From assembly GCA_001823925.1 (NCBI GenBank), contig MHWB01000004.1:22390-86389 (forward strand): a stretch of DNA of 64,000 nt, in the 5' to 3' direction. Both the position numbers and the translations under genes were made by a program. The notes under the pieces were generated by a model, which was given only the letters and a program-made list of their open reading frames with translations, was not told the DNA's origin and made no database searches. Every line of letters begins with the position of its first letter. Within the stretch, counting starts at the first letter, position 1. Below, piece by piece: positions 1-64,000 of this stretch. The DNA is from Candidatus Zambryskibacteria bacterium RIFCSPLOWO2_01_FULL_39_39 (GTDB lineage: Bacteria > Patescibacteriota > Minisyncoccia > Phycocordibacterales > WO2-35-19).

Positions 1-71
1 AAAACACGGTACTTCTTTATCCGCATCGGTTGATGCACCTGAAAATAAAAGCAGACTGATGACATTTTTTA

Positions 72-1349
72 TTACGCTATAGCAAACTCTAGACTCGGAA
101 TAAATTCTACAACCTTATTACTTTCTTCTAGAGAATTATATAACGAAATGAGAGAATCCGCCGCTTTTTTCCAGTGGATTGTCCGTACTTCTTTTTTGCC
201 AGTTATAGAAAGTTGGCTATGCAATTTTTTATTACGCAAAACACTTATTACTTTGTCCGTCATATCATCCACATCCCAAAAATTTGATTTGAGTACACAG
301 CTTACTACCTCACTCACCCCGGACTCCTTTGATATAAGGACTGGCGTATCAGAGAGCATAACCTCAAGTGGTAAAATACCGAATGGTTCAGAGACCGAGG
401 GCATCACATATATATCAGCAGCTCTATATACAGCCGAGAGTTCATCGCCACGCAAGAATCCACAGAAAATAAATCTGTTAGAAAGTCCCCTTCTACTTAC
501 ATCTCTTATCATTGACTCCTCCATATCACCACTTCCAGAAATTACAAAATATGTATTGGGCTCAAAGCTCAAAATCTTCTCCGCCATACTTACAAAATAA
601 TCAGGGCCTTTCTGAAAGGTTATCCTACCAGCAAAGAGGACAATGTTGTTGCCTTTATTTTTTAGATCTTGAATATTTAGAGGTACGGAATTTTGATTAT
701 TTTCAAACTCTACACCGTTATGAACAACTTTTACTTTATTTGGATCTATGCGATATCTTTCTATTACACTTTTTCTTGTTCTGCCGGAAACTGCGACAAT
801 CATATCTGCCTTACGAAATCCTTCTTTTTCTATTTCAAAAATATCTTTGTTTATATCTTCCCCGCTCCTGTCATATTCTGTAGCGTGTATATGGGTGACC
901 AGAGGTCTTTTGGAAAATTTCTTTGCTTCTATACCAGCTGGATAAGTGAGCCAGTCATGCACATGAATAATAGAATGTACAGTTTTGGAAGCAATGCTTG
1001 GCGCTTTTTTTGCATACAAAAAAACTCTCTCCATGAGAGAATTGCCCTTCATGCCAGAAATTTTACTGATTAATTCTTTATTAAAATTTGTAGAAGTGTG
1101 GCTCGTATAACCAGAAACATAATCCATAACTTCTTTAGAATTTTTAAACTCCACTTCCTCATCCGCAAACACAAACTTACACCACCGAGCTTTTATGGGG
1201 ACCTTGTAAGGAAGAGCAAAGGTAAGATTAACCCCACTTGCAGAAAGAGCTTTAGACATCCCCTCGCAAGCAACACCAAGCCCCCCACTGTTATATGGAG
1301 GAAATTCCCAGCCGAACATTAAGACATTTGGTGATTTAAAATTGGCCAC
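72..1349 (-). CDS. Glycosyltransferase, GT4/GT5 superfamily (glycogen/starch-synthase-like)
   Basis: 425-aa ORF. N-terminal FPPYNSGGLGVACEGMSKAL resembles the glycogen-synthase KxGGL donor-binding motif. The C-terminal half has a GT1-type Rossmann domain. Confidence 0.6.
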   Translation of the reverse strand: MANFKSPNVLMFGWEFPPYNSGGLGVACEGMSKALSASGVNLTFALPYKVPIKARWCKFVFADEEVEFKNSKEVMDYVSGYTSHTSTNFNKELISKISGMKGNSLMERVFLYAKKAPSIASKTVHSIIHVHDWLTYPAGIEAKKFSKRPLVTHIHATEYDRSGEDINKDIFEIEKEGFRKADMIVAVSGRTRKSVIERYRIDPNKVKVVHNGVEFENNQNSVPLNIQDLKNKGNNIVLFAGRITFQKGPDYFVSMAEKILSFEPNTYFVISGSGDMEESMIRDVSRRGLSNRFIFCGFLRGDELSAVYRAADIYVMPSVSEPFGILPLEVMLSDTPVLISKESGVSEVVSCVLKSNFWDVDDMTDKVISVLRNKKLHSQLSITGKKEVRTIHWKKAADSLISLYNSLEESNKVVEFIPSLEFAIA

Positions 1350-2385
1350 TTTTTTTGTAAGTCATAATAAAAGGGCAGATTCGGATCAGAGCCATAAAAG
1401 CACTCACCACTACCGGACCAACCAAAAACCCGATCGCTCCAAAAACCTCCACTCCACCAAGTATTGAAAAAAGTACAATGAGCGGGTGCACCCTTATCTT
1501 ATCTTTTAAAAACATTGCTGATATAAAATTATCAATGAGCCCCACCGCTATCGCCCCCCAAAGGAGAAGTCCTATGCCACTACCCACGTGGTGAGTCAAA
1601 AACAGATAAGCAACCGCCGGCACAGTTATTATTGAAGTTCCCAATATGGGCACCAGAGAAGCTACTCCACCCACAAAACCCCAAAGTATCGGTGAACCAA
1701 CTCCAAAAATAGCAAAACCAATACCAATAAAAGCGCCCTGGACAATGGCAACCAAAATACGTCCACGTAAGACAGCATCAACTGATGACCTTAGTGTTTC
1801 TATAAATTCTTCATCATGTTCATCTGGCAAAGGACTCCAAACAATTATGGATTTCTTTATTTTATTGCCAGAAATGAAAATATAATAAATAGAGATAAGT
1901 ATGAGTATAAAATTTAAAACACCACCAAAAACAGTGGCAAAAATGGAGCCGAAATGCCCTATTATCCAACCCAATGTATTACGAGCATACAATTCTAAGT
2001 TAATTTGAGAATCAAGCGCTCCGGACGGAAACAGTGAGGAAAACTTGCTTACCAATACATTGACTTGTGAGATGAAAACTTGAGACCCACCGCCAAAAGC
2101 TATTGAATTATACAAATCAACGGCTTCTTTCAAAAGCAGGCCCGACAAAACAATAATCGGGATAATAATAAAGATAAGTATTAAAAAAGTGGTAGTGAAA
2201 GCGGCCAAGTTTTTCCTTTCATCAAATTTTTTGACCAGTTTTTCATACAGAGGATAAAAAGCAATAGCAAAAACTCCAGAAATAAACAAGACATTAAAAT
2301 ATGGTCTAAAGACAAAAAATAGTAAAACAAAGAGACTTATAGTCAGAGCTATAAAAAAAGTTAGTTGTATTGTTTTTTGAGACAT
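1336..2385 (-). CDS. AI-2E family transporter (PerM/UPF0118-like membrane protein)
   Basis: 349-aa polytopic membrane ORF with the typical AI-2E layout: N-terminal TM pair, central hydrophilic loop, C-terminal TM bundle. Confidence 0.55.
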   Translation of the reverse strand: MSQKTIQLTFFIALTISLFVLLFFVFRPYFNVLFISGVFAIAFYPLYEKLVKKFDERKNLAAFTTTFLILIFIIIPIIVLSGLLLKEAVDLYNSIAFGGGSQVFISQVNVLVSKFSSLFPSGALDSQINLELYARNTLGWIIGHFGSIFATVFGGVLNFILILISIYYIFISGNKIKKSIIVWSPLPDEHDEEFIETLRSSVDAVLRGRILVAIVQGAFIGIGFAIFGVGSPILWGFVGGVASLVPILGTSIITVPAVAYLFLTHHVGSGIGLLLWGAIAVGLIDNFISAMFLKDKIRVHPLIVLFSILGGVEVFGAIGFLVGPVVVSAFMALIRICPFIMTYKKSGQF

Positions 2386-2437
2386 AAAAGCAGTCGCTCC
2401 TTAGGCGACCCGCCAACAAAAAGGCGGGAAGGTTATT

Positions 2438-3076
2438 TTATTTATTTAACCTACCTTTATATTTTAACACAATAAATATCCCCAGAGCCAAAATAGTGGA
2501 TAGTAGAAGCATATTTTCTATAGAAGAAATGGTTTTTGCATATTTTTCAAAAACTTCACCCACTTGCCAACCCAAAACACCCAAAATAATACCTCTAAAA
2601 AAAACGCCAACAAAAGTAATTAAAAAATACTTAAAAACATTCATATTCAAAATGCCACAAAAAGCTGAGATGGCGACACTAGGTACTATGGGCAGTATCC
2701 TTGCCCCCCCTATCAAAAGCTCATCTTTTCTAGTACCGCTTAGACGATTTTGGAGCTTTTCTATGTCTGTCCAGTAAAGACCTATAAATTTGCCCCATTT
2801 TTCTATCAAAAATTTACCCCCAAAACGAGCTGCAAAATAGATCACATAAGATCCAATAGTAACTCCCAAAGCAGCTGGAATAGCCACCTTAAAAATTAAG
2901 GCGCCCATTGAGCTCGTAGCTACCGGTCCCGAAACAAGCAAGAAGCCCGACATTGTCATTATGAGAGCAGAAGGTATAGGAGCGACTACTTCCTCTATAA
3001 CGCTCGCCACAAAGACCCCTAGAGCCCCCCAAGGCAATACGTTTACCTGCAAAAAATGTATCAAACCTTCAATCAT
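2438..3076 (-). CDS. DedA/VTT-domain membrane protein
   Basis: 212-aa ORF. Sequence (VASVIEEVVAPIPSALIMTMSGFLL...) fits the SNARE-associated / DedA family. Confidence 0.55.
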   Translation of the reverse strand: MIEGLIHFLQVNVLPWGALGVFVASVIEEVVAPIPSALIMTMSGFLLVSGPVATSSMGALIFKVAIPAALGVTIGSYVIYFAARFGGKFLIEKWGKFIGLYWTDIEKLQNRLSGTRKDELLIGGARILPIVPSVAISAFCGILNMNVFKYFLITFVGVFFRGIILGVLGWQVGEVFEKYAKTISSIENMLLLSTILALGIFIVLKYKGRLNK

Positions 3077-3110
3077 AATTTTTTCTTATATAAATTTAAA
3101 AACTTAGGAA

Positions 3111-3413
3111 TTAGATACTACCTATAACTCTCAAAGCAAAAGGATTGAAATATGAAGACATTTGAACACGATCAATATGTTCTTCCCTTTCAGAAACTAA
3201 ATCAACCAGGGAGCCACTTATTATATCCATTTCCATATTTGCACTCTTATTATCAAAGTTTTTTATAGTCTCAATTATAGAAAGTGCCCTTTTGTAAGCA
3301 TTTTGCATAGCTTCTTTATCACCCTTTTCTTTCCAAACAAAAATCCTTTGAATTTCACTCCCCAAATTTGCAACATAGAAATGTATAGGTTTGTTTTGTA
3401 ACATATTATTCAA
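3111..3413 (-). CDS. Hypothetical protein
   Basis: 100-aa ORF in an operon-like arrangement with the next gene. No recognisable motif. Confidence 0.3.
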   Translation of the reverse strand: MNNMLQNKPIHFYVANLGSEIQRIFVWKEKGDKEAMQNAYKRALSIIETIKNFDNKSANMEMDIISGSLVDLVSEREEHIDRVQMSSYFNPFALRVIGSI

Positions 3414-3750
3414 CCAAATTACTCACTATTTCTAAAATTTTATTTTTTAATTCTTCACTTTCAATCTCCATGCTTTTATTACTCTGTTTTGGTCTTATAT
3501 TTATAAGAGAGTTATATTCTAATCTTTCTTCTTTTGGTTTATTCAAATAAATGTTAAAACCCCATAAATTTTCTTGAGCGGAACCATCTTTTATTAAAAC
3601 CTCATTTGCATCCATATGCCACTCTCCGCCCAACGCAATTATACCTCTTTCAATATCAGCCACACCTTTTACCATTTCGACATAAATCTCTTTAGCCAAA
3701 TCTTCTAGTTCAGATTTTGTTATTTTTTGCCTTATTATCTTTATATCCAT
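3406..3750 (-). CDS. Hypothetical small protein (conserved DUF-type)
   Basis: ORF track starts at a GTG (3756). I prefer the ATG at 3750 (MDIKII...). A 38-nt sequence immediately upstream is nearly identical to the one upstream of the gene at 5543, which supports this start. Confidence 0.35.
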   Translation of the reverse strand: MDIKIIRQKITKSELEDLAKEIYVEMVKGVADIERGIIALGGEWHMDANEVLIKDGSAQENLWGFNIYLNKPKEERLEYNSLINIRPKQSNKSMEIESEELKNKILEIVSNLVE

Positions 3751-3787
3751 ACCCACAGTTTAATTAAATTTCGGATAAAAAGAAAGA

Positions 3788-4030
3788 CTATAGATTTTCG
3801 TAAGTATTATCATTGCGCCTATCAATTTTTATTATATCTATTTCTTTTTCACTCATACGAAAAATTATTCTCAGATTTGATTTTCTGACTCTATACAAAT
3901 CATCAAAACCTTTCAACTTTTTAAAATTCAGATTTTCAAAATTTCTTGATTTTATCGCATTCAAATACTCCAGAGCAACAGACCTTTCTTTAGAAGAGAG
4001 CTTACTTAAAAACTTATCCAACTTGTTCAT
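3788..4030 (-). CDS. Type II toxin, RelE/ParE family
   Basis: 80-aa ORF with the YRVRKSNLRIIFRM...IDIIKIDRRNDNTY pattern typical of RelE/StbE mRNA interferases. It overlaps the upstream antitoxin-like gene by 17 nt. Confidence 0.6.
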   Translation of the reverse strand: MNKLDKFLSKLSSKERSVALEYLNAIKSRNFENLNFKKLKGFDDLYRVRKSNLRIIFRMSEKEIDIIKIDRRNDNTYENL

Positions 4031-4280
4031 TTAGTTTCTTGAGAGACTTCAGCACATTTGCAATAGACACCCCCCTCTTATTTATTTTAGTAAAATCTAC
4101 CACAGTTTCCCATAGACTATCGTCATCTTCATCAAACGGAATCACTTTAAAAACAGGCTTCGATCGTTTTACCACAGTAAAAGACTCGCCTTTATTTAAA
4201 CGATTTATATATTTTTGTATATTCAGTCTTAATTCTTTAAGCCCGATTATTTGGTTTTTCTTTTTGGTTATCATACACAA
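4014..4280 (-). CDS. Putative Phd/YefM-type antitoxin
   Basis: 88-aa ORF directly upstream of, and overlapping, the RelE-like toxin. IGLKELRLNIQKYINRLNKGESFTVVKRSKPVFKVIP resembles antitoxin N-terminal regions. Confidence 0.45.
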   Translation of the reverse strand: MCMITKKKNQIIGLKELRLNIQKYINRLNKGESFTVVKRSKPVFKVIPFDEDDDSLWETVVDFTKINKRGVSIANVLKSLKKLNEQVG

Positions 4281-4333
4281 AGTTTATCTTAAGGTAACCT
4301 TATGTCAAGCCCCATGGCATTTTTTGATGTGCA

Positions 4334-5191
4334 CTATGAATGGTGACATAGATTATTCTCGCCTAGAAATTGTATTAATATTTCAGACAGTTTTTCTTCA
4401 TTGTCCTGAAAATCGTGGTCGCAATCCAAGATTTGTACGGTTTTAGCATTTGAATTCTCTTTTCTTATCAAATCCAAAGCCTCTGTGATTGGAATTACAG
4501 TATACTCTTCTTGATCTCCGATGACTGCCAAAATAGGAATCTTTATTTTCCTAAAAGAAGGCAGGTGCTTCTTGTGGAAAGGCAATGCGTCATCAAATTC
4601 AGGATTGAGGTCTGAAAAATCAACGTATGATTCCGCACTTTTAGGCATAATATTCCCATATGCATTTCTATCAAGGAAGACTTTTCCTTTGTCCTCCCGC
4701 ACAAGGTTACGAGCATATTCAATTTTCTTTTCATAGTCTTGAACAAGCAACGGTTCCGAACCCGAAGAAGTGGCGGGGGCAAGAAGTACAAGGGCAGAAA
4801 CTTTACCAGCATATTTCCCACGAATCATATAGTACGTAATTTTTTCCGTACCTAAGCTGTGCCCAGAAAGAATTATTTTTTCGTATCCTTGTTCCAAAGC
4901 GAATTCAATCCATGAATCTATATCAATCAAGCAGTCAGAAAACTTCTCAACCGCTGCACCATTTCCTTGCCATGCATCGTAAACTCCAGTTCCCCTATTA
5001 TTCGTCGAAAGCATAGATATGCCTTGGTGGGCCAATTTTTCAGTCAAAACTTCTATAAAGTATTCTTCATAAAAGTTACTTGCTGTTCCATGTATGTTCA
5101 AAAATATAGTTTTACTGTTCGGTACACGGAGATGAAGCGCATGAAGCCACAAATTATCTGGCGTCTTTATTTGTACGATTGGATAATTCAT
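4334..5191 (-). CDS. Alpha/beta-fold hydrolase
   Basis: 285-aa ORF. GHSLG nucleophile elbow (LSGHSLGTE) with an HGTASNFYEE region upstream of it. Confidence 0.6.
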   Translation of the reverse strand: MNYPIVQIKTPDNLWLHALHLRVPNSKTIFLNIHGTASNFYEEYFIEVLTEKLAHQGISMLSTNNRGTGVYDAWQGNGAAVEKFSDCLIDIDSWIEFALEQGYEKIILSGHSLGTEKITYYMIRGKYAGKVSALVLLAPATSSGSEPLLVQDYEKKIEYARNLVREDKGKVFLDRNAYGNIMPKSAESYVDFSDLNPEFDDALPFHKKHLPSFRKIKIPILAVIGDQEEYTVIPITEALDLIRKENSNAKTVQILDCDHDFQDNEEKLSEILIQFLGENNLCHHS

Positions 5192-5270
5192 TTTTTATTT
5201 TGCATATTTTTTTGATGCTCACCTGTATTCAAAATTCCACATTTTTTGAAATGTGTCCGAAATGGAAGCA

Positions 5271-5543
5271 TCATTTTAGGGATATTATTTGTAGGCCCTT
5301 TTCCTGTATATCTTCCATCTGCCAAAACTGCGTAAGATCATCAATTTTCCACTTTCCTACATAGCCAACTTCCCTTTCCAATTCTCGCCCAGTGTACTCC
5401 TTAGATTTTGGGTCCCATTCTCGCAGGAGTAGAGTATCGCCGTCTTCAATATCAAAGTCATTGAGTCGCAATTCAAAGGTTTTCTTACCATCAGTAATTG
5501 CTTGGAAATACTCTGGCCATATCTTTTTCTCAACTTTTTTCAT
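5271..5543 (-). CDS. ASCH/DUF3850-like small protein
   Basis: 90-aa ORF. KKTFELRLNDFDIEDGDTLLLRE matches the ASCH-like DUF3850 beta-barrel core. Confidence 0.45.
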   Translation of the reverse strand: MKKVEKKIWPEYFQAITDGKKTFELRLNDFDIEDGDTLLLREWDPKSKEYTGRELEREVGYVGKWKIDDLTQFWQMEDIQEKGLQIISLK

Positions 5544-5634
5544 ACAACCAGTTTAATCAAAATTCAGATAAAAAGAAAGTCGAGATGTTTCGGTTTTCTA
5601 GGAAGCGGAAGTGCTTCTATATTTAGCGATTACT

Positions 5635-5850
5635 TCAAGATTTTAGAAAATCCTTTAGATCAACTTGAATGTCTCTAAGTATTTTATGCAAAGTGCCTCG
5701 TGCAACAGGATTATTTGCCGGCACTGTTATTGAAATATTATCCCTTCTCATCCTAATATGGCTCCCTTTCTGCCTTACAACAGAATAACCTAGTTGCTCC
5801 AACTTGTTTATTACTTTTCTATAAGGCCAAGATGGAACCTTGATTTTCAA
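5635..5850 (-). CDS. hicA: Type II toxin HicA
   Basis: 71-aa ORF with the KGSHIRM...ITVP HicA/YcfA signature. Confidence 0.7.
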   Translation of the reverse strand: MKIKVPSWPYRKVINKLEQLGYSVVRQKGSHIRMRRDNISITVPANNPVARGTLHKILRDIQVDLKDFLKS

Positions 5851-5856
5851 CTTTGA

Positions 5857-6105
5857 TTAAATAGTTACCGTATGGAGACTTATCTCTCTGGGAGAGTATG
5901 ATTCTGCTATTTCGACATTTTCCTCCTCTTCAAGACAAAGCTCAATAACTTCTCTTATGTTTTTTAGAGCTTCGTCAAGAGTTCTACCCTGGGAATAGCA
6001 GCCACTAAAAACGGGACACTCTACAACATAGAAACCATCCTCGTCTTTTTCTACAAATACGGGGAATTGCTTGCCACCCACTGATTTAAATAGTTTTTTC
6101 TTCAT
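5857..6105 (-). CDS. hicB: Type II antitoxin HicB
   Basis: 82-aa ORF. FPVFVEKDEDGFYVVECPVFSGCYSQGRTLDEALKNIREVIELCLEE is the canonical HicB/UPF0150 N-terminal domain. It lies 6 nt upstream of hicA. Confidence 0.7.
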   Translation of the reverse strand: MKKKLFKSVGGKQFPVFVEKDEDGFYVVECPVFSGCYSQGRTLDEALKNIREVIELCLEEEENVEIAESYSPREISLHTVTI

Positions 6106-6124
6106 AAATATATGATATCACAAA

Positions 6125-8605
6125 CTACGCCCCATGACACTTCTTAAACTTTTTGCCCGAGCCACACCAACAGGGATCATTTCTACCAAGATTTGAGTGT
6201 TGAGATTTAACACTTGTGGCATTTTCAGAATCTGTGACACTAGTGATTTTAAGTGCTTGGTTTTCTATGTCACGCTGAGCCGAAAGATCTGCCACTTTAT
6301 CGTCCACTTTAGTAATAGTGCCTAAAATAGCATTCTCAATACTCTCTTCCATTTCCTTAAAAAGCTTTAAACCCTCTTTTTTATATTCTACCAAGGGGTC
6401 TCTCTGCCCATAGGCGCGCAAGTTGACCGAGCCTCTCAAATAATCCATCATCTCCAAGTGGTCTACCCAAAACATATCAAAAGTTTGAAGGCTCAATTCT
6501 CTAAAGGCTTTTGTAAAATTTTCTTCTCCCAACTCTTTCCTCTTTTGAAGAATAGCGTCCTTGATTTCAGGCAGAGCATTTCCAGATATTTTTTCCAGAT
6601 AATCTAGAGTGGTTTTTTCATCTTCTATCAAAATATTTCTTCGACGCTCATAAAAAGTTTTCCTCTGAAAATTCAAGACGTCGTCGTACTCAAGAATATG
6701 TTTGCGCGCATCAAAATTAAGCCCTTCTATTTTTTCTTGAGCACTTTCCAAAGATCTGGTAATCAGTTTGTTTTCGATGGCTTCGTCTTCAGCAATACCC
6801 AAACGGCCCATCATATTTTTGACAGTATCAGAAGCAAACACTCTCATAATATGATCTTCCATTGAGACAAAAAATTGAGTCTCTCCAGAGTCCCCCTGAC
6901 GACCAGATCTCCCCCTAAGCTGGTTGTCTATTCTTCTGGCATCATGCCGCTCGGTACCCAAAACAAAAAGACCGCCCAAATTTTTTACTTTCTCATAAGC
7001 CTGTTTTTGGAAAGGCGCTCCTCCAAGTTTTATATCCACTCCACGGCCAGCCATGTTGGTCGCAACCGTCACCCCACTTTGCCTCCCAGCTTGAGCAATA
7101 ATCTCTCCTTCTCGCTCATGGTTTTTGGCATTTAACATTTCGAAATTTATTCCCTCCCTCTTTAGATATTCACCCAGAAGTTCATTTTTTTCAATTGATA
7201 TGGTACCAATAAGGACTGGTTGACCTATTTTTTGAAGTTCTTTGACTTTTTTGGCTATTGCCAAAAGCTTGCCATTTTCAGTTTGAAAAATAAGATCATT
7301 TTTATCAACTCTACCCGAAGGTTTGTTGGTTGGGATAGCGACAGTATTTAATCCATAAACTTTATAAAATTCTTCACTAGAAGTGGTAGCAGTACCCGTC
7401 ATACCAGAAAGCTTCTCATACATTCTAAAATAATTTTGATATGTAATAGATGCAAAAGTGCGACTTTCTTTTTGGACACTTACATTTTCCTTAGCTTCAA
7501 TCGCCTGATGTAGGCCCTCCGACCAACGTCTGCCCGGTTGAAGCCGACCGGTATAAGAATCGACAATGATCACTTCATCTTCTTTAACTACATAATCTTT
7601 ATCCAACTTGTACAAAGCTTTGGCTTTCACCGCCGTTTCCAAATGATGCACCAACTTGATACCTCCTTCAGCATAAATATTTTCCAAACCCAAAATTTCT
7701 TCGGCTTTGCTGATACCTTCATCTGTCAAAAGCACTGCGTGCATCTTTTCATCCACCGTATAATGATCATTTTCTTTAAGTTTATCGGCTACGCCTGCAA
7801 ATTTCTTGTACAAAACATCCGAATCTGCAGCTGGAGCGGAGATAATGAGAGGTGTCCGAGCTTCATCAATAAGTATTGAGTCTATCTCATCTACGATGGC
7901 AAAATGATGTTTTTTTTGTCTTACTTTTTCGTATTTATATTCAAGATTGTCGCGTAAATAATCAAAACCAAATTCACTATTAGTACCATAAGTAATGTCA
8001 GCTTCATAAGCTTCTACTCTACTACAGGGTTTTAAAAATTCATGCACAATGTGAAAAGAACCCTTTTCATCTCTCTCTTCGTCCGCCGAAGCTTTAGCGG
8101 AGGAGGATTGTCCGTCATAAATAAAACTTGACTCATGAGCAATCACAGAAACTCTTAATCCGAGCGCATCATAAATTTCTCCCATCCAAACCGCATCGCG
8201 ACGGGAAAGATAATCGTTGACCGTTACCACATGCACTCCTTTGCCCTCCAGAGCATTTAGATAAGCCGGCAGAGTGGCAACCAGAGTCTTACCTTCTCCG
8301 GTCCGCATTTCAGCGATACTTCCCCGATGCATAGCGATACCACCCAAAAGCTGAACATCAAAATGTCTTTCCCCCAAAGTTCTTTTGGCCGCCTCACGCA
8401 CGCAAGCAAAAGCTTCTGGCAAAATATCTTCCAATGTTTCCTTTTTTGCCAATCTTTCCTTAAATTCAAGAGTTTTACCTTTCAACTCTTCATTAGATAA
8501 TTTAGAAATAGCCTCCTCAAAGTCGTTTATTTGAGGGATCAAAGGTGATATTTCCTTTATATAACGAGAACTCCCGTCTCCAAATATTTTGTCCAAAAAT
8601 GACAT
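6125..8605 (-). CDS. secA: Preprotein translocase ATPase SecA
   Basis: 826-aa ORF with DEAD-like motor motifs, a preprotein cross-linking domain, and a C-terminal zinc-binding tail CWCGSGKKFKKCHG. Confidence 0.95.
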   Translation of the reverse strand: MSFLDKIFGDGSSRYIKEISPLIPQINDFEEAISKLSNEELKGKTLEFKERLAKKETLEDILPEAFACVREAAKRTLGERHFDVQLLGGIAMHRGSIAEMRTGEGKTLVATLPAYLNALEGKGVHVVTVNDYLSRRDAVWMGEIYDALGLRVSVIAHESSFIYDGQSSSAKASADEERDEKGSFHIVHEFLKPCSRVEAYEADITYGTNSEFGFDYLRDNLEYKYEKVRQKKHHFAIVDEIDSILIDEARTPLIISAPAADSDVLYKKFAGVADKLKENDHYTVDEKMHAVLLTDEGISKAEEILGLENIYAEGGIKLVHHLETAVKAKALYKLDKDYVVKEDEVIIVDSYTGRLQPGRRWSEGLHQAIEAKENVSVQKESRTFASITYQNYFRMYEKLSGMTGTATTSSEEFYKVYGLNTVAIPTNKPSGRVDKNDLIFQTENGKLLAIAKKVKELQKIGQPVLIGTISIEKNELLGEYLKREGINFEMLNAKNHEREGEIIAQAGRQSGVTVATNMAGRGVDIKLGGAPFQKQAYEKVKNLGGLFVLGTERHDARRIDNQLRGRSGRQGDSGETQFFVSMEDHIMRVFASDTVKNMMGRLGIAEDEAIENKLITRSLESAQEKIEGLNFDARKHILEYDDVLNFQRKTFYERRRNILIEDEKTTLDYLEKISGNALPEIKDAILQKRKELGEENFTKAFRELSLQTFDMFWVDHLEMMDYLRGSVNLRAYGQRDPLVEYKKEGLKLFKEMEESIENAILGTITKVDDKVADLSAQRDIENQALKITSVTDSENATSVKSQHSNLGRNDPCWCGSGKKFKKCHGA

Positions 8606-8631
8606 AAGTAGGGCTTATAATACCATAAAAT

Positions 8632-8664
8632 AACAAAAATTCCGCACGAGGCGGAATTTTTGTT
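8632..8664 (-). promoter_or_regulatory. Perfect 14-bp stem / 5-nt loop hairpin in the secA 5' leader
   Basis: AACAAAAATTCCGC-acgag-GCGGAATTTTTGTT. It lies 27 nt upstream of the secA start and is followed on the minus strand by a U-rich tract. Confidence 0.4.
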
Positions 8665-9037
8665 AAGTGGGAAAAGAGAACTTCTCGCTTTCGCTCGAAG
8701 ACCTCAATTTTGCAATCATATTCTAGTAAAAATAGAATGTGAGCAAAATTGGGTTATGCTCTTTTCTTCTTTGTTGCTTTCTTTTTCTTTGCTGCCATTT
8801 TATTTGTGTTCCTCCCCCGCAAAAACGAGATCGGAATGAGATTATTTTTTTAAGCGCGCTTATTCCTAAAAATTTTATTCACTTTTTAGTTAGAAAATTT
8901 TTAGGAACGTTCGACCTGCTGTAATTATCGCTCTAAAAAAATTTTTAGTAAATGATTTTTTATAAAAATATGTGGATAACTAAAAAATTTATAAAATAAA
9001 TTTTTTATACTGAACGAAGTGAATGTATTTTTGAATA

Positions 9038-9110
9038 CCAAAAAAATAATTTCAAAAAATTTTTCTTGCAAGACGAGCCTCAGAAAAATTTTTTGAAATT
9101 ATTTTTTTGG
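9038..9110. repeat. Perfect 27-bp inverted repeat with a 19-nt spacer
   Basis: CCAAAAAAATAATTTCAAAAAATTTTT (9038-9064) and its exact reverse complement (9084-9110), inside an ~820-bp AT-rich intergenic region. Confidence 0.55.
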
Positions 9111-9287
9111 AAACTAAAAAACACCTTGAGATTTTCAAATGGTGTTTTTTTGTGTCGTCGCGCGACCGGCGGAAGCTATCTCCAAAACAAATGTCTATGT
9201 GAGTGCGAACCGCCGGTCACGCCGCGACATATATTAATAATAACTCACCGCACTATCTCTTACAATAACCCCACCCTTTTCAGCAAC

Positions 9288-9313
9288 GAAAAACCCCGCA
9301 AAGCGGGGCTTTT
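9288..9313 (-). terminator. Rho-independent terminator
   Basis: CCCCGC-aaa-GCGGGG hairpin with a U5 tail on the minus strand, 110 nt downstream of the ligase/TPR gene. There is also a U4 run on the plus side. Confidence 0.6.
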
Positions 9314-9425
9314 CGCAGACATTCATTTGTGCTGAAAAAGGCTTTCAACACTCACATATATAAATATATCATAAACTTAAATTAATTGCAACTAATCTGC
9401 CACCATACTGTGTATAACCGTTATT

Positions 9426-11621
9426 TTATGGATTTCGGCCGGCTTTTATCTCGCTTATATAGTAATCCCCTTTTTCTTTAAAAGTGGGGTCTAACTTTAT
9501 AATTTCCTCCAAAGTTTGGATAGCTTCTTGTCTCCTACCAGCCTGAAGATATGCGGCCGTCAAGGTAATCCTGTGTTCTAGATTTCCCGGATCAAGCTTG
9601 ATCCTCTTTTTTGCCAGTTCAATTATTTCTGGAAATTGTTTGAGGGCAAGTAGAGCCGATATATATCTGTTGTCAAAAATAATTTTTGACTCTGGCACTT
9701 CCCCCAAAATCTCATCCGAGAGAGATCTGTTACCTCCCGCAAGTAAAACTAAACCGTAAACAAATCTGGCTTCTTCGTACGCTGGTTCAAGTTCATAAGC
9801 TGTCTTTATCACCTGCATAGCTTCTGTTGGTTTATTATCAGCCAAAAGATTGTTTGCTAGTTCAAAATATATTTGTTGTTTGTTTGGAGAAAGTTTTTTA
9901 GCTTCCTCTAGCTGTTCAATGGCTTTGCCATACCAACCAAACCTAGAAAGAAAAAGTCCATAAAAAAGTCGGTAACGAGCGTCGTTTGGCACTCTTTCTA
10001 GTTGTTTATTAAAAGCTTTATCCACTGTTTCAAACAATTTCTGCTTCAAGTCTTCCGGTGCGTTTGGATTTCCTGCCACAGCAATAGCTGTTTGAGAAAC
10101 ATGTTCTAAACTCTCCGAAAAGCCCATAGCATATGAAGAAAGCGGCCTCTGATAATCTTCAATAGTTCCTATTTTTCCTTCATTATTTAATTTTAAAACT
10201 GCCAAAAGATCTTTATTTTGTCTCCATGGTACATAAATAACAAAATATAAAATGGCTATTGTTAAAATAAGTATCCCCGCTTCTAAGATAGGTTTTGATT
10301 TTTCATTGAGAATTTTGTTTTTAATTTTTGCCGAAATTTTATCCCACCAAGAAGAGGCTAACACCGGTGTGTGGAAATGGATGTATGCAATGACTGTGAA
10401 AAATAATATGTAACTGCTTATTTGATCAAAAACAAAAAGATTGTTGAAAATATAAGCTGACAAAAGCCCAAGTATTACAGCTTTCTCTTCTTTCTTTAGT
10501 AGATCCTCTTTTGTTTTAAATATGTAATATAAAAGAGAAAAAAATATCGAGACATAAGAGAGAAATCCTAAAGCGCCACCCGCGATTAGCCACTCCAAAG
10601 GAGTACTGTGTGCCCTATCAAACCATGGCTCTTGATTATACATCCGCGGATCATAATATTTATTGAAGACAAAATTAAAACCTTCTTGTCCCCAACCGAG
10701 TATCGGCTTCTCCAAAAAGCCTTTCCACGCCATCGGCCAGACAAAATATCTGCCTTGAGTTTGGATTTCCGAGACAGAAAGAGAGGCAAAACGGCTAAGC
10801 ACCGGACTATTATTTACAAATGGAGTATTCTTCAAAGCAAAAAACAAGCCCATAAAAACAATAAGTCCAACGATGCCTACCCAAGCAATTTTCCTTATTT
10901 TATCACCCTTGCTTGATTTCAAAACTAAAAATATAAAAGTTATTAAGACCCCCCCCACCAAACCCAAGATAGCTCCTCTAGTAGCGGTAAAGTACAAAAC
11001 AATTAAATCCATAAGAGCGATTATTCCGAGCAAAATCTTCTGCCATTTTTCTTTAGACCTGACAAAGAGAAGCGAGGCAAAAAATATATGAAAAACCATA
11101 TAAATACCGAGATAAGAGGCGTTGCCGAGCGTGCCATCAACTCGGACACCACCCTGATTGATGGTTATCTTGCCTGCCAATTGGAAAAAGGAGTAAATAG
11201 CCATAATAGCGGAAGCGCCGAGACTGGTCGCTAAAAGTTTGTTCCACAATTCTTCCGTCTTTAAGACCGAACTCAAAATCATAAAATAAGCACCAAGATG
11301 TAAAAGAGTGATGAAACCCTCCATTCTTTCAAAGTTGCTCCAAAAAGCTTTAAATGAATTTTCTCCAAAAAAGTCGGCCACACCCAAAACTACCAAAAAC
11401 CCAAGTAGTGCGACAAATATCCAAGAAAATTTTGGTCTGTAGGATTCATCTCTCACGGCTAAAATAAGAAAACACCCAAAAATTATTTCAACTAAAATCC
11501 TAAAGACAAAAGCTTTACCAGTAATAAAAGGAAAGAAGAGTGAAGAACTGACAATAAGGGGTACAAACGGTATGGCAAAAAGCCCAGCCAATATAATGTA
11601 ACGAAGTTGATTGTTTGACAT
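9426..11621 (-). CDS. O-antigen ligase family (Wzy_C) membrane protein with C-terminal TPR repeats
   Basis: 731-aa ORF. The polytopic N-terminal region carries a TATRGAILGLVGG motif (Wzy_C-like). The C-terminal ~250 aa are TPR-like repeats. Confidence 0.6.
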   Translation of the reverse strand: MSNNQLRYIILAGLFAIPFVPLIVSSSLFFPFITGKAFVFRILVEIIFGCFLILAVRDESYRPKFSWIFVALLGFLVVLGVADFFGENSFKAFWSNFERMEGFITLLHLGAYFMILSSVLKTEELWNKLLATSLGASAIMAIYSFFQLAGKITINQGGVRVDGTLGNASYLGIYMVFHIFFASLLFVRSKEKWQKILLGIIALMDLIVLYFTATRGAILGLVGGVLITFIFLVLKSSKGDKIRKIAWVGIVGLIVFMGLFFALKNTPFVNNSPVLSRFASLSVSEIQTQGRYFVWPMAWKGFLEKPILGWGQEGFNFVFNKYYDPRMYNQEPWFDRAHSTPLEWLIAGGALGFLSYVSIFFSLLYYIFKTKEDLLKKEEKAVILGLLSAYIFNNLFVFDQISSYILFFTVIAYIHFHTPVLASSWWDKISAKIKNKILNEKSKPILEAGILILTIAILYFVIYVPWRQNKDLLAVLKLNNEGKIGTIEDYQRPLSSYAMGFSESLEHVSQTAIAVAGNPNAPEDLKQKLFETVDKAFNKQLERVPNDARYRLFYGLFLSRFGWYGKAIEQLEEAKKLSPNKQQIYFELANNLLADNKPTEAMQVIKTAYELEPAYEEARFVYGLVLLAGGNRSLSDEILGEVPESKIIFDNRYISALLALKQFPEIIELAKKRIKLDPGNLEHRITLTAAYLQAGRRQEAIQTLEEIIKLDPTFKEKGDYYISEIKAGRNP

Positions 11622-11699
11622 ACCCCCTATAATACTAAAAAAAACTCAAATATCAAATACTTTAAAAAAACCATTTTTTCTGTTATTATACTTCAGATT

Positions 11700-12518
11700 A
11701 TGGAAACAACTGTCATAAAACCTCGTAAGACTTTTAGCTTAAAAGACGTTAGAGAGCTCTGGCAATACAAGGAGCTTTTGTATTTCTTTAGTTGGAGAGA
11801 TTTAAAGGTAAGATATAAACAGACATCTATAGGTATAGCCTGGGCCATATTTCAACCTTTTATCACAATGGTAATTTTTTCTATATTTTTTGGCTCCCTT
11901 GCTAAAGTACCTTCTGATGGAGTCCCTTATCCTATTTTTGTTTACGTTGGTCTTTTATTTTGGCAATTTTTTTCAACTGCTCTTTCAGACACTAGCAACA
12001 CTTTAATAAGCAATCAATCTATTATTACAAAAGTCTACTTTCCAAGACTTATCTTGCCAATCTCCAGTGTTATGACAAAATTTGTAGATTTTTTGATTGC
12101 TACTTTAATACTGATCGGCCTTATGTTTTATTATGGATATATGCCACACCTTTCAGGACTTTTAATTTTACCATTATTACTTATTATTACTTTTATGGCC
12201 TCTACCGGGCTCGGACTTTTCCTAGCTTCTATAAATGTTAAGTACCGAGATGTCAGATACGCTCTACCTTTTTTTGTTCAGATCATGCTATTTCTGACCC
12301 CAGTTATTTATCCCGCCAGTATTGCTGGCAAATACTCTTACCTCTTGGCACTCAACCCAATGACGGGAGTTATCCAAAGTGCCCGAGCCGCAATACTTGG
12401 TGCCACACCAATCAATTGGTTGCTTATAATCATTTCACTTGTGGTTACATTTATACTTATGATATTTGGAATATACATCTTTAAAAAAACCGAGAGATAT
12501 TTCGCTGACATAATTTAA
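11700..12518 (+). CDS. wzm: ABC-2 type polysaccharide export permease (Wzm/KpsM/TagG-like)
   Basis: 272-aa ORF with the N-terminal RDLKVRYKQTSIGIAWAIFQP signature of ABC-2 transport permeases and 6 TM segments. Confidence 0.8.
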   Translation: METTVIKPRKTFSLKDVRELWQYKELLYFFSWRDLKVRYKQTSIGIAWAIFQPFITMVIFSIFFGSLAKVPSDGVPYPIFVYVGLLFWQFFSTALSDTSNTLISNQSIITKVYFPRLILPISSVMTKFVDFLIATLILIGLMFYYGYMPHLSGLLILPLLLIITFMASTGLGLFLASINVKYRDVRYALPFFVQIMLFLTPVIYPASIAGKYSYLLALNPMTGVIQSARAAILGATPINWLLIIISLVVTFILMIFGIYIFKKTERYFADII

Positions 12519-12522
12519 ATTT

Positions 12523-13794
12523 ATGAATTCTTCGAAACCAATTATTGAGGTAAAAAATATAGGAAAGAAGTATAATATCACCCATCAGAAAGGTAGTTAT
12601 ATTGCCCTACGTGATGTTTTGATGAATGTAATAAAATCTCCTTTTTCATTTTTAAAAACAAAAGTTAAACAAGTAGCCGGCTTTGAAAAGAAAGAGGATT
12701 TTTGGGCACTCAAAGATGTTAGTTTTGATGTTAAAAAAGGCGAAGTAGTGGGTATTATAGGAGCTAATGGCGCCGGCAAATCAACTTTGCTTAAAATACT
12801 CTCTCAAATCACTCCACCTACGACGGGTGAAATAATTTTACGAGGCAGAGTTGGTTCCCTTTTGGAAGTTGGCACTGGTTTTCACCCAGAACTAACTGGC
12901 AGAGAAAATATTTTCCTCAATGGCGCTATCTTGGGAATGAAGAAAAAGGAGATCGCAAAAAAGTTTGACGAGATAGTAGAATTTGCGGATATAGGAAAAT
13001 TTTTAGATACCCCGGTCAAATATTATTCAAGTGGTATGTATGTTCGTTTGGCCTTCTCTGTCGCGGCACATATGGAACCAGATATTTTAATCATTGACGA
13101 AGTCCTAGCCGTTGGTGATGCTGAATTTCAAAAGAAATGTTTAGGCAAAATGGAAGAAATAACAAAAGGAGAAGGCCGGACTATTTTGTTTGTTAGCCAT
13201 AACTTAGAGGCTATAGAGCGTTTATGCGACCAATGTATTCTTCTTCGTAATGGAGAAATCATAAAGAGTGGCAGAGCAGGAGAGGTTATAAATCATTACC
13301 TGAATAACGAAAGAAATTTGAGCTCAGTAATAGAATACACTTCCAAACCAAATACTGAGGCTCAAATAACCAAGATATCGATTCTTGATAAAAATAAAAA
13401 ACCAAGTGCTCAGTTACCGATTAATGATGAATTCTTTATCGCTATAGAGTATGGAGTTTTTCGAGAAATGAAAAAAGCTACCCTCTGTATAAGTATATTT
13501 TCTGAAGGAAATATGTTGTTAAATTCATCCGCAGCCGACAAAGAAGCAAAACTAGAAAATTATTCACCTGGAAAATACGCTTCCATCATCACTATTCCGC
13601 CATCTCTGTTTAATGTCGGCTATTACTATTTAAACATTTCTTTGCAAAAACCATTTATAGAACATATTGATACAAAAGAAAATATTCTATTCGAAATTTT
13701 AAATGTTAATAATCCAAGATCAGAAATTTTTAATAATCAGATCTTGGGAAAAATTGCTATACCTTTAAATTACGATACCAAAAGATTGACTTAG
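12523..13794 (+). CDS. wzt: Polysaccharide ABC transporter ATP-binding protein (Wzt/TagH-like) with C-terminal substrate-binding domain
   Basis: Walker A (GANGAGKST), ABC signature (YSSGM) and Walker B (ILIIDE). It has a ~170-aa C-terminal extension as in Wzt. Confidence 0.8.
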   Translation: MNSSKPIIEVKNIGKKYNITHQKGSYIALRDVLMNVIKSPFSFLKTKVKQVAGFEKKEDFWALKDVSFDVKKGEVVGIIGANGAGKSTLLKILSQITPPTTGEIILRGRVGSLLEVGTGFHPELTGRENIFLNGAILGMKKKEIAKKFDEIVEFADIGKFLDTPVKYYSSGMYVRLAFSVAAHMEPDILIIDEVLAVGDAEFQKKCLGKMEEITKGEGRTILFVSHNLEAIERLCDQCILLRNGEIIKSGRAGEVINHYLNNERNLSSVIEYTSKPNTEAQITKISILDKNKKPSAQLPINDEFFIAIEYGVFREMKKATLCISIFSEGNMLLNSSAADKEAKLENYSPGKYASIITIPPSLFNVGYYYLNISLQKPFIEHIDTKENILFEILNVNNPRSEIFNNQILGKIAIPLNYDTKRLT

Positions 13795-13798
13795 ATTT

Positions 13799-14521
13799 AT
13801 GCATAAAAAATTAAAAGAAGATTTAAAATACTTTGTTAGAAAATATTTCGGCTATGATTTAAGATCACTTAAGGTAAAGCTGGGAGAAGATTTTTTGGAT
13901 CAGAAGAAAATTCTGGAAAACAAACAAGTAAAAATTGTTTTCGATATCGGGGCCAATGTTGGTCAAACGACCCTGAAATATAAAAAAATGTTCCCAAAAT
14001 CTCAGATATACGGTTTTGAACCCTTTCTGGATGTTTTTAAAAAATATACAGATTTTTACAAAGGAGACAAAAGAGTATTTGCCGTAAATAAAGCGTTCTC
14101 AAACAAAAACGGAAATGCAACTTTCTTCGTCAACAATAATAGCTATACAAATTCTCTTTTACCTATTAATACTGGTTTTATGGAGGGCTTCCGAACTGTG
14201 AAAGAAATTAGCGTAGAAACTGAGACTATCGATTCATTCTGTAAAAGAAACAATGTACAATATATTGATATATTAAAACTTGATGTGCAAGGAGGAGAAC
14301 TTTTGGTTTTGGAGGGGGCGAAAGAAATGTTGACCGAAGAAGCTATCGGCCTTATTTATACTGAAGTTGAATTTGTAGAAGTTTATAAGAGTCAACCACT
14401 TTTTGGAGATATTCAAAATTTTTTGGAACAATATGGTTACAAACTATATAAAAAATACATAGTAGACAATAATGAAAATGGTGAACCGATTGCTGGAGAT
14501 GCAATCTTTTTAAAGTTATGA
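13799..14521 (+). CDS. FkbM-family methyltransferase
   Basis: VFDIGANVGQTT SAM-binding motif and the LKLDVQGGEL C-terminal motif typical of FkbM proteins. Confidence 0.7.
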   Translation: MHKKLKEDLKYFVRKYFGYDLRSLKVKLGEDFLDQKKILENKQVKIVFDIGANVGQTTLKYKKMFPKSQIYGFEPFLDVFKKYTDFYKGDKRVFAVNKAFSNKNGNATFFVNNNSYTNSLLPINTGFMEGFRTVKEISVETETIDSFCKRNNVQYIDILKLDVQGGELLVLEGAKEMLTEEAIGLIYTEVEFVEVYKSQPLFGDIQNFLEQYGYKLYKKYIVDNNENGEPIAGDAIFLKL

Positions 14522-15498
14522 TCAAAATTAAATTAAGCACCCATAACTATTCCCATTCCATCAGGGCAGAGATGTTATCTCACACTCCAAACAACTCCGG
14601 TAAATGGGGAAATTTTCAATTCTTTATAAACGAACACGTAAGCGAATGTGATTACTGGGTAGTAGTGGATTGTCTGCCAGAAAAAGAATCTGCACTGTGT
14701 CCGAAAAATAATCTTATCTTTATTACCTGCGAACCAAGCGCTATAAAAAAGTACAATCAAAAATTTCTGAGCCAGTTTTCCAAAATTATTACCAGTCAGC
14801 GCAATATAAAGCACCCCGCGGTCTATCACATGCCTTCAGGCCACGAATGGTGGCCAAAGAAAAGTTTTGACGAGTTATACGGACACGACAAAGTAGAAAA
14901 AACCAAATTGATTTCAATCGTCGCCTCCAATAAGATTTACACACCCGGACACAAGAAAAGATTGGAGTTTTGCCTTAATCTTAAAAATTATTTTGGAGAC
15001 AAGATAGATATGTTTGGTAGAGGCACTAGAGCCTTTGAGGATAAATGGGATGTGCTCGCCCCATACAAGTATTCAATTGCGATTGAAAACAGTACTGAAC
15101 CTGATTATATATCGGAAAAATTTACCGATTGTTTCGTCTGCCTAACCTTTCCATTCTACTACGGTTGTCCAAATGTCCACGACTATTATGACGAAAATTC
15201 CTATCAAACTATAGATATTGGTGATTTTAAAAAATCGTGCGATATGATAGAAAAGATTGTGGACGACAAAGATCATTACAATAGACATCTTCAGAACCTA
15301 ATCGCGACAAAAAACAAATATCTTACCCAGCGTCTTATAATGCCACTTATTGCAGATTTTATAAAAAAAGAATATAGTGCTGTTGCAGGCAGTCTTAAAG
15401 AAAGAATCACCATAAGACCCGAGAGAGAATTCCAAAAAATTATGTATGCAATTAGCGATATAAAAAAATTCTTAATAAAAATTAAGACAAAAATATGA
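14518..15498 (+). CDS. GT10-like glycosyltransferase (alpha-1,3-fucosyltransferase-like)
   Basis: YKYSIAIENSTEPDYISEKF matches the GT10 signature Y-x-F-x-L-x-FENS-x(3-4)-Y-x-TEK. It overlaps its neighbours, indicating an operon. Confidence 0.45.
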   Translation: MIKIKLSTHNYSHSIRAEMLSHTPNNSGKWGNFQFFINEHVSECDYWVVVDCLPEKESALCPKNNLIFITCEPSAIKKYNQKFLSQFSKIITSQRNIKHPAVYHMPSGHEWWPKKSFDELYGHDKVEKTKLISIVASNKIYTPGHKKRLEFCLNLKNYFGDKIDMFGRGTRAFEDKWDVLAPYKYSIAIENSTEPDYISEKFTDCFVCLTFPFYYGCPNVHDYYDENSYQTIDIGDFKKSCDMIEKIVDDKDHYNRHLQNLIATKNKYLTQRLIMPLIADFIKKEYSAVAGSLKERITIRPEREFQKIMYAISDIKKFLIKIKTKI

Positions 15499-16268
15499 AA
15501 GTGGTTATATTATGTGGCGGACTTGGAACTCGTCTAAAAGAAGAAACCGAATTTAGACCAAAACCCATGGTGTACATAGGCGACAAGCCGATTCTGTGGC
15601 ACATCATGAAAACTTACGCCCATTATGGGTTCAATGATTTTATTTTAGCACTTGGCTACAAGGGGGGTATGATTAAGGACTACTTTCATAACTACGAGCT
15701 TATGAATAGCGACATGACCATTGAATTGGGCAACCCAGAAAACAAGATTGTGCATCAAAATCACGATGAGATTGGTTGGCACATCACCCTTGCGGATACC
15801 GGCCAATATACACTTAAGGGGGCGAGACTAAAAAAACTGGAGAAATATGTGGACGGAGATGAGTTTATGATGACTTACGGTGATGGGGTTGGAGACATAA
15901 ACATTCCCGCCCTTTTGAAATTCCATAAAAGTCACGGAAAAACTGCAACAGTAACGGGAGTTATCCCAGTATCACAATATGGAAAACTATCGGTACAAAA
16001 AGACAACGTCGCTATTTTTGCCGAAAAGCCCATGTCCGATTCTTTTGTGAGTGGTGGTTTTTTTGTTTTTAATAGAGATATTTTTAAGCATCTTCGCGAT
16101 GACGATAGTTGTGATTTGGAACGCGGAACACTGGAGAAACTCTCCCAAAGAGAGCAGGTCAAAGTCTATAAACACAAAGGCTTTTGGGCTTCTATGGACA
16201 ATATAAGAGATATGGAATACCTTAATCGGCTGTGGAATGAAAAAAGAGCCAAATGGAAAATCTGGTAA
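15495..16268 (+). CDS. rfbF: Glucose-1-phosphate cytidylyltransferase
   Basis: MKVVILCGGLGTRLKEETEFRPKPMVYIGDKPILWHIM and overall length (257 aa) match RfbF/DdhA. Confidence 0.85.
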   Translation: MKVVILCGGLGTRLKEETEFRPKPMVYIGDKPILWHIMKTYAHYGFNDFILALGYKGGMIKDYFHNYELMNSDMTIELGNPENKIVHQNHDEIGWHITLADTGQYTLKGARLKKLEKYVDGDEFMMTYGDGVGDINIPALLKFHKSHGKTATVTGVIPVSQYGKLSVQKDNVAIFAEKPMSDSFVSGGFFVFNRDIFKHLRDDDSCDLERGTLEKLSQREQVKVYKHKGFWASMDNIRDMEYLNRLWNEKRAKWKIW

Positions 16269-17344
16269 AAAAATTTAAAAATAAAAAAGTTTTGATTACC
16301 GGACATACCGGTTTTAAGGGGGCATGGCTTTCAAAGATACTATTGAATTGGGGCGCTGAGGTATCTGGGATTGCCCTAGAACCTGTCGCTGGCCACAACA
16401 TGTTTGAGGCTCTCAAAATTAAAAAAGATATTAGTAATCATTTTTTAGATATCCGAGATTTTATCAAACTCAAAAAAGCGGTCGCTAAAGAAAAGCCAGA
16501 GATCGTGTTCCACCTAGCGGCCCAACCGATAGTTCGAGAGAGTTACAATAATCCTTTATATACCTTTAACTCAAATGTTATGGGTACCGCAAACCTACTT
16601 GAGGCGATACGAGAAACTAGTTCGGCAAAAAGCGTAGTTATAATCACAACCGACAAAGTTTATAAAAATAACGATTCCGGTAACCCCTTCAAAGAAGAAG
16701 ACCATCTGGGGGGTCACGATCCTTATAGTGGAAGCAAAGCGGCGGCGGAGATAGTAGTTGATTCCTATACTAAATCTTTTTTTAATCCCGCAGATTATAA
16801 AAAGAAGCACGGCACGCTTATAGCTTCGGCACGAGCCGGCAACGTTATCGGCGGCGGAGATTGGGGCACCGACCGTTTGATACCAGATTTGGTTAAGGGT
16901 ATTTTTGGTAATAAAGATGTGACCATCAGAAATCCAGAAGGGGTCAGGCCATGGCAACACGTGCTTGACGCTCTATCCGGATACCTTCTGCTTGCCGCAG
17001 AGCTTCATGGTGGTAAAAAAGAATATTGTGGCGGTTGGAACTTTGGGCCTGATGAAAAAAGTTTTTTAACGGTTAAAGAAGTGCTCGAGATGGCCTTGAA
17101 GATTTTGGGACGTGGCAGTTATATAGTTAAAAGAAATCCAAACGACCAGCATGAAGCTAAATTATTGAGATTAAATTCAGACAGAGCTAAAATGAAATTG
17201 GGTTGGCACCAAAAAATGAATACCGCCAAAACACTACAATCGACTTTTGAGTGGTATAAAAGTTTTTATAACAAAGAAGATGTTATTGCTATCACCAATA
17301 AGCAGATAAAATTATTCTTTAATAAAGGAAAAAATGAAAATTAA
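16253..17344 (+). CDS. rfbG: CDP-glucose 4,6-dehydratase
   Basis: 363-aa SDR-extended protein with VLITGHTGFKGAWL, and YxxxK within YSGSKAAAE, as in RfbG/DdhB. Confidence 0.8.
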   Translation: MENLVKKFKNKKVLITGHTGFKGAWLSKILLNWGAEVSGIALEPVAGHNMFEALKIKKDISNHFLDIRDFIKLKKAVAKEKPEIVFHLAAQPIVRESYNNPLYTFNSNVMGTANLLEAIRETSSAKSVVIITTDKVYKNNDSGNPFKEEDHLGGHDPYSGSKAAAEIVVDSYTKSFFNPADYKKKHGTLIASARAGNVIGGGDWGTDRLIPDLVKGIFGNKDVTIRNPEGVRPWQHVLDALSGYLLLAAELHGGKKEYCGGWNFGPDEKSFLTVKEVLEMALKILGRGSYIVKRNPNDQHEAKLLRLNSDRAKMKLGWHQKMNTAKTLQSTFEWYKSFYNKEDVIAITNKQIKLFFNKGKNEN

Positions 17345-17864
17345 TAAAACAAAAATTGAGGGAGTCTACACTATTGAGCTCGAATTAAGAGTTGATGAGA
17401 GAGGCTATTTTACAAGAAATTTCTGTCAGAAAGAATTGGCTGAAATGGGTATTGATTATAATATAGCCCAGATAAACCGTTCATTTACTAAAAAAGCCGG
17501 CACCATAAGAGGTATGCATTTTCAAAAGCCACCCAAAGAAGAGTCCAAAATTTTCCAGTGCCTGCAGGGAGCGATATTTTATGTAGCGATAGATTTACGC
17601 GAAAATTCAGAAACTTTTGGTAGATGGATCGGTGAAGAGTTGGGCGCAGAAAATAAAAAAATGATACTGGTACCTAAAGGATTCGGCAGTGGTTTTCAGG
17701 CACTAACCAATAATTGCGAAGTGCAGTATGCCGTCTCCGAATTTTATTCTCCGGAATACGAAAGTGGTGTGAGGTTTGATGACCCGTTTTTTGCGATCAA
17801 ATGGCCATTACCAGTAGCCTTTGTTTCGGATAAAGATAAAAATTGGCCATTGACCAAAAATTAA
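17334..17864 (+). CDS. NDP-4-keto-6-deoxyhexose 3,5-epimerase-like cupin (RmlC family)
   Basis: 176 aa with RmlC-like motifs (ERGYFTRNF, IRGMHFQ, VPKGFGSGFQ). It follows rfbF/rfbG, so it may act on a CDP-sugar. Confidence 0.65.
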   Translation: MKINKTKIEGVYTIELELRVDERGYFTRNFCQKELAEMGIDYNIAQINRSFTKKAGTIRGMHFQKPPKEESKIFQCLQGAIFYVAIDLRENSETFGRWIGEELGAENKKMILVPKGFGSGFQALTNNCEVQYAVSEFYSPEYESGVRFDDPFFAIKWPLPVAFVSDKDKNWPLTKN

Positions 17865-17869
17865 AAGTG

Positions 17870-18919
17870 ATGAGAAATACAAGAAAAAAAACAAGCCTAC
17901 CTCTTGTGAGTATTTGTATTCCAAATTATAACAATGCTCGTTATCTCAACGCCTGCATCAATAGTGCCATAAATCAAACCTATGGCAATGTGGAAATAAT
18001 TTTTGTTGATGATAATTCTTCGGATACTTCTTTAAATATTGCAAAAAAGTATGCCGGCAAAATAAAAATATTAAAAAATGAATCAAATATCGGCCAGCCC
18101 CAAAACACCAATAAATGCGTTGGATTAAGCCGAGGTAAATACATTGTGATTCTTCACAGCGATGACATGCTTTTACCGGATTTTGCCGAGAAGCTAGTGC
18201 CTTTACTTGAAAAGAATCCGAGCGTTGGCATGGCCGTTGGCGAAAGGATTCTGACCGATGAAAAAAACAAGTTAAGGAAAATTGCCCCATTTTATGATGG
18301 GGACTATCTCATACCTGGTATAAAACAAGCTAAAGTGTTCATGATGGCTTCATTTTTACCCTGCCAGGTGCTGTTGCAACGAGACATATTTTTAAAAATT
18401 GGAGGCACAGATAGCAGACATATTGTAAATCTCGACGGCTTGTTATGGTTTAAGTGCTCTCTGGAAGGAGACATAGCTTACACGCAAGAGGCAGTCTCTA
18501 TCTACCGGATACACTCCAAGCAGACAACTGCTCAATATAATCGCACCATAAACCACATGATGGAGAATTACATCACCTTGACCGAAATGTTTAGGCTTGG
18601 GAAAAAATATGCCTACCTTAGAAAATTTTTTAATGAAGCGGTGAAGAGAGTGGCGGTCATAACATTGCGCTATTGTACTGATGTTATAAGAGATAAAAAC
18701 TACGATCTCGCTAAAAAATATTTGACTCTTGCCACTGTTTTCGACTCTAAAATTATTGAGAATCATGATTATAAGGTAATAGAAAAATGCTTACGCGCTC
18801 CAGGTATAAAACGAGACCAAATGATTAAAAAGTTTATAAGTAAAGACAAACTTAGAGATAGAGGATTTAGCTATAGCCCACCTAGAGGAAGTGTTCGCAT
18901 TGACAAGAGCCTAAAATGA
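17870..18919 (+). CDS. GT2 family glycosyltransferase
   Basis: VSICIPNYNNARYLNACINSAINQTY...VDDNSSD: GT-A fold with DxD. The ORF track starts at 17843; I prefer the ATG at 17870. Confidence 0.7.
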   Translation: MRNTRKKTSLPLVSICIPNYNNARYLNACINSAINQTYGNVEIIFVDDNSSDTSLNIAKKYAGKIKILKNESNIGQPQNTNKCVGLSRGKYIVILHSDDMLLPDFAEKLVPLLEKNPSVGMAVGERILTDEKNKLRKIAPFYDGDYLIPGIKQAKVFMMASFLPCQVLLQRDIFLKIGGTDSRHIVNLDGLLWFKCSLEGDIAYTQEAVSIYRIHSKQTTAQYNRTINHMMENYITLTEMFRLGKKYAYLRKFFNEAVKRVAVITLRYCTDVIRDKNYDLAKKYLTLATVFDSKIIENHDYKVIEKCLRAPGIKRDQMIKKFISKDKLRDRGFSYSPPRGSVRIDKSLK

Positions 18920-18959
18920 GTTACTCTGTATTTGGATAGTATTTTTGAAAAGGGGAGAA

Positions 18960-20252
18960 ATGAAAACCAACTTGGTTACCGATCTGATTGGGAGCAAAAA
19001 AATCATTATCTATGGTGCTGGGAGGATAGGAAAGCAAGTTCTCCTCGCACTTCGACCTTGTGGACGCACACCAGAATTCTTCTGGGATAAGAATGCCGCC
19101 ACCATTGGCGCGTCCATCGATGATGTTAGTATATTTGAGCCAAACTTTGACTTCATTCCTCAAAACCTAAGGAACGAATACTCCGTGATCATCACAGTGG
19201 CAGCCAAAGATGTCGGACGCCGGATCGGCAACGATTTGGCGAGTCTCGACTACAACGTCATCTACGATAGAGAGACGATCAACACCTTTATCTACAAAAC
19301 ATGCGAAGTGGCTGTTGCAGATGGAACTTTCGTTTTCAACTTGGAAACTTGTCGTACGTGCCCAGTTCCAACAACCGACGGACAGGCTTCCTGCGACATC
19401 TTCAACGGATATCTAGTAAATCTAGCCGGAGGGGCAGAGAGTACTCAAACCAAAGCGGAAAAACTTATCATCCCAAGACTCGGACTCTTGATAGGCAACA
19501 AATGCAACCTGTGTTGCAATGGGTGCAACCACCTAGTTGATCTCTACAAGCCCGGCGAGGCTCAATTCTTGAAGACCTCCGACCTTCTCTACGACATCGC
19601 AAGAGTCTCGAAAGAAGCAGACCTCATTAATAAAGTGGTGGTCGTCGGAGGAGAGGCTTTCCTTCACCCAGATCTACAAGAGATTCTGAGAAGGCTTCTT
19701 GATCTGCCGAAAATAGGATTCGTTCAGATCATAACCAACGGAGCAGTCAAACCAAAAGATCCCAGCCTATTTAAGTTGTTGGGAAACGAGAGGATTATCG
19801 TCGAGATTAGTGGCTATGGTAGTGAACTCTCGGCCCGATTAAGTCAGAGCGTACAGGAATTCCAAGCCCAGCTTAGAGAATACAACGTCTCTCACCATTA
19901 TTTGGGAACACTTCAGTGGTTTGATTTTGGCAATTTCTCAAAGAGGCCTTACTCCGAAGCGGAGCACAAGCGAGTCTACGAAACATGTTGTTCCGTTTCG
20001 AACGACATCTGGGACGGAAGACTCTACAAGTGTAGTCGTAGCGCAATCGGAACACACTTAGGTCATCTTCCAGATTTCCATGGCGATTACGTCGACCTGC
20101 GACAACATTCGGGCGCGGAGTTGAGACAGAAGTTAATCCAGTTCTTTGAGAACAAAGGGCCAGAAGCGTGTCTGCACTGCAACGGGGCTTCGTCTACCTC
20201 TGTAATTGAAGCAGGTAAACAAGTCCCCAGATTTCAGATTCACCAGCAATGA
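18960..20252 (+). CDS. Radical SAM protein with N-terminal Rossmann-like domain and C-terminal Cys-rich auxiliary region
   Basis: ~50% GC. CNLCCNGC = CxxxCxxC, GGEAFLHPD and IITNG motifs. N-terminal IIIYGAGRIG glycine loop. The C-terminal Cys cluster (CCSVSND...CSRS...CLHCNG) is SPASM/twitch-like. The GGGGAG SD 4 nt upstream supports the ATG at 18960 over the TTG at 18945. Confidence 0.65.
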   Translation: MKTNLVTDLIGSKKIIIYGAGRIGKQVLLALRPCGRTPEFFWDKNAATIGASIDDVSIFEPNFDFIPQNLRNEYSVIITVAAKDVGRRIGNDLASLDYNVIYDRETINTFIYKTCEVAVADGTFVFNLETCRTCPVPTTDGQASCDIFNGYLVNLAGGAESTQTKAEKLIIPRLGLLIGNKCNLCCNGCNHLVDLYKPGEAQFLKTSDLLYDIARVSKEADLINKVVVVGGEAFLHPDLQEILRRLLDLPKIGFVQIITNGAVKPKDPSLFKLLGNERIIVEISGYGSELSARLSQSVQEFQAQLREYNVSHHYLGTLQWFDFGNFSKRPYSEAEHKRVYETCCSVSNDIWDGRLYKCSRSAIGTHLGHLPDFHGDYVDLRQHSGAELRQKLIQFFENKGPEACLHCNGASSTSVIEAGKQVPRFQIHQQ

Positions 20253-20269
20253 GTGATCTGAAACCAATC

Positions 20270-20298
20270 ACCCACCGTGTCACACTGGTGGGTTTTTT
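20270..20298 (+). terminator. Rho-independent terminator
   Basis: ACCCACC-gtgtcacact-GGTGGGT stem followed by TTTTTT, 18 nt after the stop of the first radical SAM gene. Confidence 0.55.
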
Positions 20299-20322
20299 AT
20301 TATATTAAGACTTAATTTACTG

Positions 20323-20365
20323 TTGACATCTTAATAAATTTTAAGCAGTATGGAGGAGGACTCCC
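20323..20365 (+). promoter_or_regulatory. Putative sigma70-like promoter plus GGAGGAGG Shine-Dalgarno
   Basis: TTGACA at 20323-20328, a 17-nt spacer, then a weak -10 (CAGTAT). A GGAGGAGG SD sits 8 nt before the ATG at 20369. Confidence 0.3.
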
Positions 20366-20368
20366 GTA

Positions 20369-21436
20369 ATGGGAAGTTCTTTACACAAGGAGTATCAAAT
20401 GAGATTGCCTAGATACGATATACGAGAGACAGCATTGGAGACGGTAATTCCGCTTTCCACTCCGCTTTTAATTTACGTCGACCCCTCTAGCGCCTGCAAT
20501 TTCCAGTGTGGATTCTGTCCCACTGCAGATCGAGACTTAATGAAGCAGACAAGGTTTGTTGGCTTCATGGACTTTGACCTCTACCGCAAGATCATCGACG
20601 ACTTCAGAGAGTTTGATCGACCGATCGATAAGTTGAAGCTCTACTGTGATGGCGAACCACTGCTCAACCCGCGCTTTGCGGACATGGTCCGCTATGCCAA
20701 AAAAAGCGGGCTCGTGAATCGGATCACGACTACGACCAATGCTTCCCGTCTCTCGCCTGAATTAAACCTTCGGATCGTTGAAGCGGGTCTAGATCAGATT
20801 AACATCTCGGTCTATGGTATGAACGCGGATCAGTACCGTGATTTTTCCAAAACCAAGATAGAGTTTGATTCTTTGGTAGCAAACATCCGCCACCTTTACG
20901 AACATCGAAGCCAATGTGAAATCAAGGTGAAGATCAACGGTGATGTCATTTCGCGGGAAGACGAGGTTCGGTTCTATGAAATTTTTGAACCGATCGCCGA
21001 CGGAGTAAACGTGGAGCACGTAATGTCGTGTTGGGTACAGACACCAGAGTGGAACCTTGCAGAAAATGGCCTCGCTCCCAACCCCAATACCGGAATCCAC
21101 GGTCAGTCCATTCAAGATGTCCTTGTGTGCCCGTATGTTTTCTACTCCTTTACCATTCATCCAGACGGCACGGCAAGCGCATGTTTTCTGGACTGGCAGA
21201 GAAAACTTCTGATCGGTGATGTACGGACCCAGAGCGTTAAAGAAATCTGGGATGGACCTCTCTTGCGGGAACACCAAGCTCTTATGCTCCAAGGCAAACG
21301 GAGGAGTCACCCTATCTGTGGTAGTTGTGGCCAGATGAGCCACGGTGTAGTACCCCAAGACAACATTGATCCTCACCGAGAGGTGCTTCTAGATGGGTTC
21401 GAGAAGCGACTTGTACAAATTCAACCGAGGAATTGA
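20369..21436 (+). CDS. Radical SAM / SPASM-domain protein (anSME / peptide-maturase-like)
   Basis: ~50% GC. CNFQCGFC = CxxxCxxC, GEPLLNP, and a C-terminal SPASM-type Cys array (CPYVF...DG...C...CGSCGQ). Confidence 0.75.
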   Translation: MGSSLHKEYQMRLPRYDIRETALETVIPLSTPLLIYVDPSSACNFQCGFCPTADRDLMKQTRFVGFMDFDLYRKIIDDFREFDRPIDKLKLYCDGEPLLNPRFADMVRYAKKSGLVNRITTTTNASRLSPELNLRIVEAGLDQINISVYGMNADQYRDFSKTKIEFDSLVANIRHLYEHRSQCEIKVKINGDVISREDEVRFYEIFEPIADGVNVEHVMSCWVQTPEWNLAENGLAPNPNTGIHGQSIQDVLVCPYVFYSFTIHPDGTASACFLDWQRKLLIGDVRTQSVKEIWDGPLLREHQALMLQGKRRSHPICGSCGQMSHGVVPQDNIDPHREVLLDGFEKRLVQIQPRN

Positions 21437-21456
21437 TTCTTCCGGTTGGCTATTTC

Positions 21457-21496
21457 GCGACGTATACTTCCAAGTTTACGTCGCTTTTATTTTTAT
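21457..21496 (+). terminator. Rho-independent terminator
   Basis: Perfect 8-bp stem GCGACGTA / TACGTCGC with a 12-nt loop, followed by TTTTATTTTTAT. Confidence 0.6.
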
Positions 21497-21545
21497 GGTA
21501 AGTAAGACAAGTTTTATAGGATATGCTAATATCCAATTTAATAAA

Positions 21546-22697
21546 ATGGGTAAAAAAACTAAAATTAAGCAAGCTGTGATAGTAGCTGGAGGCAAAGGCT
21601 CTCGGCTAAAATCACTTACCGACGACCGACCCAAACCGATGGTGTTAGTCAATGGACGACCTTTTTTGGAATACCTTGTCAGGATGCTCGTGGCAAATGG
21701 CCTCAAAGAAGTGTTGATTCTCGTCGGTTATAAAGGCGAGAAAATTATTGAGCATTTTGGAGACGGCTCCAAATTTGGAATCAAGATTAAATATTCAATC
21801 GGGACAATAGAGGAAAATAATGGCACTCGCTTAAAAAACGCAACTCATCTTTTGGATAAACACTTTTTATTTATGTATTGCGATATTTATTGGCCGTTAG
21901 ATTTGGAAAAATTGATCAGGCATTATGACAAGTACGATGTCTTGGGAATGATGACTCTCTATAACAACAAAGATAATCGGGGTGAATATGGTACGAGAAA
22001 CCTGGTCCAACTGACTACTTCCGGCCACATTATAAATTACGGGCCATGGCAGGATGATGTTTTGTACTCTCCCACCTTTAAGGGCATAGACTTGGGCTAT
22101 TATATCTTGAACCGAGACGTAGTGCCTTTGATGCCCAAAAAAGATTTTGAGTTTCAAGGAGGTTTGGTCAGCCAAAAACTAGCTCCAAACAAAGAACTCA
22201 TCGGTTTTGGTACCGATCATACCTATTGCACCATTACAGACATCAATTTTCTTAAAATGGCCGAGAAATTTTTGGCTCCGAAAAGAATAATATTTCTTGG
22301 GTACGATGTATTAAACGAACACTTCTCTAAAACCCTACCGGCACTCAAAATGCTTCAAGCCAATGACTATAAGATATTCGTCATGGGAAATAAACCCGAC
22401 CATACCAAATCTTATTCAAAAATAAAAAGTGAACTTAAGCGTCAAAAAATTCAAATCAAAAGATTTTATTTCTGTTCCCACCACCCAAAAGACCGGTGCG
22501 AATGCCGTTTGCCCAGAGCCGGTTTATTCTTTCAAGCAGCCGGTGATCATCATATCAATCTGACCGAATCATTTTTTATAGATTCTAATAAATGGAGTTC
22601 ATTTATCGGCGAGGAAACAGGCTGTCAAACTTTAATAATTTCTAAAAAAGATTCCCTGCTTAAATTGGTTAAAAGAATTGTTGCTCTTGACTTTTAA
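21546..22697 (+). CDS. Bifunctional sugar-phosphate nucleotidyltransferase / HAD-family (GmhB-like) phosphatase
   Basis: N-terminal AVIVAGGKGSRLKSLTDDRPKPMV (NTP-transferase G-loop). C-terminal RIIFLGYDVLNEHF...CSHHPKDRCECRLPRAGL resembles the GmhB HAD IIIA phosphatase. I prefer the ATG at 21546 because the 21393 start overlaps the upstream gene. Confidence 0.6.
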   Translation: MGKKTKIKQAVIVAGGKGSRLKSLTDDRPKPMVLVNGRPFLEYLVRMLVANGLKEVLILVGYKGEKIIEHFGDGSKFGIKIKYSIGTIEENNGTRLKNATHLLDKHFLFMYCDIYWPLDLEKLIRHYDKYDVLGMMTLYNNKDNRGEYGTRNLVQLTTSGHIINYGPWQDDVLYSPTFKGIDLGYYILNRDVVPLMPKKDFEFQGGLVSQKLAPNKELIGFGTDHTYCTITDINFLKMAEKFLAPKRIIFLGYDVLNEHFSKTLPALKMLQANDYKIFVMGNKPDHTKSYSKIKSELKRQKIQIKRFYFCSHHPKDRCECRLPRAGLFFQAAGDHHINLTESFFIDSNKWSSFIGEETGCQTLIISKKDSLLKLVKRIVALDF

Positions 22698-22738
22698 AAG
22701 TAAACAATATATGATTTCTCCTAGAAGGAGGTGCGCAA

Positions 22739-23518
22739 GTGTACACCAGCAGACAAGCAAAAGCAGCTTTGAAAAAGATTGTTTGGAAAGAAGGGAAAAT
22801 CTTCCCAATTGCAGAGGGGCCATATCGCTATCGAACTTTGGTCCACTGCAGCAAAGAAGGCCGACAAAGGACCGAGTTTGCCAACGGCGAGCGTCCATAT
22901 TTTTGTTATTTAGAGCTCGTCGCCGGCAATAGTGGTGCCATCAAGGGAGGGGTTAGTATAGTGCCGATTCTCCCCGATGGCCGACTCATTATGGTAGTGG
23001 AACAACGACCAGCTCAGTACCACCACCATCCAGCTATTAATCCCTGGATCAACGGGATAGAGACAGATTTGGGTCAATATGGGCCTTTCAGCTCTCTTGA
23101 GTTTCCAGGAGGAGCCATCGATCCCGGACAAGGACTTAAGGGAGCGTTTCTTCAGGAACTATCGGAAGAAACTGAGGTGGAGGAACAGACCGCTCTCTGC
23201 TACCGCAGAGTGCATCCCGTCCACTGCGCTGGCTCTGAAATCGTTGGGGAGCAATTCATTGCTGTGATATTTTTGTCCGGTCTCACCCATGCTTCCAAAG
23301 TGGAGACGGACGGTGGGCTAAAGGTTTTCGCCTTAAGCCCAAAAGAGGTTCAGAAAAATATCTGGAGGGGCGCCATCAGTTCCGGGCCAACATTGCATGG
23401 GTGGATGTTTTACCAAGAAGTGTTGGGGATGAGAGAAAATCTCCAACACCAAGAGCTCATGGAGCAAACCATGAGCTACGTAGAGATGGAAGAAATAAAC
23501 ATTGCCAAGCAAAAATAA
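22739..23518 (+). CDS. Nudix-like hydrolase
   Basis: ~55% GC. FPGGAIDPGQGLKGAFLQELSEETEV is a Nudix-box-like sequence. GTG start preceded by a GAAGGAGG SD. Confidence 0.5.
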   Translation: MYTSRQAKAALKKIVWKEGKIFPIAEGPYRYRTLVHCSKEGRQRTEFANGERPYFCYLELVAGNSGAIKGGVSIVPILPDGRLIMVVEQRPAQYHHHPAINPWINGIETDLGQYGPFSSLEFPGGAIDPGQGLKGAFLQELSEETEVEEQTALCYRRVHPVHCAGSEIVGEQFIAVIFLSGLTHASKVETDGGLKVFALSPKEVQKNIWRGAISSGPTLHGWMFYQEVLGMRENLQHQELMEQTMSYVEMEEINIAKQK

Positions 23519-23539
23519 GATTTCACAATCAGTCCCTCT

Positions 23540-23569
23540 GGGAGCCGCTTCGCGGCTCCCTTTTCTTTT
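23540..23569 (+). terminator. Rho-independent terminator
   Basis: GGGAGCCGC-ttc-GCGGCTCCC 9-bp stem followed by TTTTCTTTT. Confidence 0.65.
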
Positions 23570-23600
23570 GCAGAATTTCCTGATAATCTAGATTATTCAT

Positions 23601-23972
23601 ATGGAGAAGCACAAAATTCACTTACTTTTTATTTGCACAGCCAATGTTGTGCGGAGCCCGGTAGCGGCTAGCCTTTTTGAAAAATCAAACAAATATGAAG
23701 CAAGGTCAGCCGGCACATCACTTAGTCCAGACTTCCCTAACGCTACAGCCGTGAACCAAGAACTAATAGATTGGGCTGACGAGATCATTGTCATGTCGGA
23801 AAAAGAAGATCATCACGCAACTTACCTCTCCACTCATTTTGATTTGAAAGATAAAAAAATAAAAGTGCTCGATATACCCAATATTTATATCGTTGGGATA
23901 CCAGAGCATCAAGCAACTCTTCTTCAAATATTAAAACAAAAACTGGCTGGCTATCTTGACATTAATAAATAA
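23601..23972 (+). CDS. Low-molecular-weight phosphotyrosine phosphatase / ArsC-like protein
   Basis: 123 aa. LLFICTANVVRSP fits the CX5R(S) P-loop of the LMW-PTP/arsenate reductase fold. Confidence 0.5.
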   Translation: MEKHKIHLLFICTANVVRSPVAASLFEKSNKYEARSAGTSLSPDFPNATAVNQELIDWADEIIVMSEKEDHHATYLSTHFDLKDKKIKVLDIPNIYIVGIPEHQATLLQILKQKLAGYLDINK

Positions 23973-24003
23973 GTATGTATAGTACAGGGAGGAAGGAATA
24001 CCG

Positions 24004-24309
24004 ATGGAAATATTCGGAAGTTGGTCTAAAGAGATTACTTGTCCAGAGTGCGGATCACTTCTGGGCATCACTGCCGAGGACATTACTTTCAAAGTAAAAG
24101 AGCCGGCCGAACACAAAAGACGCAGTGAGCGGGGCAAGCCCATCTACTTTGTCGCCTGCCCCGAATGCCGTCGCGAAATCGTAATCCAGGAAAGTTTCAG
24201 CGGCAGCCTGCCCGAATCGGTCAAGGCGACGGCACAGGAACGGACCGGGTTTGACTCAAAAGAGTACTTCGGGCGTCCCTTGTACGCTCCGTGGGACAAT
24301 GGCACATAA
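24004..24309 (+). CDS. Zinc-ribbon hypothetical protein
   Basis: 101 aa, ~55% GC, two CPEC pairs (Cys4 zinc ribbon). Strong AGGGAGGAAGG SD. Confidence 0.4.
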   Translation: MEIFGSWSKEITCPECGSLLGITAEDITFKVKEPAEHKRRSERGKPIYFVACPECRREIVIQESFSGSLPESVKATAQERTGFDSKEYFGRPLYAPWDNGT

Positions 24310-24342
24310 ATCAGGGACGACTAACTAAGTACATTGAACCCT

Positions 24343-24376
24343 GAGGGGCACGCGCGAGCCGCCCCTCTTTTCTTTT
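24343..24376 (+). terminator. Rho-independent terminator
   Basis: GAGGGGC-acgcgcgagcc-GCCCCTC followed by TTTTCTTTT. The downstream 30 nt are paralogous to those after the 23540 terminator. Confidence 0.6.
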
Positions 24377-24409
24377 GGAAAATTTCCTGGTAGTCTTGGG
24401 GATAATAAA

Positions 24410-25318
24410 ATGACCAAAAAAAAGATTCTAATAATTGGTAAAAATGGCCAGTTGGCGGGAGCCATTCAAGCAGAAGTAGGCTCTTTTGGGTTTGAGGTGA
24501 TAGCTTTTGATAGGCAAGAAATGGACGTGACAAACTGGCCCCAAGTCAAAAAGATATTGGACAAAATAAAACCTGATATTTTAATAAACACTTCCGCCCT
24601 GCAAGTAGTGCTCCAATGCGAAGAAAATCCGCAAAGAGCAATGGAAGTAAATTTTTTGGCAATACAAAATCTGGCCAGAGAATGTAAGGAAAGAAATATT
24701 ATTTTTGTCACCTACAGTAGCGATTATGTTTTTGATGGCGAAAAAGGATCGGCTTATGAAGAAGACGACCTCCCCAATCCCCTACAGATATACGGCCTAT
24801 CAAAATTGGCTGGAGAGTACGCCGCGCTTTGCATTTATCCAGAGAAATCTTTTGTTGTCAGGACTGCCGGTCTTTATGGCGGAGTGAAAGGCAGTCCGGA
24901 AAAAGGAAATTTTGTTTTGAACATAATGAAAGAAGCGACAGAAAAAGCTAAGGCAGGAGTAGGTATGGAGGTTAGTTCGGAGCAAATAGTCAGTCCAACT
25001 TATGCCGGCGACCTTGCCAAAGCCACTCTGGAGCTACTCTCTATGAAAGTAGATCCTGGAATATACCATCTAGTAAACGAAGGGGGCTGCAGTTGGTATG
25101 AGTTCACAAAAGAAATTTTTAAGTTAGCCAAAATTAATGTGCCATTATCTCCAATTGACAGGGGTGGCTTAAGTGCCAAAGGGGGCAATACGGCCGGTAA
25201 AGTTAGACGCCCAAAATTTTCTATCCCAAAAAATACCAGAGCCAGAGCTCTTGGTATAGTTCTCCCTTCTTGGCAAGAAGGTTTGGCATCCTATTTTAGA
25301 TTTTTAAATTCTATATGA
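24410..25318 (+). CDS. rmlD: dTDP-4-dehydrorhamnose reductase
   Basis: 302 aa. ILIIGKNGQLAG N-terminal motif and YGLSKLAGE catalytic region as in RmlD. Confidence 0.8.
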   Translation: MTKKKILIIGKNGQLAGAIQAEVGSFGFEVIAFDRQEMDVTNWPQVKKILDKIKPDILINTSALQVVLQCEENPQRAMEVNFLAIQNLARECKERNIIFVTYSSDYVFDGEKGSAYEEDDLPNPLQIYGLSKLAGEYAALCIYPEKSFVVRTAGLYGGVKGSPEKGNFVLNIMKEATEKAKAGVGMEVSSEQIVSPTYAGDLAKATLELLSMKVDPGIYHLVNEGGCSWYEFTKEIFKLAKINVPLSPIDRGGLSAKGGNTAGKVRRPKFSIPKNTRARALGIVLPSWQEGLASYFRFLNSI

Positions 25319-26520
25319 AATGCCCCATCTGCAAAACAGATAAAAGTAGACCCCTGCTCAATCTGGATTGTGGTAGTTTGGACAATTCACTGATTTATAA
25401 AACTGCAAAAATAGTCACATGTAAAAAATGCGGACATATCTATAATTCTTTGTCCCTAAAAGAAATTCTAGATTTAAAAAAATATTATGACCAAGAATCA
25501 GCTCCGACTAATTTAGGATCTCCAGACAAAGTCGGAGACAAAACAGGAAATACTGGCCCGTTTACTATGCAACGTTATAATAAATTATATACGTCAATTT
25601 CTCCTTACCTCAACACAAAAATGAAAATTTTGGACTGCGGGTGCGCAACTGGTGGTTTTTTGGATTATTTGTCAGGCAAAGGATTCAAAAAACTTAATGG
25701 ATTTGAAATAAGCAAAACCTACAGAAATCAGTCCAAAAAATGGAAAGAAAAAATAAAAATTGGTGATATGGATTTGGCAGTCCCCTTCCCTCATAAATCT
25801 TTAGATTTTTTGGTGGCAGACCAAGTAATAGAACACCTCTATAATCCACGCAAAGCCTTCAAAGAAGCCGCGAGAGTTTTAAGTGATGGAGGGTATCTTT
25901 GCGTAAGTGTTCCAGATGCTTCGCGGTACATCAAGAATTATTTTTTTGATTTCTATTGGTTTATTCTCAGGGAGCATATCGAACATTTCGATATTGAACA
26001 TTTAAAATTACTTGCCTCTTTAGAAGGTTTTGAACTTGTAAGTTTTACTAGATACGAAACCCCAATGATGACAAGCAAAATGATTTTACCTGTTTTGACT
26101 GCTGTTTTTCGCTTTTCTTCAAATACAGAGCTGAAAATAAATAAAAAACATTTTTTGTTAAAAAAAGAGATAAGTAAATATATAAAAAGAGATACAAAAA
26201 AACTAAAAAATAAAAAGAAATTATTTGAACATTTAGCAAAAAAAAGATTACCTATATATGCATGGGGAATAGGAAGAGAGTTCTTGTATATTTATGAAGC
26301 CACGGGGCTTAAGAGATGTAAGATTGCTGGACTTGTAGACCTCAATCCATACAAACAAAAGCATGTTTTGATTGGCAAAAATAAAATAGAAGATAAGTTT
26401 GTGTTAACCAAAGCAGAAAATAATTCCCAGATAATCATTAGCGCAATTGCTCACAAGAAAACAATAACAGCGGAACTGAAAAAAATGGGCTACCGAGGTA
26501 AAATTATAAATTTTAAATAA
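25315..26520 (+). CDS. NDP-hexose C-methyltransferase-like (TylCIII/EryBIII family: Zn-ribbon + SAM MTase + C-terminal domain)
   Basis: N-terminal CPIC...CKKCGH zinc ribbon, SAM motif ILDCGCATGGFLDYL, and a C-terminal ~100-aa domain resembling the C-methyltransferase C-terminal domain. Confidence 0.55.
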   Translation: MKCPICKTDKSRPLLNLDCGSLDNSLIYKTAKIVTCKKCGHIYNSLSLKEILDLKKYYDQESAPTNLGSPDKVGDKTGNTGPFTMQRYNKLYTSISPYLNTKMKILDCGCATGGFLDYLSGKGFKKLNGFEISKTYRNQSKKWKEKIKIGDMDLAVPFPHKSLDFLVADQVIEHLYNPRKAFKEAARVLSDGGYLCVSVPDASRYIKNYFFDFYWFILREHIEHFDIEHLKLLASLEGFELVSFTRYETPMMTSKMILPVLTAVFRFSSNTELKINKKHFLLKKEISKYIKRDTKKLKNKKKLFEHLAKKRLPIYAWGIGREFLYIYEATGLKRCKIAGLVDLNPYKQKHVLIGKNKIEDKFVLTKAENNSQIIISAIAHKKTITAELKKMGYRGKIINFK

Positions 26521-26523
26521 ATT

Positions 26524-27864
26524 ATGAAAAATAATAAGATAACAAAAATACTCCATATTACTCCCCATCTCGGCACAGGAGTTGGTACTGTAGTATTGAA
26601 CTATTTAAAAAAAGTAGTTAAAAATCAACACTTTGAACACAGAGTTGTCTGCCTAGACTATGCAAATAAAAATTCTATAATTGTTTCAAAAAAAATAGGT
26701 TTTAAGCTGTGGGGAGATATGTCAAAGAAAAAAGAAGATGTGCTTAGTCTGATTGCTAAATCAGACATAGTTTTGGTTCATTGGTGGAACCACCCATTGC
26801 TCTACGATTTTTTGGTCCGTGAAAAATTACCACCAAATCGTATCATATTTTGGAGCCACGTATTAGGCTCTGTCCCCCCAAACAATTTCTCTAACAAGCT
26901 CCTTAAGTATCCAGATATTTTCATTTTCACCACCCCCGTAAGTTTTAAAGTCAAAGAAGTACAAAACTTGCCACCAAAATATAAAAAAAATATGAATAGC
27001 ATTTGGTCTACAGGGGGGGTAGAAAGACTAAAACACATTAAACACCAAAAGCATGACGGATTTAATGTGGGCTATATTGGTACCGTTGATTATACTAAAT
27101 TAAATCCTGATTTCTTTGATATGAGTCAGAGCGCCAACATACCAAATGTAAAATTTATTGTAGTGGGAGGACCAAATTCAAAGTTAATGGAAGAAGAAGC
27201 AAAAAACCGTGGTTTAAGTGACAAATTTATATTTACAGGGTATATCTCTGAAGAAGAAAAGTGGAAATATTTATCTATGTTTGATGTCTTTGGCTACCCT
27301 CTTGCCAGACACCACTACGGTTCCTCTGACCAGGCTCTGCAGGAAGCTATGGGTACAGGAGTTGTACCAGTGGTTTTTGATAACTTAATGGAAAAATTTA
27401 TGGTAAAAAACGGAAAAACCGGTTTAATGGTAAAAAATAAAACAGAGTATGCCAAAGCCCTAGAAAGTCTGTACAAGGACAGCAAATTAAGAGACCGCCT
27501 TTCTAAAAACACAAAGAGGTATGCTAAAGAAGTTTTTTCTCTTCAGAATATGGAGCGCGAGTGGAATAAAATTTTTATGAAAACTTTGAAACTTAAAAAG
27601 ACCGAGAAAAAATGGCAAATAAATAAATCAGCAAAAGAGATAGCGCCAAAGGACATATTTGTGGAATCAATCGGAAAGTATAGTAAACATTTTATTTCTT
27701 ATTGTAAGGCAAAAAAATTGAATGAAAAAAAATTGGCAGAAGAAAAAATTAAAAATTTAGCAAAACACCCAAATTGGAGTACAAAATCAAAAGGTACGGT
27801 TCATCAATACAATACTTTTTTGCCTGGTGACAAATATCTTTCTTTTTGGAGTAAAATAATGTAA
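26524..27864 (+). CDS. GT4 family glycosyltransferase with C-terminal extension
   Basis: 446 aa. GT-B donor domain (GTGVVPVVFDN..., E-x7-E region) plus a ~100-aa Lys-rich tail. Contains a G7 tract at 27013-27019. Confidence 0.6.
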   Translation: MKNNKITKILHITPHLGTGVGTVVLNYLKKVVKNQHFEHRVVCLDYANKNSIIVSKKIGFKLWGDMSKKKEDVLSLIAKSDIVLVHWWNHPLLYDFLVREKLPPNRIIFWSHVLGSVPPNNFSNKLLKYPDIFIFTTPVSFKVKEVQNLPPKYKKNMNSIWSTGGVERLKHIKHQKHDGFNVGYIGTVDYTKLNPDFFDMSQSANIPNVKFIVVGGPNSKLMEEEAKNRGLSDKFIFTGYISEEEKWKYLSMFDVFGYPLARHHYGSSDQALQEAMGTGVVPVVFDNLMEKFMVKNGKTGLMVKNKTEYAKALESLYKDSKLRDRLSKNTKRYAKEVFSLQNMEREWNKIFMKTLKLKKTEKKWQINKSAKEIAPKDIFVESIGKYSKHFISYCKAKKLNEKKLAEEKIKNLAKHPNWSTKSKGTVHQYNTFLPGDKYLSFWSKIM

Positions 27865-27876
27865 ATTAGACTCATT

Positions 27877-28632
27877 ATGAAAAAAACACCGTTTGAAGAA
27901 TTTGGTCTTGATATTACCAAAAGATCTAAAACCCTTAGCAAAGACCCTAAATTCCAAAAAGCAAAGCAGTCTTTTCACGACCATCTTAGTAAGTCTAAAT
28001 ATGCTTACAATTTTTATTGGATGGGAGTACCTATTATCCAGACTCCAGTTGAAACCCAGGCTCTACACGAGCTTATTTGGAAAATCAAACCAGACCTTAT
28101 TATTGAGACGGGTATTGCTTGGGGAGGCTCCATCGTTTTTAGTGCTTCCATGATAACTCTCTTAGAAGCTTGTGGAGAAATAAGGAACGGACAAGTGGTA
28201 GGTATAGATATTGAAATCAGACCACATAACAAGAAAAATCTGGCCGTTCATCCGATGTCTAAAAAAATCATTATGTTTGAAGGCTCAAGCATTGATCCAA
28301 TAATAATTGAAAAAGTCAAAAAAATAGCAAAAAATAAAAAGAGAATACTAGTTCATTTAGACAGCAATCACACCCATAACCACGTCCTTGCTGAATTAAA
28401 AGCTTATGCTCCTCTTGTCACCAGAAGTAGCTATTGTATCGTTGAGGATACAGGCATAGAAGATGACCCTGTCAATGCTAATTTAGGTAAAGCGTTTGGC
28501 AAAGGCAACAATCCAAAAACAGCAGTTTGGGAATTTTTGAAAAAAAATAAAAATTTTAAAATAGACAAAGATTTTGAGTCAAAGCTTATACTCACTGGTG
28601 CGCCCGACGGATATTTAAAAAGGATAAAATAA
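27877..28632 (+). CDS. CmcI (cephalosporin hydroxylase) family methyltransferase-like protein
   Basis: DLIIETGIAWGGSIVF and the overall 251-aa length match CmcI-family rhamnosyl O-methyltransferase-like proteins. Confidence 0.6.
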   Translation: MKKTPFEEFGLDITKRSKTLSKDPKFQKAKQSFHDHLSKSKYAYNFYWMGVPIIQTPVETQALHELIWKIKPDLIIETGIAWGGSIVFSASMITLLEACGEIRNGQVVGIDIEIRPHNKKNLAVHPMSKKIIMFEGSSIDPIIIEKVKKIAKNKKRILVHLDSNHTHNHVLAELKAYAPLVTRSSYCIVEDTGIEDDPVNANLGKAFGKGNNPKTAVWEFLKKNKNFKIDKDFESKLILTGAPDGYLKRIK

Positions 28633-29538
28633 ATGGAAAAAAAAGAAATTCTCGTAAGTGTGGGTTTACCTGTCTACAATGGAGGAAAATTTATAGAAGA
28701 GGCTTTAGATTCGGTACTTGAGCAAACTCATACCAATTTTGAGCTGATTATTTCTGATAACGGGTCAACTGACAACACGGAAGCCATTTGTAGAAAATAT
28801 CAAAAGAAAGATTCAAGAATAAAATATATCCGCCATGAGCAAAATCTTGGCGGTGTTTTTAATTTTGATTATTGCGTTAAGAAAGCGGTGGGTAAATATT
28901 TCACTTTTCTTGCATATGACGATTTATTGAATAAAAACTTTTTGGAGATAACTCTCGATTATTTGTTTTACCACAAAGAATGTGTGCTTGTTGCCGGTGA
29001 TTATGAACTAATAGATCAATTTGGAATACATATTGAAAACTTTACATTGGATAGAACAAGAGAAAATGTGTCTTGGAGAGAGCGTCGTCGTCAATTTTTT
29101 AAATACCCAACATCGTCTAAAATATACTTCTTTGGCTATGGTTTGTACAAGACCGATATAGTCAAACGGGTATACGCCGATAAGTTTAGAACCAAAATGT
29201 TTAAGGGGTCTGATATGGCTTCATTATGTCGTATAGCCACCCTGGGTGAAATGGTATCCATACCGACAATTCTCAGAAAATTCAGGATTCACGAAAATTC
29301 TTCAGTCAAAATTGAAATGTCAAAGTTGAACAAGAAACCATTATTAATTAAGAGGCTTATCCTCTTTACAAACGTATGCGAGGTGAGATTTGATCAAGCG
29401 AGAGTACTGATCAAATCTTGCCTTCCCATTAATGAAAAAATAAGAATCTTATCTTTTGTTTATTTTCAATATTTCAAAAGTTTTTTATCTAGAATATTAA
29501 ACCTTCCTAAGAAAATTAGTTCCTTGTTAAAAAATTAG
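28633..29538 (+). CDS. GT2 family glycosyltransferase
   Basis: VSVGLPVYNGGKFIEEALDSVLEQTHTNFELIISDNGSTD. Its ATG directly abuts the upstream stop. Confidence 0.7.
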   Translation: MEKKEILVSVGLPVYNGGKFIEEALDSVLEQTHTNFELIISDNGSTDNTEAICRKYQKKDSRIKYIRHEQNLGGVFNFDYCVKKAVGKYFTFLAYDDLLNKNFLEITLDYLFYHKECVLVAGDYELIDQFGIHIENFTLDRTRENVSWRERRRQFFKYPTSSKIYFFGYGLYKTDIVKRVYADKFRTKMFKGSDMASLCRIATLGEMVSIPTILRKFRIHENSSVKIEMSKLNKKPLLIKRLILFTNVCEVRFDQARVLIKSCLPINEKIRILSFVYFQYFKSFLSRILNLPKKISSLLKN

Positions 29539-30619
29539 TAATTTTCTCAGCTCTTTTTTGCCAAGTAAAATTTTTTACCTTTTCAAGAGCTTTTTCTGCC
29601 CAATCAATACCTTCTTTTGGTTCAGAATTAAATTTTTCAATTTTATCTGCAAGATCTCGCGGATTATCTGGTTCAAAAGAAATTGCACAATCTTCCAGAA
29701 CTTCACCAATTATCGGCAAATTTGAATATATAATAGGTTTTTTGCTTGCCATATACTCATACACTTTCATCGGAAAGCCCCAATCGCGAAAATGGGGCTT
29801 ATCCGGATATGGAATAACCAGCATATCCATTGTTTGCTCGTATTTTGGGACAAGTTCTTGACTTACGACCCCTAAGAAAATGCACCTATCCTCTACCCCG
29901 TTCTTGATCGCCAATGATTGATATTCTTCTATCTCATTTGGCTTTCCCCCAACAAAAACCATTTTGACTTTTTTATCCGGAATGAATCTTAGTGATTCAA
30001 TCATCATATCTACACCCTTGCTCATGCCCATAGTTTTGTAAAAACCGACATAACCAACAAGAATGCAGTCTAGCGGCAGATTCAGCTGTTTTCTCAGGTT
30101 TGGAATATCAGTGTTTGGATTAAATTTACTCAAGTCAACACCACCATACGCTACGAAAATTTTATTCTTCTGTAGTCCGGTTTTTTTAATAATCAAATCT
30201 TTAAGCCTTTCCGAGGTTGAGATGAGAAAATCGCTATTGTTGGCAATATATCCGTCTCGCCAATCTTGGAATATCTGATGCCAATCCGAGCATATTTTAT
30301 ATTTAAATCCGAAAATTTTTCGCCAAAAAATCAATACAGAGAGCAAATATGGGTCATTTGAAAAGAAGAAACAATCACTACAGTTATGCCTCCTGAATAT
30401 AAAAAACGGCAAGCTAAAGAAATAATAAACTGTTCTAACCCGGCTAGGTGCATATAAAACCTTTACATTGATACTTTTAAGTTCGGGGCCAGTTTGGCGA
30501 ACTATAAAAGTAAAGTCTTCGCTTAAAATCTTACTAAATACCTCTGCCATATTACGCACAAAAAAATGGTCGGCAGTCGAGCTCGGATATTTTTTTGAAG
30601 TTAGGTAGACTAATTGCAT
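29516..30619 (-). CDS. GT4 family glycosyltransferase
   Basis: 367 aa, GT-B fold with the E-x7-E donor region (EYMASKKPIIYS...). Confidence 0.65.
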   Translation of the reverse strand: MQLVYLTSKKYPSSTADHFFVRNMAEVFSKILSEDFTFIVRQTGPELKSINVKVLYAPSRVRTVYYFFSLPFFIFRRHNCSDCFFFSNDPYLLSVLIFWRKIFGFKYKICSDWHQIFQDWRDGYIANNSDFLISTSERLKDLIIKKTGLQKNKIFVAYGGVDLSKFNPNTDIPNLRKQLNLPLDCILVGYVGFYKTMGMSKGVDMMIESLRFIPDKKVKMVFVGGKPNEIEEYQSLAIKNGVEDRCIFLGVVSQELVPKYEQTMDMLVIPYPDKPHFRDWGFPMKVYEYMASKKPIIYSNLPIIGEVLEDCAISFEPDNPRDLADKIEKFNSEPKEGIDWAEKALEKVKNFTWQKRAEKITNFLTRN

Positions 30620-30620
30620 C

Positions 30621-31559
30621 TTATTTCTTACGAGCGATAATCCCGAGATTACCTATTTGGACAAACAAAGGAATTTTGGAAAGTCTGGTCCAATCCAAAA
30701 AACGGTGTAGCGCCGATTTTACGAAAAGTGGCCTCAGTGGCAGAAGCGAAAACAGATACCCAAGCGAGTGCCGGCTTTTGGGGTAAAAAACTTTGAGAAC
30801 CTCATAGTTACATTTTTCAAAGAGTTTCCTTATAGTGTTTTTATCATAAAGATAGGTATGTTCAATATCTATAATCGGAGACTTTTCACCCAAAATTCTA
30901 GCACTAAGTGACTTTAGATTGTGATTGATGGCGATGAGCACTCCGCCCGGCTTGAGCAAAATCAAAGCATCACTCAAAACTTTAGATGGATCAAGAAAAT
31001 GATCGAGAGTTTGAAACATACAAATAACATCAAAAGAGTTTGGCGGAAACATATTTTTATCAAACATGCCCTGTTTGATTGACGCTTTTATATTTACAGA
31101 AGCCTTTGCTATTGCTTCACTGCTTGGCTCAACACCAAAAACTTTTTTGTAACCTTGTCTCAAAGCCTCCTCTAAAAAAAATCCGTTGCCACAGCCGATT
31201 TCCAACAACGCCTCTTTTTCCGCGATAAACGACGTAAGTTTTTTCAAATAATATCCGTATGTCTTTATTAAATTACCAACCTGTCCTTCATATGTAAAAC
31301 TACTACGATTGTACAATTCGGAATAAACTTCCGGAGAAACAATCGGATCCGACCGCAAAAGTGAGCAGGTGTTGCATTTGACCATGCGAAAATGGATCTT
31401 CTCTCCATAAAATCTGCGGGCCGAAAAAGCTTTTTCATCTAGATTCTCTCCAGACAAATGAGCTGGATAAACTTCCGTAGCATTACCATAAGTGCCACAT
31501 ATAGCACACTTAGTAGCTATGGTTGGATTGACATTAGATTTTCCAGAAACCATGTACAT
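30621..31559 (-). CDS. Class I SAM-dependent methyltransferase with N-terminal zinc ribbon
   Basis: CAICG...CNTC zinc finger, then LEIGCGNGFF SAM motif and the LLKPGGVLI post-II motif. Confidence 0.65.
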   Translation of the reverse strand: MYMVSGKSNVNPTIATKCAICGTYGNATEVYPAHLSGENLDEKAFSARRFYGEKIHFRMVKCNTCSLLRSDPIVSPEVYSELYNRSSFTYEGQVGNLIKTYGYYLKKLTSFIAEKEALLEIGCGNGFFLEEALRQGYKKVFGVEPSSEAIAKASVNIKASIKQGMFDKNMFPPNSFDVICMFQTLDHFLDPSKVLSDALILLKPGGVLIAINHNLKSLSARILGEKSPIIDIEHTYLYDKNTIRKLFEKCNYEVLKVFYPKSRHSLGYLFSLLPLRPLFVKSALHRFLDWTRLSKIPLFVQIGNLGIIARKK

Positions 31560-31671
31560 AACATTATCATCTAATAGAACAGAAAGTCTATTCTTGACAC
31601 ATCTTCTAAAAAAGTTAATAATATGGCCTATAATAGACTTGCTGACAAGAAAGCCAAGTGCCTATATTACT

Positions 31672-32475
31672 GTGAAAAAAGGACAAAAAAATATAAAGGA
31701 TAAAGGTTCTCTGATTAGAGATCATATAATAAATATGTCTTATTGGAGTAAGACAGCAGAAACAGGTTCTGCTTTGTGTATATCTGATATTTTGGCTGTC
31801 CTATATTTCAAGATACTCCACATAAATCCAAAAAAACCGGATGATTTTGATAGGGATAGATTTTTATTAAGTAAGGGTCATGGAGCTTCTGCGCTTTATG
31901 CGGCTCTAGCAGAACGCGGATTTTTCTCTGTAGATAAATTAAAAAAGTATCGAGTAAATGGTGGAATTTTTCATGGTCACCCATCTAAAGAGGTTGCTCC
32001 TGGTATTGAAATATCAAGCGGATCATTAGGTCACGGCCTTTCAATTGGAGCTGGAATGGCGCTAGTACTTAAAAAATCTCTTCCAAAAAGAAAGGTCTTT
32101 GTTCTTATGGGTGATGGAGAATGCAACGAGGGGTCAGTATGGGAAGCGACAATGTTTATCGCCAGCCACAAATTGAACAATGTAATCGCGATTATAGACG
32201 ATAATGGTTTCCAGGGCTTTGGCAAAACCTCCGATGTGCACACTATGGATTTGGCTACCAAGTTCAAAGCTTTTGGTTGGCAAATATTTCATGTCGACGG
32301 ACACAACCCTGTCCAATTGGAAAAAATATTAAACAAAGCAAAGACGAGCAGTAGGCCGTGTGTTGTAATAGCCAAGACTATAACGGGCAAAAGTATCCCT
32401 AATATTGAAAACACACTGCATGCACACTACTATATAGTAGACGAGAAAACACACAAAAACCACCATGAGAAATGA
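31672..32475 (+). CDS. Transketolase, N-terminal (ThDP pyrophosphate-binding) subunit
   Basis: LIRDHIINMSYWSKTAETGSALCISDIL...SKGHGASALYA...GDGECNEG. Start uncertain. I chose the GTG at 31672, which gives a typical 13-aa lead-in; the ATGs at 31552 and 31735 are alternatives. Confidence 0.65.
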   Translation: MKKGQKNIKDKGSLIRDHIINMSYWSKTAETGSALCISDILAVLYFKILHINPKKPDDFDRDRFLLSKGHGASALYAALAERGFFSVDKLKKYRVNGGIFHGHPSKEVAPGIEISSGSLGHGLSIGAGMALVLKKSLPKRKVFVLMGDGECNEGSVWEATMFIASHKLNNVIAIIDDNGFQGFGKTSDVHTMDLATKFKAFGWQIFHVDGHNPVQLEKILNKAKTSSRPCVVIAKTITGKSIPNIENTLHAHYYIVDEKTHKNHHEK

Positions 32476-33391
32476 TTTTGTAAAACAAATGCAAATAGAG
32501 ATGGAAAACAATAAAGATATTGTTTTCCTAACCGGTGACCTCGGGTTTAACGCGTTAGAACCACTACACCAATCGTTTCCCGATCGTTTCATTAATGTTG
32601 GGATTGCAGAAGCCAATATGATAGGTATCGCTGCCGGACTAGCGCTTACTGGCAAAAAAGTTATAGTGTATTCAATCGCCTCATTTCTTACCATGCGCCC
32701 ATATGAACAAATCCGAAACGATATTTGCTATCACAATCTGGATGTAAAAATAGTGGGAACCGGGGGAGGTTTCAACTATAGCACTCATGGTATCACCCAT
32801 CACACCATTGAAGATGTGGCTATTATGAATGTCCTGCCAAATATGCAAGTTCTGTGCCCAACTTATTCGTGGGAAGCTAGAGAGGCTACCAAATCTATGA
32901 TGAAATCCAAAAAGCCGACATATCTGCGCCTAGGCAAAAGCCCAAAAACAAATTTTTTCAAACCTGATTTTAAATTTAAAATCGGCAGAGGATTTGTCAT
33001 TAGAGAAGGCAAAGATATCTTACTTTTAGTTACGGGAAATATACTGGATTGTGGAATGGAGATCGCAGAAATCATAAAAAATAAAACAGGTTTGGAAATG
33101 TCTGTGATAAGTATGCCGAGTGTAAAACCGTTGGACAAGAAACTTATTTTGGAAACATCCAAAAAAGTAAAACTTGTAGCCACACTAGAAGAACATAGTT
33201 TACATGGAGGATTGGGATCAGAGGTGGCGATGCTACTCAGCCAATCACATTTGCCAAAACTGCCATTTATACCATCCGCTCTTCCAGATGTTTTTATCAA
33301 AGATGTCGGCAGTAGAGATTTTCTCCTCAACAAAGCTGGTCTTAGTCCTAAAAAAGTTGCGAAAAATATTATTAAAAAGCTCGGAAGGTAA
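32465..33391 (+). CDS. Transketolase, C-terminal (pyrimidine-binding) subunit
   Basis: FINVGIAEANMIGIAAGLALTGK...HGGLGS. It overlaps the N-terminal subunit gene by 11 nt, as in split tkt pairs. Confidence 0.75.
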   Translation: MRNDFVKQMQIEMENNKDIVFLTGDLGFNALEPLHQSFPDRFINVGIAEANMIGIAAGLALTGKKVIVYSIASFLTMRPYEQIRNDICYHNLDVKIVGTGGGFNYSTHGITHHTIEDVAIMNVLPNMQVLCPTYSWEAREATKSMMKSKKPTYLRLGKSPKTNFFKPDFKFKIGRGFVIREGKDILLLVTGNILDCGMEIAEIIKNKTGLEMSVISMPSVKPLDKKLILETSKKVKLVATLEEHSLHGGLGSEVAMLLSQSHLPKLPFIPSALPDVFIKDVGSRDFLLNKAGLSPKKVAKNIIKKLGR

Positions 33392-33397
33392 AATTTA

Positions 33398-34153
33398 ATG
33401 CAAAATCAAAACCAATCTTTGGTTGTTTGTGTCACCGGAGCCTCTTCTGGAATAGGTCGAGAATTGTCAAAACAATTAATACAATCTGGTTATATCGTTG
33501 TTGGGATTGCACGTAGAAAAAATCTTTTAGAAGAACTTGCCTCGGAACTAAACAACAAAAAATTCCATTTTTACGAAGCTGATGTGAGCAACCTAGAAGA
33601 AATAAAGAAGGTCAAAGATGCTCTATTGTTAAAAAAACTGATCCCTGGTGCAATAGTTTGTGGAGCCTCAATCAGTCAAAATGATACTGAACCAAATTTT
33701 AAAAATGACGTTGTAAGAAAAATTATGGAAATCAATTTTTTTGGCACAGCAAACATGGTAGATGTTTTTCTGCCAGAATTTTTGAAGACTGGTCACGGAC
33801 ATTTTATTTGCCTTTCATCAATCGCATCATGGAGACCAAGTATTCAGGGAGCAACATACCCAGCCAGCAAAGCGACAGTGGGAATGTTTTTTAGAGGCTT
33901 AAATTTAAGATATAAACCCTTGGGAGTAGATTTTTCCACTATCTACCTTGGACCAGTTGAAACAGAGATGTGGGAAGGAAAACCTTCTTTTGTTGTAGCA
34001 ACTCCAAATGTGATAGCTAAAAAAATAATACAGCTAATTTTAAATCCAAAGCCAATCTCATATATACCATTTTTATCTACTACTTTGTCTCGCTTAAGCA
34101 CTTTGATTCCTGACTGGCTCTATGCTAAATTAAGCTCATATTTATTCAAATAA
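33398..34153 (+). CDS. SDR family oxidoreductase
   Basis: TGASSGIG glycine motif and the YPASK catalytic Tyr-x3-Lys. Confidence 0.7.
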   Translation: MQNQNQSLVVCVTGASSGIGRELSKQLIQSGYIVVGIARRKNLLEELASELNNKKFHFYEADVSNLEEIKKVKDALLLKKLIPGAIVCGASISQNDTEPNFKNDVVRKIMEINFFGTANMVDVFLPEFLKTGHGHFICLSSIASWRPSIQGATYPASKATVGMFFRGLNLRYKPLGVDFSTIYLGPVETEMWEGKPSFVVATPNVIAKKIIQLILNPKPISYIPFLSTTLSRLSTLIPDWLYAKLSSYLFK

Positions 34154-34154
34154 G

Positions 34155-35111
34155 ATGCTTACTAATAAAAAAATTTCCGTTGTAATTGTTTGTTACTTTG
34201 ACGAAAAAGCTATTCATGCATTATATTCACGACTTACAGAAACCCTTAAAAAGATAACGAGCATCTACGAAATCATATATGTAAATGACGCCAGCCCAGA
34301 TAATTCAGAAATGATATTGAGGGAAATTGCCGCCAAAGATAAAAATTTAACAATAATTAATCATTCGCGAAATTTTGGAGCTCAAGCTGGTTTTACAAGT
34401 GGTATGATACAGGCTACTGGAGATGCGGTTGTCCTTATGGATGGTGACCTTCAAGATCCCCCCGAACTCCTTACAGAATTTGTCCAAAAATGGCTAGACA
34501 GCAATATGGTTGTCTACGGAGTAAGGAAACAAAGGGAAAAGAGTATGGGTAAAATCAAAGAATGGTTATACCATCAATTTTATGTATTATTCAGCTACAC
34601 TTCTTATATAAAAATTCCAGAAGATGCTGGGGAATTTTCTCTTATGGACAGGGTGGTCGTTGATCATATGAACGCATTGCCTGAAAGGGACCGATTTATC
34701 AGGGGACTTCGCGCATGGGTTGGTTATAAAAGTATTGGAGTAAATTACAAAAGGCCCGAAAGATTTGACGGTAGACAGTCCGTATCCACCAAAGGACTTC
34801 TAAGCGCTTTCAGGTGGGCAAGAAAAGCTATATTCTCTTTCTCGTATAAACCGCTGGAAATAGTGACCTATGTGGCTATACTTACGACTGTCGCCGCTTT
34901 ACTTGCTATTTTATATTACATAATAGGCTTCTTTGTGTGGGGTGCACCACAAGGTTTCGCCACACTGGTTGTCATAGTCCTGTTTCTGTCATCCGTCCAG
35001 TTAGTAGCCATCAGTGTCATCGGTGAATACACGACCAAAATTTTTGAAGAAGTTAAAGGACGTCCTCGTTTTATCATCCGCGACATAGTCAACGACCACC
35101 GAAAGAGTTAG
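34155..35111 (+). CDS. Polyprenyl-phosphate glycosyltransferase, GT2 (GtrB/ArnC-like) with C-terminal TM helices
   Basis: ISVVIVCYFDE...VNDASPDNS...DGDLQDPPE and two C-terminal TM helices. Confidence 0.7.
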   Translation: MLTNKKISVVIVCYFDEKAIHALYSRLTETLKKITSIYEIIYVNDASPDNSEMILREIAAKDKNLTIINHSRNFGAQAGFTSGMIQATGDAVVLMDGDLQDPPELLTEFVQKWLDSNMVVYGVRKQREKSMGKIKEWLYHQFYVLFSYTSYIKIPEDAGEFSLMDRVVVDHMNALPERDRFIRGLRAWVGYKSIGVNYKRPERFDGRQSVSTKGLLSAFRWARKAIFSFSYKPLEIVTYVAILTTVAALLAILYYIIGFFVWGAPQGFATLVVIVLFLSSVQLVAISVIGEYTTKIFEEVKGRPRFIIRDIVNDHRKS

Positions 35112-36463
35112 CGAAACAATTTTCGATATAAACAAACTCCTCCCAGAGAAAACAGGAGGAACATAAAAGGAAAGGCTTGGAAGGCGTAGCGGGGACCAGA
35201 AGCGGGGCCAGCAAGAAGCATTAGGTAGCCGATGGTGAAAACCAAAATCCATACTAAAACTTTTTTCCTATATTCCCATATACCAAATAGTGAGAGTGCA
35301 TAAGCTGCTAACCAGCACAATCTTTCTAAAACTTTCCACCACGATTTCATAATCCCCTCCCAAAATTCTCTCCATTTACCAGCCGACAGTGCACCAATAG
35401 CCCCTTCTTGAGATGCGCTTTGTTTATGTATAGCGGAATTATAAGTGTCTAAAGCAAAAGAAATAGTCGATGGGAAAAGAAATGGCAACGATGAAACGAT
35501 GTGGTATTTAAGATAAGAAAAGGGTTTTTCAAAAATGATTCTTTTCGCTTCTTTGCCTATTTTATCCGAATAGCGAATATCATAATAATCAGAACTTTCA
35601 ATATTTATTCTTTCTATAAATTTATAATACTCGTCACTCTGACTAGTATTATTTTTACTTGATAGAAATTTGGTAGCCGCCCAGCCAAGATTTTGCGACC
35701 GGAAAGAAGTGAACCCTGCCACACCAACCTCAACATAATTCCTTATAATCCAAGGGGATACAAATACCGCAAGCAAGACAAGCAATGTCCCAATAAATTT
35801 CAATTTGTATTTAAAATTAACATTGAAAGTTAGAACCGGAGTAACAATCACGGGTATTGCAAACATGCCCAGTCTAGTATATACAGCAAAAGCAAAGACC
35901 AAAGACACCCAAAAGACTTTGTAAAATGGTCTTTCATTACTCAATGAAAGTATGAGATAAAAACTTAATGTAAATAAAAACAAAAACAAGGTGTCGGTAA
36001 GAATGGCTAAACTCAATACGAGAGTAACTGGATTTATTAAAAATAAGAAAGCAGCAATTTCACCAACTTTTTTTGAAACAAAAAGTATTCCGATTCTTCT
36101 TATAATAAAAGCAGAAAGAAAAACCATTAAAATTTGAACCAGTGTGACTGCAAAATATGATCTGCCAATAGTTTTTAGTACAGCGACAAAGAGTGGGTAC
36201 CCGGGAGTTCTGAGTGTTTCTGTTTTGCCATTTTGACTAAACCTGTCTCCATTTATTAGAGATTCCGAAAGATTATAATATCCTTCGCTATCCTGAGCCA
36301 TGACTGGCAGAAATGGCTTAATACCAGTATCGTTTTGGAAGTTATTTATGTGTATAGTAAAAAACCAAAATAATATATAAATTACAAAAATAATAATGAC
36401 ACTAATTTTAAACCATCTTGACAAATCTCCAGCTTCTTGTTTAATTCTTGAAAAAATTCTCAT
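35108..36463 (-). CDS. GT-C fold membrane glycosyltransferase (GT39/GT83 ArnT/PMT-like), putative
   Basis: 451-aa polytopic protein. The first extracytoplasmic loop has a GDRF...RTPGYPLF motif reminiscent of the ArnT/PMT family. Confidence 0.4.
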   Translation of the reverse strand: MRIFSRIKQEAGDLSRWFKISVIIIFVIYILFWFFTIHINNFQNDTGIKPFLPVMAQDSEGYYNLSESLINGDRFSQNGKTETLRTPGYPLFVAVLKTIGRSYFAVTLVQILMVFLSAFIIRRIGILFVSKKVGEIAAFLFLINPVTLVLSLAILTDTLFLFLFTLSFYLILSLSNERPFYKVFWVSLVFAFAVYTRLGMFAIPVIVTPVLTFNVNFKYKLKFIGTLLVLLAVFVSPWIIRNYVEVGVAGFTSFRSQNLGWAATKFLSSKNNTSQSDEYYKFIERINIESSDYYDIRYSDKIGKEAKRIIFEKPFSYLKYHIVSSLPFLFPSTISFALDTYNSAIHKQSASQEGAIGALSAGKWREFWEGIMKSWWKVLERLCWLAAYALSLFGIWEYRKKVLVWILVFTIGYLMLLAGPASGPRYAFQAFPFMFLLFSLGGVCLYRKLFR

Positions 36464-36473
36464 AAATTATTTT

Positions 36474-37016
36474 TTAAAAAGTTTCCGCCTCGTTTAATTT
36501 CGGTAATCTCCTATCCCGATCACAAAGTTGCGGATTTAATACTTGCCAATTTATATTTAATGCCGGGTCATTCCACCTCACCCCCTTTTCGGCATCAGTA
36601 TTATATTCACTGGTGCACTTATAAAAAAAGTGAGCCTCTTCGGACAATACCGCAAAGCCGTGGGCAAAACCAGGTGGTATATAAAAAGACAGGTGATTTT
36701 CGTCGGAGAGCTCCACACCCACCCATTTACCAAAAAATGGCGAATTTTTTCTCATATCAACTGCCACATCCAAAATTTCTCCTTTAATGACTGAGACCAA
36801 TTTCCCTTGAGCATAAGGAGGGAGTTGATAATGAAGACCTCTAACTACTCCTAATTTTGAATAAGAATAATTATCCTGGACAAAATCAGGAATATGTTCC
36901 GGCTCAAAATCACTCTTTTTATATTTCTCCATAAAAAAACCACGCCCATCTTTAAAAACAGCCGTTTCGATCAGCAACAAACCAGGAATTTCTAATTTTT
37001 TGAAGTTAAAAGACAT
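36474..37016 (-). CDS. rmlC: dTDP-4-dehydrorhamnose 3,5-epimerase
   Basis: 180 aa with RmlC motifs RGFFME, VRGLHYQ, PPGFAHGF. Confidence 0.8.
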   Translation of the reverse strand: MSFNFKKLEIPGLLLIETAVFKDGRGFFMEKYKKSDFEPEHIPDFVQDNYSYSKLGVVRGLHYQLPPYAQGKLVSVIKGEILDVAVDMRKNSPFFGKWVGVELSDENHLSFYIPPGFAHGFAVLSEEAHFFYKCTSEYNTDAEKGVRWNDPALNINWQVLNPQLCDRDRRLPKLNEAETF

Positions 37017-37024
37017 TTTTTAAT

Positions 37025-38737
37025 TTACTTATTTTTACCACAACCCAAAACTTTTGCAGTAATATATTTATCTTTCTCGACATAAATAACCTTGCAAGAA
37101 TTCATATAGCTTGTATAAAAACTATCATCTGAGATTTTCGGTATATCGATGAAAAGAATGTGCCCATTAAAACTATCCAAAATTTTTTTATATTCATCTT
37201 CAAACTGTGGAGTGGTGTACATTCTTCTTTCATACTTTCCAGTCTGCATGACACTCCAACCAGCGTTGTTGTTATACACTATGACTTTTTTTATCTCCAA
37301 ATTATTTTTTATAAATTCCACCGAACTTACAGCCAATTTCGTAGCGCTACCGTTTATTTTGCCAAACAGATATTCTTCCACAAAAACAGTATTGTATAAA
37401 AGGCCTAAAATTAAAATGCAAAAAAACACTCTTTTCTGTATATTTTTTATTCTGAAATGGGATAGAGCAAAAATAACCAAACAAATCCATATTAAAGCCA
37501 AGAATACAAAAGAGATATAAAATCCTGTTGGTCCAGACCCGCCCGTAAACGGAAACAAGAAGTTCCATTTCAAACTTATTACCCTGTTAATCCATTCTGT
37601 CTTGGGGTAAAGAGCCGGCACAAAATGATTAAAAAACTGAAGAACAAAGATCGCGACAGAAATTATAGAGATCGTAATAAAATCTATTTTTTCTAACTTT
37701 TCTTCTTTATTGCTAAATATTTTGGTAAACACCGCCCCAGAAATGAGGCATAGTGGAACAATTAAAAATTGAAAATATCTGTCCATTGCCCCTATGGAAA
37801 AATCAAAAGCGAACAAATAGAAAAACAAGCCGATAAAGATAAACAAAAAGAAAGGTCTGGTTTTCCTCCAAATTTCTTTATCTATAAATAATAATGGCAG
37901 AAGTAAGAGCGGTGAAGTATACATCACGGCCTTAGCAAATTGGATGAATGTCTGTAACCATCCCCTGTCCAAAAAACTAGATGAATTTGCAAAATGTTTC
38001 CAATAATTCAGCGAGTACTCCAAATTAAAAAACGGAAAAATATATTTAGCCAAAAACAAAACTATTACTAAAGTAATTACCCCAAACAACCCCAAAGCAA
38101 AATATTTTAATATCCTGACTTTATCTTTGAATACATTTTTTTCAAAAGCAAAATCTAAAGCCAAAGCAAATATTGGTAAAACACCGCTGACCTTTACCAA
38201 AAATCCACCTACCGCTCCAACAATTAAAACGGCTAACCATTTTAAATTTCCATCTTTCAAATTAAAACCACCGGTTTTAAGTTTAAAATAACCAACAAGC
38301 ATCACGAGAAAGAAAAATGGCATAACCGCACCATCTACATCAACCATAAGAGAAGCCAATACCGAATAAAAAGATATAGTAAAAAGTCCAGCGCTCCAGA
38401 GAGTAGTTTTGTTCACTTGTCCTGAGCTCGTCGAAGGAAAAATTATTTTAGCTAAATAAAAAATTAGAAGTAGATTTGCAATACCAAAAATCAGTGGAAT
38501 GAGTCTGAAATTATTATCACCAACAACGGGTCCGAGGAATTTTGCATAAATAAACTCTGTAAGGGGTGGGTGGGGGACAGTGCCAGGTGCAACTATCTCT
38601 GGGTGAGAATATTGAACCCATTTATATTCGTCTTGATGATAAGGAGAATGGACTGCCGGTAAACGTACAAAAACAAAAAAAATTGCTAAAAAAACAAGCC
38701 AAACAAACTCCTTTTTGTGGAAAAAATCAAGGCTCAT
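37025..38737 (-). CDS. GT-C fold membrane glycosyltransferase (GT39/ArnT-like)
   Basis: 570 aa, ~13 TM segments. The N-terminal loop carries YHQDEY and an HPPL motif as in ArnT/PMT-family enzymes. Confidence 0.5.
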   Translation of the reverse strand: MSLDFFHKKEFVWLVFLAIFFVFVRLPAVHSPYHQDEYKWVQYSHPEIVAPGTVPHPPLTEFIYAKFLGPVVGDNNFRLIPLIFGIANLLLIFYLAKIIFPSTSSGQVNKTTLWSAGLFTISFYSVLASLMVDVDGAVMPFFFLVMLVGYFKLKTGGFNLKDGNLKWLAVLIVGAVGGFLVKVSGVLPIFALALDFAFEKNVFKDKVRILKYFALGLFGVITLVIVLFLAKYIFPFFNLEYSLNYWKHFANSSSFLDRGWLQTFIQFAKAVMYTSPLLLLPLLFIDKEIWRKTRPFFLFIFIGLFFYLFAFDFSIGAMDRYFQFLIVPLCLISGAVFTKIFSNKEEKLEKIDFITISIISVAIFVLQFFNHFVPALYPKTEWINRVISLKWNFLFPFTGGSGPTGFYISFVFLALIWICLVIFALSHFRIKNIQKRVFFCILILGLLYNTVFVEEYLFGKINGSATKLAVSSVEFIKNNLEIKKVIVYNNNAGWSVMQTGKYERRMYTTPQFEDEYKKILDSFNGHILFIDIPKISDDSFYTSYMNSCKVIYVEKDKYITAKVLGCGKNK

Positions 38738-38775
38738 AAAAAAATATTATCACAAAATAGCCATGGAATAAAGGG

Positions 38776-39819
38776 TTAAAAAAATATTTTAGCCAGAGAA
38801 AGTACACCCTGCTTCCAAGGGACACGATGGTTAACACCGCTTTTACCCTTAAACTCACTTCGATGAGAGAGGTACCATTCGTAATTTCGTATCAGCGCAT
38901 CTTTGTTTGAATATTTCGGATTCCAACCGAGTATTTTTTGGGCTTTTTCGATTGACACGAAGCTGTCTCTGGAAGCTGTCTCGTAAACCCATTTATAAAG
39001 AGGTGAAAGATGTAAGGCTTCAAGAACACGCAGGATCCAAATCATAGGAGAAGCGGGGAAACCTTTTATTTTTTTACCAAAACCGGCGTAATCCAAAACC
39101 GCCTGATAATCTTCTCTCATAGTAGTAAATTCTTTGGCACCAAAATTAAACATATCATTTACTTTTTCTTTTTCCAGAGTGGAACATAAATATATCCCAT
39201 CGCAAAAATCCTCCACATCCATCAATTGATAACGGTTGTGTCCAAAACCAATCATCGGAAATCCATGTCCCGTAGAAGCCCAATCATAAAAGAGAGCAAA
39301 CACCCCAAGACGCTCCGGTCCGATAAAAGATTTTGGTCTAAGTATTGACACAATCATTCCTTTTTTCCTAAAATCCAGACAGATTTTTTCGGCGGCAATC
39401 TTGGCTTTTCCGTATTCCCCCACTCCATCCAATTTGTCTGTTTCGTAAAGGGGATGGTGGTCCGGTATTCCATAGACCGCAGTCGAAGAAATATGAATCA
39501 CTCTCTGAATACCGTTGTCTTTTGCTGCTTGACAGACATTTCTTGTGCCATCAATGTCAGTTGTACGTATATCTTCGGCTTTATACAGAGGCAGAGCCGC
39601 CGCCATATGAATAACGATATCTGTCCCTTTCATACTTTCTGTCAAAAATTCCAGATTGCGTATATCCCCCATTACCCACCTTACTTTGTTTTTTTCTGGA
39701 TAATCAAAGGGTAACAGGTCATAAGAAATAATTTCGTGCCCATTTTTGAGTAAAAATCTTACCATATTGATGCCCAAAAAACCTGACCCGCCGGTAATAA
39801 AATAAGTCATATTAAACAA
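38776..39819 (-). CDS. NAD-dependent epimerase/dehydratase (extended SDR)
   Basis: FITGGSGFLG glycine motif and YGKAK catalytic motif. Confidence 0.7.
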   Translation of the reverse strand: MFNMTYFITGGSGFLGINMVRFLLKNGHEIISYDLLPFDYPEKNKVRWVMGDIRNLEFLTESMKGTDIVIHMAAALPLYKAEDIRTTDIDGTRNVCQAAKDNGIQRVIHISSTAVYGIPDHHPLYETDKLDGVGEYGKAKIAAEKICLDFRKKGMIVSILRPKSFIGPERLGVFALFYDWASTGHGFPMIGFGHNRYQLMDVEDFCDGIYLCSTLEKEKVNDMFNFGAKEFTTMREDYQAVLDYAGFGKKIKGFPASPMIWILRVLEALHLSPLYKWVYETASRDSFVSIEKAQKILGWNPKYSNKDALIRNYEWYLSHRSEFKGKSGVNHRVPWKQGVLSLAKIFF

Positions 39820-41088
39820 TTATACTAGATAAAATAGCCAAAATATATAAACCCCCCAACTAAGGAAAGAGCCGAGTATTAAGCGATCTTTAAAAACTAA
39901 AATCTCTGGTGATTCCGCTTCGTGAGGATTAGTATATATGTGATTAAGAATCCTAAAAATTGCAAAAACAACAAAGATGGTAGAGTAGACGAGATATGGA
40001 GAATTGTGCTCTGTCACACTCCAAATTCCATATGCAATAATGGCCAAAGATGCCGAGATGCCGAGCATAAAATTGAGAGCTTCACTTGAATAATCATTTA
40101 AAACCAATCTTCTGTTCTCTTTTGTATGTTCCGCCCTCCTTTTGCCGAGAATTACAAACAAGGAACCAAAAAAAACACATACAACAATCCAAGGGGACAC
40201 ATATATTTCAGTAGCTAAACCCCCAGCAATTATTCTAAGAATATAGAACAGTGATATGAGGATTATGTCTAGAACGGCAATATGTTTAAGTTTAAAAGAA
40301 TAAAAAATATTTATAACAACATACAGTAGTATAGGTAAAATTATTGATGGAACCAACATAACCAAATAAAAAATACCTATCGCCAGAAAAAAAATAAGAA
40401 GTATTGCATTCTTTTTAGATATTTCGGCAGAAGCAATTGGACGATTTTTCTTTTTTGGATGCAGACTATCTTGTTTGTAATCTAAAATATCGTTAAAAGT
40501 ATAGACCAGGCTAGAAGCCAAACAAAAAGTGATGAAAACTAGTAAAGTCCTTGAGAACAGAGATGAGTTTAACACTCCAACAGCAAAAAACACCGGCGCA
40601 AATACAAGTAAATTTTTAATCCACTGCCATGGGCGGACCAGTCTTATATACGGCAAAACAGCCCAAACAATATCATCTAGAATATAAGAAAGCTTTGCAA
40701 CCAAAGAATCATCCCGACAACTAAGGTGATCCACTTTTATGAATTTTACTCCTAAAAATTTAGCTAGCAAACCATCTGTAAGATATTTGTCTCCCACTAC
40801 CACCACCCTTTCTTTGTCTATATTTTTTAAAATTTTGTTAAATACTCCAGTAAACGGTTTTTTACAAACCAAATATGAGCATCCGGACATCTCAGCAAAC
40901 TTTTTGGCATTTTCCCATGATCCGTTTGAACACAAATACAAATTATTTCTCTCCTTTAATTTTATAAGTTTATTAAAAACCGATGAGGAAATGTCTTTGT
41001 TTTTATCCAGAGTTAAAGTTCCATCAACATCAATTATAAAAGTATGATTTTCAAAATATTCTATGTCGGTCTCAAGAAAATTTTTCAT
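39820..41088 (-). CDS. HAD-like phosphatase fused to UbiA-family polyprenyl-phosphate phosphoribosyltransferase (DPPR-synthase-like)
   Basis: N-terminal IIDVDGTLT (HAD motif I) ... VVVGDKYLTD. The C-terminal 8-TM domain carries NDILDYKQDSLHPKKKNRPIASAEIS, which closely matches the Rv3806c-type NDxxDxxxD...HPxKxxRPIAxG motif. Confidence 0.6.
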   Translation of the reverse strand: MKNFLETDIEYFENHTFIIDVDGTLTLDKNKDISSSVFNKLIKLKERNNLYLCSNGSWENAKKFAEMSGCSYLVCKKPFTGVFNKILKNIDKERVVVVGDKYLTDGLLAKFLGVKFIKVDHLSCRDDSLVAKLSYILDDIVWAVLPYIRLVRPWQWIKNLLVFAPVFFAVGVLNSSLFSRTLLVFITFCLASSLVYTFNDILDYKQDSLHPKKKNRPIASAEISKKNAILLIFFLAIGIFYLVMLVPSIILPILLYVVINIFYSFKLKHIAVLDIILISLFYILRIIAGGLATEIYVSPWIVVCVFFGSLFVILGKRRAEHTKENRRLVLNDYSSEALNFMLGISASLAIIAYGIWSVTEHNSPYLVYSTIFVVFAIFRILNHIYTNPHEAESPEILVFKDRLILGSFLSWGVYIFWLFYLV

Positions 41089-41089
41089 T

Positions 41090-42580
41090 TTATTTTTTTA
41101 GTCTCCAAATATCAGAAATTATTTTGCCATCCAGATAAAAGGGGCTGTAGTGTGATTGTATCCATTCTTCTGAAAAACAATTTTTCAGCTCCTTTTTGGA
41201 TATGAGCAACCAATCCGGCCTCATTTCTTCAATCATTTTTGGTGGGTATGTAAATTGTAAGGTCTTATCAACACATTTATCTAAAATAGGATAAAATCTT
41301 GAAGCATCCGGATTTATAAGACCAAAAGGATCAATTATATAAGCTCCCGTCGCATATCCGATTGCTCCAAAATTGTTGACCATTACTTTTTCATTGGATT
41401 TTAAAGAAGGTTTGATCTGCCCAGCTATTTCAAATAAACCTAATATTTTGTTGCCCTCGTTATTGTTTGTGGCGAGCCCATACCACCTCACTGCTGGACC
41501 GGAAATTAAAATTAGTGTACAAAGTCCAAGCAACCAAGGTTGTCTGGTTTTAGAAATCAAAACTACTGCTCCGGCAAAAGAAATGAGTATCCAAGCTGGT
41601 TTCAACTGACTGGTATACCAAGGAAACATGACCGGATTTGAAATACTGTAAGAAATAAGATAAGCGAGAGAAATCGCTAAAATAATCCAATTATCCTTAT
41701 TCATTCTTTTTTTAATCCAAACCAACACAAAAAAACAAACAGGTAAAAGATTTACCGCTACTTGCGCGGGAATATTGTCTGGATCAAAGATATTTCCCCA
41801 ATATATTCTGCTTATAGAAGATGTCTGAACCTTAAAAGCTTGAAAACTGGACTGATTAATAATATCGTTGACGTGGAGTTTGGCCATTACAGATTGGGGA
41901 ATTGGGGAGCCAAAATATAGTGTAGCAAAAATAAGCCAGGGTAAAGAGATCCCAATCGTAACAACTGTATATTTTATAGTTTTTCGCAAACCTTCTTTTT
42001 GCCACCAATATATAAAAGCAAGAATAGCAATAAGCCCAGCATCTGGCCTTGTGAGTAAAAGTAGCGAAAGAAATATACTAGAATATATAAATTTTTTCTG
42101 AAGTAAAAAATCAAGGAAAACAAAAAATATAAGAAGGAAGAGAGACGTCTCCATTCCTTGCGGAATAATCCTCCCTGAACTCAAAAAATAAATAGTGGCT
42201 GATATTAAGGCCCATCTATCGGACACAAACCCAGAAGAGAGTCTGTAAAAAAATGCCGCCGACAAAGAAAAAAGGGTAATGTTTACATAGGCCACAAGAT
42301 CTGGAGTGTTTACTATTTGAAAAACATACTTAATGGACGCCAAAAGAAGGGTAAAAAGAGGTGTGGTAGAGCCTAAAATTTTTTCTCCCATATTGTAAAC
42401 AAAACCATCACCTCGAGCTATATTATCAATGTATCTGTATAAAATAAACTGATCATCGCTCGCATAACGCAAAGCACTATTACAATACGAATATATTGTA
42501 AAAAGAGATGCCCCAATAGTAACCAAAATTTCTTTGTTATATATCTTAGAAAGATTTTTAATCATCAATATAATATTCAT
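41090..42580 (-). CDS. Polytopic membrane protein, putative GT-C glycosyltransferase
   Basis: 496 aa, >10 TM segments. The early loop has RYASDDQFILYRYIDNIARGDGF, with an Asp-rich motif typical of GT-C first loops. Confidence 0.4.
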   Translation of the reverse strand: MNIILMIKNLSKIYNKEILVTIGASLFTIYSYCNSALRYASDDQFILYRYIDNIARGDGFVYNMGEKILGSTTPLFTLLLASIKYVFQIVNTPDLVAYVNITLFSLSAAFFYRLSSGFVSDRWALISATIYFLSSGRIIPQGMETSLFLLIFFVFLDFLLQKKFIYSSIFLSLLLLTRPDAGLIAILAFIYWWQKEGLRKTIKYTVVTIGISLPWLIFATLYFGSPIPQSVMAKLHVNDIINQSSFQAFKVQTSSISRIYWGNIFDPDNIPAQVAVNLLPVCFFVLVWIKKRMNKDNWIILAISLAYLISYSISNPVMFPWYTSQLKPAWILISFAGAVVLISKTRQPWLLGLCTLILISGPAVRWYGLATNNNEGNKILGLFEIAGQIKPSLKSNEKVMVNNFGAIGYATGAYIIDPFGLINPDASRFYPILDKCVDKTLQFTYPPKMIEEMRPDWLLISKKELKNCFSEEWIQSHYSPFYLDGKIISDIWRLKK

Positions 42581-42588
42581 TGCAGTAA

Positions 42589-43302
42589 TCAGAATTTTTT
42601 AAATTTGTAATAAATAATCAAAGGTAACATCCTAAACCCAAGTTTAGCCGCCCTCCAAACACTACCGGTATACATAGATTGGCCAATTCTTTCTTTATAA
42701 ATAACCGGCACCTCAATGAGGTTAACGTCCTTTTTAATAAGCCAGATCATCAACTCTGGAGAAAATTTACCATCACCTTTTGATAACGTAAATAGTGGCT
42801 TTATTTTTTCCAAAGCTTCTCTAGACACCAATTTATAAGTACAGCCAACATCTGTTAAAACTGGACCATTAAATAAAACTTCTATAACTTTGGCCCAAAG
42901 CCAATTGCCAAACCGTACAGGAAAGGGCATAAAAGCTCCCGACCAAATAGCTGATCGTGAGGTGCGAGTCCCCAAGACGGCATCAAATTCTTCGCTATAA
43001 GCTAAAAGTTTCTCAATATCTTTTGGTAAAAAGGTACCATCTGCCTCAGTCATTACAACCAGATCACCAGTGGCTTCATGTATACCACGCATAAGTGCAT
43101 GTCCATACCCCTGTTTATTTTCGTGAACTAGGTGGGCATTAGTTTTTCTCACTTCTTCTTTGGTATTACCGAGCGCATTATTATCAACCACTATAACTTC
43201 ATCAACCAGACCAGTTGCAAAGAAGCCATCTATCACCTCCCTAATACTTTCTGCTTCATTATAAGTGGGTATGACCACGCTTACTTGTTTATTTTTGTAC
43301 AT
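42589..43302 (-). CDS. Polyprenyl-phosphate sugar synthase, GT2 (DPM1/PPM-like, soluble)
   Basis: VSVVIPTYNEAESI...VVDNNALGNT...TEADGTF (DAD motif variant). Confidence 0.7.
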   Translation of the reverse strand: MYKNKQVSVVIPTYNEAESIREVIDGFFATGLVDEVIVVDNNALGNTKEEVRKTNAHLVHENKQGYGHALMRGIHEATGDLVVMTEADGTFLPKDIEKLLAYSEEFDAVLGTRTSRSAIWSGAFMPFPVRFGNWLWAKVIEVLFNGPVLTDVGCTYKLVSREALEKIKPLFTLSKGDGKFSPELMIWLIKKDVNLIEVPVIYKERIGQSMYTGSVWRAAKLGFRMLPLIIYYKFKKF

Positions 43303-44344
43303 TTTGTATTTCTTTAACTAACTTTTCAATTAAAACACTTAGACTATGTTTTTCCAGGACATACTTTTGGAGACTTGCCGATAATACAAATCTTTCCTCA
43401 TTACCTATATCCAATAATGATTCAATCTTTTGGGCAATTTCTGCCACCGTCTCATTCTTTGCAATCATTCTATCATCAATCTCTCCAACTAAAGATTTAT
43501 TAGCAACTACAAGCAGACAACCACAAACCACCGCCTCAAGGATGGTTTTATCAAAACTACCAGAAGGAGTCAGGTTTACAAAGATGTCATGCTCTTTGTA
43601 AATTTTAGGTGTTTCGTGATTAGCTACTCCATTACAAAAATTTATTTTGTCTGCCAATCCTAATTCTTCTACTTTAGTTTTAAGATAATTATAATAGTCT
43701 TCGCCTCCCACGGTTGGATTACCGTAAAAATCACAAACAAAATCTACATTTTTTTTATTTAAAATATTTAGAGCTTCAATCAATAAATCAGGTCTCTTTA
43801 TCGGATCCATCCTAGAAAGAAAAAGGATGCTTCTTTTTCTAGATTCTAGATTCTGGATTCTGGATTCTGGATTAAAAACACCTGTATCAATCCCAACTGG
43901 CATTAAAATCGTCTTTTCATATTTAGCCACAAAAGCAAATTTTGAAGTGCAAAAAACTTTATTGGAAAACCAAACAGCAATTCTTGTAAATAGATTTCCT
44001 AATTGATGATTGCGCCAAAAATAAATTTTTTTTCTCAAAATTTTCCACAAGAAACCTCCGAGTAAAACGTATTCCTGATTCATATGGACAAAAACCGAAT
44101 CGTATTCTTTGTGCAATCCCAAAATCAAATTGAAGAAATTTTTTATATACTTTATTCTGGCTTTGCCAGACTCTTTTCCAAGAGAATAAATTTTTATATT
44201 TTGAGGTAAATCAAACTCTCTCTTTTCTAAGCAAATAACTGTTATTTTTTCAAACTTTTTTGAAAGTTCCAAAATCCAATTATGCATAAAACCCAAAATC
44301 GAATCCTCCTTGTCTACTTTTTGAGTAATTATTAAAAGACGCAT
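43289..44344 (-). CDS. GT4 family glycosyltransferase
   Basis: 351 aa, GT-B fold. The interdomain linker contains a heptanucleotide tandem repeat. Confidence 0.65.
   Translation of the reverse strand: MRLLIITQKVDKEDSILGFMHNWILELSKKFEKITVICLEKREFDLPQNIKIYSLGKESGKARIKYIKNFFNLILGLHKEYDSVFVHMNQEYVLLGGFLWKILRKKIYFWRNHQLGNLFTRIAVWFSNKVFCTSKFAFVAKYEKTILMPVGIDTGVFNPESRIQNLESRKRSILFLSRMDPIKRPDLLIEALNILNKKNVDFVCDFYGNPTVGGEDYYNYLKTKVEELGLADKINFCNGVANHETPKIYKEHDIFVNLTPSGSFDKTILEAVVCGCLLVVANKSLVGEIDDRMIAKNETVAEIAQKIESLLDIGNEERFVLSASLQKYVLEKHSLSVLIEKLVKEIQNVQK
43839..43873. repeat. Heptanucleotide tandem repeat (CTAGATT)2(CTGGATT)3
   Basis: Five consecutive 7-nt units, in frame, within the GT4 gene. They encode NPESRIQNLESR. 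Confidence 0.85.
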
Positions 44345-44345
44345 T

Positions 44346-45896
44346 TTAGGATTTATTAAATATAAAAAACTTATAAGAAATAAAATTTTGAATCATCACA
44401 AAGAAGCCGGCAATAATTTGGGAAAAGACGTACCAGATTCCAAATATCTCCACGCATAGAGAGATTAATATGGTGTTGGTTATCACCCCCAAAATAGCCA
44501 CAATAAAGAATTTTGAGAACTGCTGATGAATGTTGCGAGTTTCAATATCTTTAAAAACTACAAATTTTTGTAAAATAAAACTTATTAGCAGGGACACTAA
44601 AAAAGCGATGATCGAGGAGTACAAATACCAAATATCAAATACATCAGTAAAAATATAAATTGAAATTATGTTAGTGGCCGCCGCCGTGATACCGCAAATA
44701 AAATAACGTAAGGCCATAAAAGAATTAAAAGCTGTTTTTTTAAAATTAAAAATTCTTGATATGAAATTTATTTTCTTAAAACCAACAACTGTTTTTGTAA
44801 TAGAATCGGCATAATTTTTAAAATAGTCTTTTTCTGACTGAAGATGTCTATAGGCAGACTCTCTGGCAGATTGCCCCATCTTTTGAGCTAAATTTTTATC
44901 TCTATAAATTTTCAAAATACTTTGAGTAAAACAATTTAAATCTTTAGCATCACAGACGAAAGCTTCTTCTCCATCTTTGAAAACCTCTCCCGCCACGCCA
45001 GTATTGGAAATCACCAATGGTAAACCATAAGTGCCAGCTTCCACCATAGACATTCCATAACCCTCATAAAGCGAAGTAGAAATGTATATATCTGACTCTT
45101 CATAATACTTTTCTAAATTATTTTGCCAACCGGCAAAAATAACTTTTTTCTCAATTCCTAATTCTCTACATAAATTTTCTAAATTTTTTCTTTCGCCACC
45201 ATCCCCAACTATCGTAAAATTAGCTAAAACTCCTAAATCTAAAACTCTTTTAAAAGCTTTTGCGGCTATTTCCAAATTTTTCTCCTTTTCCAGTCGGCAA
45301 ACAGTTAAAATATTCAGTGAATTTAAATTTTCAGAGATTACACTCTTTTTACGATCGTAAGAACATTGTAATTTTGTATAAATGGGCAAGACATCAATAT
45401 TTTTAGAAAAAGTTTCAATTGATTTTTTAATTCTCTCCGAGACCACCCTGACTCTATCGGAATATCTTAGAGTAAATTCAGACATTATAAAACGAATTTT
45501 ATTTAACAGAGATGACCCCTTAAAATATTTATGCGCTAAGTCAGTATGAATTTGGATATGTAATGGTAAACCAAAAAATAGCTTAACCATAGCGCCCACA
45601 ATACCGGTTTCAAATGGGTCCTGACAAGTCAGAACAACATTATCTTTCCCAGAATTTTTTAAAATTTTTCTTATTATCTTTATAAAATCAAAGACATAGA
45701 ACACTCTTACTTTCGATTTACTTGGGTATAAAAACACATTACGAGAAAGAGTTTGATTTTCAAATTTATCTAAGTCTGGTGTAAAAACAACCAAATGTAG
45801 TTCATCAAATATTTTTCCATATTCAATCATCCTCTGTCTAACCGCAGAATTTTCTTCAAATATTTTTTGACCCATTCCTATAGATATAACTTTCAT
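44346..45896 (-). CDS. GT4 glycosyltransferase fused to C-terminal GtrA-like membrane domain
   Basis: N-terminal ~370-aa GT-B domain. The C-terminal 4-TM region (FMALRYFICGITAAATNIISIYIF...) resembles GtrA-family proteins. Confidence 0.55.
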   Translation of the reverse strand: MKVISIGMGQKIFEENSAVRQRMIEYGKIFDELHLVVFTPDLDKFENQTLSRNVFLYPSKSKVRVFYVFDFIKIIRKILKNSGKDNVVLTCQDPFETGIVGAMVKLFFGLPLHIQIHTDLAHKYFKGSSLLNKIRFIMSEFTLRYSDRVRVVSERIKKSIETFSKNIDVLPIYTKLQCSYDRKKSVISENLNSLNILTVCRLEKEKNLEIAAKAFKRVLDLGVLANFTIVGDGGERKNLENLCRELGIEKKVIFAGWQNNLEKYYEESDIYISTSLYEGYGMSMVEAGTYGLPLVISNTGVAGEVFKDGEEAFVCDAKDLNCFTQSILKIYRDKNLAQKMGQSARESAYRHLQSEKDYFKNYADSITKTVVGFKKINFISRIFNFKKTAFNSFMALRYFICGITAAATNIISIYIFTDVFDIWYLYSSIIAFLVSLLISFILQKFVVFKDIETRNIHQQFSKFFIVAILGVITNTILISLCVEIFGIWYVFSQIIAGFFVMIQNFISYKFFIFNKS

Positions 45897-45900
45897 TTGT

Positions 45901-46914
45901 TTAAATTATTAAAACATTCAAAAATTCATCTGCAATTTGTTCCCACGTATGAACAAAATTAAAGTTTCTGACTTTTTCTTTAGCCTTCTTGTAGCCATTT
46001 TCGGTCAATAAATTTAAAATCGCTGCTTCTATTTCATTTTCATTTAAAGGATCCACAAAAATACCCGCATCCTTTATTCTCTCATACATACCAACTTCTC
46101 TTGTACATATAAAAGGCCTATTAAGTCGTATGGCATCCAAAATCATATTGGGACTTATATCTCCAAAAGAAACCAGGATTACAGCATAGCTATTTTTCAT
46201 TCTTTGCATCAACTCCCCAAATGGTAAGTTGGCAAAAAACAAACTAACTTCTGGATTATCTTTTTGTATTTTTTTGAAGACATTTTCTAGAGTATCCAAA
46301 TTTTTCCCTACAAGCTTTCTTGTTGAGCCAATAAATTCTTTTGCTGTGGGTTCTATATCTTCTTCTTTGTGTCCGTAATAATTTTCTACAATAGAAGTCT
46401 TGCTCTTGTCTAAATTATAAGCATTTATAAAAATATCTCTCTGCCAATCTGTAGAAAATATAATATGAACAGTGTTATGTAATGTCCATTTTGTAAGTCT
46501 AAATACTAACTTCTCCTTAAAAGAGAGGTTGCTTCTTTCTGTACTATAAAAATTCCTAAGCAAAATTTTTCTACCTGTTCTTTCAATATATTGCTCCCAA
46601 AGAAAATCTCCCCCCGTTCTTATTATCATTTTTTTACCAAACAACCCAGAAGCCATAGATGTCGGTAAACCTACACTAAATGTATCCAGTGCAAATATTA
46701 CATCAGCTCTTAAAACAGCCGGAATTATTTTTATAAAAAAGAAAATATGCCTAATACCAGTAGGAAGGCTGTTTTCTATATTAAATGTTTTTATGTATAC
46801 AAAGTGTCCCATCCTTTCGAAAGATTCTTTAAGGTTTAGAGCGTACTGGGCTGGGCCTCCGATTTTGGGTGGATATATGCCGGTTGTAATAAGTATTTTC
46901 ATTCTTTTTTTCAT
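45901..46914 (-). CDS. GT4 family glycosyltransferase
   Basis: KILITTGIYPPKIGGPAQYALNL N-terminal motif. I chose the start at the ATG at 46914 to avoid overlap with the upstream gene. Confidence 0.6.
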   Translation of the reverse strand: MKKRMKILITTGIYPPKIGGPAQYALNLKESFERMGHFVYIKTFNIENSLPTGIRHIFFFIKIIPAVLRADVIFALDTFSVGLPTSMASGLFGKKMIIRTGGDFLWEQYIERTGRKILLRNFYSTERSNLSFKEKLVFRLTKWTLHNTVHIIFSTDWQRDIFINAYNLDKSKTSIVENYYGHKEEDIEPTAKEFIGSTRKLVGKNLDTLENVFKKIQKDNPEVSLFFANLPFGELMQRMKNSYAVILVSFGDISPNMILDAIRLNRPFICTREVGMYERIKDAGIFVDPLNENEIEAAILNLLTENGYKKAKEKVRNFNFVHTWEQIADEFLNVLII

Positions 46915-46921
46915 ATTTATT

Positions 46922-48109
46922 CTAAACTTTTTTGAAAACTTCTTTAAACTTTTCTGCAATCAGATTCCAATCATATTTTTCTTTTGCTAGCTTATAGGCA
47001 TTTTCTAAGATCTTTTCTTTATTCGTATCTTCTAAAACCCTTACTACCGTTTTAGATATACTTTCTGGATTATTAGGCTCACAAAAATATCCTGTCTGTA
47101 TTTCCATCCCACTTCGCATCTCCTTCCGGTCGAGCTTCGCGGGATCTACGAGAAAATCTACAATGCCACCAACTGGAGTTGCTATCACAGGGATTCTTGA
47201 TGCAAAAGCTTCTATAAAAGAATTACCCATACCTTCAGATAAAGATGGGCGGATAAAGACATCACAAGCTTTCAAATATTTTGGCAGATTTTCGTGTGAG
47301 ACATTGCCCGCAAAAATTACTCTATTTTCTAGCTTCAAGCTTCTAGCTTCAAGCTTCAAGCTTTTTTCTAGTTCTCCCTCTCCACAAATTAAAAATTTAA
47401 TATTTTCTGCTAAACTAGGCAAGGATTTTATGACATCCCCCACCCCATTTTTAGTAACAAGACGTGAGGTAGTAACAAGTATGATGTCTTCTTTCTTTAG
47501 ATTAAAACTTTCTCTTATTTTTATTCTCTCTTCTTCAGACAATTGAATATCAAATCTGCTTACATCAACGCCGTTTGGGATTACCCATATCTCCCCTTTA
47601 TATCCAAACCTCTCTGCCCGATCCTTAAGAAACTGACTAAGCACAGTAAGATAAGAGGTCCTCTTAAGTGCCATCTTCCAAGATAGGTCTATTAAGCCCA
47701 ACCACCTTCTGCTGAAATGTTCCTCAGAATCACCTTCCTGTAGATTCAAAACTATAGGTGTTTTCTTTCTAGAAAAAATATTGGATATATAAGCTGCACC
47801 CGATGCAAAAGTTGCCATCACACACCAAAATGCTTTGTAGTCATTTCTCTTTTGTAAATACCTCGCAAATAGAGCCCCTTCAAAAGGTAATGAGAGCTTA
47901 TCAATCAGTGGAACCCCTACCCCAAGTCGATAAACTGTAACATTACCAATTCTCTCTTTAAAAGGAAGTTTTTTGGAAAATCTTGCGGTAATCAGATCAA
48001 ACTGTATATCAGGAATCCTATCTGTTATTTCCTTTATAGCAACCTCTGCCCCACCCACCAACGGATAGTAGGCAGTTGAAAATATGAGTATTTTTCTAAT
48101 TTTTTCCAC
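46922..48109 (-). CDS. GT4 family glycosyltransferase
   Basis: ILIFSTAYYPLVGGAEVAIKEI. GT-B fold with a second heptanucleotide repeat in the linker. Confidence 0.65.
   Translation of the reverse strand: MEKIRKILIFSTAYYPLVGGAEVAIKEITDRIPDIQFDLITARFSKKLPFKERIGNVTVYRLGVGVPLIDKLSLPFEGALFARYLQKRNDYKAFWCVMATFASGAAYISNIFSRKKTPIVLNLQEGDSEEHFSRRWLGLIDLSWKMALKRTSYLTVLSQFLKDRAERFGYKGEIWVIPNGVDVSRFDIQLSEEERIKIRESFNLKKEDIILVTTSRLVTKNGVGDVIKSLPSLAENIKFLICGEGELEKSLKLEARSLKLENRVIFAGNVSHENLPKYLKACDVFIRPSLSEGMGNSFIEAFASRIPVIATPVGGIVDFLVDPAKLDRKEMRSGMEIQTGYFCEPNNPESISKTVVRVLEDTNKEKILENAYKLAKEKYDWNLIAEKFKEVFKKV
47330..47364. repeat. Heptanucleotide tandem repeat (AGCTTCA/AGCTTCT) x ~5
   Basis: AGCTTCA AGCTTCT AGCTTCA AGCTTCA AGCTTtt, in frame, encoding KSLKLEARSLKLE. 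Confidence 0.85.
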
Positions 48110-48159
48110 TCCTTAACTATATCAAAATCCTTATTTTTAGCCACCTAAAAGAAAAGTTT

Positions 48160-49983
48160 TTAGTTTTCGCCTTTCAAAATTTTTCGCAAAACATCTTCTG
48201 GTACTTCCTTTGTCTCATCAGCGCTTTTGATGGATGTTGGTGTTTTTTCTTTACCCACATCTTGTGCCTTTTCACTTTCTAACTTTTTTAACGCTTCTTT
48301 CAGAGAATTTACATTTTCTGGCGATGGTTCCTTGTTTTTGTTTTTATTTCCGAGTCTTAATTCATTTAGCGACATCGTCTCTTTTTTTTGTTCCGGCTTC
48401 ATCTCTTCTTTTGTATTTTCTTTGCTTTTTATCGCTTCTCCTATTGCTTTTGCTAAAATATTTGTTTTCTCCACTTTTGGTGGCTCAATTTTGATTTCTT
48501 TGATTTCCGGTTTTTTTATTTCTATGGGTTTGGTTTGTTCGTATTTTATTTCTTTTCTTTCTGGAAGTGCCTCCTTCTTAACTTCTACTTTTTCACTTCG
48601 TATTTGCAAACTCCCGCCCGCCGGGGCAACGTTTCGGACAAGTTGCTCAGGTTGACCCGCCCGCCCCGGCTTCACCGCAGACGAGTCGGGCAGGTGCCAC
48701 TCTTTTATAGCTTTTTCCACTTCTTCCTTGGGATTTGCGTAAGTTTTCCTAGACATTTCCAATGCTTCGTCTCTAAAAGAAATCTCTGGTTTCAGGATGG
48801 CGGGCAGGGTGGTAGCTGAAAATGGTTGGGAGGCAACTTGGTCTATCATCAGTTTCAAATATACTTGATACAAACCCAAGTTTACAATATCCTCCATAGT
48901 AAAGACGGGAGCAAATTCTTTCTCCAAAATTTCGGCATCAAACGAGCCAACCCTGAAAGCCACCATTGTGCCCACGTTGCCAAAAACCGCCGCCTTCACT
49001 TCTTCGGCCATTTGTTCAATATATTGATGGGTAATATTTAGGCCTAATTTATATTTTCTAGATTCAGACAAAATATCGGCAAAGCTTTTGTTAGCAAAAG
49101 ATTGAAACTCATCCACATATAAATAAAAATTTGGAAGTTTCTTGAGCTCTTTTGGATCAACATCGGCACGAGACATTGCAGCCAAATATATTTTGGTCAC
49201 AAGCATTGAACCCAAAAGGTTGGCGTTGCCCTCACCCACCAATCCTTTAGACAAATTTACTATCAAAATTTTCTTCTCATCCATTATTTTTCTAACATCA
49301 AAAGAAGATTTGGGCTGACCTATAATATTTCTAATAAGTGGATTAGAAACAAACTGGCCAACTTTGTTTTGAATGGCTGGTGTCGCTTCAGCCGCATATT
49401 TGTCTGTATATTTAGCAAATTCATCAACCCAAAAAGATCTGGTGGTTGGATCTGTAACATTATCTACTACTTTGTTTCTATAAACTTTGTCGGTCAGCAT
49501 CCTGTTTATACCAAGCATAGTAGCTCCCGGATATTCAAGCAAAGCCGCCAAGGTGTTTTGCAAAATATAAGCCATCCTAGATGACCACTGATCTTCCCAA
49601 ATTTTTTCAAAAGCGCTCATAAGTCCTGAAACCACCAAGTGTCTTCTTTCGGGACCAACGTCTTCCATTACATTAAACGAAACGGGGAACTCGGTATCAA
49701 ACGGAGCAAAATAAATAACATCTTTGACGCGGTGTTCTGGAATATAATCAAGCAAAAGATCAGCGGTCTTGCCGTGCGGATCTAAAAAAGCCATCCCTTC
49801 GCCGTTTTGGATATCTTGAATAGCCATATTTTCAAGCATGGTTGATTTGCCCATACCAGTCTTGCCAATAGAGTAAACGTGGCGAAGACGGTCTTCATCT
49901 TTAATGCCAAACTTCACTCGCTTATTACGCGCATCTGTCTCGGCAAAATATGTTATATGATTAGAATTATCCATTGATACCAT
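48160..49983 (-). CDS. P-loop ATPase of the VirD4/TraD/HerA-FtsK superfamily (DUF87-like) with Lys/Glu-rich C-terminal tail
   Basis: Walker A in IGKTGMGKST, Walker B in FYLYVDEFQSF. A ~200-aa low-complexity KE-rich tail. A GC-rich ~90-nt segment at 48610-48700 is embedded in the tail. Confidence 0.5.
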   Translation of the reverse strand: MVSMDNSNHITYFAETDARNKRVKFGIKDEDRLRHVYSIGKTGMGKSTMLENMAIQDIQNGEGMAFLDPHGKTADLLLDYIPEHRVKDVIYFAPFDTEFPVSFNVMEDVGPERRHLVVSGLMSAFEKIWEDQWSSRMAYILQNTLAALLEYPGATMLGINRMLTDKVYRNKVVDNVTDPTTRSFWVDEFAKYTDKYAAEATPAIQNKVGQFVSNPLIRNIIGQPKSSFDVRKIMDEKKILIVNLSKGLVGEGNANLLGSMLVTKIYLAAMSRADVDPKELKKLPNFYLYVDEFQSFANKSFADILSESRKYKLGLNITHQYIEQMAEEVKAAVFGNVGTMVAFRVGSFDAEILEKEFAPVFTMEDIVNLGLYQVYLKLMIDQVASQPFSATTLPAILKPEISFRDEALEMSRKTYANPKEEVEKAIKEWHLPDSSAVKPGRAGQPEQLVRNVAPAGGSLQIRSEKVEVKKEALPERKEIKYEQTKPIEIKKPEIKEIKIEPPKVEKTNILAKAIGEAIKSKENTKEEMKPEQKKETMSLNELRLGNKNKNKEPSPENVNSLKEALKKLESEKAQDVGKEKTPTSIKSADETKEVPEDVLRKILKGEN

Positions 49984-49995
49984 TATACAATATAA

Positions 49996-50094
49996 ATTAT
50001 TCTAATTATACTAATTGACCTAATTATTCTAAACAAACCCCAATTCCAAATTTCTCAATTTAGGTTAATTAGAAATTATAATAATTAGGTCAAT
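49996..50094. repeat. AT-rich CTAATT-based inverted-repeat element (member of a 3-locus family)
   Basis: Left arm ATTATTCTAATTATACTAATTGACCTAATTATTCTAAACAAACCCCA (49996-50042). Right arm TTAGGTTAATTAGAAATTATAATAATTAGGTCAAT (50060-50094) is inverted and shares ATTGACCTAATTATT. Confidence 0.5.
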
Positions 50095-51277
50095 CTTTCA
50101 GAAGTGCAGCTTCTGTGTAGGTATTCCCCGGATCCCAAAGCATCCACGATGTTAAACCAACATCATAGGTGGCTTGGATTTGTTTGCGAACCATTTCGGC
50201 CGTGTAGTGCACTGGGTAATCATTGTCTTGAAGCCAAGGACGAAGTTGTAATGGATTTATTCTTTCTAGAACTTTTGCATCAGGTGTGGACGAAGCAATT
50301 TCTTTTTCCAAAAAATTTGTCCTAGCTACTCCCGCTCCCATACTAAATTTTATTATTTCATATGGCACTTTGTTTGGGTCAGGCCAACCATTAAATTTGG
50401 GCGGGTAGTGAGACGGGTAGACCATAGGAGAGACGTAGTCAAAATTTAAAAGTGCGTATTCCAAAACCTGACCAATACCTAAATCATCGGTGTTAGTCGT
50501 CGTCATCCCAAACAAATCAGCCGAAGTGACCACCCCTGTCCCTGCAATTTTAGAATCTAAGTATTCAAAAAATTGTCGGAGTATCTCTTTTTTGGTGGTA
50601 GTGCCTGTATGAGTAAAGCTTATGTCTTTCATATCACCATCAGATGGAAAACGAATATAATCAAAATTTATTTCATCAAATCCAATCGCATAAGAAGAGG
50701 TAGCTATGGAAATTATATAATCCCAAAAAGGACGAGCGCCAACGTCTATAAAAGAAATGCCTTTCCTGTCTTTCCAGACTCCACCATCACTTTTTCTTTT
50801 TACCGCCAAATTTGGGTGAGCTTTGGCAAAAGCGGGGTCTTGGAAAACCGTTACCCGACCAATCACATAAATATTTTTATTATGTAAATTTTCTACAAAC
50901 TCCTGCATATCAGAAACTTTACACCCGGTCCCAACAATAGAATCTATCTCTTTATTTCCAGTCAAAAAAGAGACTGTCCCTGTATAATCTTTTATATCTA
51001 TTATTATGGAGTTCAACTCTGTATCGTCTATAAGCCTCACCACCTTATCTCTAAAACTTGGCGTACCCGCCACACACTGCGTCATATAAACACCTTTTAG
51101 GGGCTCTGGGGTTTTCAAATGTTTTACTTCTTTTTCCTTGGCTATATTTGTAGGATTTGTGGTGATCGCCAAAGATTCGCCATAATAAGATTCGGAAGAA
51201 AAAGTGAAAGAAGAAATAAAAAAAAGTAGAGCAGTCCCTACGATACCTACACCCAAAATTCTTCTAATATTTGTCAT
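50090..51277 (-). CDS. Secreted/anchored putative glycoside-hydrolase-like protein (DUF4015-like)
   Basis: 395 aa, N-terminal signal anchor. Central GFDEINFDYIRFP motif as in the putative glycosyl hydrolase domain family. Confidence 0.4.
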   Translation of the reverse strand: MTNIRRILGVGIVGTALLFFISSFTFSSESYYGESLAITTNPTNIAKEKEVKHLKTPEPLKGVYMTQCVAGTPSFRDKVVRLIDDTELNSIIIDIKDYTGTVSFLTGNKEIDSIVGTGCKVSDMQEFVENLHNKNIYVIGRVTVFQDPAFAKAHPNLAVKRKSDGGVWKDRKGISFIDVGARPFWDYIISIATSSYAIGFDEINFDYIRFPSDGDMKDISFTHTGTTTKKEILRQFFEYLDSKIAGTGVVTSADLFGMTTTNTDDLGIGQVLEYALLNFDYVSPMVYPSHYPPKFNGWPDPNKVPYEIIKFSMGAGVARTNFLEKEIASSTPDAKVLERINPLQLRPWLQDNDYPVHYTAEMVRKQIQATYDVGLTSWMLWDPGNTYTEAALLKD

Positions 51278-51281
51278 AATA

Positions 51282-51578
51282 TTATAACTTCTCTACCACT
51301 TCTTGCTTTAAAATTGACCCTGAACCATCTTCTTTTGCATAAATATTTGATACCTCTTCCCCCTCCCCCTTAAGGTAAGGGGGATTAAGGGGGTTATTTT
51401 TTTTAATTCTTGACTTTGGTTTCGCTTGCAATTTTTTCAAAATAGTTGGCCCCAAGGCAACTATTATCAAAAATATCCCTGACAAAAATACAAGAGTATT
51501 TTTCCAAGTCCCTGGGATGCCAAAGAGTGGTAGGAGGGCTATCCAAACCCCAAACGAAATATAAAAATTATTTTTCAT
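51282..51578 (-). CDS. Small 2-TM membrane protein, hypothetical
   Basis: 98-aa ORF. The N-terminal 55 aa are hydrophobic. A perfect 9-bp hairpin lies within its 3' half, so the gene may be shorter. Confidence 0.3.
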   Translation of the reverse strand: MKNNFYISFGVWIALLPLFGIPGTWKNTLVFLSGIFLIIVALGPTILKKLQAKPKSRIKKNNPLNPPYLKGEGEEVSNIYAKEDGSGSILKQEVVEKL

Positions 51579-51609
51579 AAAAGCATTTTAACATAAAAAT
51601 TTTTTAATC

Positions 51610-51643
51610 AAAAAGAAAACCCCCACACCTTGCGGCGTGGGGG
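51610..51643 (-). terminator. Rho-independent terminator
   Basis: CCCCCACGCC-gcaa-GGTGTGGGGG (one mismatch) followed by UUUUCUUUUU on the minus strand, 25 nt after the GC-rich gene stop. Confidence 0.55.
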
Positions 51644-51667
51644 GTCGGGCACTAGACCCAAACCAAA

Positions 51668-52771
51668 CTAACTAGCAACAGACTCGGCAACCTCGGATTC
51701 GGTGGTTACCTCGGATTCGGATCCTGCGGCTACCACTTCCTCTGCCACTCGCTGGATGTCATCCAGCAATTTTTCGGTCGGCACCGAGGACTCTTCCGAC
51801 TCCTCATGCAATGCCTCAACCTCTTCCTTGGGAACATACTTTCCCCGCGGAATCGGCTTTTGGGACTTCATTGCCGCAACCTTCCTCATCAACCAATGGT
51901 CGGAACCAATAAAACCCATTTGGTTCGGGCCCATATGATTGACCGCACTCTTGGCGTCGTAGAGAAGATCCTTGGTGACTTCTTTTCCAACCGCCAAACA
52001 GCAGTCAATAATGAAGGAAATCCGGTACGGAGAGGTTTTGTTTTCGACCCTCTCAGCTTGGATCTGCTTCACCACTGCCGACACTCCTCCTTCTCCAAAG
52101 AGAAGGTCCTGGACCAACTCTTTGGGGCAGTTCTTAATGAACATTGAGGCATTTTGCCGATCGAGGAAGAGATTTTTCTTCATCTTCTCGGTGAGGCGCT
52201 CCCAGTCGACCTTTTCAACGAGAAGCCCAGGGTACAGGACATCATACACCCCGTCACGACACTTGTCCCAATAATCGCGACCGTGGCCACCATCTTTTGG
52301 ACTCATACCCATCAGTGTCCTGAACACACCCATGGGAGTGTGGTCCTCCAGCTCCAGCTGAATCGCCGCCTTCGCCAACTTTTCGGCGAATAGGTTGCCG
52401 CCCTCGATCGTCTCCGTTTTCCGAACGACTCCCAATGTCCTCGCCGGCACCGTGTCGGCAACAGGCTTCTTGGGTGGGAGCACCGCCGACGGTGGTGGCG
52501 CCACGGGCTTGGACACCTGCTGTTGGGCGGGTGGGGCCGACACTGCCGGCACCGCTACTACGACATCGGTTTTCTGTCGCCCGTCCGGCACCGACATCGC
52601 CGTGGCGATCTCGACCCAAAACTTCTGGCTGTCTCCGAAGATCGTCCTGGTTGCTTCCGCCCTCTCGGACAGAGAAGCATTTTTGTTGTTCAGGATTTGG
52701 ATGGCCTCAGCGGCCCTCTTGAGAAAATCCTCGACCCCATTCGTGGTGAGGATGTTCGTCGTGTTCATCAT
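51668..52771 (-). CDS. Hypothetical protein in a GC-rich (~55%) island
   Basis: Long ORF with codon usage distinct from the flanks. Pro/Ala/Val-rich linker (AVPAVSAPPAQQQVSKPVAPPPSAVLPP) and an acidic C-terminal tail. I prefer the MMNTTNIL start. Confidence 0.4.
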   Translation of the reverse strand: MMNTTNILTTNGVEDFLKRAAEAIQILNNKNASLSERAEATRTIFGDSQKFWVEIATAMSVPDGRQKTDVVVAVPAVSAPPAQQQVSKPVAPPPSAVLPPKKPVADTVPARTLGVVRKTETIEGGNLFAEKLAKAAIQLELEDHTPMGVFRTLMGMSPKDGGHGRDYWDKCRDGVYDVLYPGLLVEKVDWERLTEKMKKNLFLDRQNASMFIKNCPKELVQDLLFGEGGVSAVVKQIQAERVENKTSPYRISFIIDCCLAVGKEVTKDLLYDAKSAVNHMGPNQMGFIGSDHWLMRKVAAMKSQKPIPRGKYVPKEEVEALHEESEESSVPTEKLLDDIQRVAEEVVAAGSESEVTTESEVAESVAS

Positions 52772-52957
52772 GATAGAATCCTTTCTTGATTCTGTTTCAA
52801 AGGTCCATAAACACATCTCGCATTAACATGGTGCAAATGCAGACGCAAATATTCGTATCTAATCTACCTACAGTATAGCAAATCTTGTATCAAATGTCAA
52901 GCCCGATCTACGCTACTGCGCGGATCGGGCTTTTGGTGGCTCAACAGAGCCATATTT

Positions 52958-53614
52958 TTAGCGAGAGACTTTGGCGAAGTACCTCGCCACCATGTTGGCA
53001 AACTCCCTCCGCCGCCGGCATGTCCCGACATGGGGTGGAGTCAAAACGAAATGGTTTTCCGGTCTTATACTAACTACATACTCCCGAAAATCCAAAGGTA
53101 CAAATAATGGCGCCCCTTCCTCTGACGATTTTTTATTGTCTTTCTGCCACTTAGCAAGTCCACTCTTGAACCGAAACAAGTCGGACTGAAATTGAACTTC
53201 CGAGTACACCTCCCCTTCAAATTTACTGATCCAAAAATCTCGGAGAGAGACGAGTTCTCTAAATCCAATACTGAATGCGTCAATTGTTACCAAGTAAGGA
53301 AAAAGCCTCGGGAGAAAAAATAAGCCATCAGTTTGATGCTTTGCATCTGCCTTGGTATCCACTGTCGGGAGAAAGATGAGTCCGCTCGACTCTACCCCCA
53401 GCTTGTTCAGCTCTACCTCTACATGGTAGTAGAGAGATCTCCCTTTATTACAATCCGGATGTTTATCTGGATGTTTTGTCCTTGATTCCTCAATGATAGT
53501 TAAGACGTCCGACCCAAAATCTGCCTCCTCTCCTTTATATCTTTCTTTGAGATCCTCGCCGCTCGAGCGACAATTGAAGATTTCTCTCTCAAAATCAAAA
53601 CCTCTTGTAGACAT
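52958..53614 (-). CDS. Hypothetical protein in GC-rich island
   Basis: 218-aa ORF, ~47% GC, co-oriented with and upstream of the 51668 gene. No recognisable motif. Confidence 0.4.
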   Translation of the reverse strand: MSTRGFDFEREIFNCRSSGEDLKERYKGEEADFGSDVLTIIEESRTKHPDKHPDCNKGRSLYYHVEVELNKLGVESSGLIFLPTVDTKADAKHQTDGLFFLPRLFPYLVTIDAFSIGFRELVSLRDFWISKFEGEVYSEVQFQSDLFRFKSGLAKWQKDNKKSSEEGAPLFVPLDFREYVVSIRPENHFVLTPPHVGTCRRRREFANMVARYFAKVSR

Positions 53615-53659
53615 ATCATATGGTACCTTCCTACTTTACATAGTACCAAATGTATGTTT

Positions 53660-54571
53660 TTAAGTCAAATCCCTATTTTTCCAATTATCTATAGTCACAA
53701 GCAGAGTAGAGCCAATGAAAATAGAGGAGTAGGTACCAACAGTTATACCGATGAGCAGAGCCAAAGAAAAGTTTTTGATAGCTTCGGGTCCAAAAATATA
53801 AAGCACCAAAATGGCGAGTAGAGTAGTGAGCGAAGTATTTATGGAGCGAACAAACGTCTCGTTTATACTCTCCCCCACTATAGTTTCAAAATTTTTACCT
53901 TCTCTGTGTTCTTCATTTTTATGTAAATTTTCTCTGACTCTATCAAAAACAACAATGGTGTCGTGAACAGAAAATCCAAGTATCACGAGGAGTGCCGTCA
54001 CAAAAAGAGTGTCCACTTCAAAACCATAAAAATGCCCGAGCAGAGCAAAGATGCCGGTCGGCACCAAGACATCGTGGAGCAGGGCGAGCACGGTCACGAC
54101 TCCATAAATCCAAGATGATATTGGTTTAGAAACTTTTCTAAAAGCAAAAGCAATAAAAAATACGATTGCCAGAAGTACCAAAACTATTGATATCCAGGAC
54201 TTGTAAATAGCCTCTTTGCCTAATATTGGTCCAACATTGCTAAAAGTTTTCTCCAAAGGGGAATGCGAGCCACCAAAAGAAAAGGCTTCCATCACTTGAT
54301 TTTTCTCTTCTTGGGTTACCTCTTTCATCCTAATGATAAAACCGTCCTTTCCAGCTTTACGAATCAAGACTTCGCCAAATCCTTTGTCTTTCAAACTTTC
54401 TTCTAAAGCTTTGACTTCCGGAAGTCCCCCTTCATAAGAAATAGAAAGCAAACTGCCACCAGTAAAATCAATACCCGGTTTAAGTCCCCAAAAGAAAATT
54501 GAAAATACCGATACTGCCAAGAGTATTATTGATAGAAAATAAAATATTTTTCTGTGTTTTACAATTAGCAT
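53660..54571 (-). CDS. secF: Protein-export membrane protein SecF
   Basis: 303 aa. 6-TM SecF topology with a conserved C-terminal half (DRVRENL..., VGTYSSIFI). Confidence 0.85.
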   Translation of the reverse strand: MLIVKHRKIFYFLSIILLAVSVFSIFFWGLKPGIDFTGGSLLSISYEGGLPEVKALEESLKDKGFGEVLIRKAGKDGFIIRMKEVTQEEKNQVMEAFSFGGSHSPLEKTFSNVGPILGKEAIYKSWISIVLVLLAIVFFIAFAFRKVSKPISSWIYGVVTVLALLHDVLVPTGIFALLGHFYGFEVDTLFVTALLVILGFSVHDTIVVFDRVRENLHKNEEHREGKNFETIVGESINETFVRSINTSLTTLLAILVLYIFGPEAIKNFSLALLIGITVGTYSSIFIGSTLLVTIDNWKNRDLT

Positions 54572-54577
54572 AGCTTT

Positions 54578-55915
54578 TTATTTTTCCTCTCCTCCCCTTT
54601 GGGGAGGGGTTGGGGTGGGGTTATCCTTACTCATAGCAAATAATATAGTCCTAGAAGCAGTCACTGCGCTAAACATTGAAACCAAGACACCGATAAGGAA
54701 AACCAGAGCAAAGCCCTTGATGACCGGCGTAGAAGCAAAATAATACAAAATAACAGCCGTTATTATACTAGAAAGGTTGGAGTCGCGGATAGAACTCCAT
54801 GCTCGACGGAAACCTTCTTTTAAAGCTTCATATTTGTTTTTACCTCTTTTTAATTCTTCTTTGGTTCTTTCAAAGATTAAAATATTGGCGTCCACTGCCA
54901 TACCAATAGAAAGTATGAAGCCAGCAATGCCCGCCGCGGTGAGCGTCACCGGTATAAGCTTAAACAAAACCAAATTGATAATCGTATAAATAGTTAGCGC
55001 CAAGACAGCTACAAAACCTTGAAACTTATACCAAGCGATTAAAAACAGAGCCACCACAACAAAAGCATAAAGTCCAGCTTTAACGCTCGCATCCACTGCC
55101 CTGTCTCCCAAGGTGGCTCCGATAGTTTCGGTGCTCAAAAGAGAAATCGGCATTGGCAAGGCGCCATAATTTAAATCACGAACAACTTGCTTAGCCATTT
55201 CGGGAGTGAAGTCTCCGGTGATGACGGCTTCACCGCCAGTTATTTCTTCTCTAATATACGGTGCCTCTACCAAGGTGCCATCCAAGAAAATACCCAAAAC
55301 ATCACCTGTATTTTCTCTGGTAATTTTGGCAAAAAGATCTGCCCCTTCTTCATTAAACTTCAAACCAATAATCGGCTTGTTTGCAAAATTTTGATCAAAT
55401 TGGATACTAGCTTTTTGGAGCATTCTACCTGTAAGACCAGTCTCCAAAAACATACTTGAAACACTCGCCTTATCCAATGTTTCCCCTTCCAATTTTATTT
55501 TATCCTGTCCCTCTTTAGATAAAATCTTAAATTCTAGAGTTGGAGTTTCGCCTATTCTTTTGATTGCTTCATTTACATCAGTTATCCCCGGAAGCTCCAC
55601 GATAAGCCTCTGTTCTCTCTGACCACCAAGCACCCCCCCTTCTTCTATCTGAACAATCGGCTCTGACACCCCAAAAAGGTTTACACGCCTCTCTATAGTA
55701 TCACGCAAAGACTGCATCGCTCCCGAAATATCACCACTCTGAATTTCTGAGGTATCAGCTTTATAAACCAAGTGGGTCCCCCCAGAAAGATCTAGTCCTA
55801 GTTTAAATTTGCGACTAGCGTCTGGCTTTTGGCTATTCCAAATAAAAAAACCAGCCACTATTGCGAGTGCGATCATAATTATTGCCCAAAATCGGTATTT
55901 AGCCATATTGGACAC
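54578..55915 (-). CDS. secD: Protein-export membrane protein SecD
   Basis: 445 aa. Periplasmic P1 domain plus a C-terminal 6-TM bundle (NANILIFER...). The ORF track uses the GTG at 55915; the alternative ATG is at 55906. Confidence 0.85.
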   Translation of the reverse strand: MSNMAKYRFWAIIMIALAIVAGFFIWNSQKPDASRKFKLGLDLSGGTHLVYKADTSEIQSGDISGAMQSLRDTIERRVNLFGVSEPIVQIEEGGVLGGQREQRLIVELPGITDVNEAIKRIGETPTLEFKILSKEGQDKIKLEGETLDKASVSSMFLETGLTGRMLQKASIQFDQNFANKPIIGLKFNEEGADLFAKITRENTGDVLGIFLDGTLVEAPYIREEITGGEAVITGDFTPEMAKQVVRDLNYGALPMPISLLSTETIGATLGDRAVDASVKAGLYAFVVVALFLIAWYKFQGFVAVLALTIYTIINLVLFKLIPVTLTAAGIAGFILSIGMAVDANILIFERTKEELKRGKNKYEALKEGFRRAWSSIRDSNLSSIITAVILYYFASTPVIKGFALVFLIGVLVSMFSAVTASRTILFAMSKDNPTPTPPQRGGEEK

Positions 55916-55962
55916 ATATTATATGAAAACTCGTTCAGATTCAATACCTAACCTTCCCCCAT

Positions 55963-55987
55963 CCCCTTCCTTACATTAAGGAAGGGG
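55963..55987. promoter_or_regulatory. Perfect 11-bp stem / 3-nt loop hairpin
   Basis: CCCCTTCCTTA-cat-TAAGGAAGGGG, about 48 nt upstream of the secD start (minus strand). Confidence 0.5.
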
Positions 55988-55993
55988 TGACTA

Positions 55994-56371
55994 CTATTTC
56001 TCATTTAGAGATTTAATTTTATTTTGCAATTTATCTAATACACTTTTTATATCGTTTAAAACGTCATCGTTCCAGAATCTAATAGTGTCTACATCTAAGT
56101 TTCTTAAATATTTATCTCTATCCTGGTCATAGACTTTTCGTTCTTCCTTATTGTGAATCTCTCCATCAACTTCTATTCCTAAACGAATTTTGGAGCAGTA
56201 AAAATCTAAAACGTACGGTCCGACACTGTATTGCCTTAAAAATCTTAGTCCTAAGATTTTATCGTGAGATATATATTTCCATAATAACTTCTCAGCAGAA
56301 GTTTGATTGTTGCGAAGATCCCTGCGTCTATCTCTTAAAGATTTATGGTTGTAGAGAAATTTGGAGTCCAT
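55994..56371 (-). CDS. DUF559 endonuclease-domain protein (Vsr/restriction-endonuclease-like fold)
   Basis: LRFLRQYSVGPYVLDFYCSKIRLGIEVDGEIH matches the DUF559 core. Confidence 0.6.
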   Translation of the reverse strand: MDSKFLYNHKSLRDRRRDLRNNQTSAEKLLWKYISHDKILGLRFLRQYSVGPYVLDFYCSKIRLGIEVDGEIHNKEERKVYDQDRDKYLRNLDVDTIRFWNDDVLNDIKSVLDKLQNKIKSLNEK

Positions 56372-56511
56372 ACTAATAATTATAACCTATCTCTTTTATT
56401 TCTAATCTCCTTAGCCCCCCTTACTTTAAAGGGAGGTATGCCACACTCGAGTACAAATATGATCTAGAATTTATTGATTTAATATTGTTGGTGTTTAGCC
56501 TCTATGGAAAT

Positions 56512-56985
56512 TTAATTAAAATTTTGAAGTTGTTTCGTTAACTGTTCTTTTTCTTCATCTAATTTTCTTACTTTTCTTTCCGCTTCAGTTATAATTGCAA
56601 ATTGTTCATCCCGCAATTTACCAATTCTGTTTATTTCTTCGATTAGCTTTTCTCTCTGTTCTGCTTTCTCATTCTCTTCATAACTTTTATCGGCTTCGCC
56701 ACTTTCCATGAATTTTATTTGATCATTTCTCATAGAAAGTTCAAAAGTCTTTTCTTCCAGGAGTTTTTTAGCTTTCATCTTTTCATCCTCGTTAGCAGCT
56801 TCAGCAATTTGTCTATTTAGCTCTTCGATTTCAGTATTTATTCTTTCAATTCTTTCCCTCGTTTCTTTGAGATCTGTCCTTTTTATTTCTTCAATTCTAC
56901 TTTTTGGTTTTGGTTCTCCTTCCATATTTTTTATGAGTATTAATATCCACATTATCACAAGCCGCCACTTCACTGTCAACCTCAA
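56512..56985 (-). CDS. Membrane-anchored coiled-coil protein, hypothetical
   Basis: N-terminal TM segment, then ~120 aa of heptad-rich E/K sequence. TTG start at 56985, 10 nt after an AAAGAGGAGG SD. Confidence 0.35.
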   Translation of the reverse strand: MRLTVKWRLVIMWILILIKNMEGEPKPKSRIEEIKRTDLKETRERIERINTEIEELNRQIAEAANEDEKMKAKKLLEEKTFELSMRNDQIKFMESGEADKSYEENEKAEQREKLIEEINRIGKLRDEQFAIITEAERKVRKLDEEKEQLTKQLQNFN

Positions 56986-56995
56986 ATTTTAGTCA

Positions 56996-57020
56996 CCTCC
57001 TCTTTAAGATAAAGAGGAGG
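56996..57020. promoter_or_regulatory. Perfect 11-bp stem / 3-nt loop hairpin sequestering a Shine-Dalgarno
   Basis: CCTCCTCTTTA-aga-TAAAGAGGAGG. On the minus strand its 3' arm is the SD (AAAGAGGAGG) for the coiled-coil gene's TTG at 56985. Confidence 0.5.
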
Positions 57021-57075
57021 CTGGGAGGAGATTAGAGAAAAAGGGGTTTGGGAGATTATTTTTTTGAAGAGGAGA

Positions 57076-58434
57076 CTATACCCCGCTTCTAGATAAAAGT
57101 GCCTTGATGGTTTTAAGAGCGATTTTCAAATCAAGCATAAAGGAGCGGTTTTTGATGTAATAGAGGTCGTAAGAGAGTTTGCGACGAGTCTTTTCACTAT
57201 CTGCATTTACTTTTGGCGGATCGGTATGGTAAAGCTGTGCCCAACCAGAAAGTCCGGGTTTGATAAGGTGGCGAACATTATAATATGGAATCTCCGATTC
57301 ATAGTGTTTGACTAAAGCGGGTATTTCCGGCCGAGGACCTATCATAGACATGTCACCTTTAAAAACCGACCAAAGTTGAGGCAACTCATCTATTCTTGAT
57401 TTTCTAAGCCATTTACCCACTCGGGTGATCTCTACCTCGCTACGCTCGGCGTCAATGCTTCGCTTCGACATCGTCCTAAACTTTTTTACTTTTATTATTT
57501 TATTATTTTTACCAACCCTCTCTTGTTCAAAAAAGATGCTTCCCCCATCATCAAATTTTATAAGAAGCGCCACCAAAGGATAAATAAGTAGCGCAAAAAC
57601 ACCAATTAAAAACGAAAGGATCACGTCCATTATCCGCCTCAAAATATCATAAGTGGCTCTTGATTCGGTAGAAATGTTTTCCAAAAACCAATTATACCTA
57701 ACCAAAGAAAGAGGTATTCTATCAAAAAGATCTTCGTAAATTTTATACATATCTATAAACTTCACTCGAGAAAAAATCAAATTATAGAGATGGGGCAAGA
57801 TCGGCTCTACCTTTTCATTTTTTAAGTCGATCGCAATGATTTGTACTTCTTCGGAATAGACCCGAGAAAGTATTTCATTTTGAAAATCCACACCGGCAAT
57901 ACGATTGAGGTCTACCGAAGATATAAATTCTAATCCATATCTAGGGTTATTATTAACTTCTTCCAAAAGATCTTTCATCTCTTCCCCACTACCAACAATA
58001 ATACCTTTCTGTTTGACTAGCGGATGAAGTATCCGATCGCCGTATATTCTCCAGAGGAGTATGGCGACAAAAGAAATAATTAAATATATAAAGAGATTTG
58101 TTTTGGGAGTAATACCAAAATACGGAATGAAATAGAAAAAGAGAACTGCAATAAAACTGTTGGCAATTTGAGCATTAAAAACCGTACTAGGTAGACGACT
58201 CTTCAAAATCAGAGTGTGTTTTTCATAAAGTCCCGAAATAAAAAATACTAAAATCCAAACGCCAATTATAATTGTAAACGGCCAAAAATGCAGATCCCAA
58301 TAACTCTGAGATGGAATCCCCCACTCCCTCAAAGCTAACGCAGACCAAAGAGAAAAATACAACAAAATAATGTCCCCCAAAAACAGCGCTATTGTTTCCT
58401 TTTTTCCAGATATGGTCATATTAAAAAATATCAT
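57076..58434 (-). CDS. Polyprenyl-phosphate sugar-1-phosphate transferase (bacterial sugar transferase, WbaP/CpsE-like; initiating enzyme)
   Basis: C-terminal domain KFRTM...DELPQLWSVFKGDMSMIGPRP...KPGLSGWAQ is the canonical Bac_transf signature. N-terminal 4-5 TM segments. Confidence 0.8.
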   Translation of the reverse strand: MIFFNMTISGKKETIALFLGDIILLYFSLWSALALREWGIPSQSYWDLHFWPFTIIIGVWILVFFISGLYEKHTLILKSRLPSTVFNAQIANSFIAVLFFYFIPYFGITPKTNLFIYLIISFVAILLWRIYGDRILHPLVKQKGIIVGSGEEMKDLLEEVNNNPRYGLEFISSVDLNRIAGVDFQNEILSRVYSEEVQIIAIDLKNEKVEPILPHLYNLIFSRVKFIDMYKIYEDLFDRIPLSLVRYNWFLENISTESRATYDILRRIMDVILSFLIGVFALLIYPLVALLIKFDDGGSIFFEQERVGKNNKIIKVKKFRTMSKRSIDAERSEVEITRVGKWLRKSRIDELPQLWSVFKGDMSMIGPRPEIPALVKHYESEIPYYNVRHLIKPGLSGWAQLYHTDPPKVNADSEKTRRKLSYDLYYIKNRSFMLDLKIALKTIKALLSRSGV

Positions 58435-58495
58435 ACCTTATTTTCACAAAAAACACAAAAATATAAAAAATATATTCGTATTATTAATACACCAA

Positions 58496-58532
58496 ATTCT
58501 CCTTATTTATACGATCGTAGTTTTAAGAAGAA
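58496..58532. promoter_or_regulatory. Palindromic operator-like site centred on TACGATCGTA
   Basis: TTCTCCTTATTTATACGATCGTAGTTTTAAGAAGAA, between the PaaX-like gene's stop and the sugar-transferase start. Confidence 0.4.
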
Positions 58533-58555
58533 TAATAACAAAGCTATCTGGCTGA

Positions 58556-59134
58556 TTAGATAAGTTTAAAATGTTTTTTAAGCCAAGAATCATTTTCTAT
58601 TTTCTCGGCAATTATGTAGAGCACCTCTTCCCCTATTTCATAATGTGCTTTTAGTAAGGTTACGACTTCTTCACAATCATACGGAAATGCCCAAACACTA
58701 TTTTGTAGCCTAACGCATCCAATATTTTGAAGCATTACTCTGGTCGCATCTCTTTGGAATCTATCTTGCTCTTTTATATCAAAAACGATTAATCTCCATC
58801 TCTTATCCCATTTTTTTGGTTTTTTAATAACAAGATGTTTTGATTCAAGTTTCCAAAGAAATAGTTTTCCTTTATTGGTGATTTTTAAATGTTCACCGTC
58901 TCTATTTTTCTTAATCTCTATAAAACCCTTGTCTTCAAGTTTTTGAACAGTGCCCATCAAGTTGTATATCGGATTTTTCTTGGTACCAATCCAGCCACAA
59001 GTTTTAAGAATTCCCAAGGCATTAGGGGCACAGACGGCTAAAGTTATAAATCCACTTACCTTAAGGGTGGTTAAGATCGCCTGATGAAATAAATATCTTC
59101 TCCTCTGTATTTTTGCTTCTTTCTCCAAACTCAT
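58556..59134 (-). CDS. PaaX-family-like transcriptional regulator (winged helix + PaaX_C/Cas2-like domain)
   Basis: C-terminal WDKRWRLIVFDIKEQDRFQRDATRVMLQNIGCVRLQNSVWAFP resembles the PaaX C-terminal domain. The N-terminal ~90 aa are winged-helix-like. Confidence 0.45.
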   Translation of the reverse strand: MSLEKEAKIQRRRYLFHQAILTTLKVSGFITLAVCAPNALGILKTCGWIGTKKNPIYNLMGTVQKLEDKGFIEIKKNRDGEHLKITNKGKLFLWKLESKHLVIKKPKKWDKRWRLIVFDIKEQDRFQRDATRVMLQNIGCVRLQNSVWAFPYDCEEVVTLLKAHYEIGEEVLYIIAEKIENDSWLKKHFKLI

Positions 59135-59144
59135 ACTTTTATCT

Positions 59145-59180
59145 TATTTTATAATTCCTCTTATTATTACGATCGTAAGA
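59145..59180. promoter_or_regulatory. Palindromic operator-like site centred on TACGATCGTA
   Basis: TTCCTCTTATTATTACGATCGTAAGATTAAGAGGAA: 9-bp perfect outer arms plus the central TACGATCGTA palindrome, about 20 nt upstream of the PaaX-like gene start. Confidence 0.45.
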
Positions 59181-59284
59181 TTAAGAGGAATTTAGTTTAT
59201 ATATTAACTGAATTTTTAGATATAAACAAGGGAGCCTGTGATTTGGCTCCCCAGAATTTCACCCCGCCCGAGAAACCGGTGCGA

Positions 59285-59743
59285 TTATTTTTGTTCCCGA
59301 CAGAACTTGCTATCGGGACTGTACTTCTCACCGATCTTGGTAGAGAAGATAAGTCGCTCGGGTGACTGATTCGTCATCATAAGATCCACCTTATCACCTT
59401 TTGGTAAAAGAAAGTATGCCGACGGATCGAGGGAAATATAGGAGATTTCATTGCCCATCATAACCAGCTTCGGCATAACAGCAAGATCTACTGGTGGTGC
59501 AACAAATTCGTAGAAGACCATCGCGCATGGATGAGCGGTCGCTCTCTTTGCTCGCTCAATGTTGTCTTTGAATTCGGATTCAAGACGAGTAAGCCTTATC
59601 AAATTTTTAGCTCTCTCATCTTTTTCCAAGTATTCAAATCCACGATCGATCAGCGCATTAATCCCAAACACCACGAAAATCAGAAGTGCGCTGGCCAAAA
59701 CTCCAAATATTAGTATTTTCCTCTTTTCGTCACTCATCTTCAT
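59285..59743 (-). CDS. Hypothetical signal-anchored protein
   Basis: I prefer the MKMSDEKRKILIFGVLASALLIFVV start (ATG at 59743). The longer track ORF overlaps the divergent GT4 gene. Confidence 0.3.
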   Translation of the reverse strand: MKMSDEKRKILIFGVLASALLIFVVFGINALIDRGFEYLEKDERAKNLIRLTRLESEFKDNIERAKRATAHPCAMVFYEFVAPPVDLAVMPKLVMMGNEISYISLDPSAYFLLPKGDKVDLMMTNQSPERLIFSTKIGEKYSPDSKFCREQK

Positions 59744-59810
59744 CTCCAGAACCTCCTTTAATCTTATATCATAGCTTGTATTTTTAGTCCAATTGGGGTA
59801 GTATTTTACT

Positions 59811-60962
59811 ATGCAAAATAAAAAGAAAATACTGTTTATCATCACTAAAGGCAATTTTGGCGGAGCCCAGAGGTATGTTTACGACTTAGCCACTTCCCTA
59901 CCAAAAAGTGAATTCGAGGCGGTAGTAGCCTGTGGCGAAGGAGATCTTTTGCCTAATAAGTTAGGAGAAGTGGGTATAAAAACAATCAAAATAAATAATC
60001 TGGTTCGAGAAATTAAAACTTTTAATGAGTTTAGTGTCTGTAAAGAATTGGTAGCTTTGATCCGAACAGAGAGACCGGATATAATTCATCTCAATTCTTC
60101 TAAAATGGGGGGGATTGGATCAGTAGCGGGAAGAATCGCCTCTATTTTAGAGAAAAACTACAAACCCAAAATTATCTTTACATCACACGGTTGGGGTTTT
60201 TATGAAAAACATCGACCTCTATTGTTTCGTTTATTTTTTTATTTAAGTCATTGGTTAACTATTCTTTTGTGTCACCAGACAATCGCGGTCTCAGAAAAAA
60301 CCAAAAAAGATATCGCATGGCTACCATTTATAAAAAATAAAATAAAAGTAATCCATAACGGGATCGAGGATTTTAAGTTGTTACCCAAAAAAGAAGCGGC
60401 TTTAATACTTGCAAAAACTGACAAAGAAAAAACTATTATTTTTTCTCTTTCCGAACTTCATCCAAACAAAGGGCTAGATGTGGCAATCAGAGGCATTGCC
60501 TTGTTGCCAGAAAACATTAGGGATAAAATAGCTTATTACATAGCCGGCGATGGAGAAGAAAAAGAAAGTTTGCAAAAATTGGCCAGAGATTTTGGAGTTT
60601 TAACCACAGTGCATTTTTTAGGATTTGTTGAAGATGCTAAAAAACTTTTGTCAGGGAGCAATATTTTCCTTTTTCCATCAAGAACCGAAAATTTACCTTA
60701 TGCTATTTTAGAAGCCGGTACGGCAGAGCTTCCGATTATTGCGACCTCAGTTGGAGGCATTCCGGAAATAATTAGAGACATGCAAAATGGTATTTTGGTG
60801 CATCCCCGAAATCCCAAAGAAATAGCTGAGGCTATTTTGTATTTGCTAGACCACCCGGAAAATCGGAAAGAATTTGGTGAAGAAATAAAAAAGACCGTAA
60901 TAAATTTTTTCAGTTTAGAAAAGATGTTGGAGGAAACTGAAAAAATTTATAAATTGCCCTAA
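59811..60962 (+). CDS. GT4 family glycosyltransferase
   Basis: ILFIITKGNFGGAQRYVYDLA N-terminal motif. The C-terminal region has FPSRTENLPYAILEAGTAELPIIAT (E-x7-E). Confidence 0.7.
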   Translation: MQNKKKILFIITKGNFGGAQRYVYDLATSLPKSEFEAVVACGEGDLLPNKLGEVGIKTIKINNLVREIKTFNEFSVCKELVALIRTERPDIIHLNSSKMGGIGSVAGRIASILEKNYKPKIIFTSHGWGFYEKHRPLLFRLFFYLSHWLTILLCHQTIAVSEKTKKDIAWLPFIKNKIKVIHNGIEDFKLLPKKEAALILAKTDKEKTIIFSLSELHPNKGLDVAIRGIALLPENIRDKIAYYIAGDGEEKESLQKLARDFGVLTTVHFLGFVEDAKKLLSGSNIFLFPSRTENLPYAILEAGTAELPIIATSVGGIPEIIRDMQNGILVHPRNPKEIAEAILYLLDHPENRKEFGEEIKKTVINFFSLEKMLEETEKIYKLP

Positions 60963-60995
60963 TTATTCTAATTAACCTAATTGGCCTAAAAATTA
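60961..60995. repeat. CTAATT-based repeat, left arm of a MITE-like pair
   Basis: TAATTATTCTAATTAACCTAATTGGCCTAAAAATT, paralogous to 49996-50042. Confidence 0.5.
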
Positions 60996-61025
60996 AACTT
61001 GATTTTCAATTCTATTTACAAAAAA

Positions 61026-61059
61026 GTGAAATAAAAAAACGACCGGGGAACTGGGATGC
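61026..61059 (-). terminator. Strong Rho-independent terminator
   Basis: On the minus strand: CGAUCGGG-caucccaguuc-CCCGGUCG (8 bp with one G-U) followed by U7. Confidence 0.6.
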
Positions 61060-61260
61060 CCGATCGTTCGCTTGGGGGAAAGCCTCATAACTTGCCCCGT
61101 CTTTCATGGGGCTAAATCTCTGCAGAGACAATCCGGCATTACTGCGTCTCTACAGCCCAGAGATACTGCGATATCAACGAGATACCTAGTGGCTAGAGTA
61201 TCACTTTTCATTTGCATAATCAAGAATATTTATTGAGTGCTTTTAAATTGAAAACTGGGG
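61060..61260 (-). ncRNA. Candidate structured small RNA (unclassified)
   Basis: ~200-nt segment at ~52% GC in a 30% GC background. Contains several GC hairpins (GCCCC-n9-GGGGC, TCTCTGCAGAGA palindrome). It is flanked by inverted repeats and ends at the minus-strand terminator. Confidence 0.3.
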
Positions 61261-61261
61261 T

Positions 61262-61310
61262 TTGTTTAGAATAATTAGGTTAATTAGGGCAATTAGAATA
61301 ATTTTCTATT
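61262..61310. repeat. CTAATT-based repeat, right arm (inverted) of the MITE-like pair
   Basis: Its reverse complement, ATTATTCTAATTGCCCTAATTAACCTAATTATTCTAAACAAA, is ~90% identical to 49996-50038. Confidence 0.5.
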
Positions 61311-62481
61311 CGGCTATACCAATAATTTCATTTTTAGCTGCCTCTTTGTTCGTAGCTCGCGCATAAGATGATTGGCCCATGAGTATTCCCAATCCCAAAA
61401 ATTCTGCGAGCAAGTGACTGCCTCCATAACTCATAAAAGGCATCGTGATCCCGGTGACGGGCAGAAGCCCAACATTCATGCCGACATGAATTATAAAATG
61501 AGAAAGAAATATTGAAGAGAGACCCAAACCAAACAAAATTTCAAAATTAGTCGCTCCATTTTTTGCTATACTAATAATCCTCCAAAAGACTACTCCATAC
61601 AAACCAAAAATTAGGATCACCCCCACAAAACCCCATTCTTCACTAAAAGCGGCGAAAATAAAATCAGTCTCATACTCGGGCAAGAATTTTAATTTGGATT
61701 GACTACCGAGTCCTACCCCTTTGCCCCAAATTTCTCCAGAACCGACAGCGATGGTGGATTGATAAGCGTTATAACCACTACCCGAAAGGTCAGTAAGTGG
61801 ATTTATAAAGGAGATGATTCTAGCTTTCTGATAATCCTTAAAAACAAAAAACCATAACCCCCCAAAAGCCAGAAGTCCCGATAAAAACACGACGAGTAGA
61901 TGTTTTTTTGATATACCAGAAACCAGGACCATAGAGAGCCATATTAGGAAAATTATGATGGCCGAACCAAAATCTGGTTGCAAAAAAACAAGCATAAAAA
62001 TTATAAAAGTATAAAATCCAGAAGTTAGTATATGCCGCACATTGGCTATTTCAATATGTCTCCTGCTAAAATATTTGGCAAGAAGTAACACTAAAACTAT
62101 TTTGGCAAAATCAACTGGCTGGAAAGCAAAAGCTCCAAGATCAAACCAGCTTTGAGCACCTTTAAATACAGAGCCAGCAACAAACAAAAATAAAAGTATA
62201 AAACAACAAACAACAAACAAAAATACGATAGAGCTTGTCCGACGCAAAAATCTCCAGTCAACCAAACTGGCTATAAATAAAACAATGATTGAAATTACTA
62301 ACCATATTATCTGCCTCACAAACAAAACTCCCCCACCCGCACCCGCTTGTCCGTTAGGCAAAAAAGAATTCATAGTCAAAATGCCGGCCACCGATATAAA
62401 AAACACGGCCCCAAAAAGTAGCCAATCAAAAGAGTAGTTGATTTTTTTAAATAATTCTCTAATCATTTTAAACCATCTCAC
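61306..62481 (-). CDS. SEDS-family peptidoglycan polymerase (RodA/FtsW)
   Basis: 391 aa, 10 TM segments. Conserved SEDS motifs (PVDFAKI, GSGYNAYQSTIAVGSGEIWGKG, ETDFIFA). Confidence 0.85.
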   Translation of the reverse strand: MRWFKMIRELFKKINYSFDWLLFGAVFFISVAGILTMNSFLPNGQAGAGGGVLFVRQIIWLVISIIVLFIASLVDWRFLRRTSSIVFLFVVCCFILLFLFVAGSVFKGAQSWFDLGAFAFQPVDFAKIVLVLLLAKYFSRRHIEIANVRHILTSGFYTFIIFMLVFLQPDFGSAIIIFLIWLSMVLVSGISKKHLLVVFLSGLLAFGGLWFFVFKDYQKARIISFINPLTDLSGSGYNAYQSTIAVGSGEIWGKGVGLGSQSKLKFLPEYETDFIFAAFSEEWGFVGVILIFGLYGVVFWRIISIAKNGATNFEILFGLGLSSIFLSHFIIHVGMNVGLLPVTGITMPFMSYGGSHLLAEFLGLGILMGQSSYARATNKEAAKNEIIGIAE

Positions 62482-62487
62482 TATTTG

Positions 62488-63891
62488 CTATACTGAATCA
62501 CCAAATATCTTATAGGTTATTTCTATCCTGGCCGGCATTTCTTTGCAAATATCAGAAGAGATGTTTTTGTAAATAGTTTTCAGATCAAGAGCCATCGGAG
62601 CAAAGAAATAATTTTCCTTCTGGGAGGCAATAGTTTTCAAAAAAGATTCATTGATTTTGTCACCCAAACCGATAGTGTAGATAAAGAGACCATCTTTTTT
62701 GACATCTGATGATTCTTTTACAGCCAAACTTTCTGCATATTTTATGTCGAGCTCTTCCGTGCCCCCATCTGGGTTCTTCGGATAATTGGCTACCCCGTCA
62801 GTTAAAAGTATTATTATTTTTGAAGACTTGCCTTCAGATCTAGCTGAGACTAGTTCTTGCCAAGCGGAGTGTAGAGCTTCATAGATATTTGTATACTGTG
62901 TACTTCCTGATTCAATACTGACACCGTCAATTGCTTGTTTAGCTAAATCAAAATCAGAAGTAAGATTTAAGTTCAATGGCTCTTTGGATTTGGTAGCAAA
63001 AGAGATAACTCCAATTTTATCTTTGAGACTTAATTGCTCCACAAAAGATGTAGCGGCAGATTTGGCGGAAGTTAATGGCTCTGGTGGATCGGTGCCTAGG
63101 GAGGTCATTGATCCAGATCTATCCAAAAGAAGCATTATATCTGAAGGTTTTTCACACACCTTAGACCCGAGTTCAAAGGGTTTCGGCCAAGTGAAAAACA
63201 CATCGGTACTTTCATTTTTTTTAAGTGTTTCTACAAAGGTTCTAGAGGCGGCAATAGCGTTGTCAGACCCATCAAAAATCACTGCTATTAGTTCAATATT
63301 TTTTATCTCCTTAATACCATTATTTTTGACATTAGCCAAAACCCTAGGGGCACTTTCTAATCTTAAAATTTGGCCGTGAGTTACGTCTATATCTTCAGCC
63401 ATTTCTTCATTTTTGTTCCAAATGATGCCTTCGCCAAGTTCAAAAACAACTCTTTTGGGCTTAGCCTCTCCTTTAGATGCAATATTTCCTTCAAAAATAC
63501 CGACAGTTTTATTTTTTGGCAAAATAGTGGCCCCTTTCCTTTCTTCCAAAACTTTGCTTTTTTCATCATAGACAGTGAAGCTATAAGGGACGTAGACGGC
63601 GTCCGCATTGGTATTTGGATTTTCCACATAAACCAAAGTGCTCCAAAATCCGCTTGAAACTTCAAAAAGTCTAGGATCCCATTTTACAATCGGTTTCAAA
63701 ACATCGCTACGACAAATAAGAGAGCAGGATCCCCCGCAATCAACACCTGTTTCGTTTCCATTCTGATAACCATCGGAACAGGTGGGTGCCATATACCAAA
63801 ATTTCCAAAAGATGGCAAAAGATGTTGCCGATAGTAGCAAAATTGTTGCTCCCAAATAAATCGCTCTTCTACGAGATGCCCAATCATTCAT
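62488..63891 (-). CDS. von Willebrand factor A domain protein with N-terminal TM anchor
   Basis: MIDAS-like DRSGSM...TDG in IMLLLDRSGSMTS...ILLTDGVAN. An Ig-like/beta-rich region lies N-terminal to it. Confidence 0.6.
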   Translation of the reverse strand: MNDWASRRRAIYLGATILLLSATSFAIFWKFWYMAPTCSDGYQNGNETGVDCGGSCSLICRSDVLKPIVKWDPRLFEVSSGFWSTLVYVENPNTNADAVYVPYSFTVYDEKSKVLEERKGATILPKNKTVGIFEGNIASKGEAKPKRVVFELGEGIIWNKNEEMAEDIDVTHGQILRLESAPRVLANVKNNGIKEIKNIELIAVIFDGSDNAIAASRTFVETLKKNESTDVFFTWPKPFELGSKVCEKPSDIMLLLDRSGSMTSLGTDPPEPLTSAKSAATSFVEQLSLKDKIGVISFATKSKEPLNLNLTSDFDLAKQAIDGVSIESGSTQYTNIYEALHSAWQELVSARSEGKSSKIIILLTDGVANYPKNPDGGTEELDIKYAESLAVKESSDVKKDGLFIYTIGLGDKINESFLKTIASQKENYFFAPMALDLKTIYKNISSDICKEMPARIEITYKIFGDSV

Positions 63892-63968
63892 GGGTTAAGT
63901 ATATCCCAATTTTGCCTACGCTAAAAGCGTAATTACAAAATTGAGAATATTGATGATTAAATTTTTTG

Positions 63969-64000
63969 TGCTGGCGGCTACCTACTCTCCCCTTGCGAGT
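63969..64000 (-). rRNA. rrf: 5S rRNA, 3' portion (truncated by window edge)
   Basis: The minus strand reads ...CGCAAGGGGAGAGTAGGTAGCCGCCAGCA, which matches the conserved 5S 3' end (GAGAGTAGG...GCCGCCAGC, helix I closing strand). Confidence 0.55.

What the first reader, a model, noticed from the sequence alone, without database searches (positions are those of the whole stretch)
51600..53640. Second GC-rich two-gene island of unknown function downstream of secDF
Two co-oriented ORFs (218 aa then ~367 aa) have ~47-55% GC, against SecF at ~35%. They have their own terminator and a plus-oriented hairpin (AGCCCGATC...GATCGGGCT, 52893-52925) between them. Neither protein has a recognisable catalytic motif. 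The larger one has a Pro/Ala-rich linker and an acidic tail. A compact, compositionally foreign two-gene module next to secretion genes is a typical footprint of an acquired defence, toxin-immunity or effector pair.
Basis: partly seen in the sequence, partly recalled or inferred. Interest (0 to 1): 0.55.

Follow-up and report, generated by a model that had tools for sequence, protein, structure and literature searches.

The report
Hypervariable GC-rich gene pair after secDF
Two unannotated genes just after secDF in a Zambryskibacteria (CPR) genome are not a recent foreign insertion; they sit at this spot in every relative examined, their alleles are swapped by recombination between strains, and the high GC content of the second gene is still being actively maintained.

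Summary
Two minus-strand genes, A (52958-53614, 218 aa, GC 0.45) and B (51668-52771, 367 aa, GC 0.55, GC3 0.67), follow secF (GC 0.38), with a hairpin between them and a terminator after B.

"Recently acquired foreign island" is not supported. The order secD-secF-A-B-p98-DUF4015-p607 recurs in about 15 distinct related CPR loci. B is GC-rich in all of them, although synonymous sites of the flanking genes are saturated between lineages. Polarised substitutions give an equilibrium GC3 of 0.63 for B against 0.28 for secDF, so the composition is maintained, not inherited from a donor.

Both genes are hypervariable mosaics. Two genomes with DNA-identical secDF share only 70% (A) and 52% (B) amino-acid identity, with sharp breakpoints. 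In another pair A alone is replaced.

A belongs to an unannotated family of about 65 clusters. It gives a very confident model (pLDDT 96) with invariant acidic residues, weakly reminiscent of restriction-endonuclease-fold nucleases. B has its own near-consensus promoter, a conserved N-terminal domain, a proline-rich linker and a variable helical C-terminal domain.

The pair matches no defence, phage, plasmid, Pfam or PDB entry. My best reading is a lineage-specific conflict or self/non-self module. Its function is inferred, not shown.

The parts
52958..53614 (-). Gene A: 218-aa soluble protein of an unannotated CPR-restricted family. Possible metal-dependent hydrolase or nuclease with a restriction-endonuclease-like core. 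It starts 45 nt after secF, so it is probably read through from secDF.
   Evidence: ORF. 65 cluster representatives among 1.84 billion proteins. Invariant P53/D90/D96/D112. AlphaFold pLDDT 96.4, pTM 0.91. Foldseek gives only non-significant hits, but these are dominated by PD-(D/E)xK nucleases. GC 0.449.
52900..52931 (-). GC-rich hairpin after gene A, followed by a T-rich stretch that overlaps B's -35 box. Probable terminator of the secDF-A transcript. A smaller hairpin lies at 52937-52952, just after A's stop codon.
   Evidence: z = -6.5 for the 76-nt stretch with both hairpins. An equivalent hairpin with a different stem sequence precedes the -35 box in all 12 loci examined (z -4.2 to -8.5).
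52872..52900 (-). Promoter of gene B: TTGACA, 17 nt, TATACT, with a TG extended -10.
   Evidence: 11 of 12 consensus matches. This is the most conserved DNA of the whole A-B interval across 12 loci.
52772..52865 (-). 5' untranslated region of B (about 94 nt), with a stem-loop, a TTTGAAA motif and a Shine-Dalgarno sequence (AAAGGA).
   Evidence: Sequence. A 5' UTR stem-loop is present in every locus, with a different sequence in each. TTTGAAA is conserved. The transcription start is inferred, not mapped.
51668..52771 (-). Gene B: 367-aa soluble protein with a conserved three-helix N-terminal domain (about aa 1-58), a disordered Pro/Ala/Val-rich linker carrying the conserved motif KPVAxxTxPARTL (ending near aa 113), a variable all-helical C-terminal domain and an acidic tail. 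GC 0.552, GC3 0.67.
   Evidence: dN/dS of 0.12-0.23 among close orthologues shows it is a real coding gene. It contains no ATA, TTA or AGA codons.
51610..51643 (-). Intrinsic terminator of B (CCCCCACGCCGCAAGGTGTGGGGG followed by TTTTCTTTTT).

Best explanation
This is a lineage-specific two-gene cassette at a fixed position in Zambryskibacteria-type CPR bacteria, and it is a hotspot of allele replacement.

Shown:
- A and B always lie between secF and p98/DUF4015.
- Strains whose flanking genes are identical carry anciently diverged versions of the core of A and of the linker plus C-terminal part of B. The breakpoints fall in short conserved blocks: the first ~20 codons of A, then the end of A, the intergenic region and the N-terminal domain of B. 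Alleles therefore move by homologous recombination from a large pool.
- A and B alleles assort independently.
- B is a separate transcription unit, with a terminator hairpin, a near-consensus extended -10 promoter, a 5' stem-loop, a Shine-Dalgarno sequence and a strong terminator.
- B's GC enrichment is confined to the ORF, is present in every lineage, and is sustained by a present-day substitution bias (equilibrium GC3 about 0.63 against about 0.28 next door).

Inferred:
- A is a cytoplasmic, usually basic, metal-dependent hydrolase, most likely a nuclease with a restriction-endonuclease-like alpha-beta-beta-beta-alpha-beta core. D96 would precede strand 2, D112 would lie on strand 3, and K150/Q143 would come from a helix. 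Its variable core would set specificity.
- B is an abundantly made partner or sensor. Its conserved N-terminal domain would be the constant interface and its variable C-terminal domain the diversifying one.
- Together or separately, they serve a conflict function under frequency-dependent selection: defence against mobile elements, or self/non-self or host interaction.
- The GC bias comes either from selection on the ORF or mRNA, or from GC-biased repair at this recombination hotspot.
For: Synteny in about 15 distinct loci.

Hypervariability:
- L018 versus L036: SecD and SecF show zero substitutions in 731 codons. A aa 23-165 has pS 0.77 and pN 0.24. B aa 61 to the end has pS 0.60 and pN 0.43. 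A aa 1-22 are identical and B aa 1-60 are nearly so.
- L001 versus L009: SecF is 97% and B 88% identical, but A only 39%. The blastn gap falls exactly over A.
- Most allele combinations recur in independent samples: L009 = L010, L018 = L038, L006 and L007. L036 has been seen only once.

Coding status: dN/dS is 0.12-0.23.

GC content:
- GC by gene.
- GC3 is high in all three parts of B, while the intergenic region and flanks are low.
- All codon families shift to G or C endings, including AAG and GAG.
- Equilibrium GC3 is 0.63 (CI 0.53-0.72) for B against 0.28 (0.23-0.34) for secDF. Fisher p = 0.004 for W>S and 8e-7 for S>W.
- Flank dS between lineages is 1.5-2.4 or saturated.

Gene A: family size, invariant residues, model with pLDDT 96.4 and its secondary-structure order, nuclease-rich though non-significant Foldseek lists, pI about 9 in most alleles and no transmembrane segment.

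Gene B expression signals.

No mobile-element signature.
Against: - No biochemical or database evidence supports any function. Foldseek E-values are 0.1 to above 1 with TM-scores of 0.1-0.25, which is statistically nothing.
- The canonical (D/E)xK lysine is absent (D112-A-F114).
- hhalign of the A profile against the window's own Vsr-like DUF559 gives a probability of 0.24%.
- PADLOC, PHROGs, Pfam, NCBIfam and PDB sequence searches are all negative.
- The B model is poor (pLDDT 44.5).
- A and B may be functionally unrelated neighbours. They are separately transcribed, their alleles assort independently (A versus B identity, Spearman 0.04), and A-family paralogues occur without B after secA and after a pyruvate-kinase-like gene.
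- All related loci were found through A or B, so genomes lacking the pair would have been missed.
- High expression of B is inferred from promoter quality only.
Confidence: 0.45

Rival explanations
1. One reading: a recently acquired foreign two-gene island (defence, toxin-immunity or effector) from a higher-GC donor that has not yet ameliorated.
For: B's codon usage looks like that of a genome with 55-60% GC. B is the strongest GC3 outlier in the window. It has no homologues outside a narrow clade.
Against: The position and order are the same in about 15 related loci whose flanking proteins are only 62-85% identical. B is GC-rich in all of them, although synonymous sites are saturated. Equilibrium GC3 for B is 0.63 rather than the ~0.28 expected for an ameliorating relic. 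There is no tRNA, integrase or direct repeat in the window, and no phage, plasmid or viral-contig relative.
Confidence: 0.04
2. A and B are two lineage-specific genes tied to the cell envelope or to Sec export. They would be fast-evolving because of weak constraint or surface exposure, not a conflict system, and A would be a Sec-associated factor rather than a nuclease.
For: The linkage to secDF is strict. A second A-family subfamily lies directly after secA in two lineages (L022, L040). The neighbours are envelope genes: p98 (a membrane protein), DUF4015 (a glycosidase-like protein) and GT4 glycosyltransferases.
Against: Neither protein has a signal peptide or a transmembrane segment. Weak constraint cannot create saturated divergence inside DNA-identical backgrounds; that requires allele import. 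A third context, after a pyruvate-kinase-like gene, is unrelated to Sec. Three invariant aspartates and a basic pI point to catalysis on an anionic substrate.
Confidence: 0.18
3. B is an exported effector or surface protein built like a polymorphic toxin, with a constant N-terminal delivery domain, a linker and a swappable C-terminal domain. It might be recruited by the nearby VirD4/TrwB-like ATPase p607. A would be an accessory or unrelated gene.
For: The domain plan of B and replacement of only its linker plus C-terminal part. A semi-conserved extreme C-terminus in many B proteins (hydrophobic-x-hydrophobic-Asn). p607 matches TrwB_AAD_bind at 22.6 bits against a cut-off of 20.5. Strong expression signals.
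Against: No known toxin, delivery or immunity domain was found. The downstream gene p98 does not co-vary with B's C-terminus (88-93% DNA identity where B's C-terminal part is 20-60%). No other type IV secretion genes were seen in the window's gene list. The p607 hit is marginal.
Confidence: 0.15
4. A is a free-standing homing-type endonuclease that cuts near its own locus. It thereby creates a recombination hotspot, whose repeated GC-biased repair produces both the mosaic alleles and the GC enrichment.
For: A has a nuclease-like fold and invariant acidic residues. A-family genes sit immediately 3' of highly conserved genes (secF, secA, a pyruvate-kinase-like gene), as free-standing homing endonucleases do. 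Whole-gene replacement of A occurs. A link between recombination and GC3 in bacteria has been reported (PMC4450053).
Against: A is present in every locus seen rather than sporadic. The GC enrichment stops at the ORF boundaries and is strongest in B, not around A. secF's 3' end is not GC-enriched. Known bacterial effects of GC-biased gene conversion are far smaller (my own knowledge of the field).
Confidence: 0.1

Closest known systems
PD-(D/E)xK (restriction-endonuclease-like) nucleases, e.g. EcoRV, T7 endonuclease I, VRR-NUC, Hjc, arenavirus cap-snatching endonuclease
   Same: The predicted order of secondary-structure elements is helix, three strands, helix and a later strand, with invariant acidic residues before strand 2 (D96) and on strand 3 (D112) and a conserved Lys/Gln on a helix. 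Nearly all named top Foldseek hits in both libraries are of this superfamily. Alleles are fast-evolving, as in restriction enzymes.
   Different: No hit is significant (E of 0.1 or higher, TM of 0.25 or lower). The lysine two residues after the strand-3 acid is replaced by Phe. There is no sequence-profile link to any Pfam, PDB or NCBIfam family. No adjacent methyltransferase.
Cassette shuffling at specificity loci (type I R-M hsdS target-recognition domains) and polymorphic toxin loci (variable C-terminal domains behind a constant N-terminal part)
   Same: Variable blocks are flanked by short conserved blocks that act as recombination anchors. Anciently diverged alleles sit in otherwise identical genomes. 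The N-terminal domain of B is constant and its C-terminal domain is replaceable.
   Different: No homology to HsdS, to any toxin or immunity domain, or to any delivery domain. No co-varying downstream immunity gene. The variable blocks lie in two separately transcribed genes.
Flexible or hypervariable genomic islets at conserved chromosomal positions in bacterial populations
   Same: Fixed flanks (secF on one side, p98/DUF4015 on the other) and strain-level replacement of the content in between.
   Different: The content is always the same two gene families, replaced allele for allele, rather than different gene sets. There is also a maintained, ORF-limited GC excess.
GC-biased gene conversion in bacteria (Lassalle et al. 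2015, PMC4450053)
   Same: Association of a recombining locus with raised GC3. The substitution-derived equilibrium GC3 of B is well above that of its neighbours.
   Different: The size of the effect (GC3 about 0.7 against about 0.25-0.35) and its sharp restriction to one ORF are far beyond what that work describes. Selection on the ORF or mRNA is an equally good explanation.
Type II toxin-antitoxin pairs
   Same: Two adjacent small-to-medium cytoplasmic genes, one of them possibly a nuclease.
   Different: A terminator and an independent strong promoter lie between the genes. B is 300-380 aa with no DNA-binding domain detected. Alleles assort independently, and A occurs without B elsewhere.

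Membership tests
PD-(D/E)xK nuclease superfamily (gene A) | Core alpha-beta-beta-beta-alpha-beta fold | tested here: inconclusive
   The model (pLDDT 96.4) has H56-71, E80-83, E97-100, E108-113, H118-131 ... E188-191 in a compatible order. Coordinates could not be inspected.
PD-(D/E)xK nuclease superfamily (gene A) | Catalytic signature D ... (D/E)-x-K on strands 2 and 3 | tested here: not met
   D96 and D112 are invariant, but the residue two positions after D112 is Phe114. K150 or Q143 on a helix could substitute, as in known variants, but this is unproven.
PD-(D/E)xK nuclease superfamily (gene A) | Significant structural or profile similarity to a member | tested here: not met
   Foldseek best E is 1.3 (PDB) and 0.1 (BFVD), with TM of 0.25 or lower. 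The PDB profile search gives nothing. hhalign against DUF559 gives a probability of 0.24%.
Horizontally acquired genomic island | Sporadic distribution among relatives; flanking tRNA, integrase or direct repeats; composition decaying towards that of the host | tested here: not met
   Same position in about 15 loci. No tRNA. No repeats. Equilibrium GC3 of 0.63 rather than about 0.28. Caveat: the loci were found through A or B.
Known anti-phage defence systems (PADLOC-DB 2.0) | Match to a model of a known or candidate defence protein | tested here: not met
   No hit for A or B. Among 63 A-family members there are only scattered single hits with E above 0.002.
Type II toxin-antitoxin operon | Co-transcribed, autoregulated bicistron with a cognate, co-varying pair | tested here: not met
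   A terminator hairpin and an independent promoter lie between the genes. A is replaced without B in L009 versus L001.
Polymorphic toxin / immunity locus (gene B) | Constant N-terminal part with a variable C-terminal domain | tested here: met
   B aa 1-60 have pS 0.07, while aa 61 to the end have pS 0.60 and pN 0.43, in genomes with identical secDF.
Polymorphic toxin / immunity locus (gene B) | Recognisable toxin or delivery domain, and a co-varying immunity gene immediately downstream | tested here: not met
   No Pfam or PDB match for 11 B proteins. The downstream p98 stays 88-93% identical where B's C-terminal part diverges.
Diversity-generating retroelement target | Template and variable repeat pair, a reverse transcriptase, and adenine-specific variation in a ~100-150 bp region | tested here: not met
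   No repeat involves the locus in the 64-kb window. The variation spans about 400-800 nt with indels. Avd-like PF05635 genes occur near the locus in some relatives only. Genome regions outside the window were not searched.
Structured non-coding RNA masquerading as an ORF (gene B) | Rfam match, or no signature of purifying selection on codons | tested here: not met
   No Rfam hit. dN/dS is 0.12-0.23 and GC3 > GC1 > GC2 in the annotated frame.

The most novel reading that the evidence does not exclude
The locus is a self-sustaining bacterial recombination hotspot. The A nuclease would make breaks at or near its own conserved-flank locus, driving continual allele conversion from a population-wide pool. 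GC-biased repair, or selection linked to it, would then hold one ORF at GC3 of about 0.7 in a genome at about 0.3. This would be a prokaryotic analogue of nuclease-defined recombination hotspots, coupled to a new diversifying immunity or recognition system of CPR bacteria.
Probability: 0.1. Interest if true: 0.85.

Novelty: new variant of a known kind. Interest (0 to 1): 0.55.

Why it matters
CPR bacteria are mostly uncultivated, and a large share of their genes have no annotation. This analysis identifies two unannotated families with a very distinctive evolutionary pattern: a fixed position, cassette-like exchange of ancient alleles between otherwise identical strains, and an ORF-limited GC excess that is demonstrably maintained.

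This matters in two ways. First, it is a concrete counter-example to the common heuristic that atypical GC means recent horizontal transfer. Second, it offers a tractable candidate for a CPR-specific conflict or recognition system: a small protein that models with high confidence and has an obvious putative active site to mutate. It also offers a natural test case for separating GC-biased gene conversion from selection on codons in bacteria.

Tried and rejected
- **Family searches.** Pfam, PHROGs, PADLOC and NCBIfam scans of A and B gave nothing. Scans of 63 A-family members (Pfam, PHROGs, PADLOC) and 11 B-family members (Pfam) gave only scattered chance hits.
- **Solved structures.** PDB sequence-profile searches with the A and B alignments gave nothing below E = 0.08.
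- **Fold search for A.** Foldseek of the A model against PDB and BFVD gave no significant hit. The nuclease enrichment is kept only as a lead.
- **Profile comparison.** hhalign of the A profile against the window's DUF559 (Vsr-like) gave a probability of 0.24%.
- **Structure of B.** The model has pLDDT 44.5, so I ran no fold search on it.
- **RNA-gene explanation.** Rfam found nothing, either at E up to 1 over the locus or at gathering threshold over the window.
- **DGR or silent-cassette explanation.** No repeats involve the locus, and there are no extra A or B fragments in the window.
- **Mobile-element origin.** tblastn of A and B against phage and plasmid collections, and a scan of viral contigs, found nothing. 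There are no tRNAs in the window.
- **First genome scan.** The scan with the 63-sequence alignment failed for lack of a conserved stretch. I repeated it with 17 sequences.
- **Translational-selection explanation for GC3.** I considered this unlikely because Lys and Glu also shift to AAG and GAG, and GC1 and GC2 are raised as well. It is not excluded, because no ribosomal-protein genes of this genome were available for comparison.
Full report
**What is there**

The window is from a Candidatus Zambryskibacteria genome (CPR/Parcubacteria). The two proteins are identical to NCBI 'hypothetical proteins' from Rifle-aquifer bins.

Both genes of the finding lie on the minus strand. Gene A is 52958-53614 (218 aa) and starts 45 nt after secF. 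Gene B is 51668-52771 (367 aa). An upstream ATG would give 382 aa, but the orthologue alignment and the AAAGGA Shine-Dalgarno sequence support 367 aa.

| Gene | GC | GC3 |
|---|---|---|
| A | 0.449 | 0.47 |
| B | 0.552 | 0.67 |
| SecF | 0.382 | 0.35 |
| SecD | 0.419 | 0.38 |
| Next genes downstream of B | 0.36-0.39 | |

Among the other 59 ORFs of the window (mean GC3 0.342, sd 0.069), B is the most extreme at z = 4.7.

The hairpin is real but lies at 52900-52931, about 6 nt from the coordinates given. The 76-nt stretch holding it and a smaller hairpin after A's stop has z = -6.5. The terminator after B is a 10-bp GC stem followed by a T-run.

**Signals between the genes**

The hairpin is followed immediately by TTGACA, 17 nt, TATACT with a TG extended -10, which is 11 of 12 consensus positions. 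The last T of the stem is the first T of the -35 box.

The same layout occurs in all 12 related loci I examined. Each has a GC-rich hairpin whose stem sequence differs while pairing is kept (z -4.2 to -8.5). Each then has an almost invariant promoter, TTGAC(T/A)-TTTTTATA..AATTTGCTATA(C/A)T. After that comes a 5' UTR of about 60-95 nt containing a stem-loop of different sequence in each lineage, a TTTGAAA motif and a strong Shine-Dalgarno sequence.

B is therefore its own transcription unit with signals typical of a strongly expressed gene; the expression level itself is inferred. A is probably read through from secDF.

**Not a recent insertion**

Protein searches found one relative of A and none of B at first. 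A profile of B plus its syntenic counterpart found four more B proteins. A full HMMER scan found 65 cluster representatives of the A family, all about 210-250 aa.

Every locus with enough sequence shows the order secD-secF-(sometimes a PF05635 gene)-A-B-p98-DUF4015-p607-GT4. This covers the window, L001, L006, L009, L012-L018, L026, L029 and L035-L037, plus duplicates from independent samples.

Flanking proteins are 62-85% identical to those of the window, with synonymous sites saturated (dS 1.5-2.4 or not computable). Even so, B has GC 0.46-0.63 and GC3 0.44-0.78 in every lineage, against flanks of 0.32-0.46.

There is no tRNA, Rfam family, flanking repeat or integrase in the window. There are no relatives in phage, plasmid or viral-contig collections.

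One caveat applies. All loci were retrieved through A or B, so genomes lacking the pair could not have been seen.

**The GC excess is maintained**

The enrichment is confined to the ORF. GC3 is high in B's N-terminal domain, linker and C-terminal domain alike (0.36-0.78, mostly 0.6-0.75). The A-B intergenic region is 0.36-0.44, and the DNA after B's stop is mostly 0.30-0.40.

All codon families shift to G or C endings:

| Codon | B | Neighbouring genes |
|---|---|---|
| AAG (Lys) | 69% | 26% |
| GAG (Glu) | 64% | 27% |
| ATA, TTA, AGA | none | common |

GC1 and GC2 are raised too.

I polarised substitutions in three close genomes (L001, L006, L009) and looked at third codon positions.

| Region | W>S | S>W | Equilibrium GC3 (95% CI) |
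|---|---|---|---|
| B | 27 of 78 W sites | 46 of 224 S sites | 0.63 (0.53-0.72) |
| Adjacent secDF | 71 of 377 W sites | 52 of 109 S sites | 0.28 (0.23-0.34) |

The Fisher tests give p = 0.004 for W>S and 8e-7 for S>W. A decaying relic of transfer would show the neighbours' spectrum. B does not, so a current fixation or mutation bias keeps it GC-rich. Candidates are selection on the ORF or mRNA, GC-biased gene conversion, or continual import from a GC-rich allele pool.

GC-biased gene conversion has been proposed for recombining bacterial genes (PMC4450053). The size and sharp ORF limits of the effect here are unusual, and I could not discriminate between the causes.

**Hypervariable mosaics**

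L018 and L036 have DNA-identical secD and secF: zero substitutions in 731 codons. Yet A is 70% and B 52% identical at the amino-acid level. A sliding-window comparison of the two loci gives this profile:

| Segment (L018 coordinates) | DNA identity |
|---|---|
| Up to about 60 nt into A | 100% |
| Core of A (5950-6350) | 52-73% |
| 3' end of A, intergenic region and B's N-terminal domain | 83-98% |
| B's linker and C-terminal domain, with indels | roughly 20-65% |
| Immediately after B's stop codon | 87-97% |

Within the variable blocks pS is 0.77 (A core) and 0.60 (B C-terminal part), with pN lower than pS. These are old alleles evolving under purifying selection, placed in an identical background. 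That means homologous replacement, not in-situ hypermutation.

In L001 versus L009, SecF is 97% and B 88% identical, but A is only 39%. The blastn gap coincides with gene A. L001 and L006 share A at 97% while their flanks are more diverged (dS 0.05 for A against 0.52 for SecF).

A and B identities are uncorrelated across loci (Spearman 0.04), so the two genes are exchanged independently. Most allele combinations recur in independent samples: L009/L010, L018/L038 and L006/L007. The L036 allele has been seen in one contig only.

Among close B orthologues dN/dS is 0.12-0.23, so B is a real protein-coding gene.

**What the proteins look like**

*Gene A.* With 63 family members, A gives a very confident model (pLDDT 96.4, pTM 0.91). 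Its elements are four N-terminal helices, strands at 80-83, 97-100 and 108-113, helices at 118-131 and 139-159, a strand at 188-191 and a C-terminal helix.

P53, D90, D96 and D112 are invariant. E9, F33, Q143, K150, R184, N187 and P193 are nearly invariant, and the stretch RPENHF(V/I)LTP is the most conserved.

No Foldseek hit is significant. Even so, nearly all named top hits in both libraries are restriction-endonuclease-fold nucleases: EcoRV, arenavirus endonucleases, EcoT38I, BsaWI, T7-type endonuclease I, VRR-NUC, Hjc-type resolvase and Mrr.

D96 precedes strand 2 and D112 lies on strand 3, as in that fold, but the canonical lysine is Phe114. Most A alleles are basic (pI about 9) and none has a membrane segment.

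I therefore treat 'metal-dependent nuclease-like enzyme' as the best inference, not as a membership call. Profile searches against PDB, Pfam, PHROGs, PADLOC and NCBIfam, and against the window's own DUF559, are all negative.

*Gene B.* B models poorly (pLDDT 44.5). The model suggests a three-helix N-terminal domain, a disordered linker of about 60 residues rich in Pro, Ala and Val, and an all-helical C-terminal domain. The linker contains the conserved motif KPVAxxTxPARTL (R111 and L113 invariant). Many family members end in hydrophobic-x-hydrophobic-Asn. No database match was found.

**Context clues**

A second A subfamily (31% identical to A) sits directly after secA, without B. This occurs in a genome whose SecA is 87% identical to the window's, and again in another lineage. 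Another A relative follows a pyruvate-kinase-like gene. A more distant locus keeps A-B-p98 together without a recognisable secF upstream.

p607, which is conserved downstream, is a weak but above-threshold match to the VirD4/TrwB coupling-protein domain. These observations allow three readings that I could not separate: a functional link to export, insertion next to highly conserved genes as homing endonucleases do, or coincidence.

**Verdict**

The interpretation 'foreign, acquired module' is not supported. The locus is a fixed, lineage-specific cassette that is replaced allele by allele, and its GC excess is maintained rather than inherited from a donor.

The suggestion of a conflict-type function survives only as an inference, drawn from the population pattern and from A's nuclease-like features. 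No known defence, toxin-antitoxin or polymorphic-toxin family can be assigned.

The families are new, the kind of locus (a hypervariable, recombining specificity locus) is known, and the ORF-limited, actively maintained GC enrichment is the unusual element. I rate interest as moderate, at 0.55.

Noticed in passing
window 18945-24309 (+): Four ORFs (435, 355, 259 and 101 aa) with GC 0.47-0.53 and GC3 0.51-0.60, interrupted by genes of normal composition.
   Followed up: no
window 49994-50053 and 61245-61304; also 60941-60994: A 60-nt inverted repeat pair (87% complementary) plus overlapping AATTATTCTAATTA-type direct copies. This is an intergenic repeat element present between p607 and DUF4015 and again near 61 kb.
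   Followed up: no
L006 8918-9136; L009 2934-3278; L001 5581-5949: PF05635 genes (23S_rRNA_IVP, Avd-like four-helix bundle) occupy different slots of the same syntenic block in different genomes. They lie between secF and A in L006 and L009, between DUF4015 and p636 in L001, and are absent from the window. No reverse transcriptase or template repeat was seen.
   Followed up: partly
L022 4309-5040; L040 271-1026; L042 228-986: A-family paralogues without a B gene. Two lie immediately downstream of secA, one of them in a genome whose SecA is 87% identical to the window's. One lies downstream of a pyruvate-kinase-like gene. The window itself has no second copy.
   Followed up: partly
window 48160-49983 (-): The conserved 607-aa P-loop protein downstream matches the VirD4/TrwB coupling-protein domain just above Pfam's cut-off (22.6 against 20.5 bits). 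It has a long Lys/Glu-rich tail.
   Followed up: partly
L006 11059-12114: An rve-family transposase gene sits directly after B in the position where other genomes have p98. This indicates an IS insertion at the edge of the cassette.
   Followed up: no
window 55994-56371 (-): A DUF559 (Vsr-like endonuclease fold) gene just upstream of secD is conserved at 66% identity in several related loci.
   Followed up: no
window 2438-8605 (-): The interval between secA (6125-8605) and the DedA/VTT-like gene (2438-3076) holds four small unrelated ORFs, whereas a close relative (L022) has the A paralogue there. This suggests a second variable slot next to a Sec gene.
   Followed up: no
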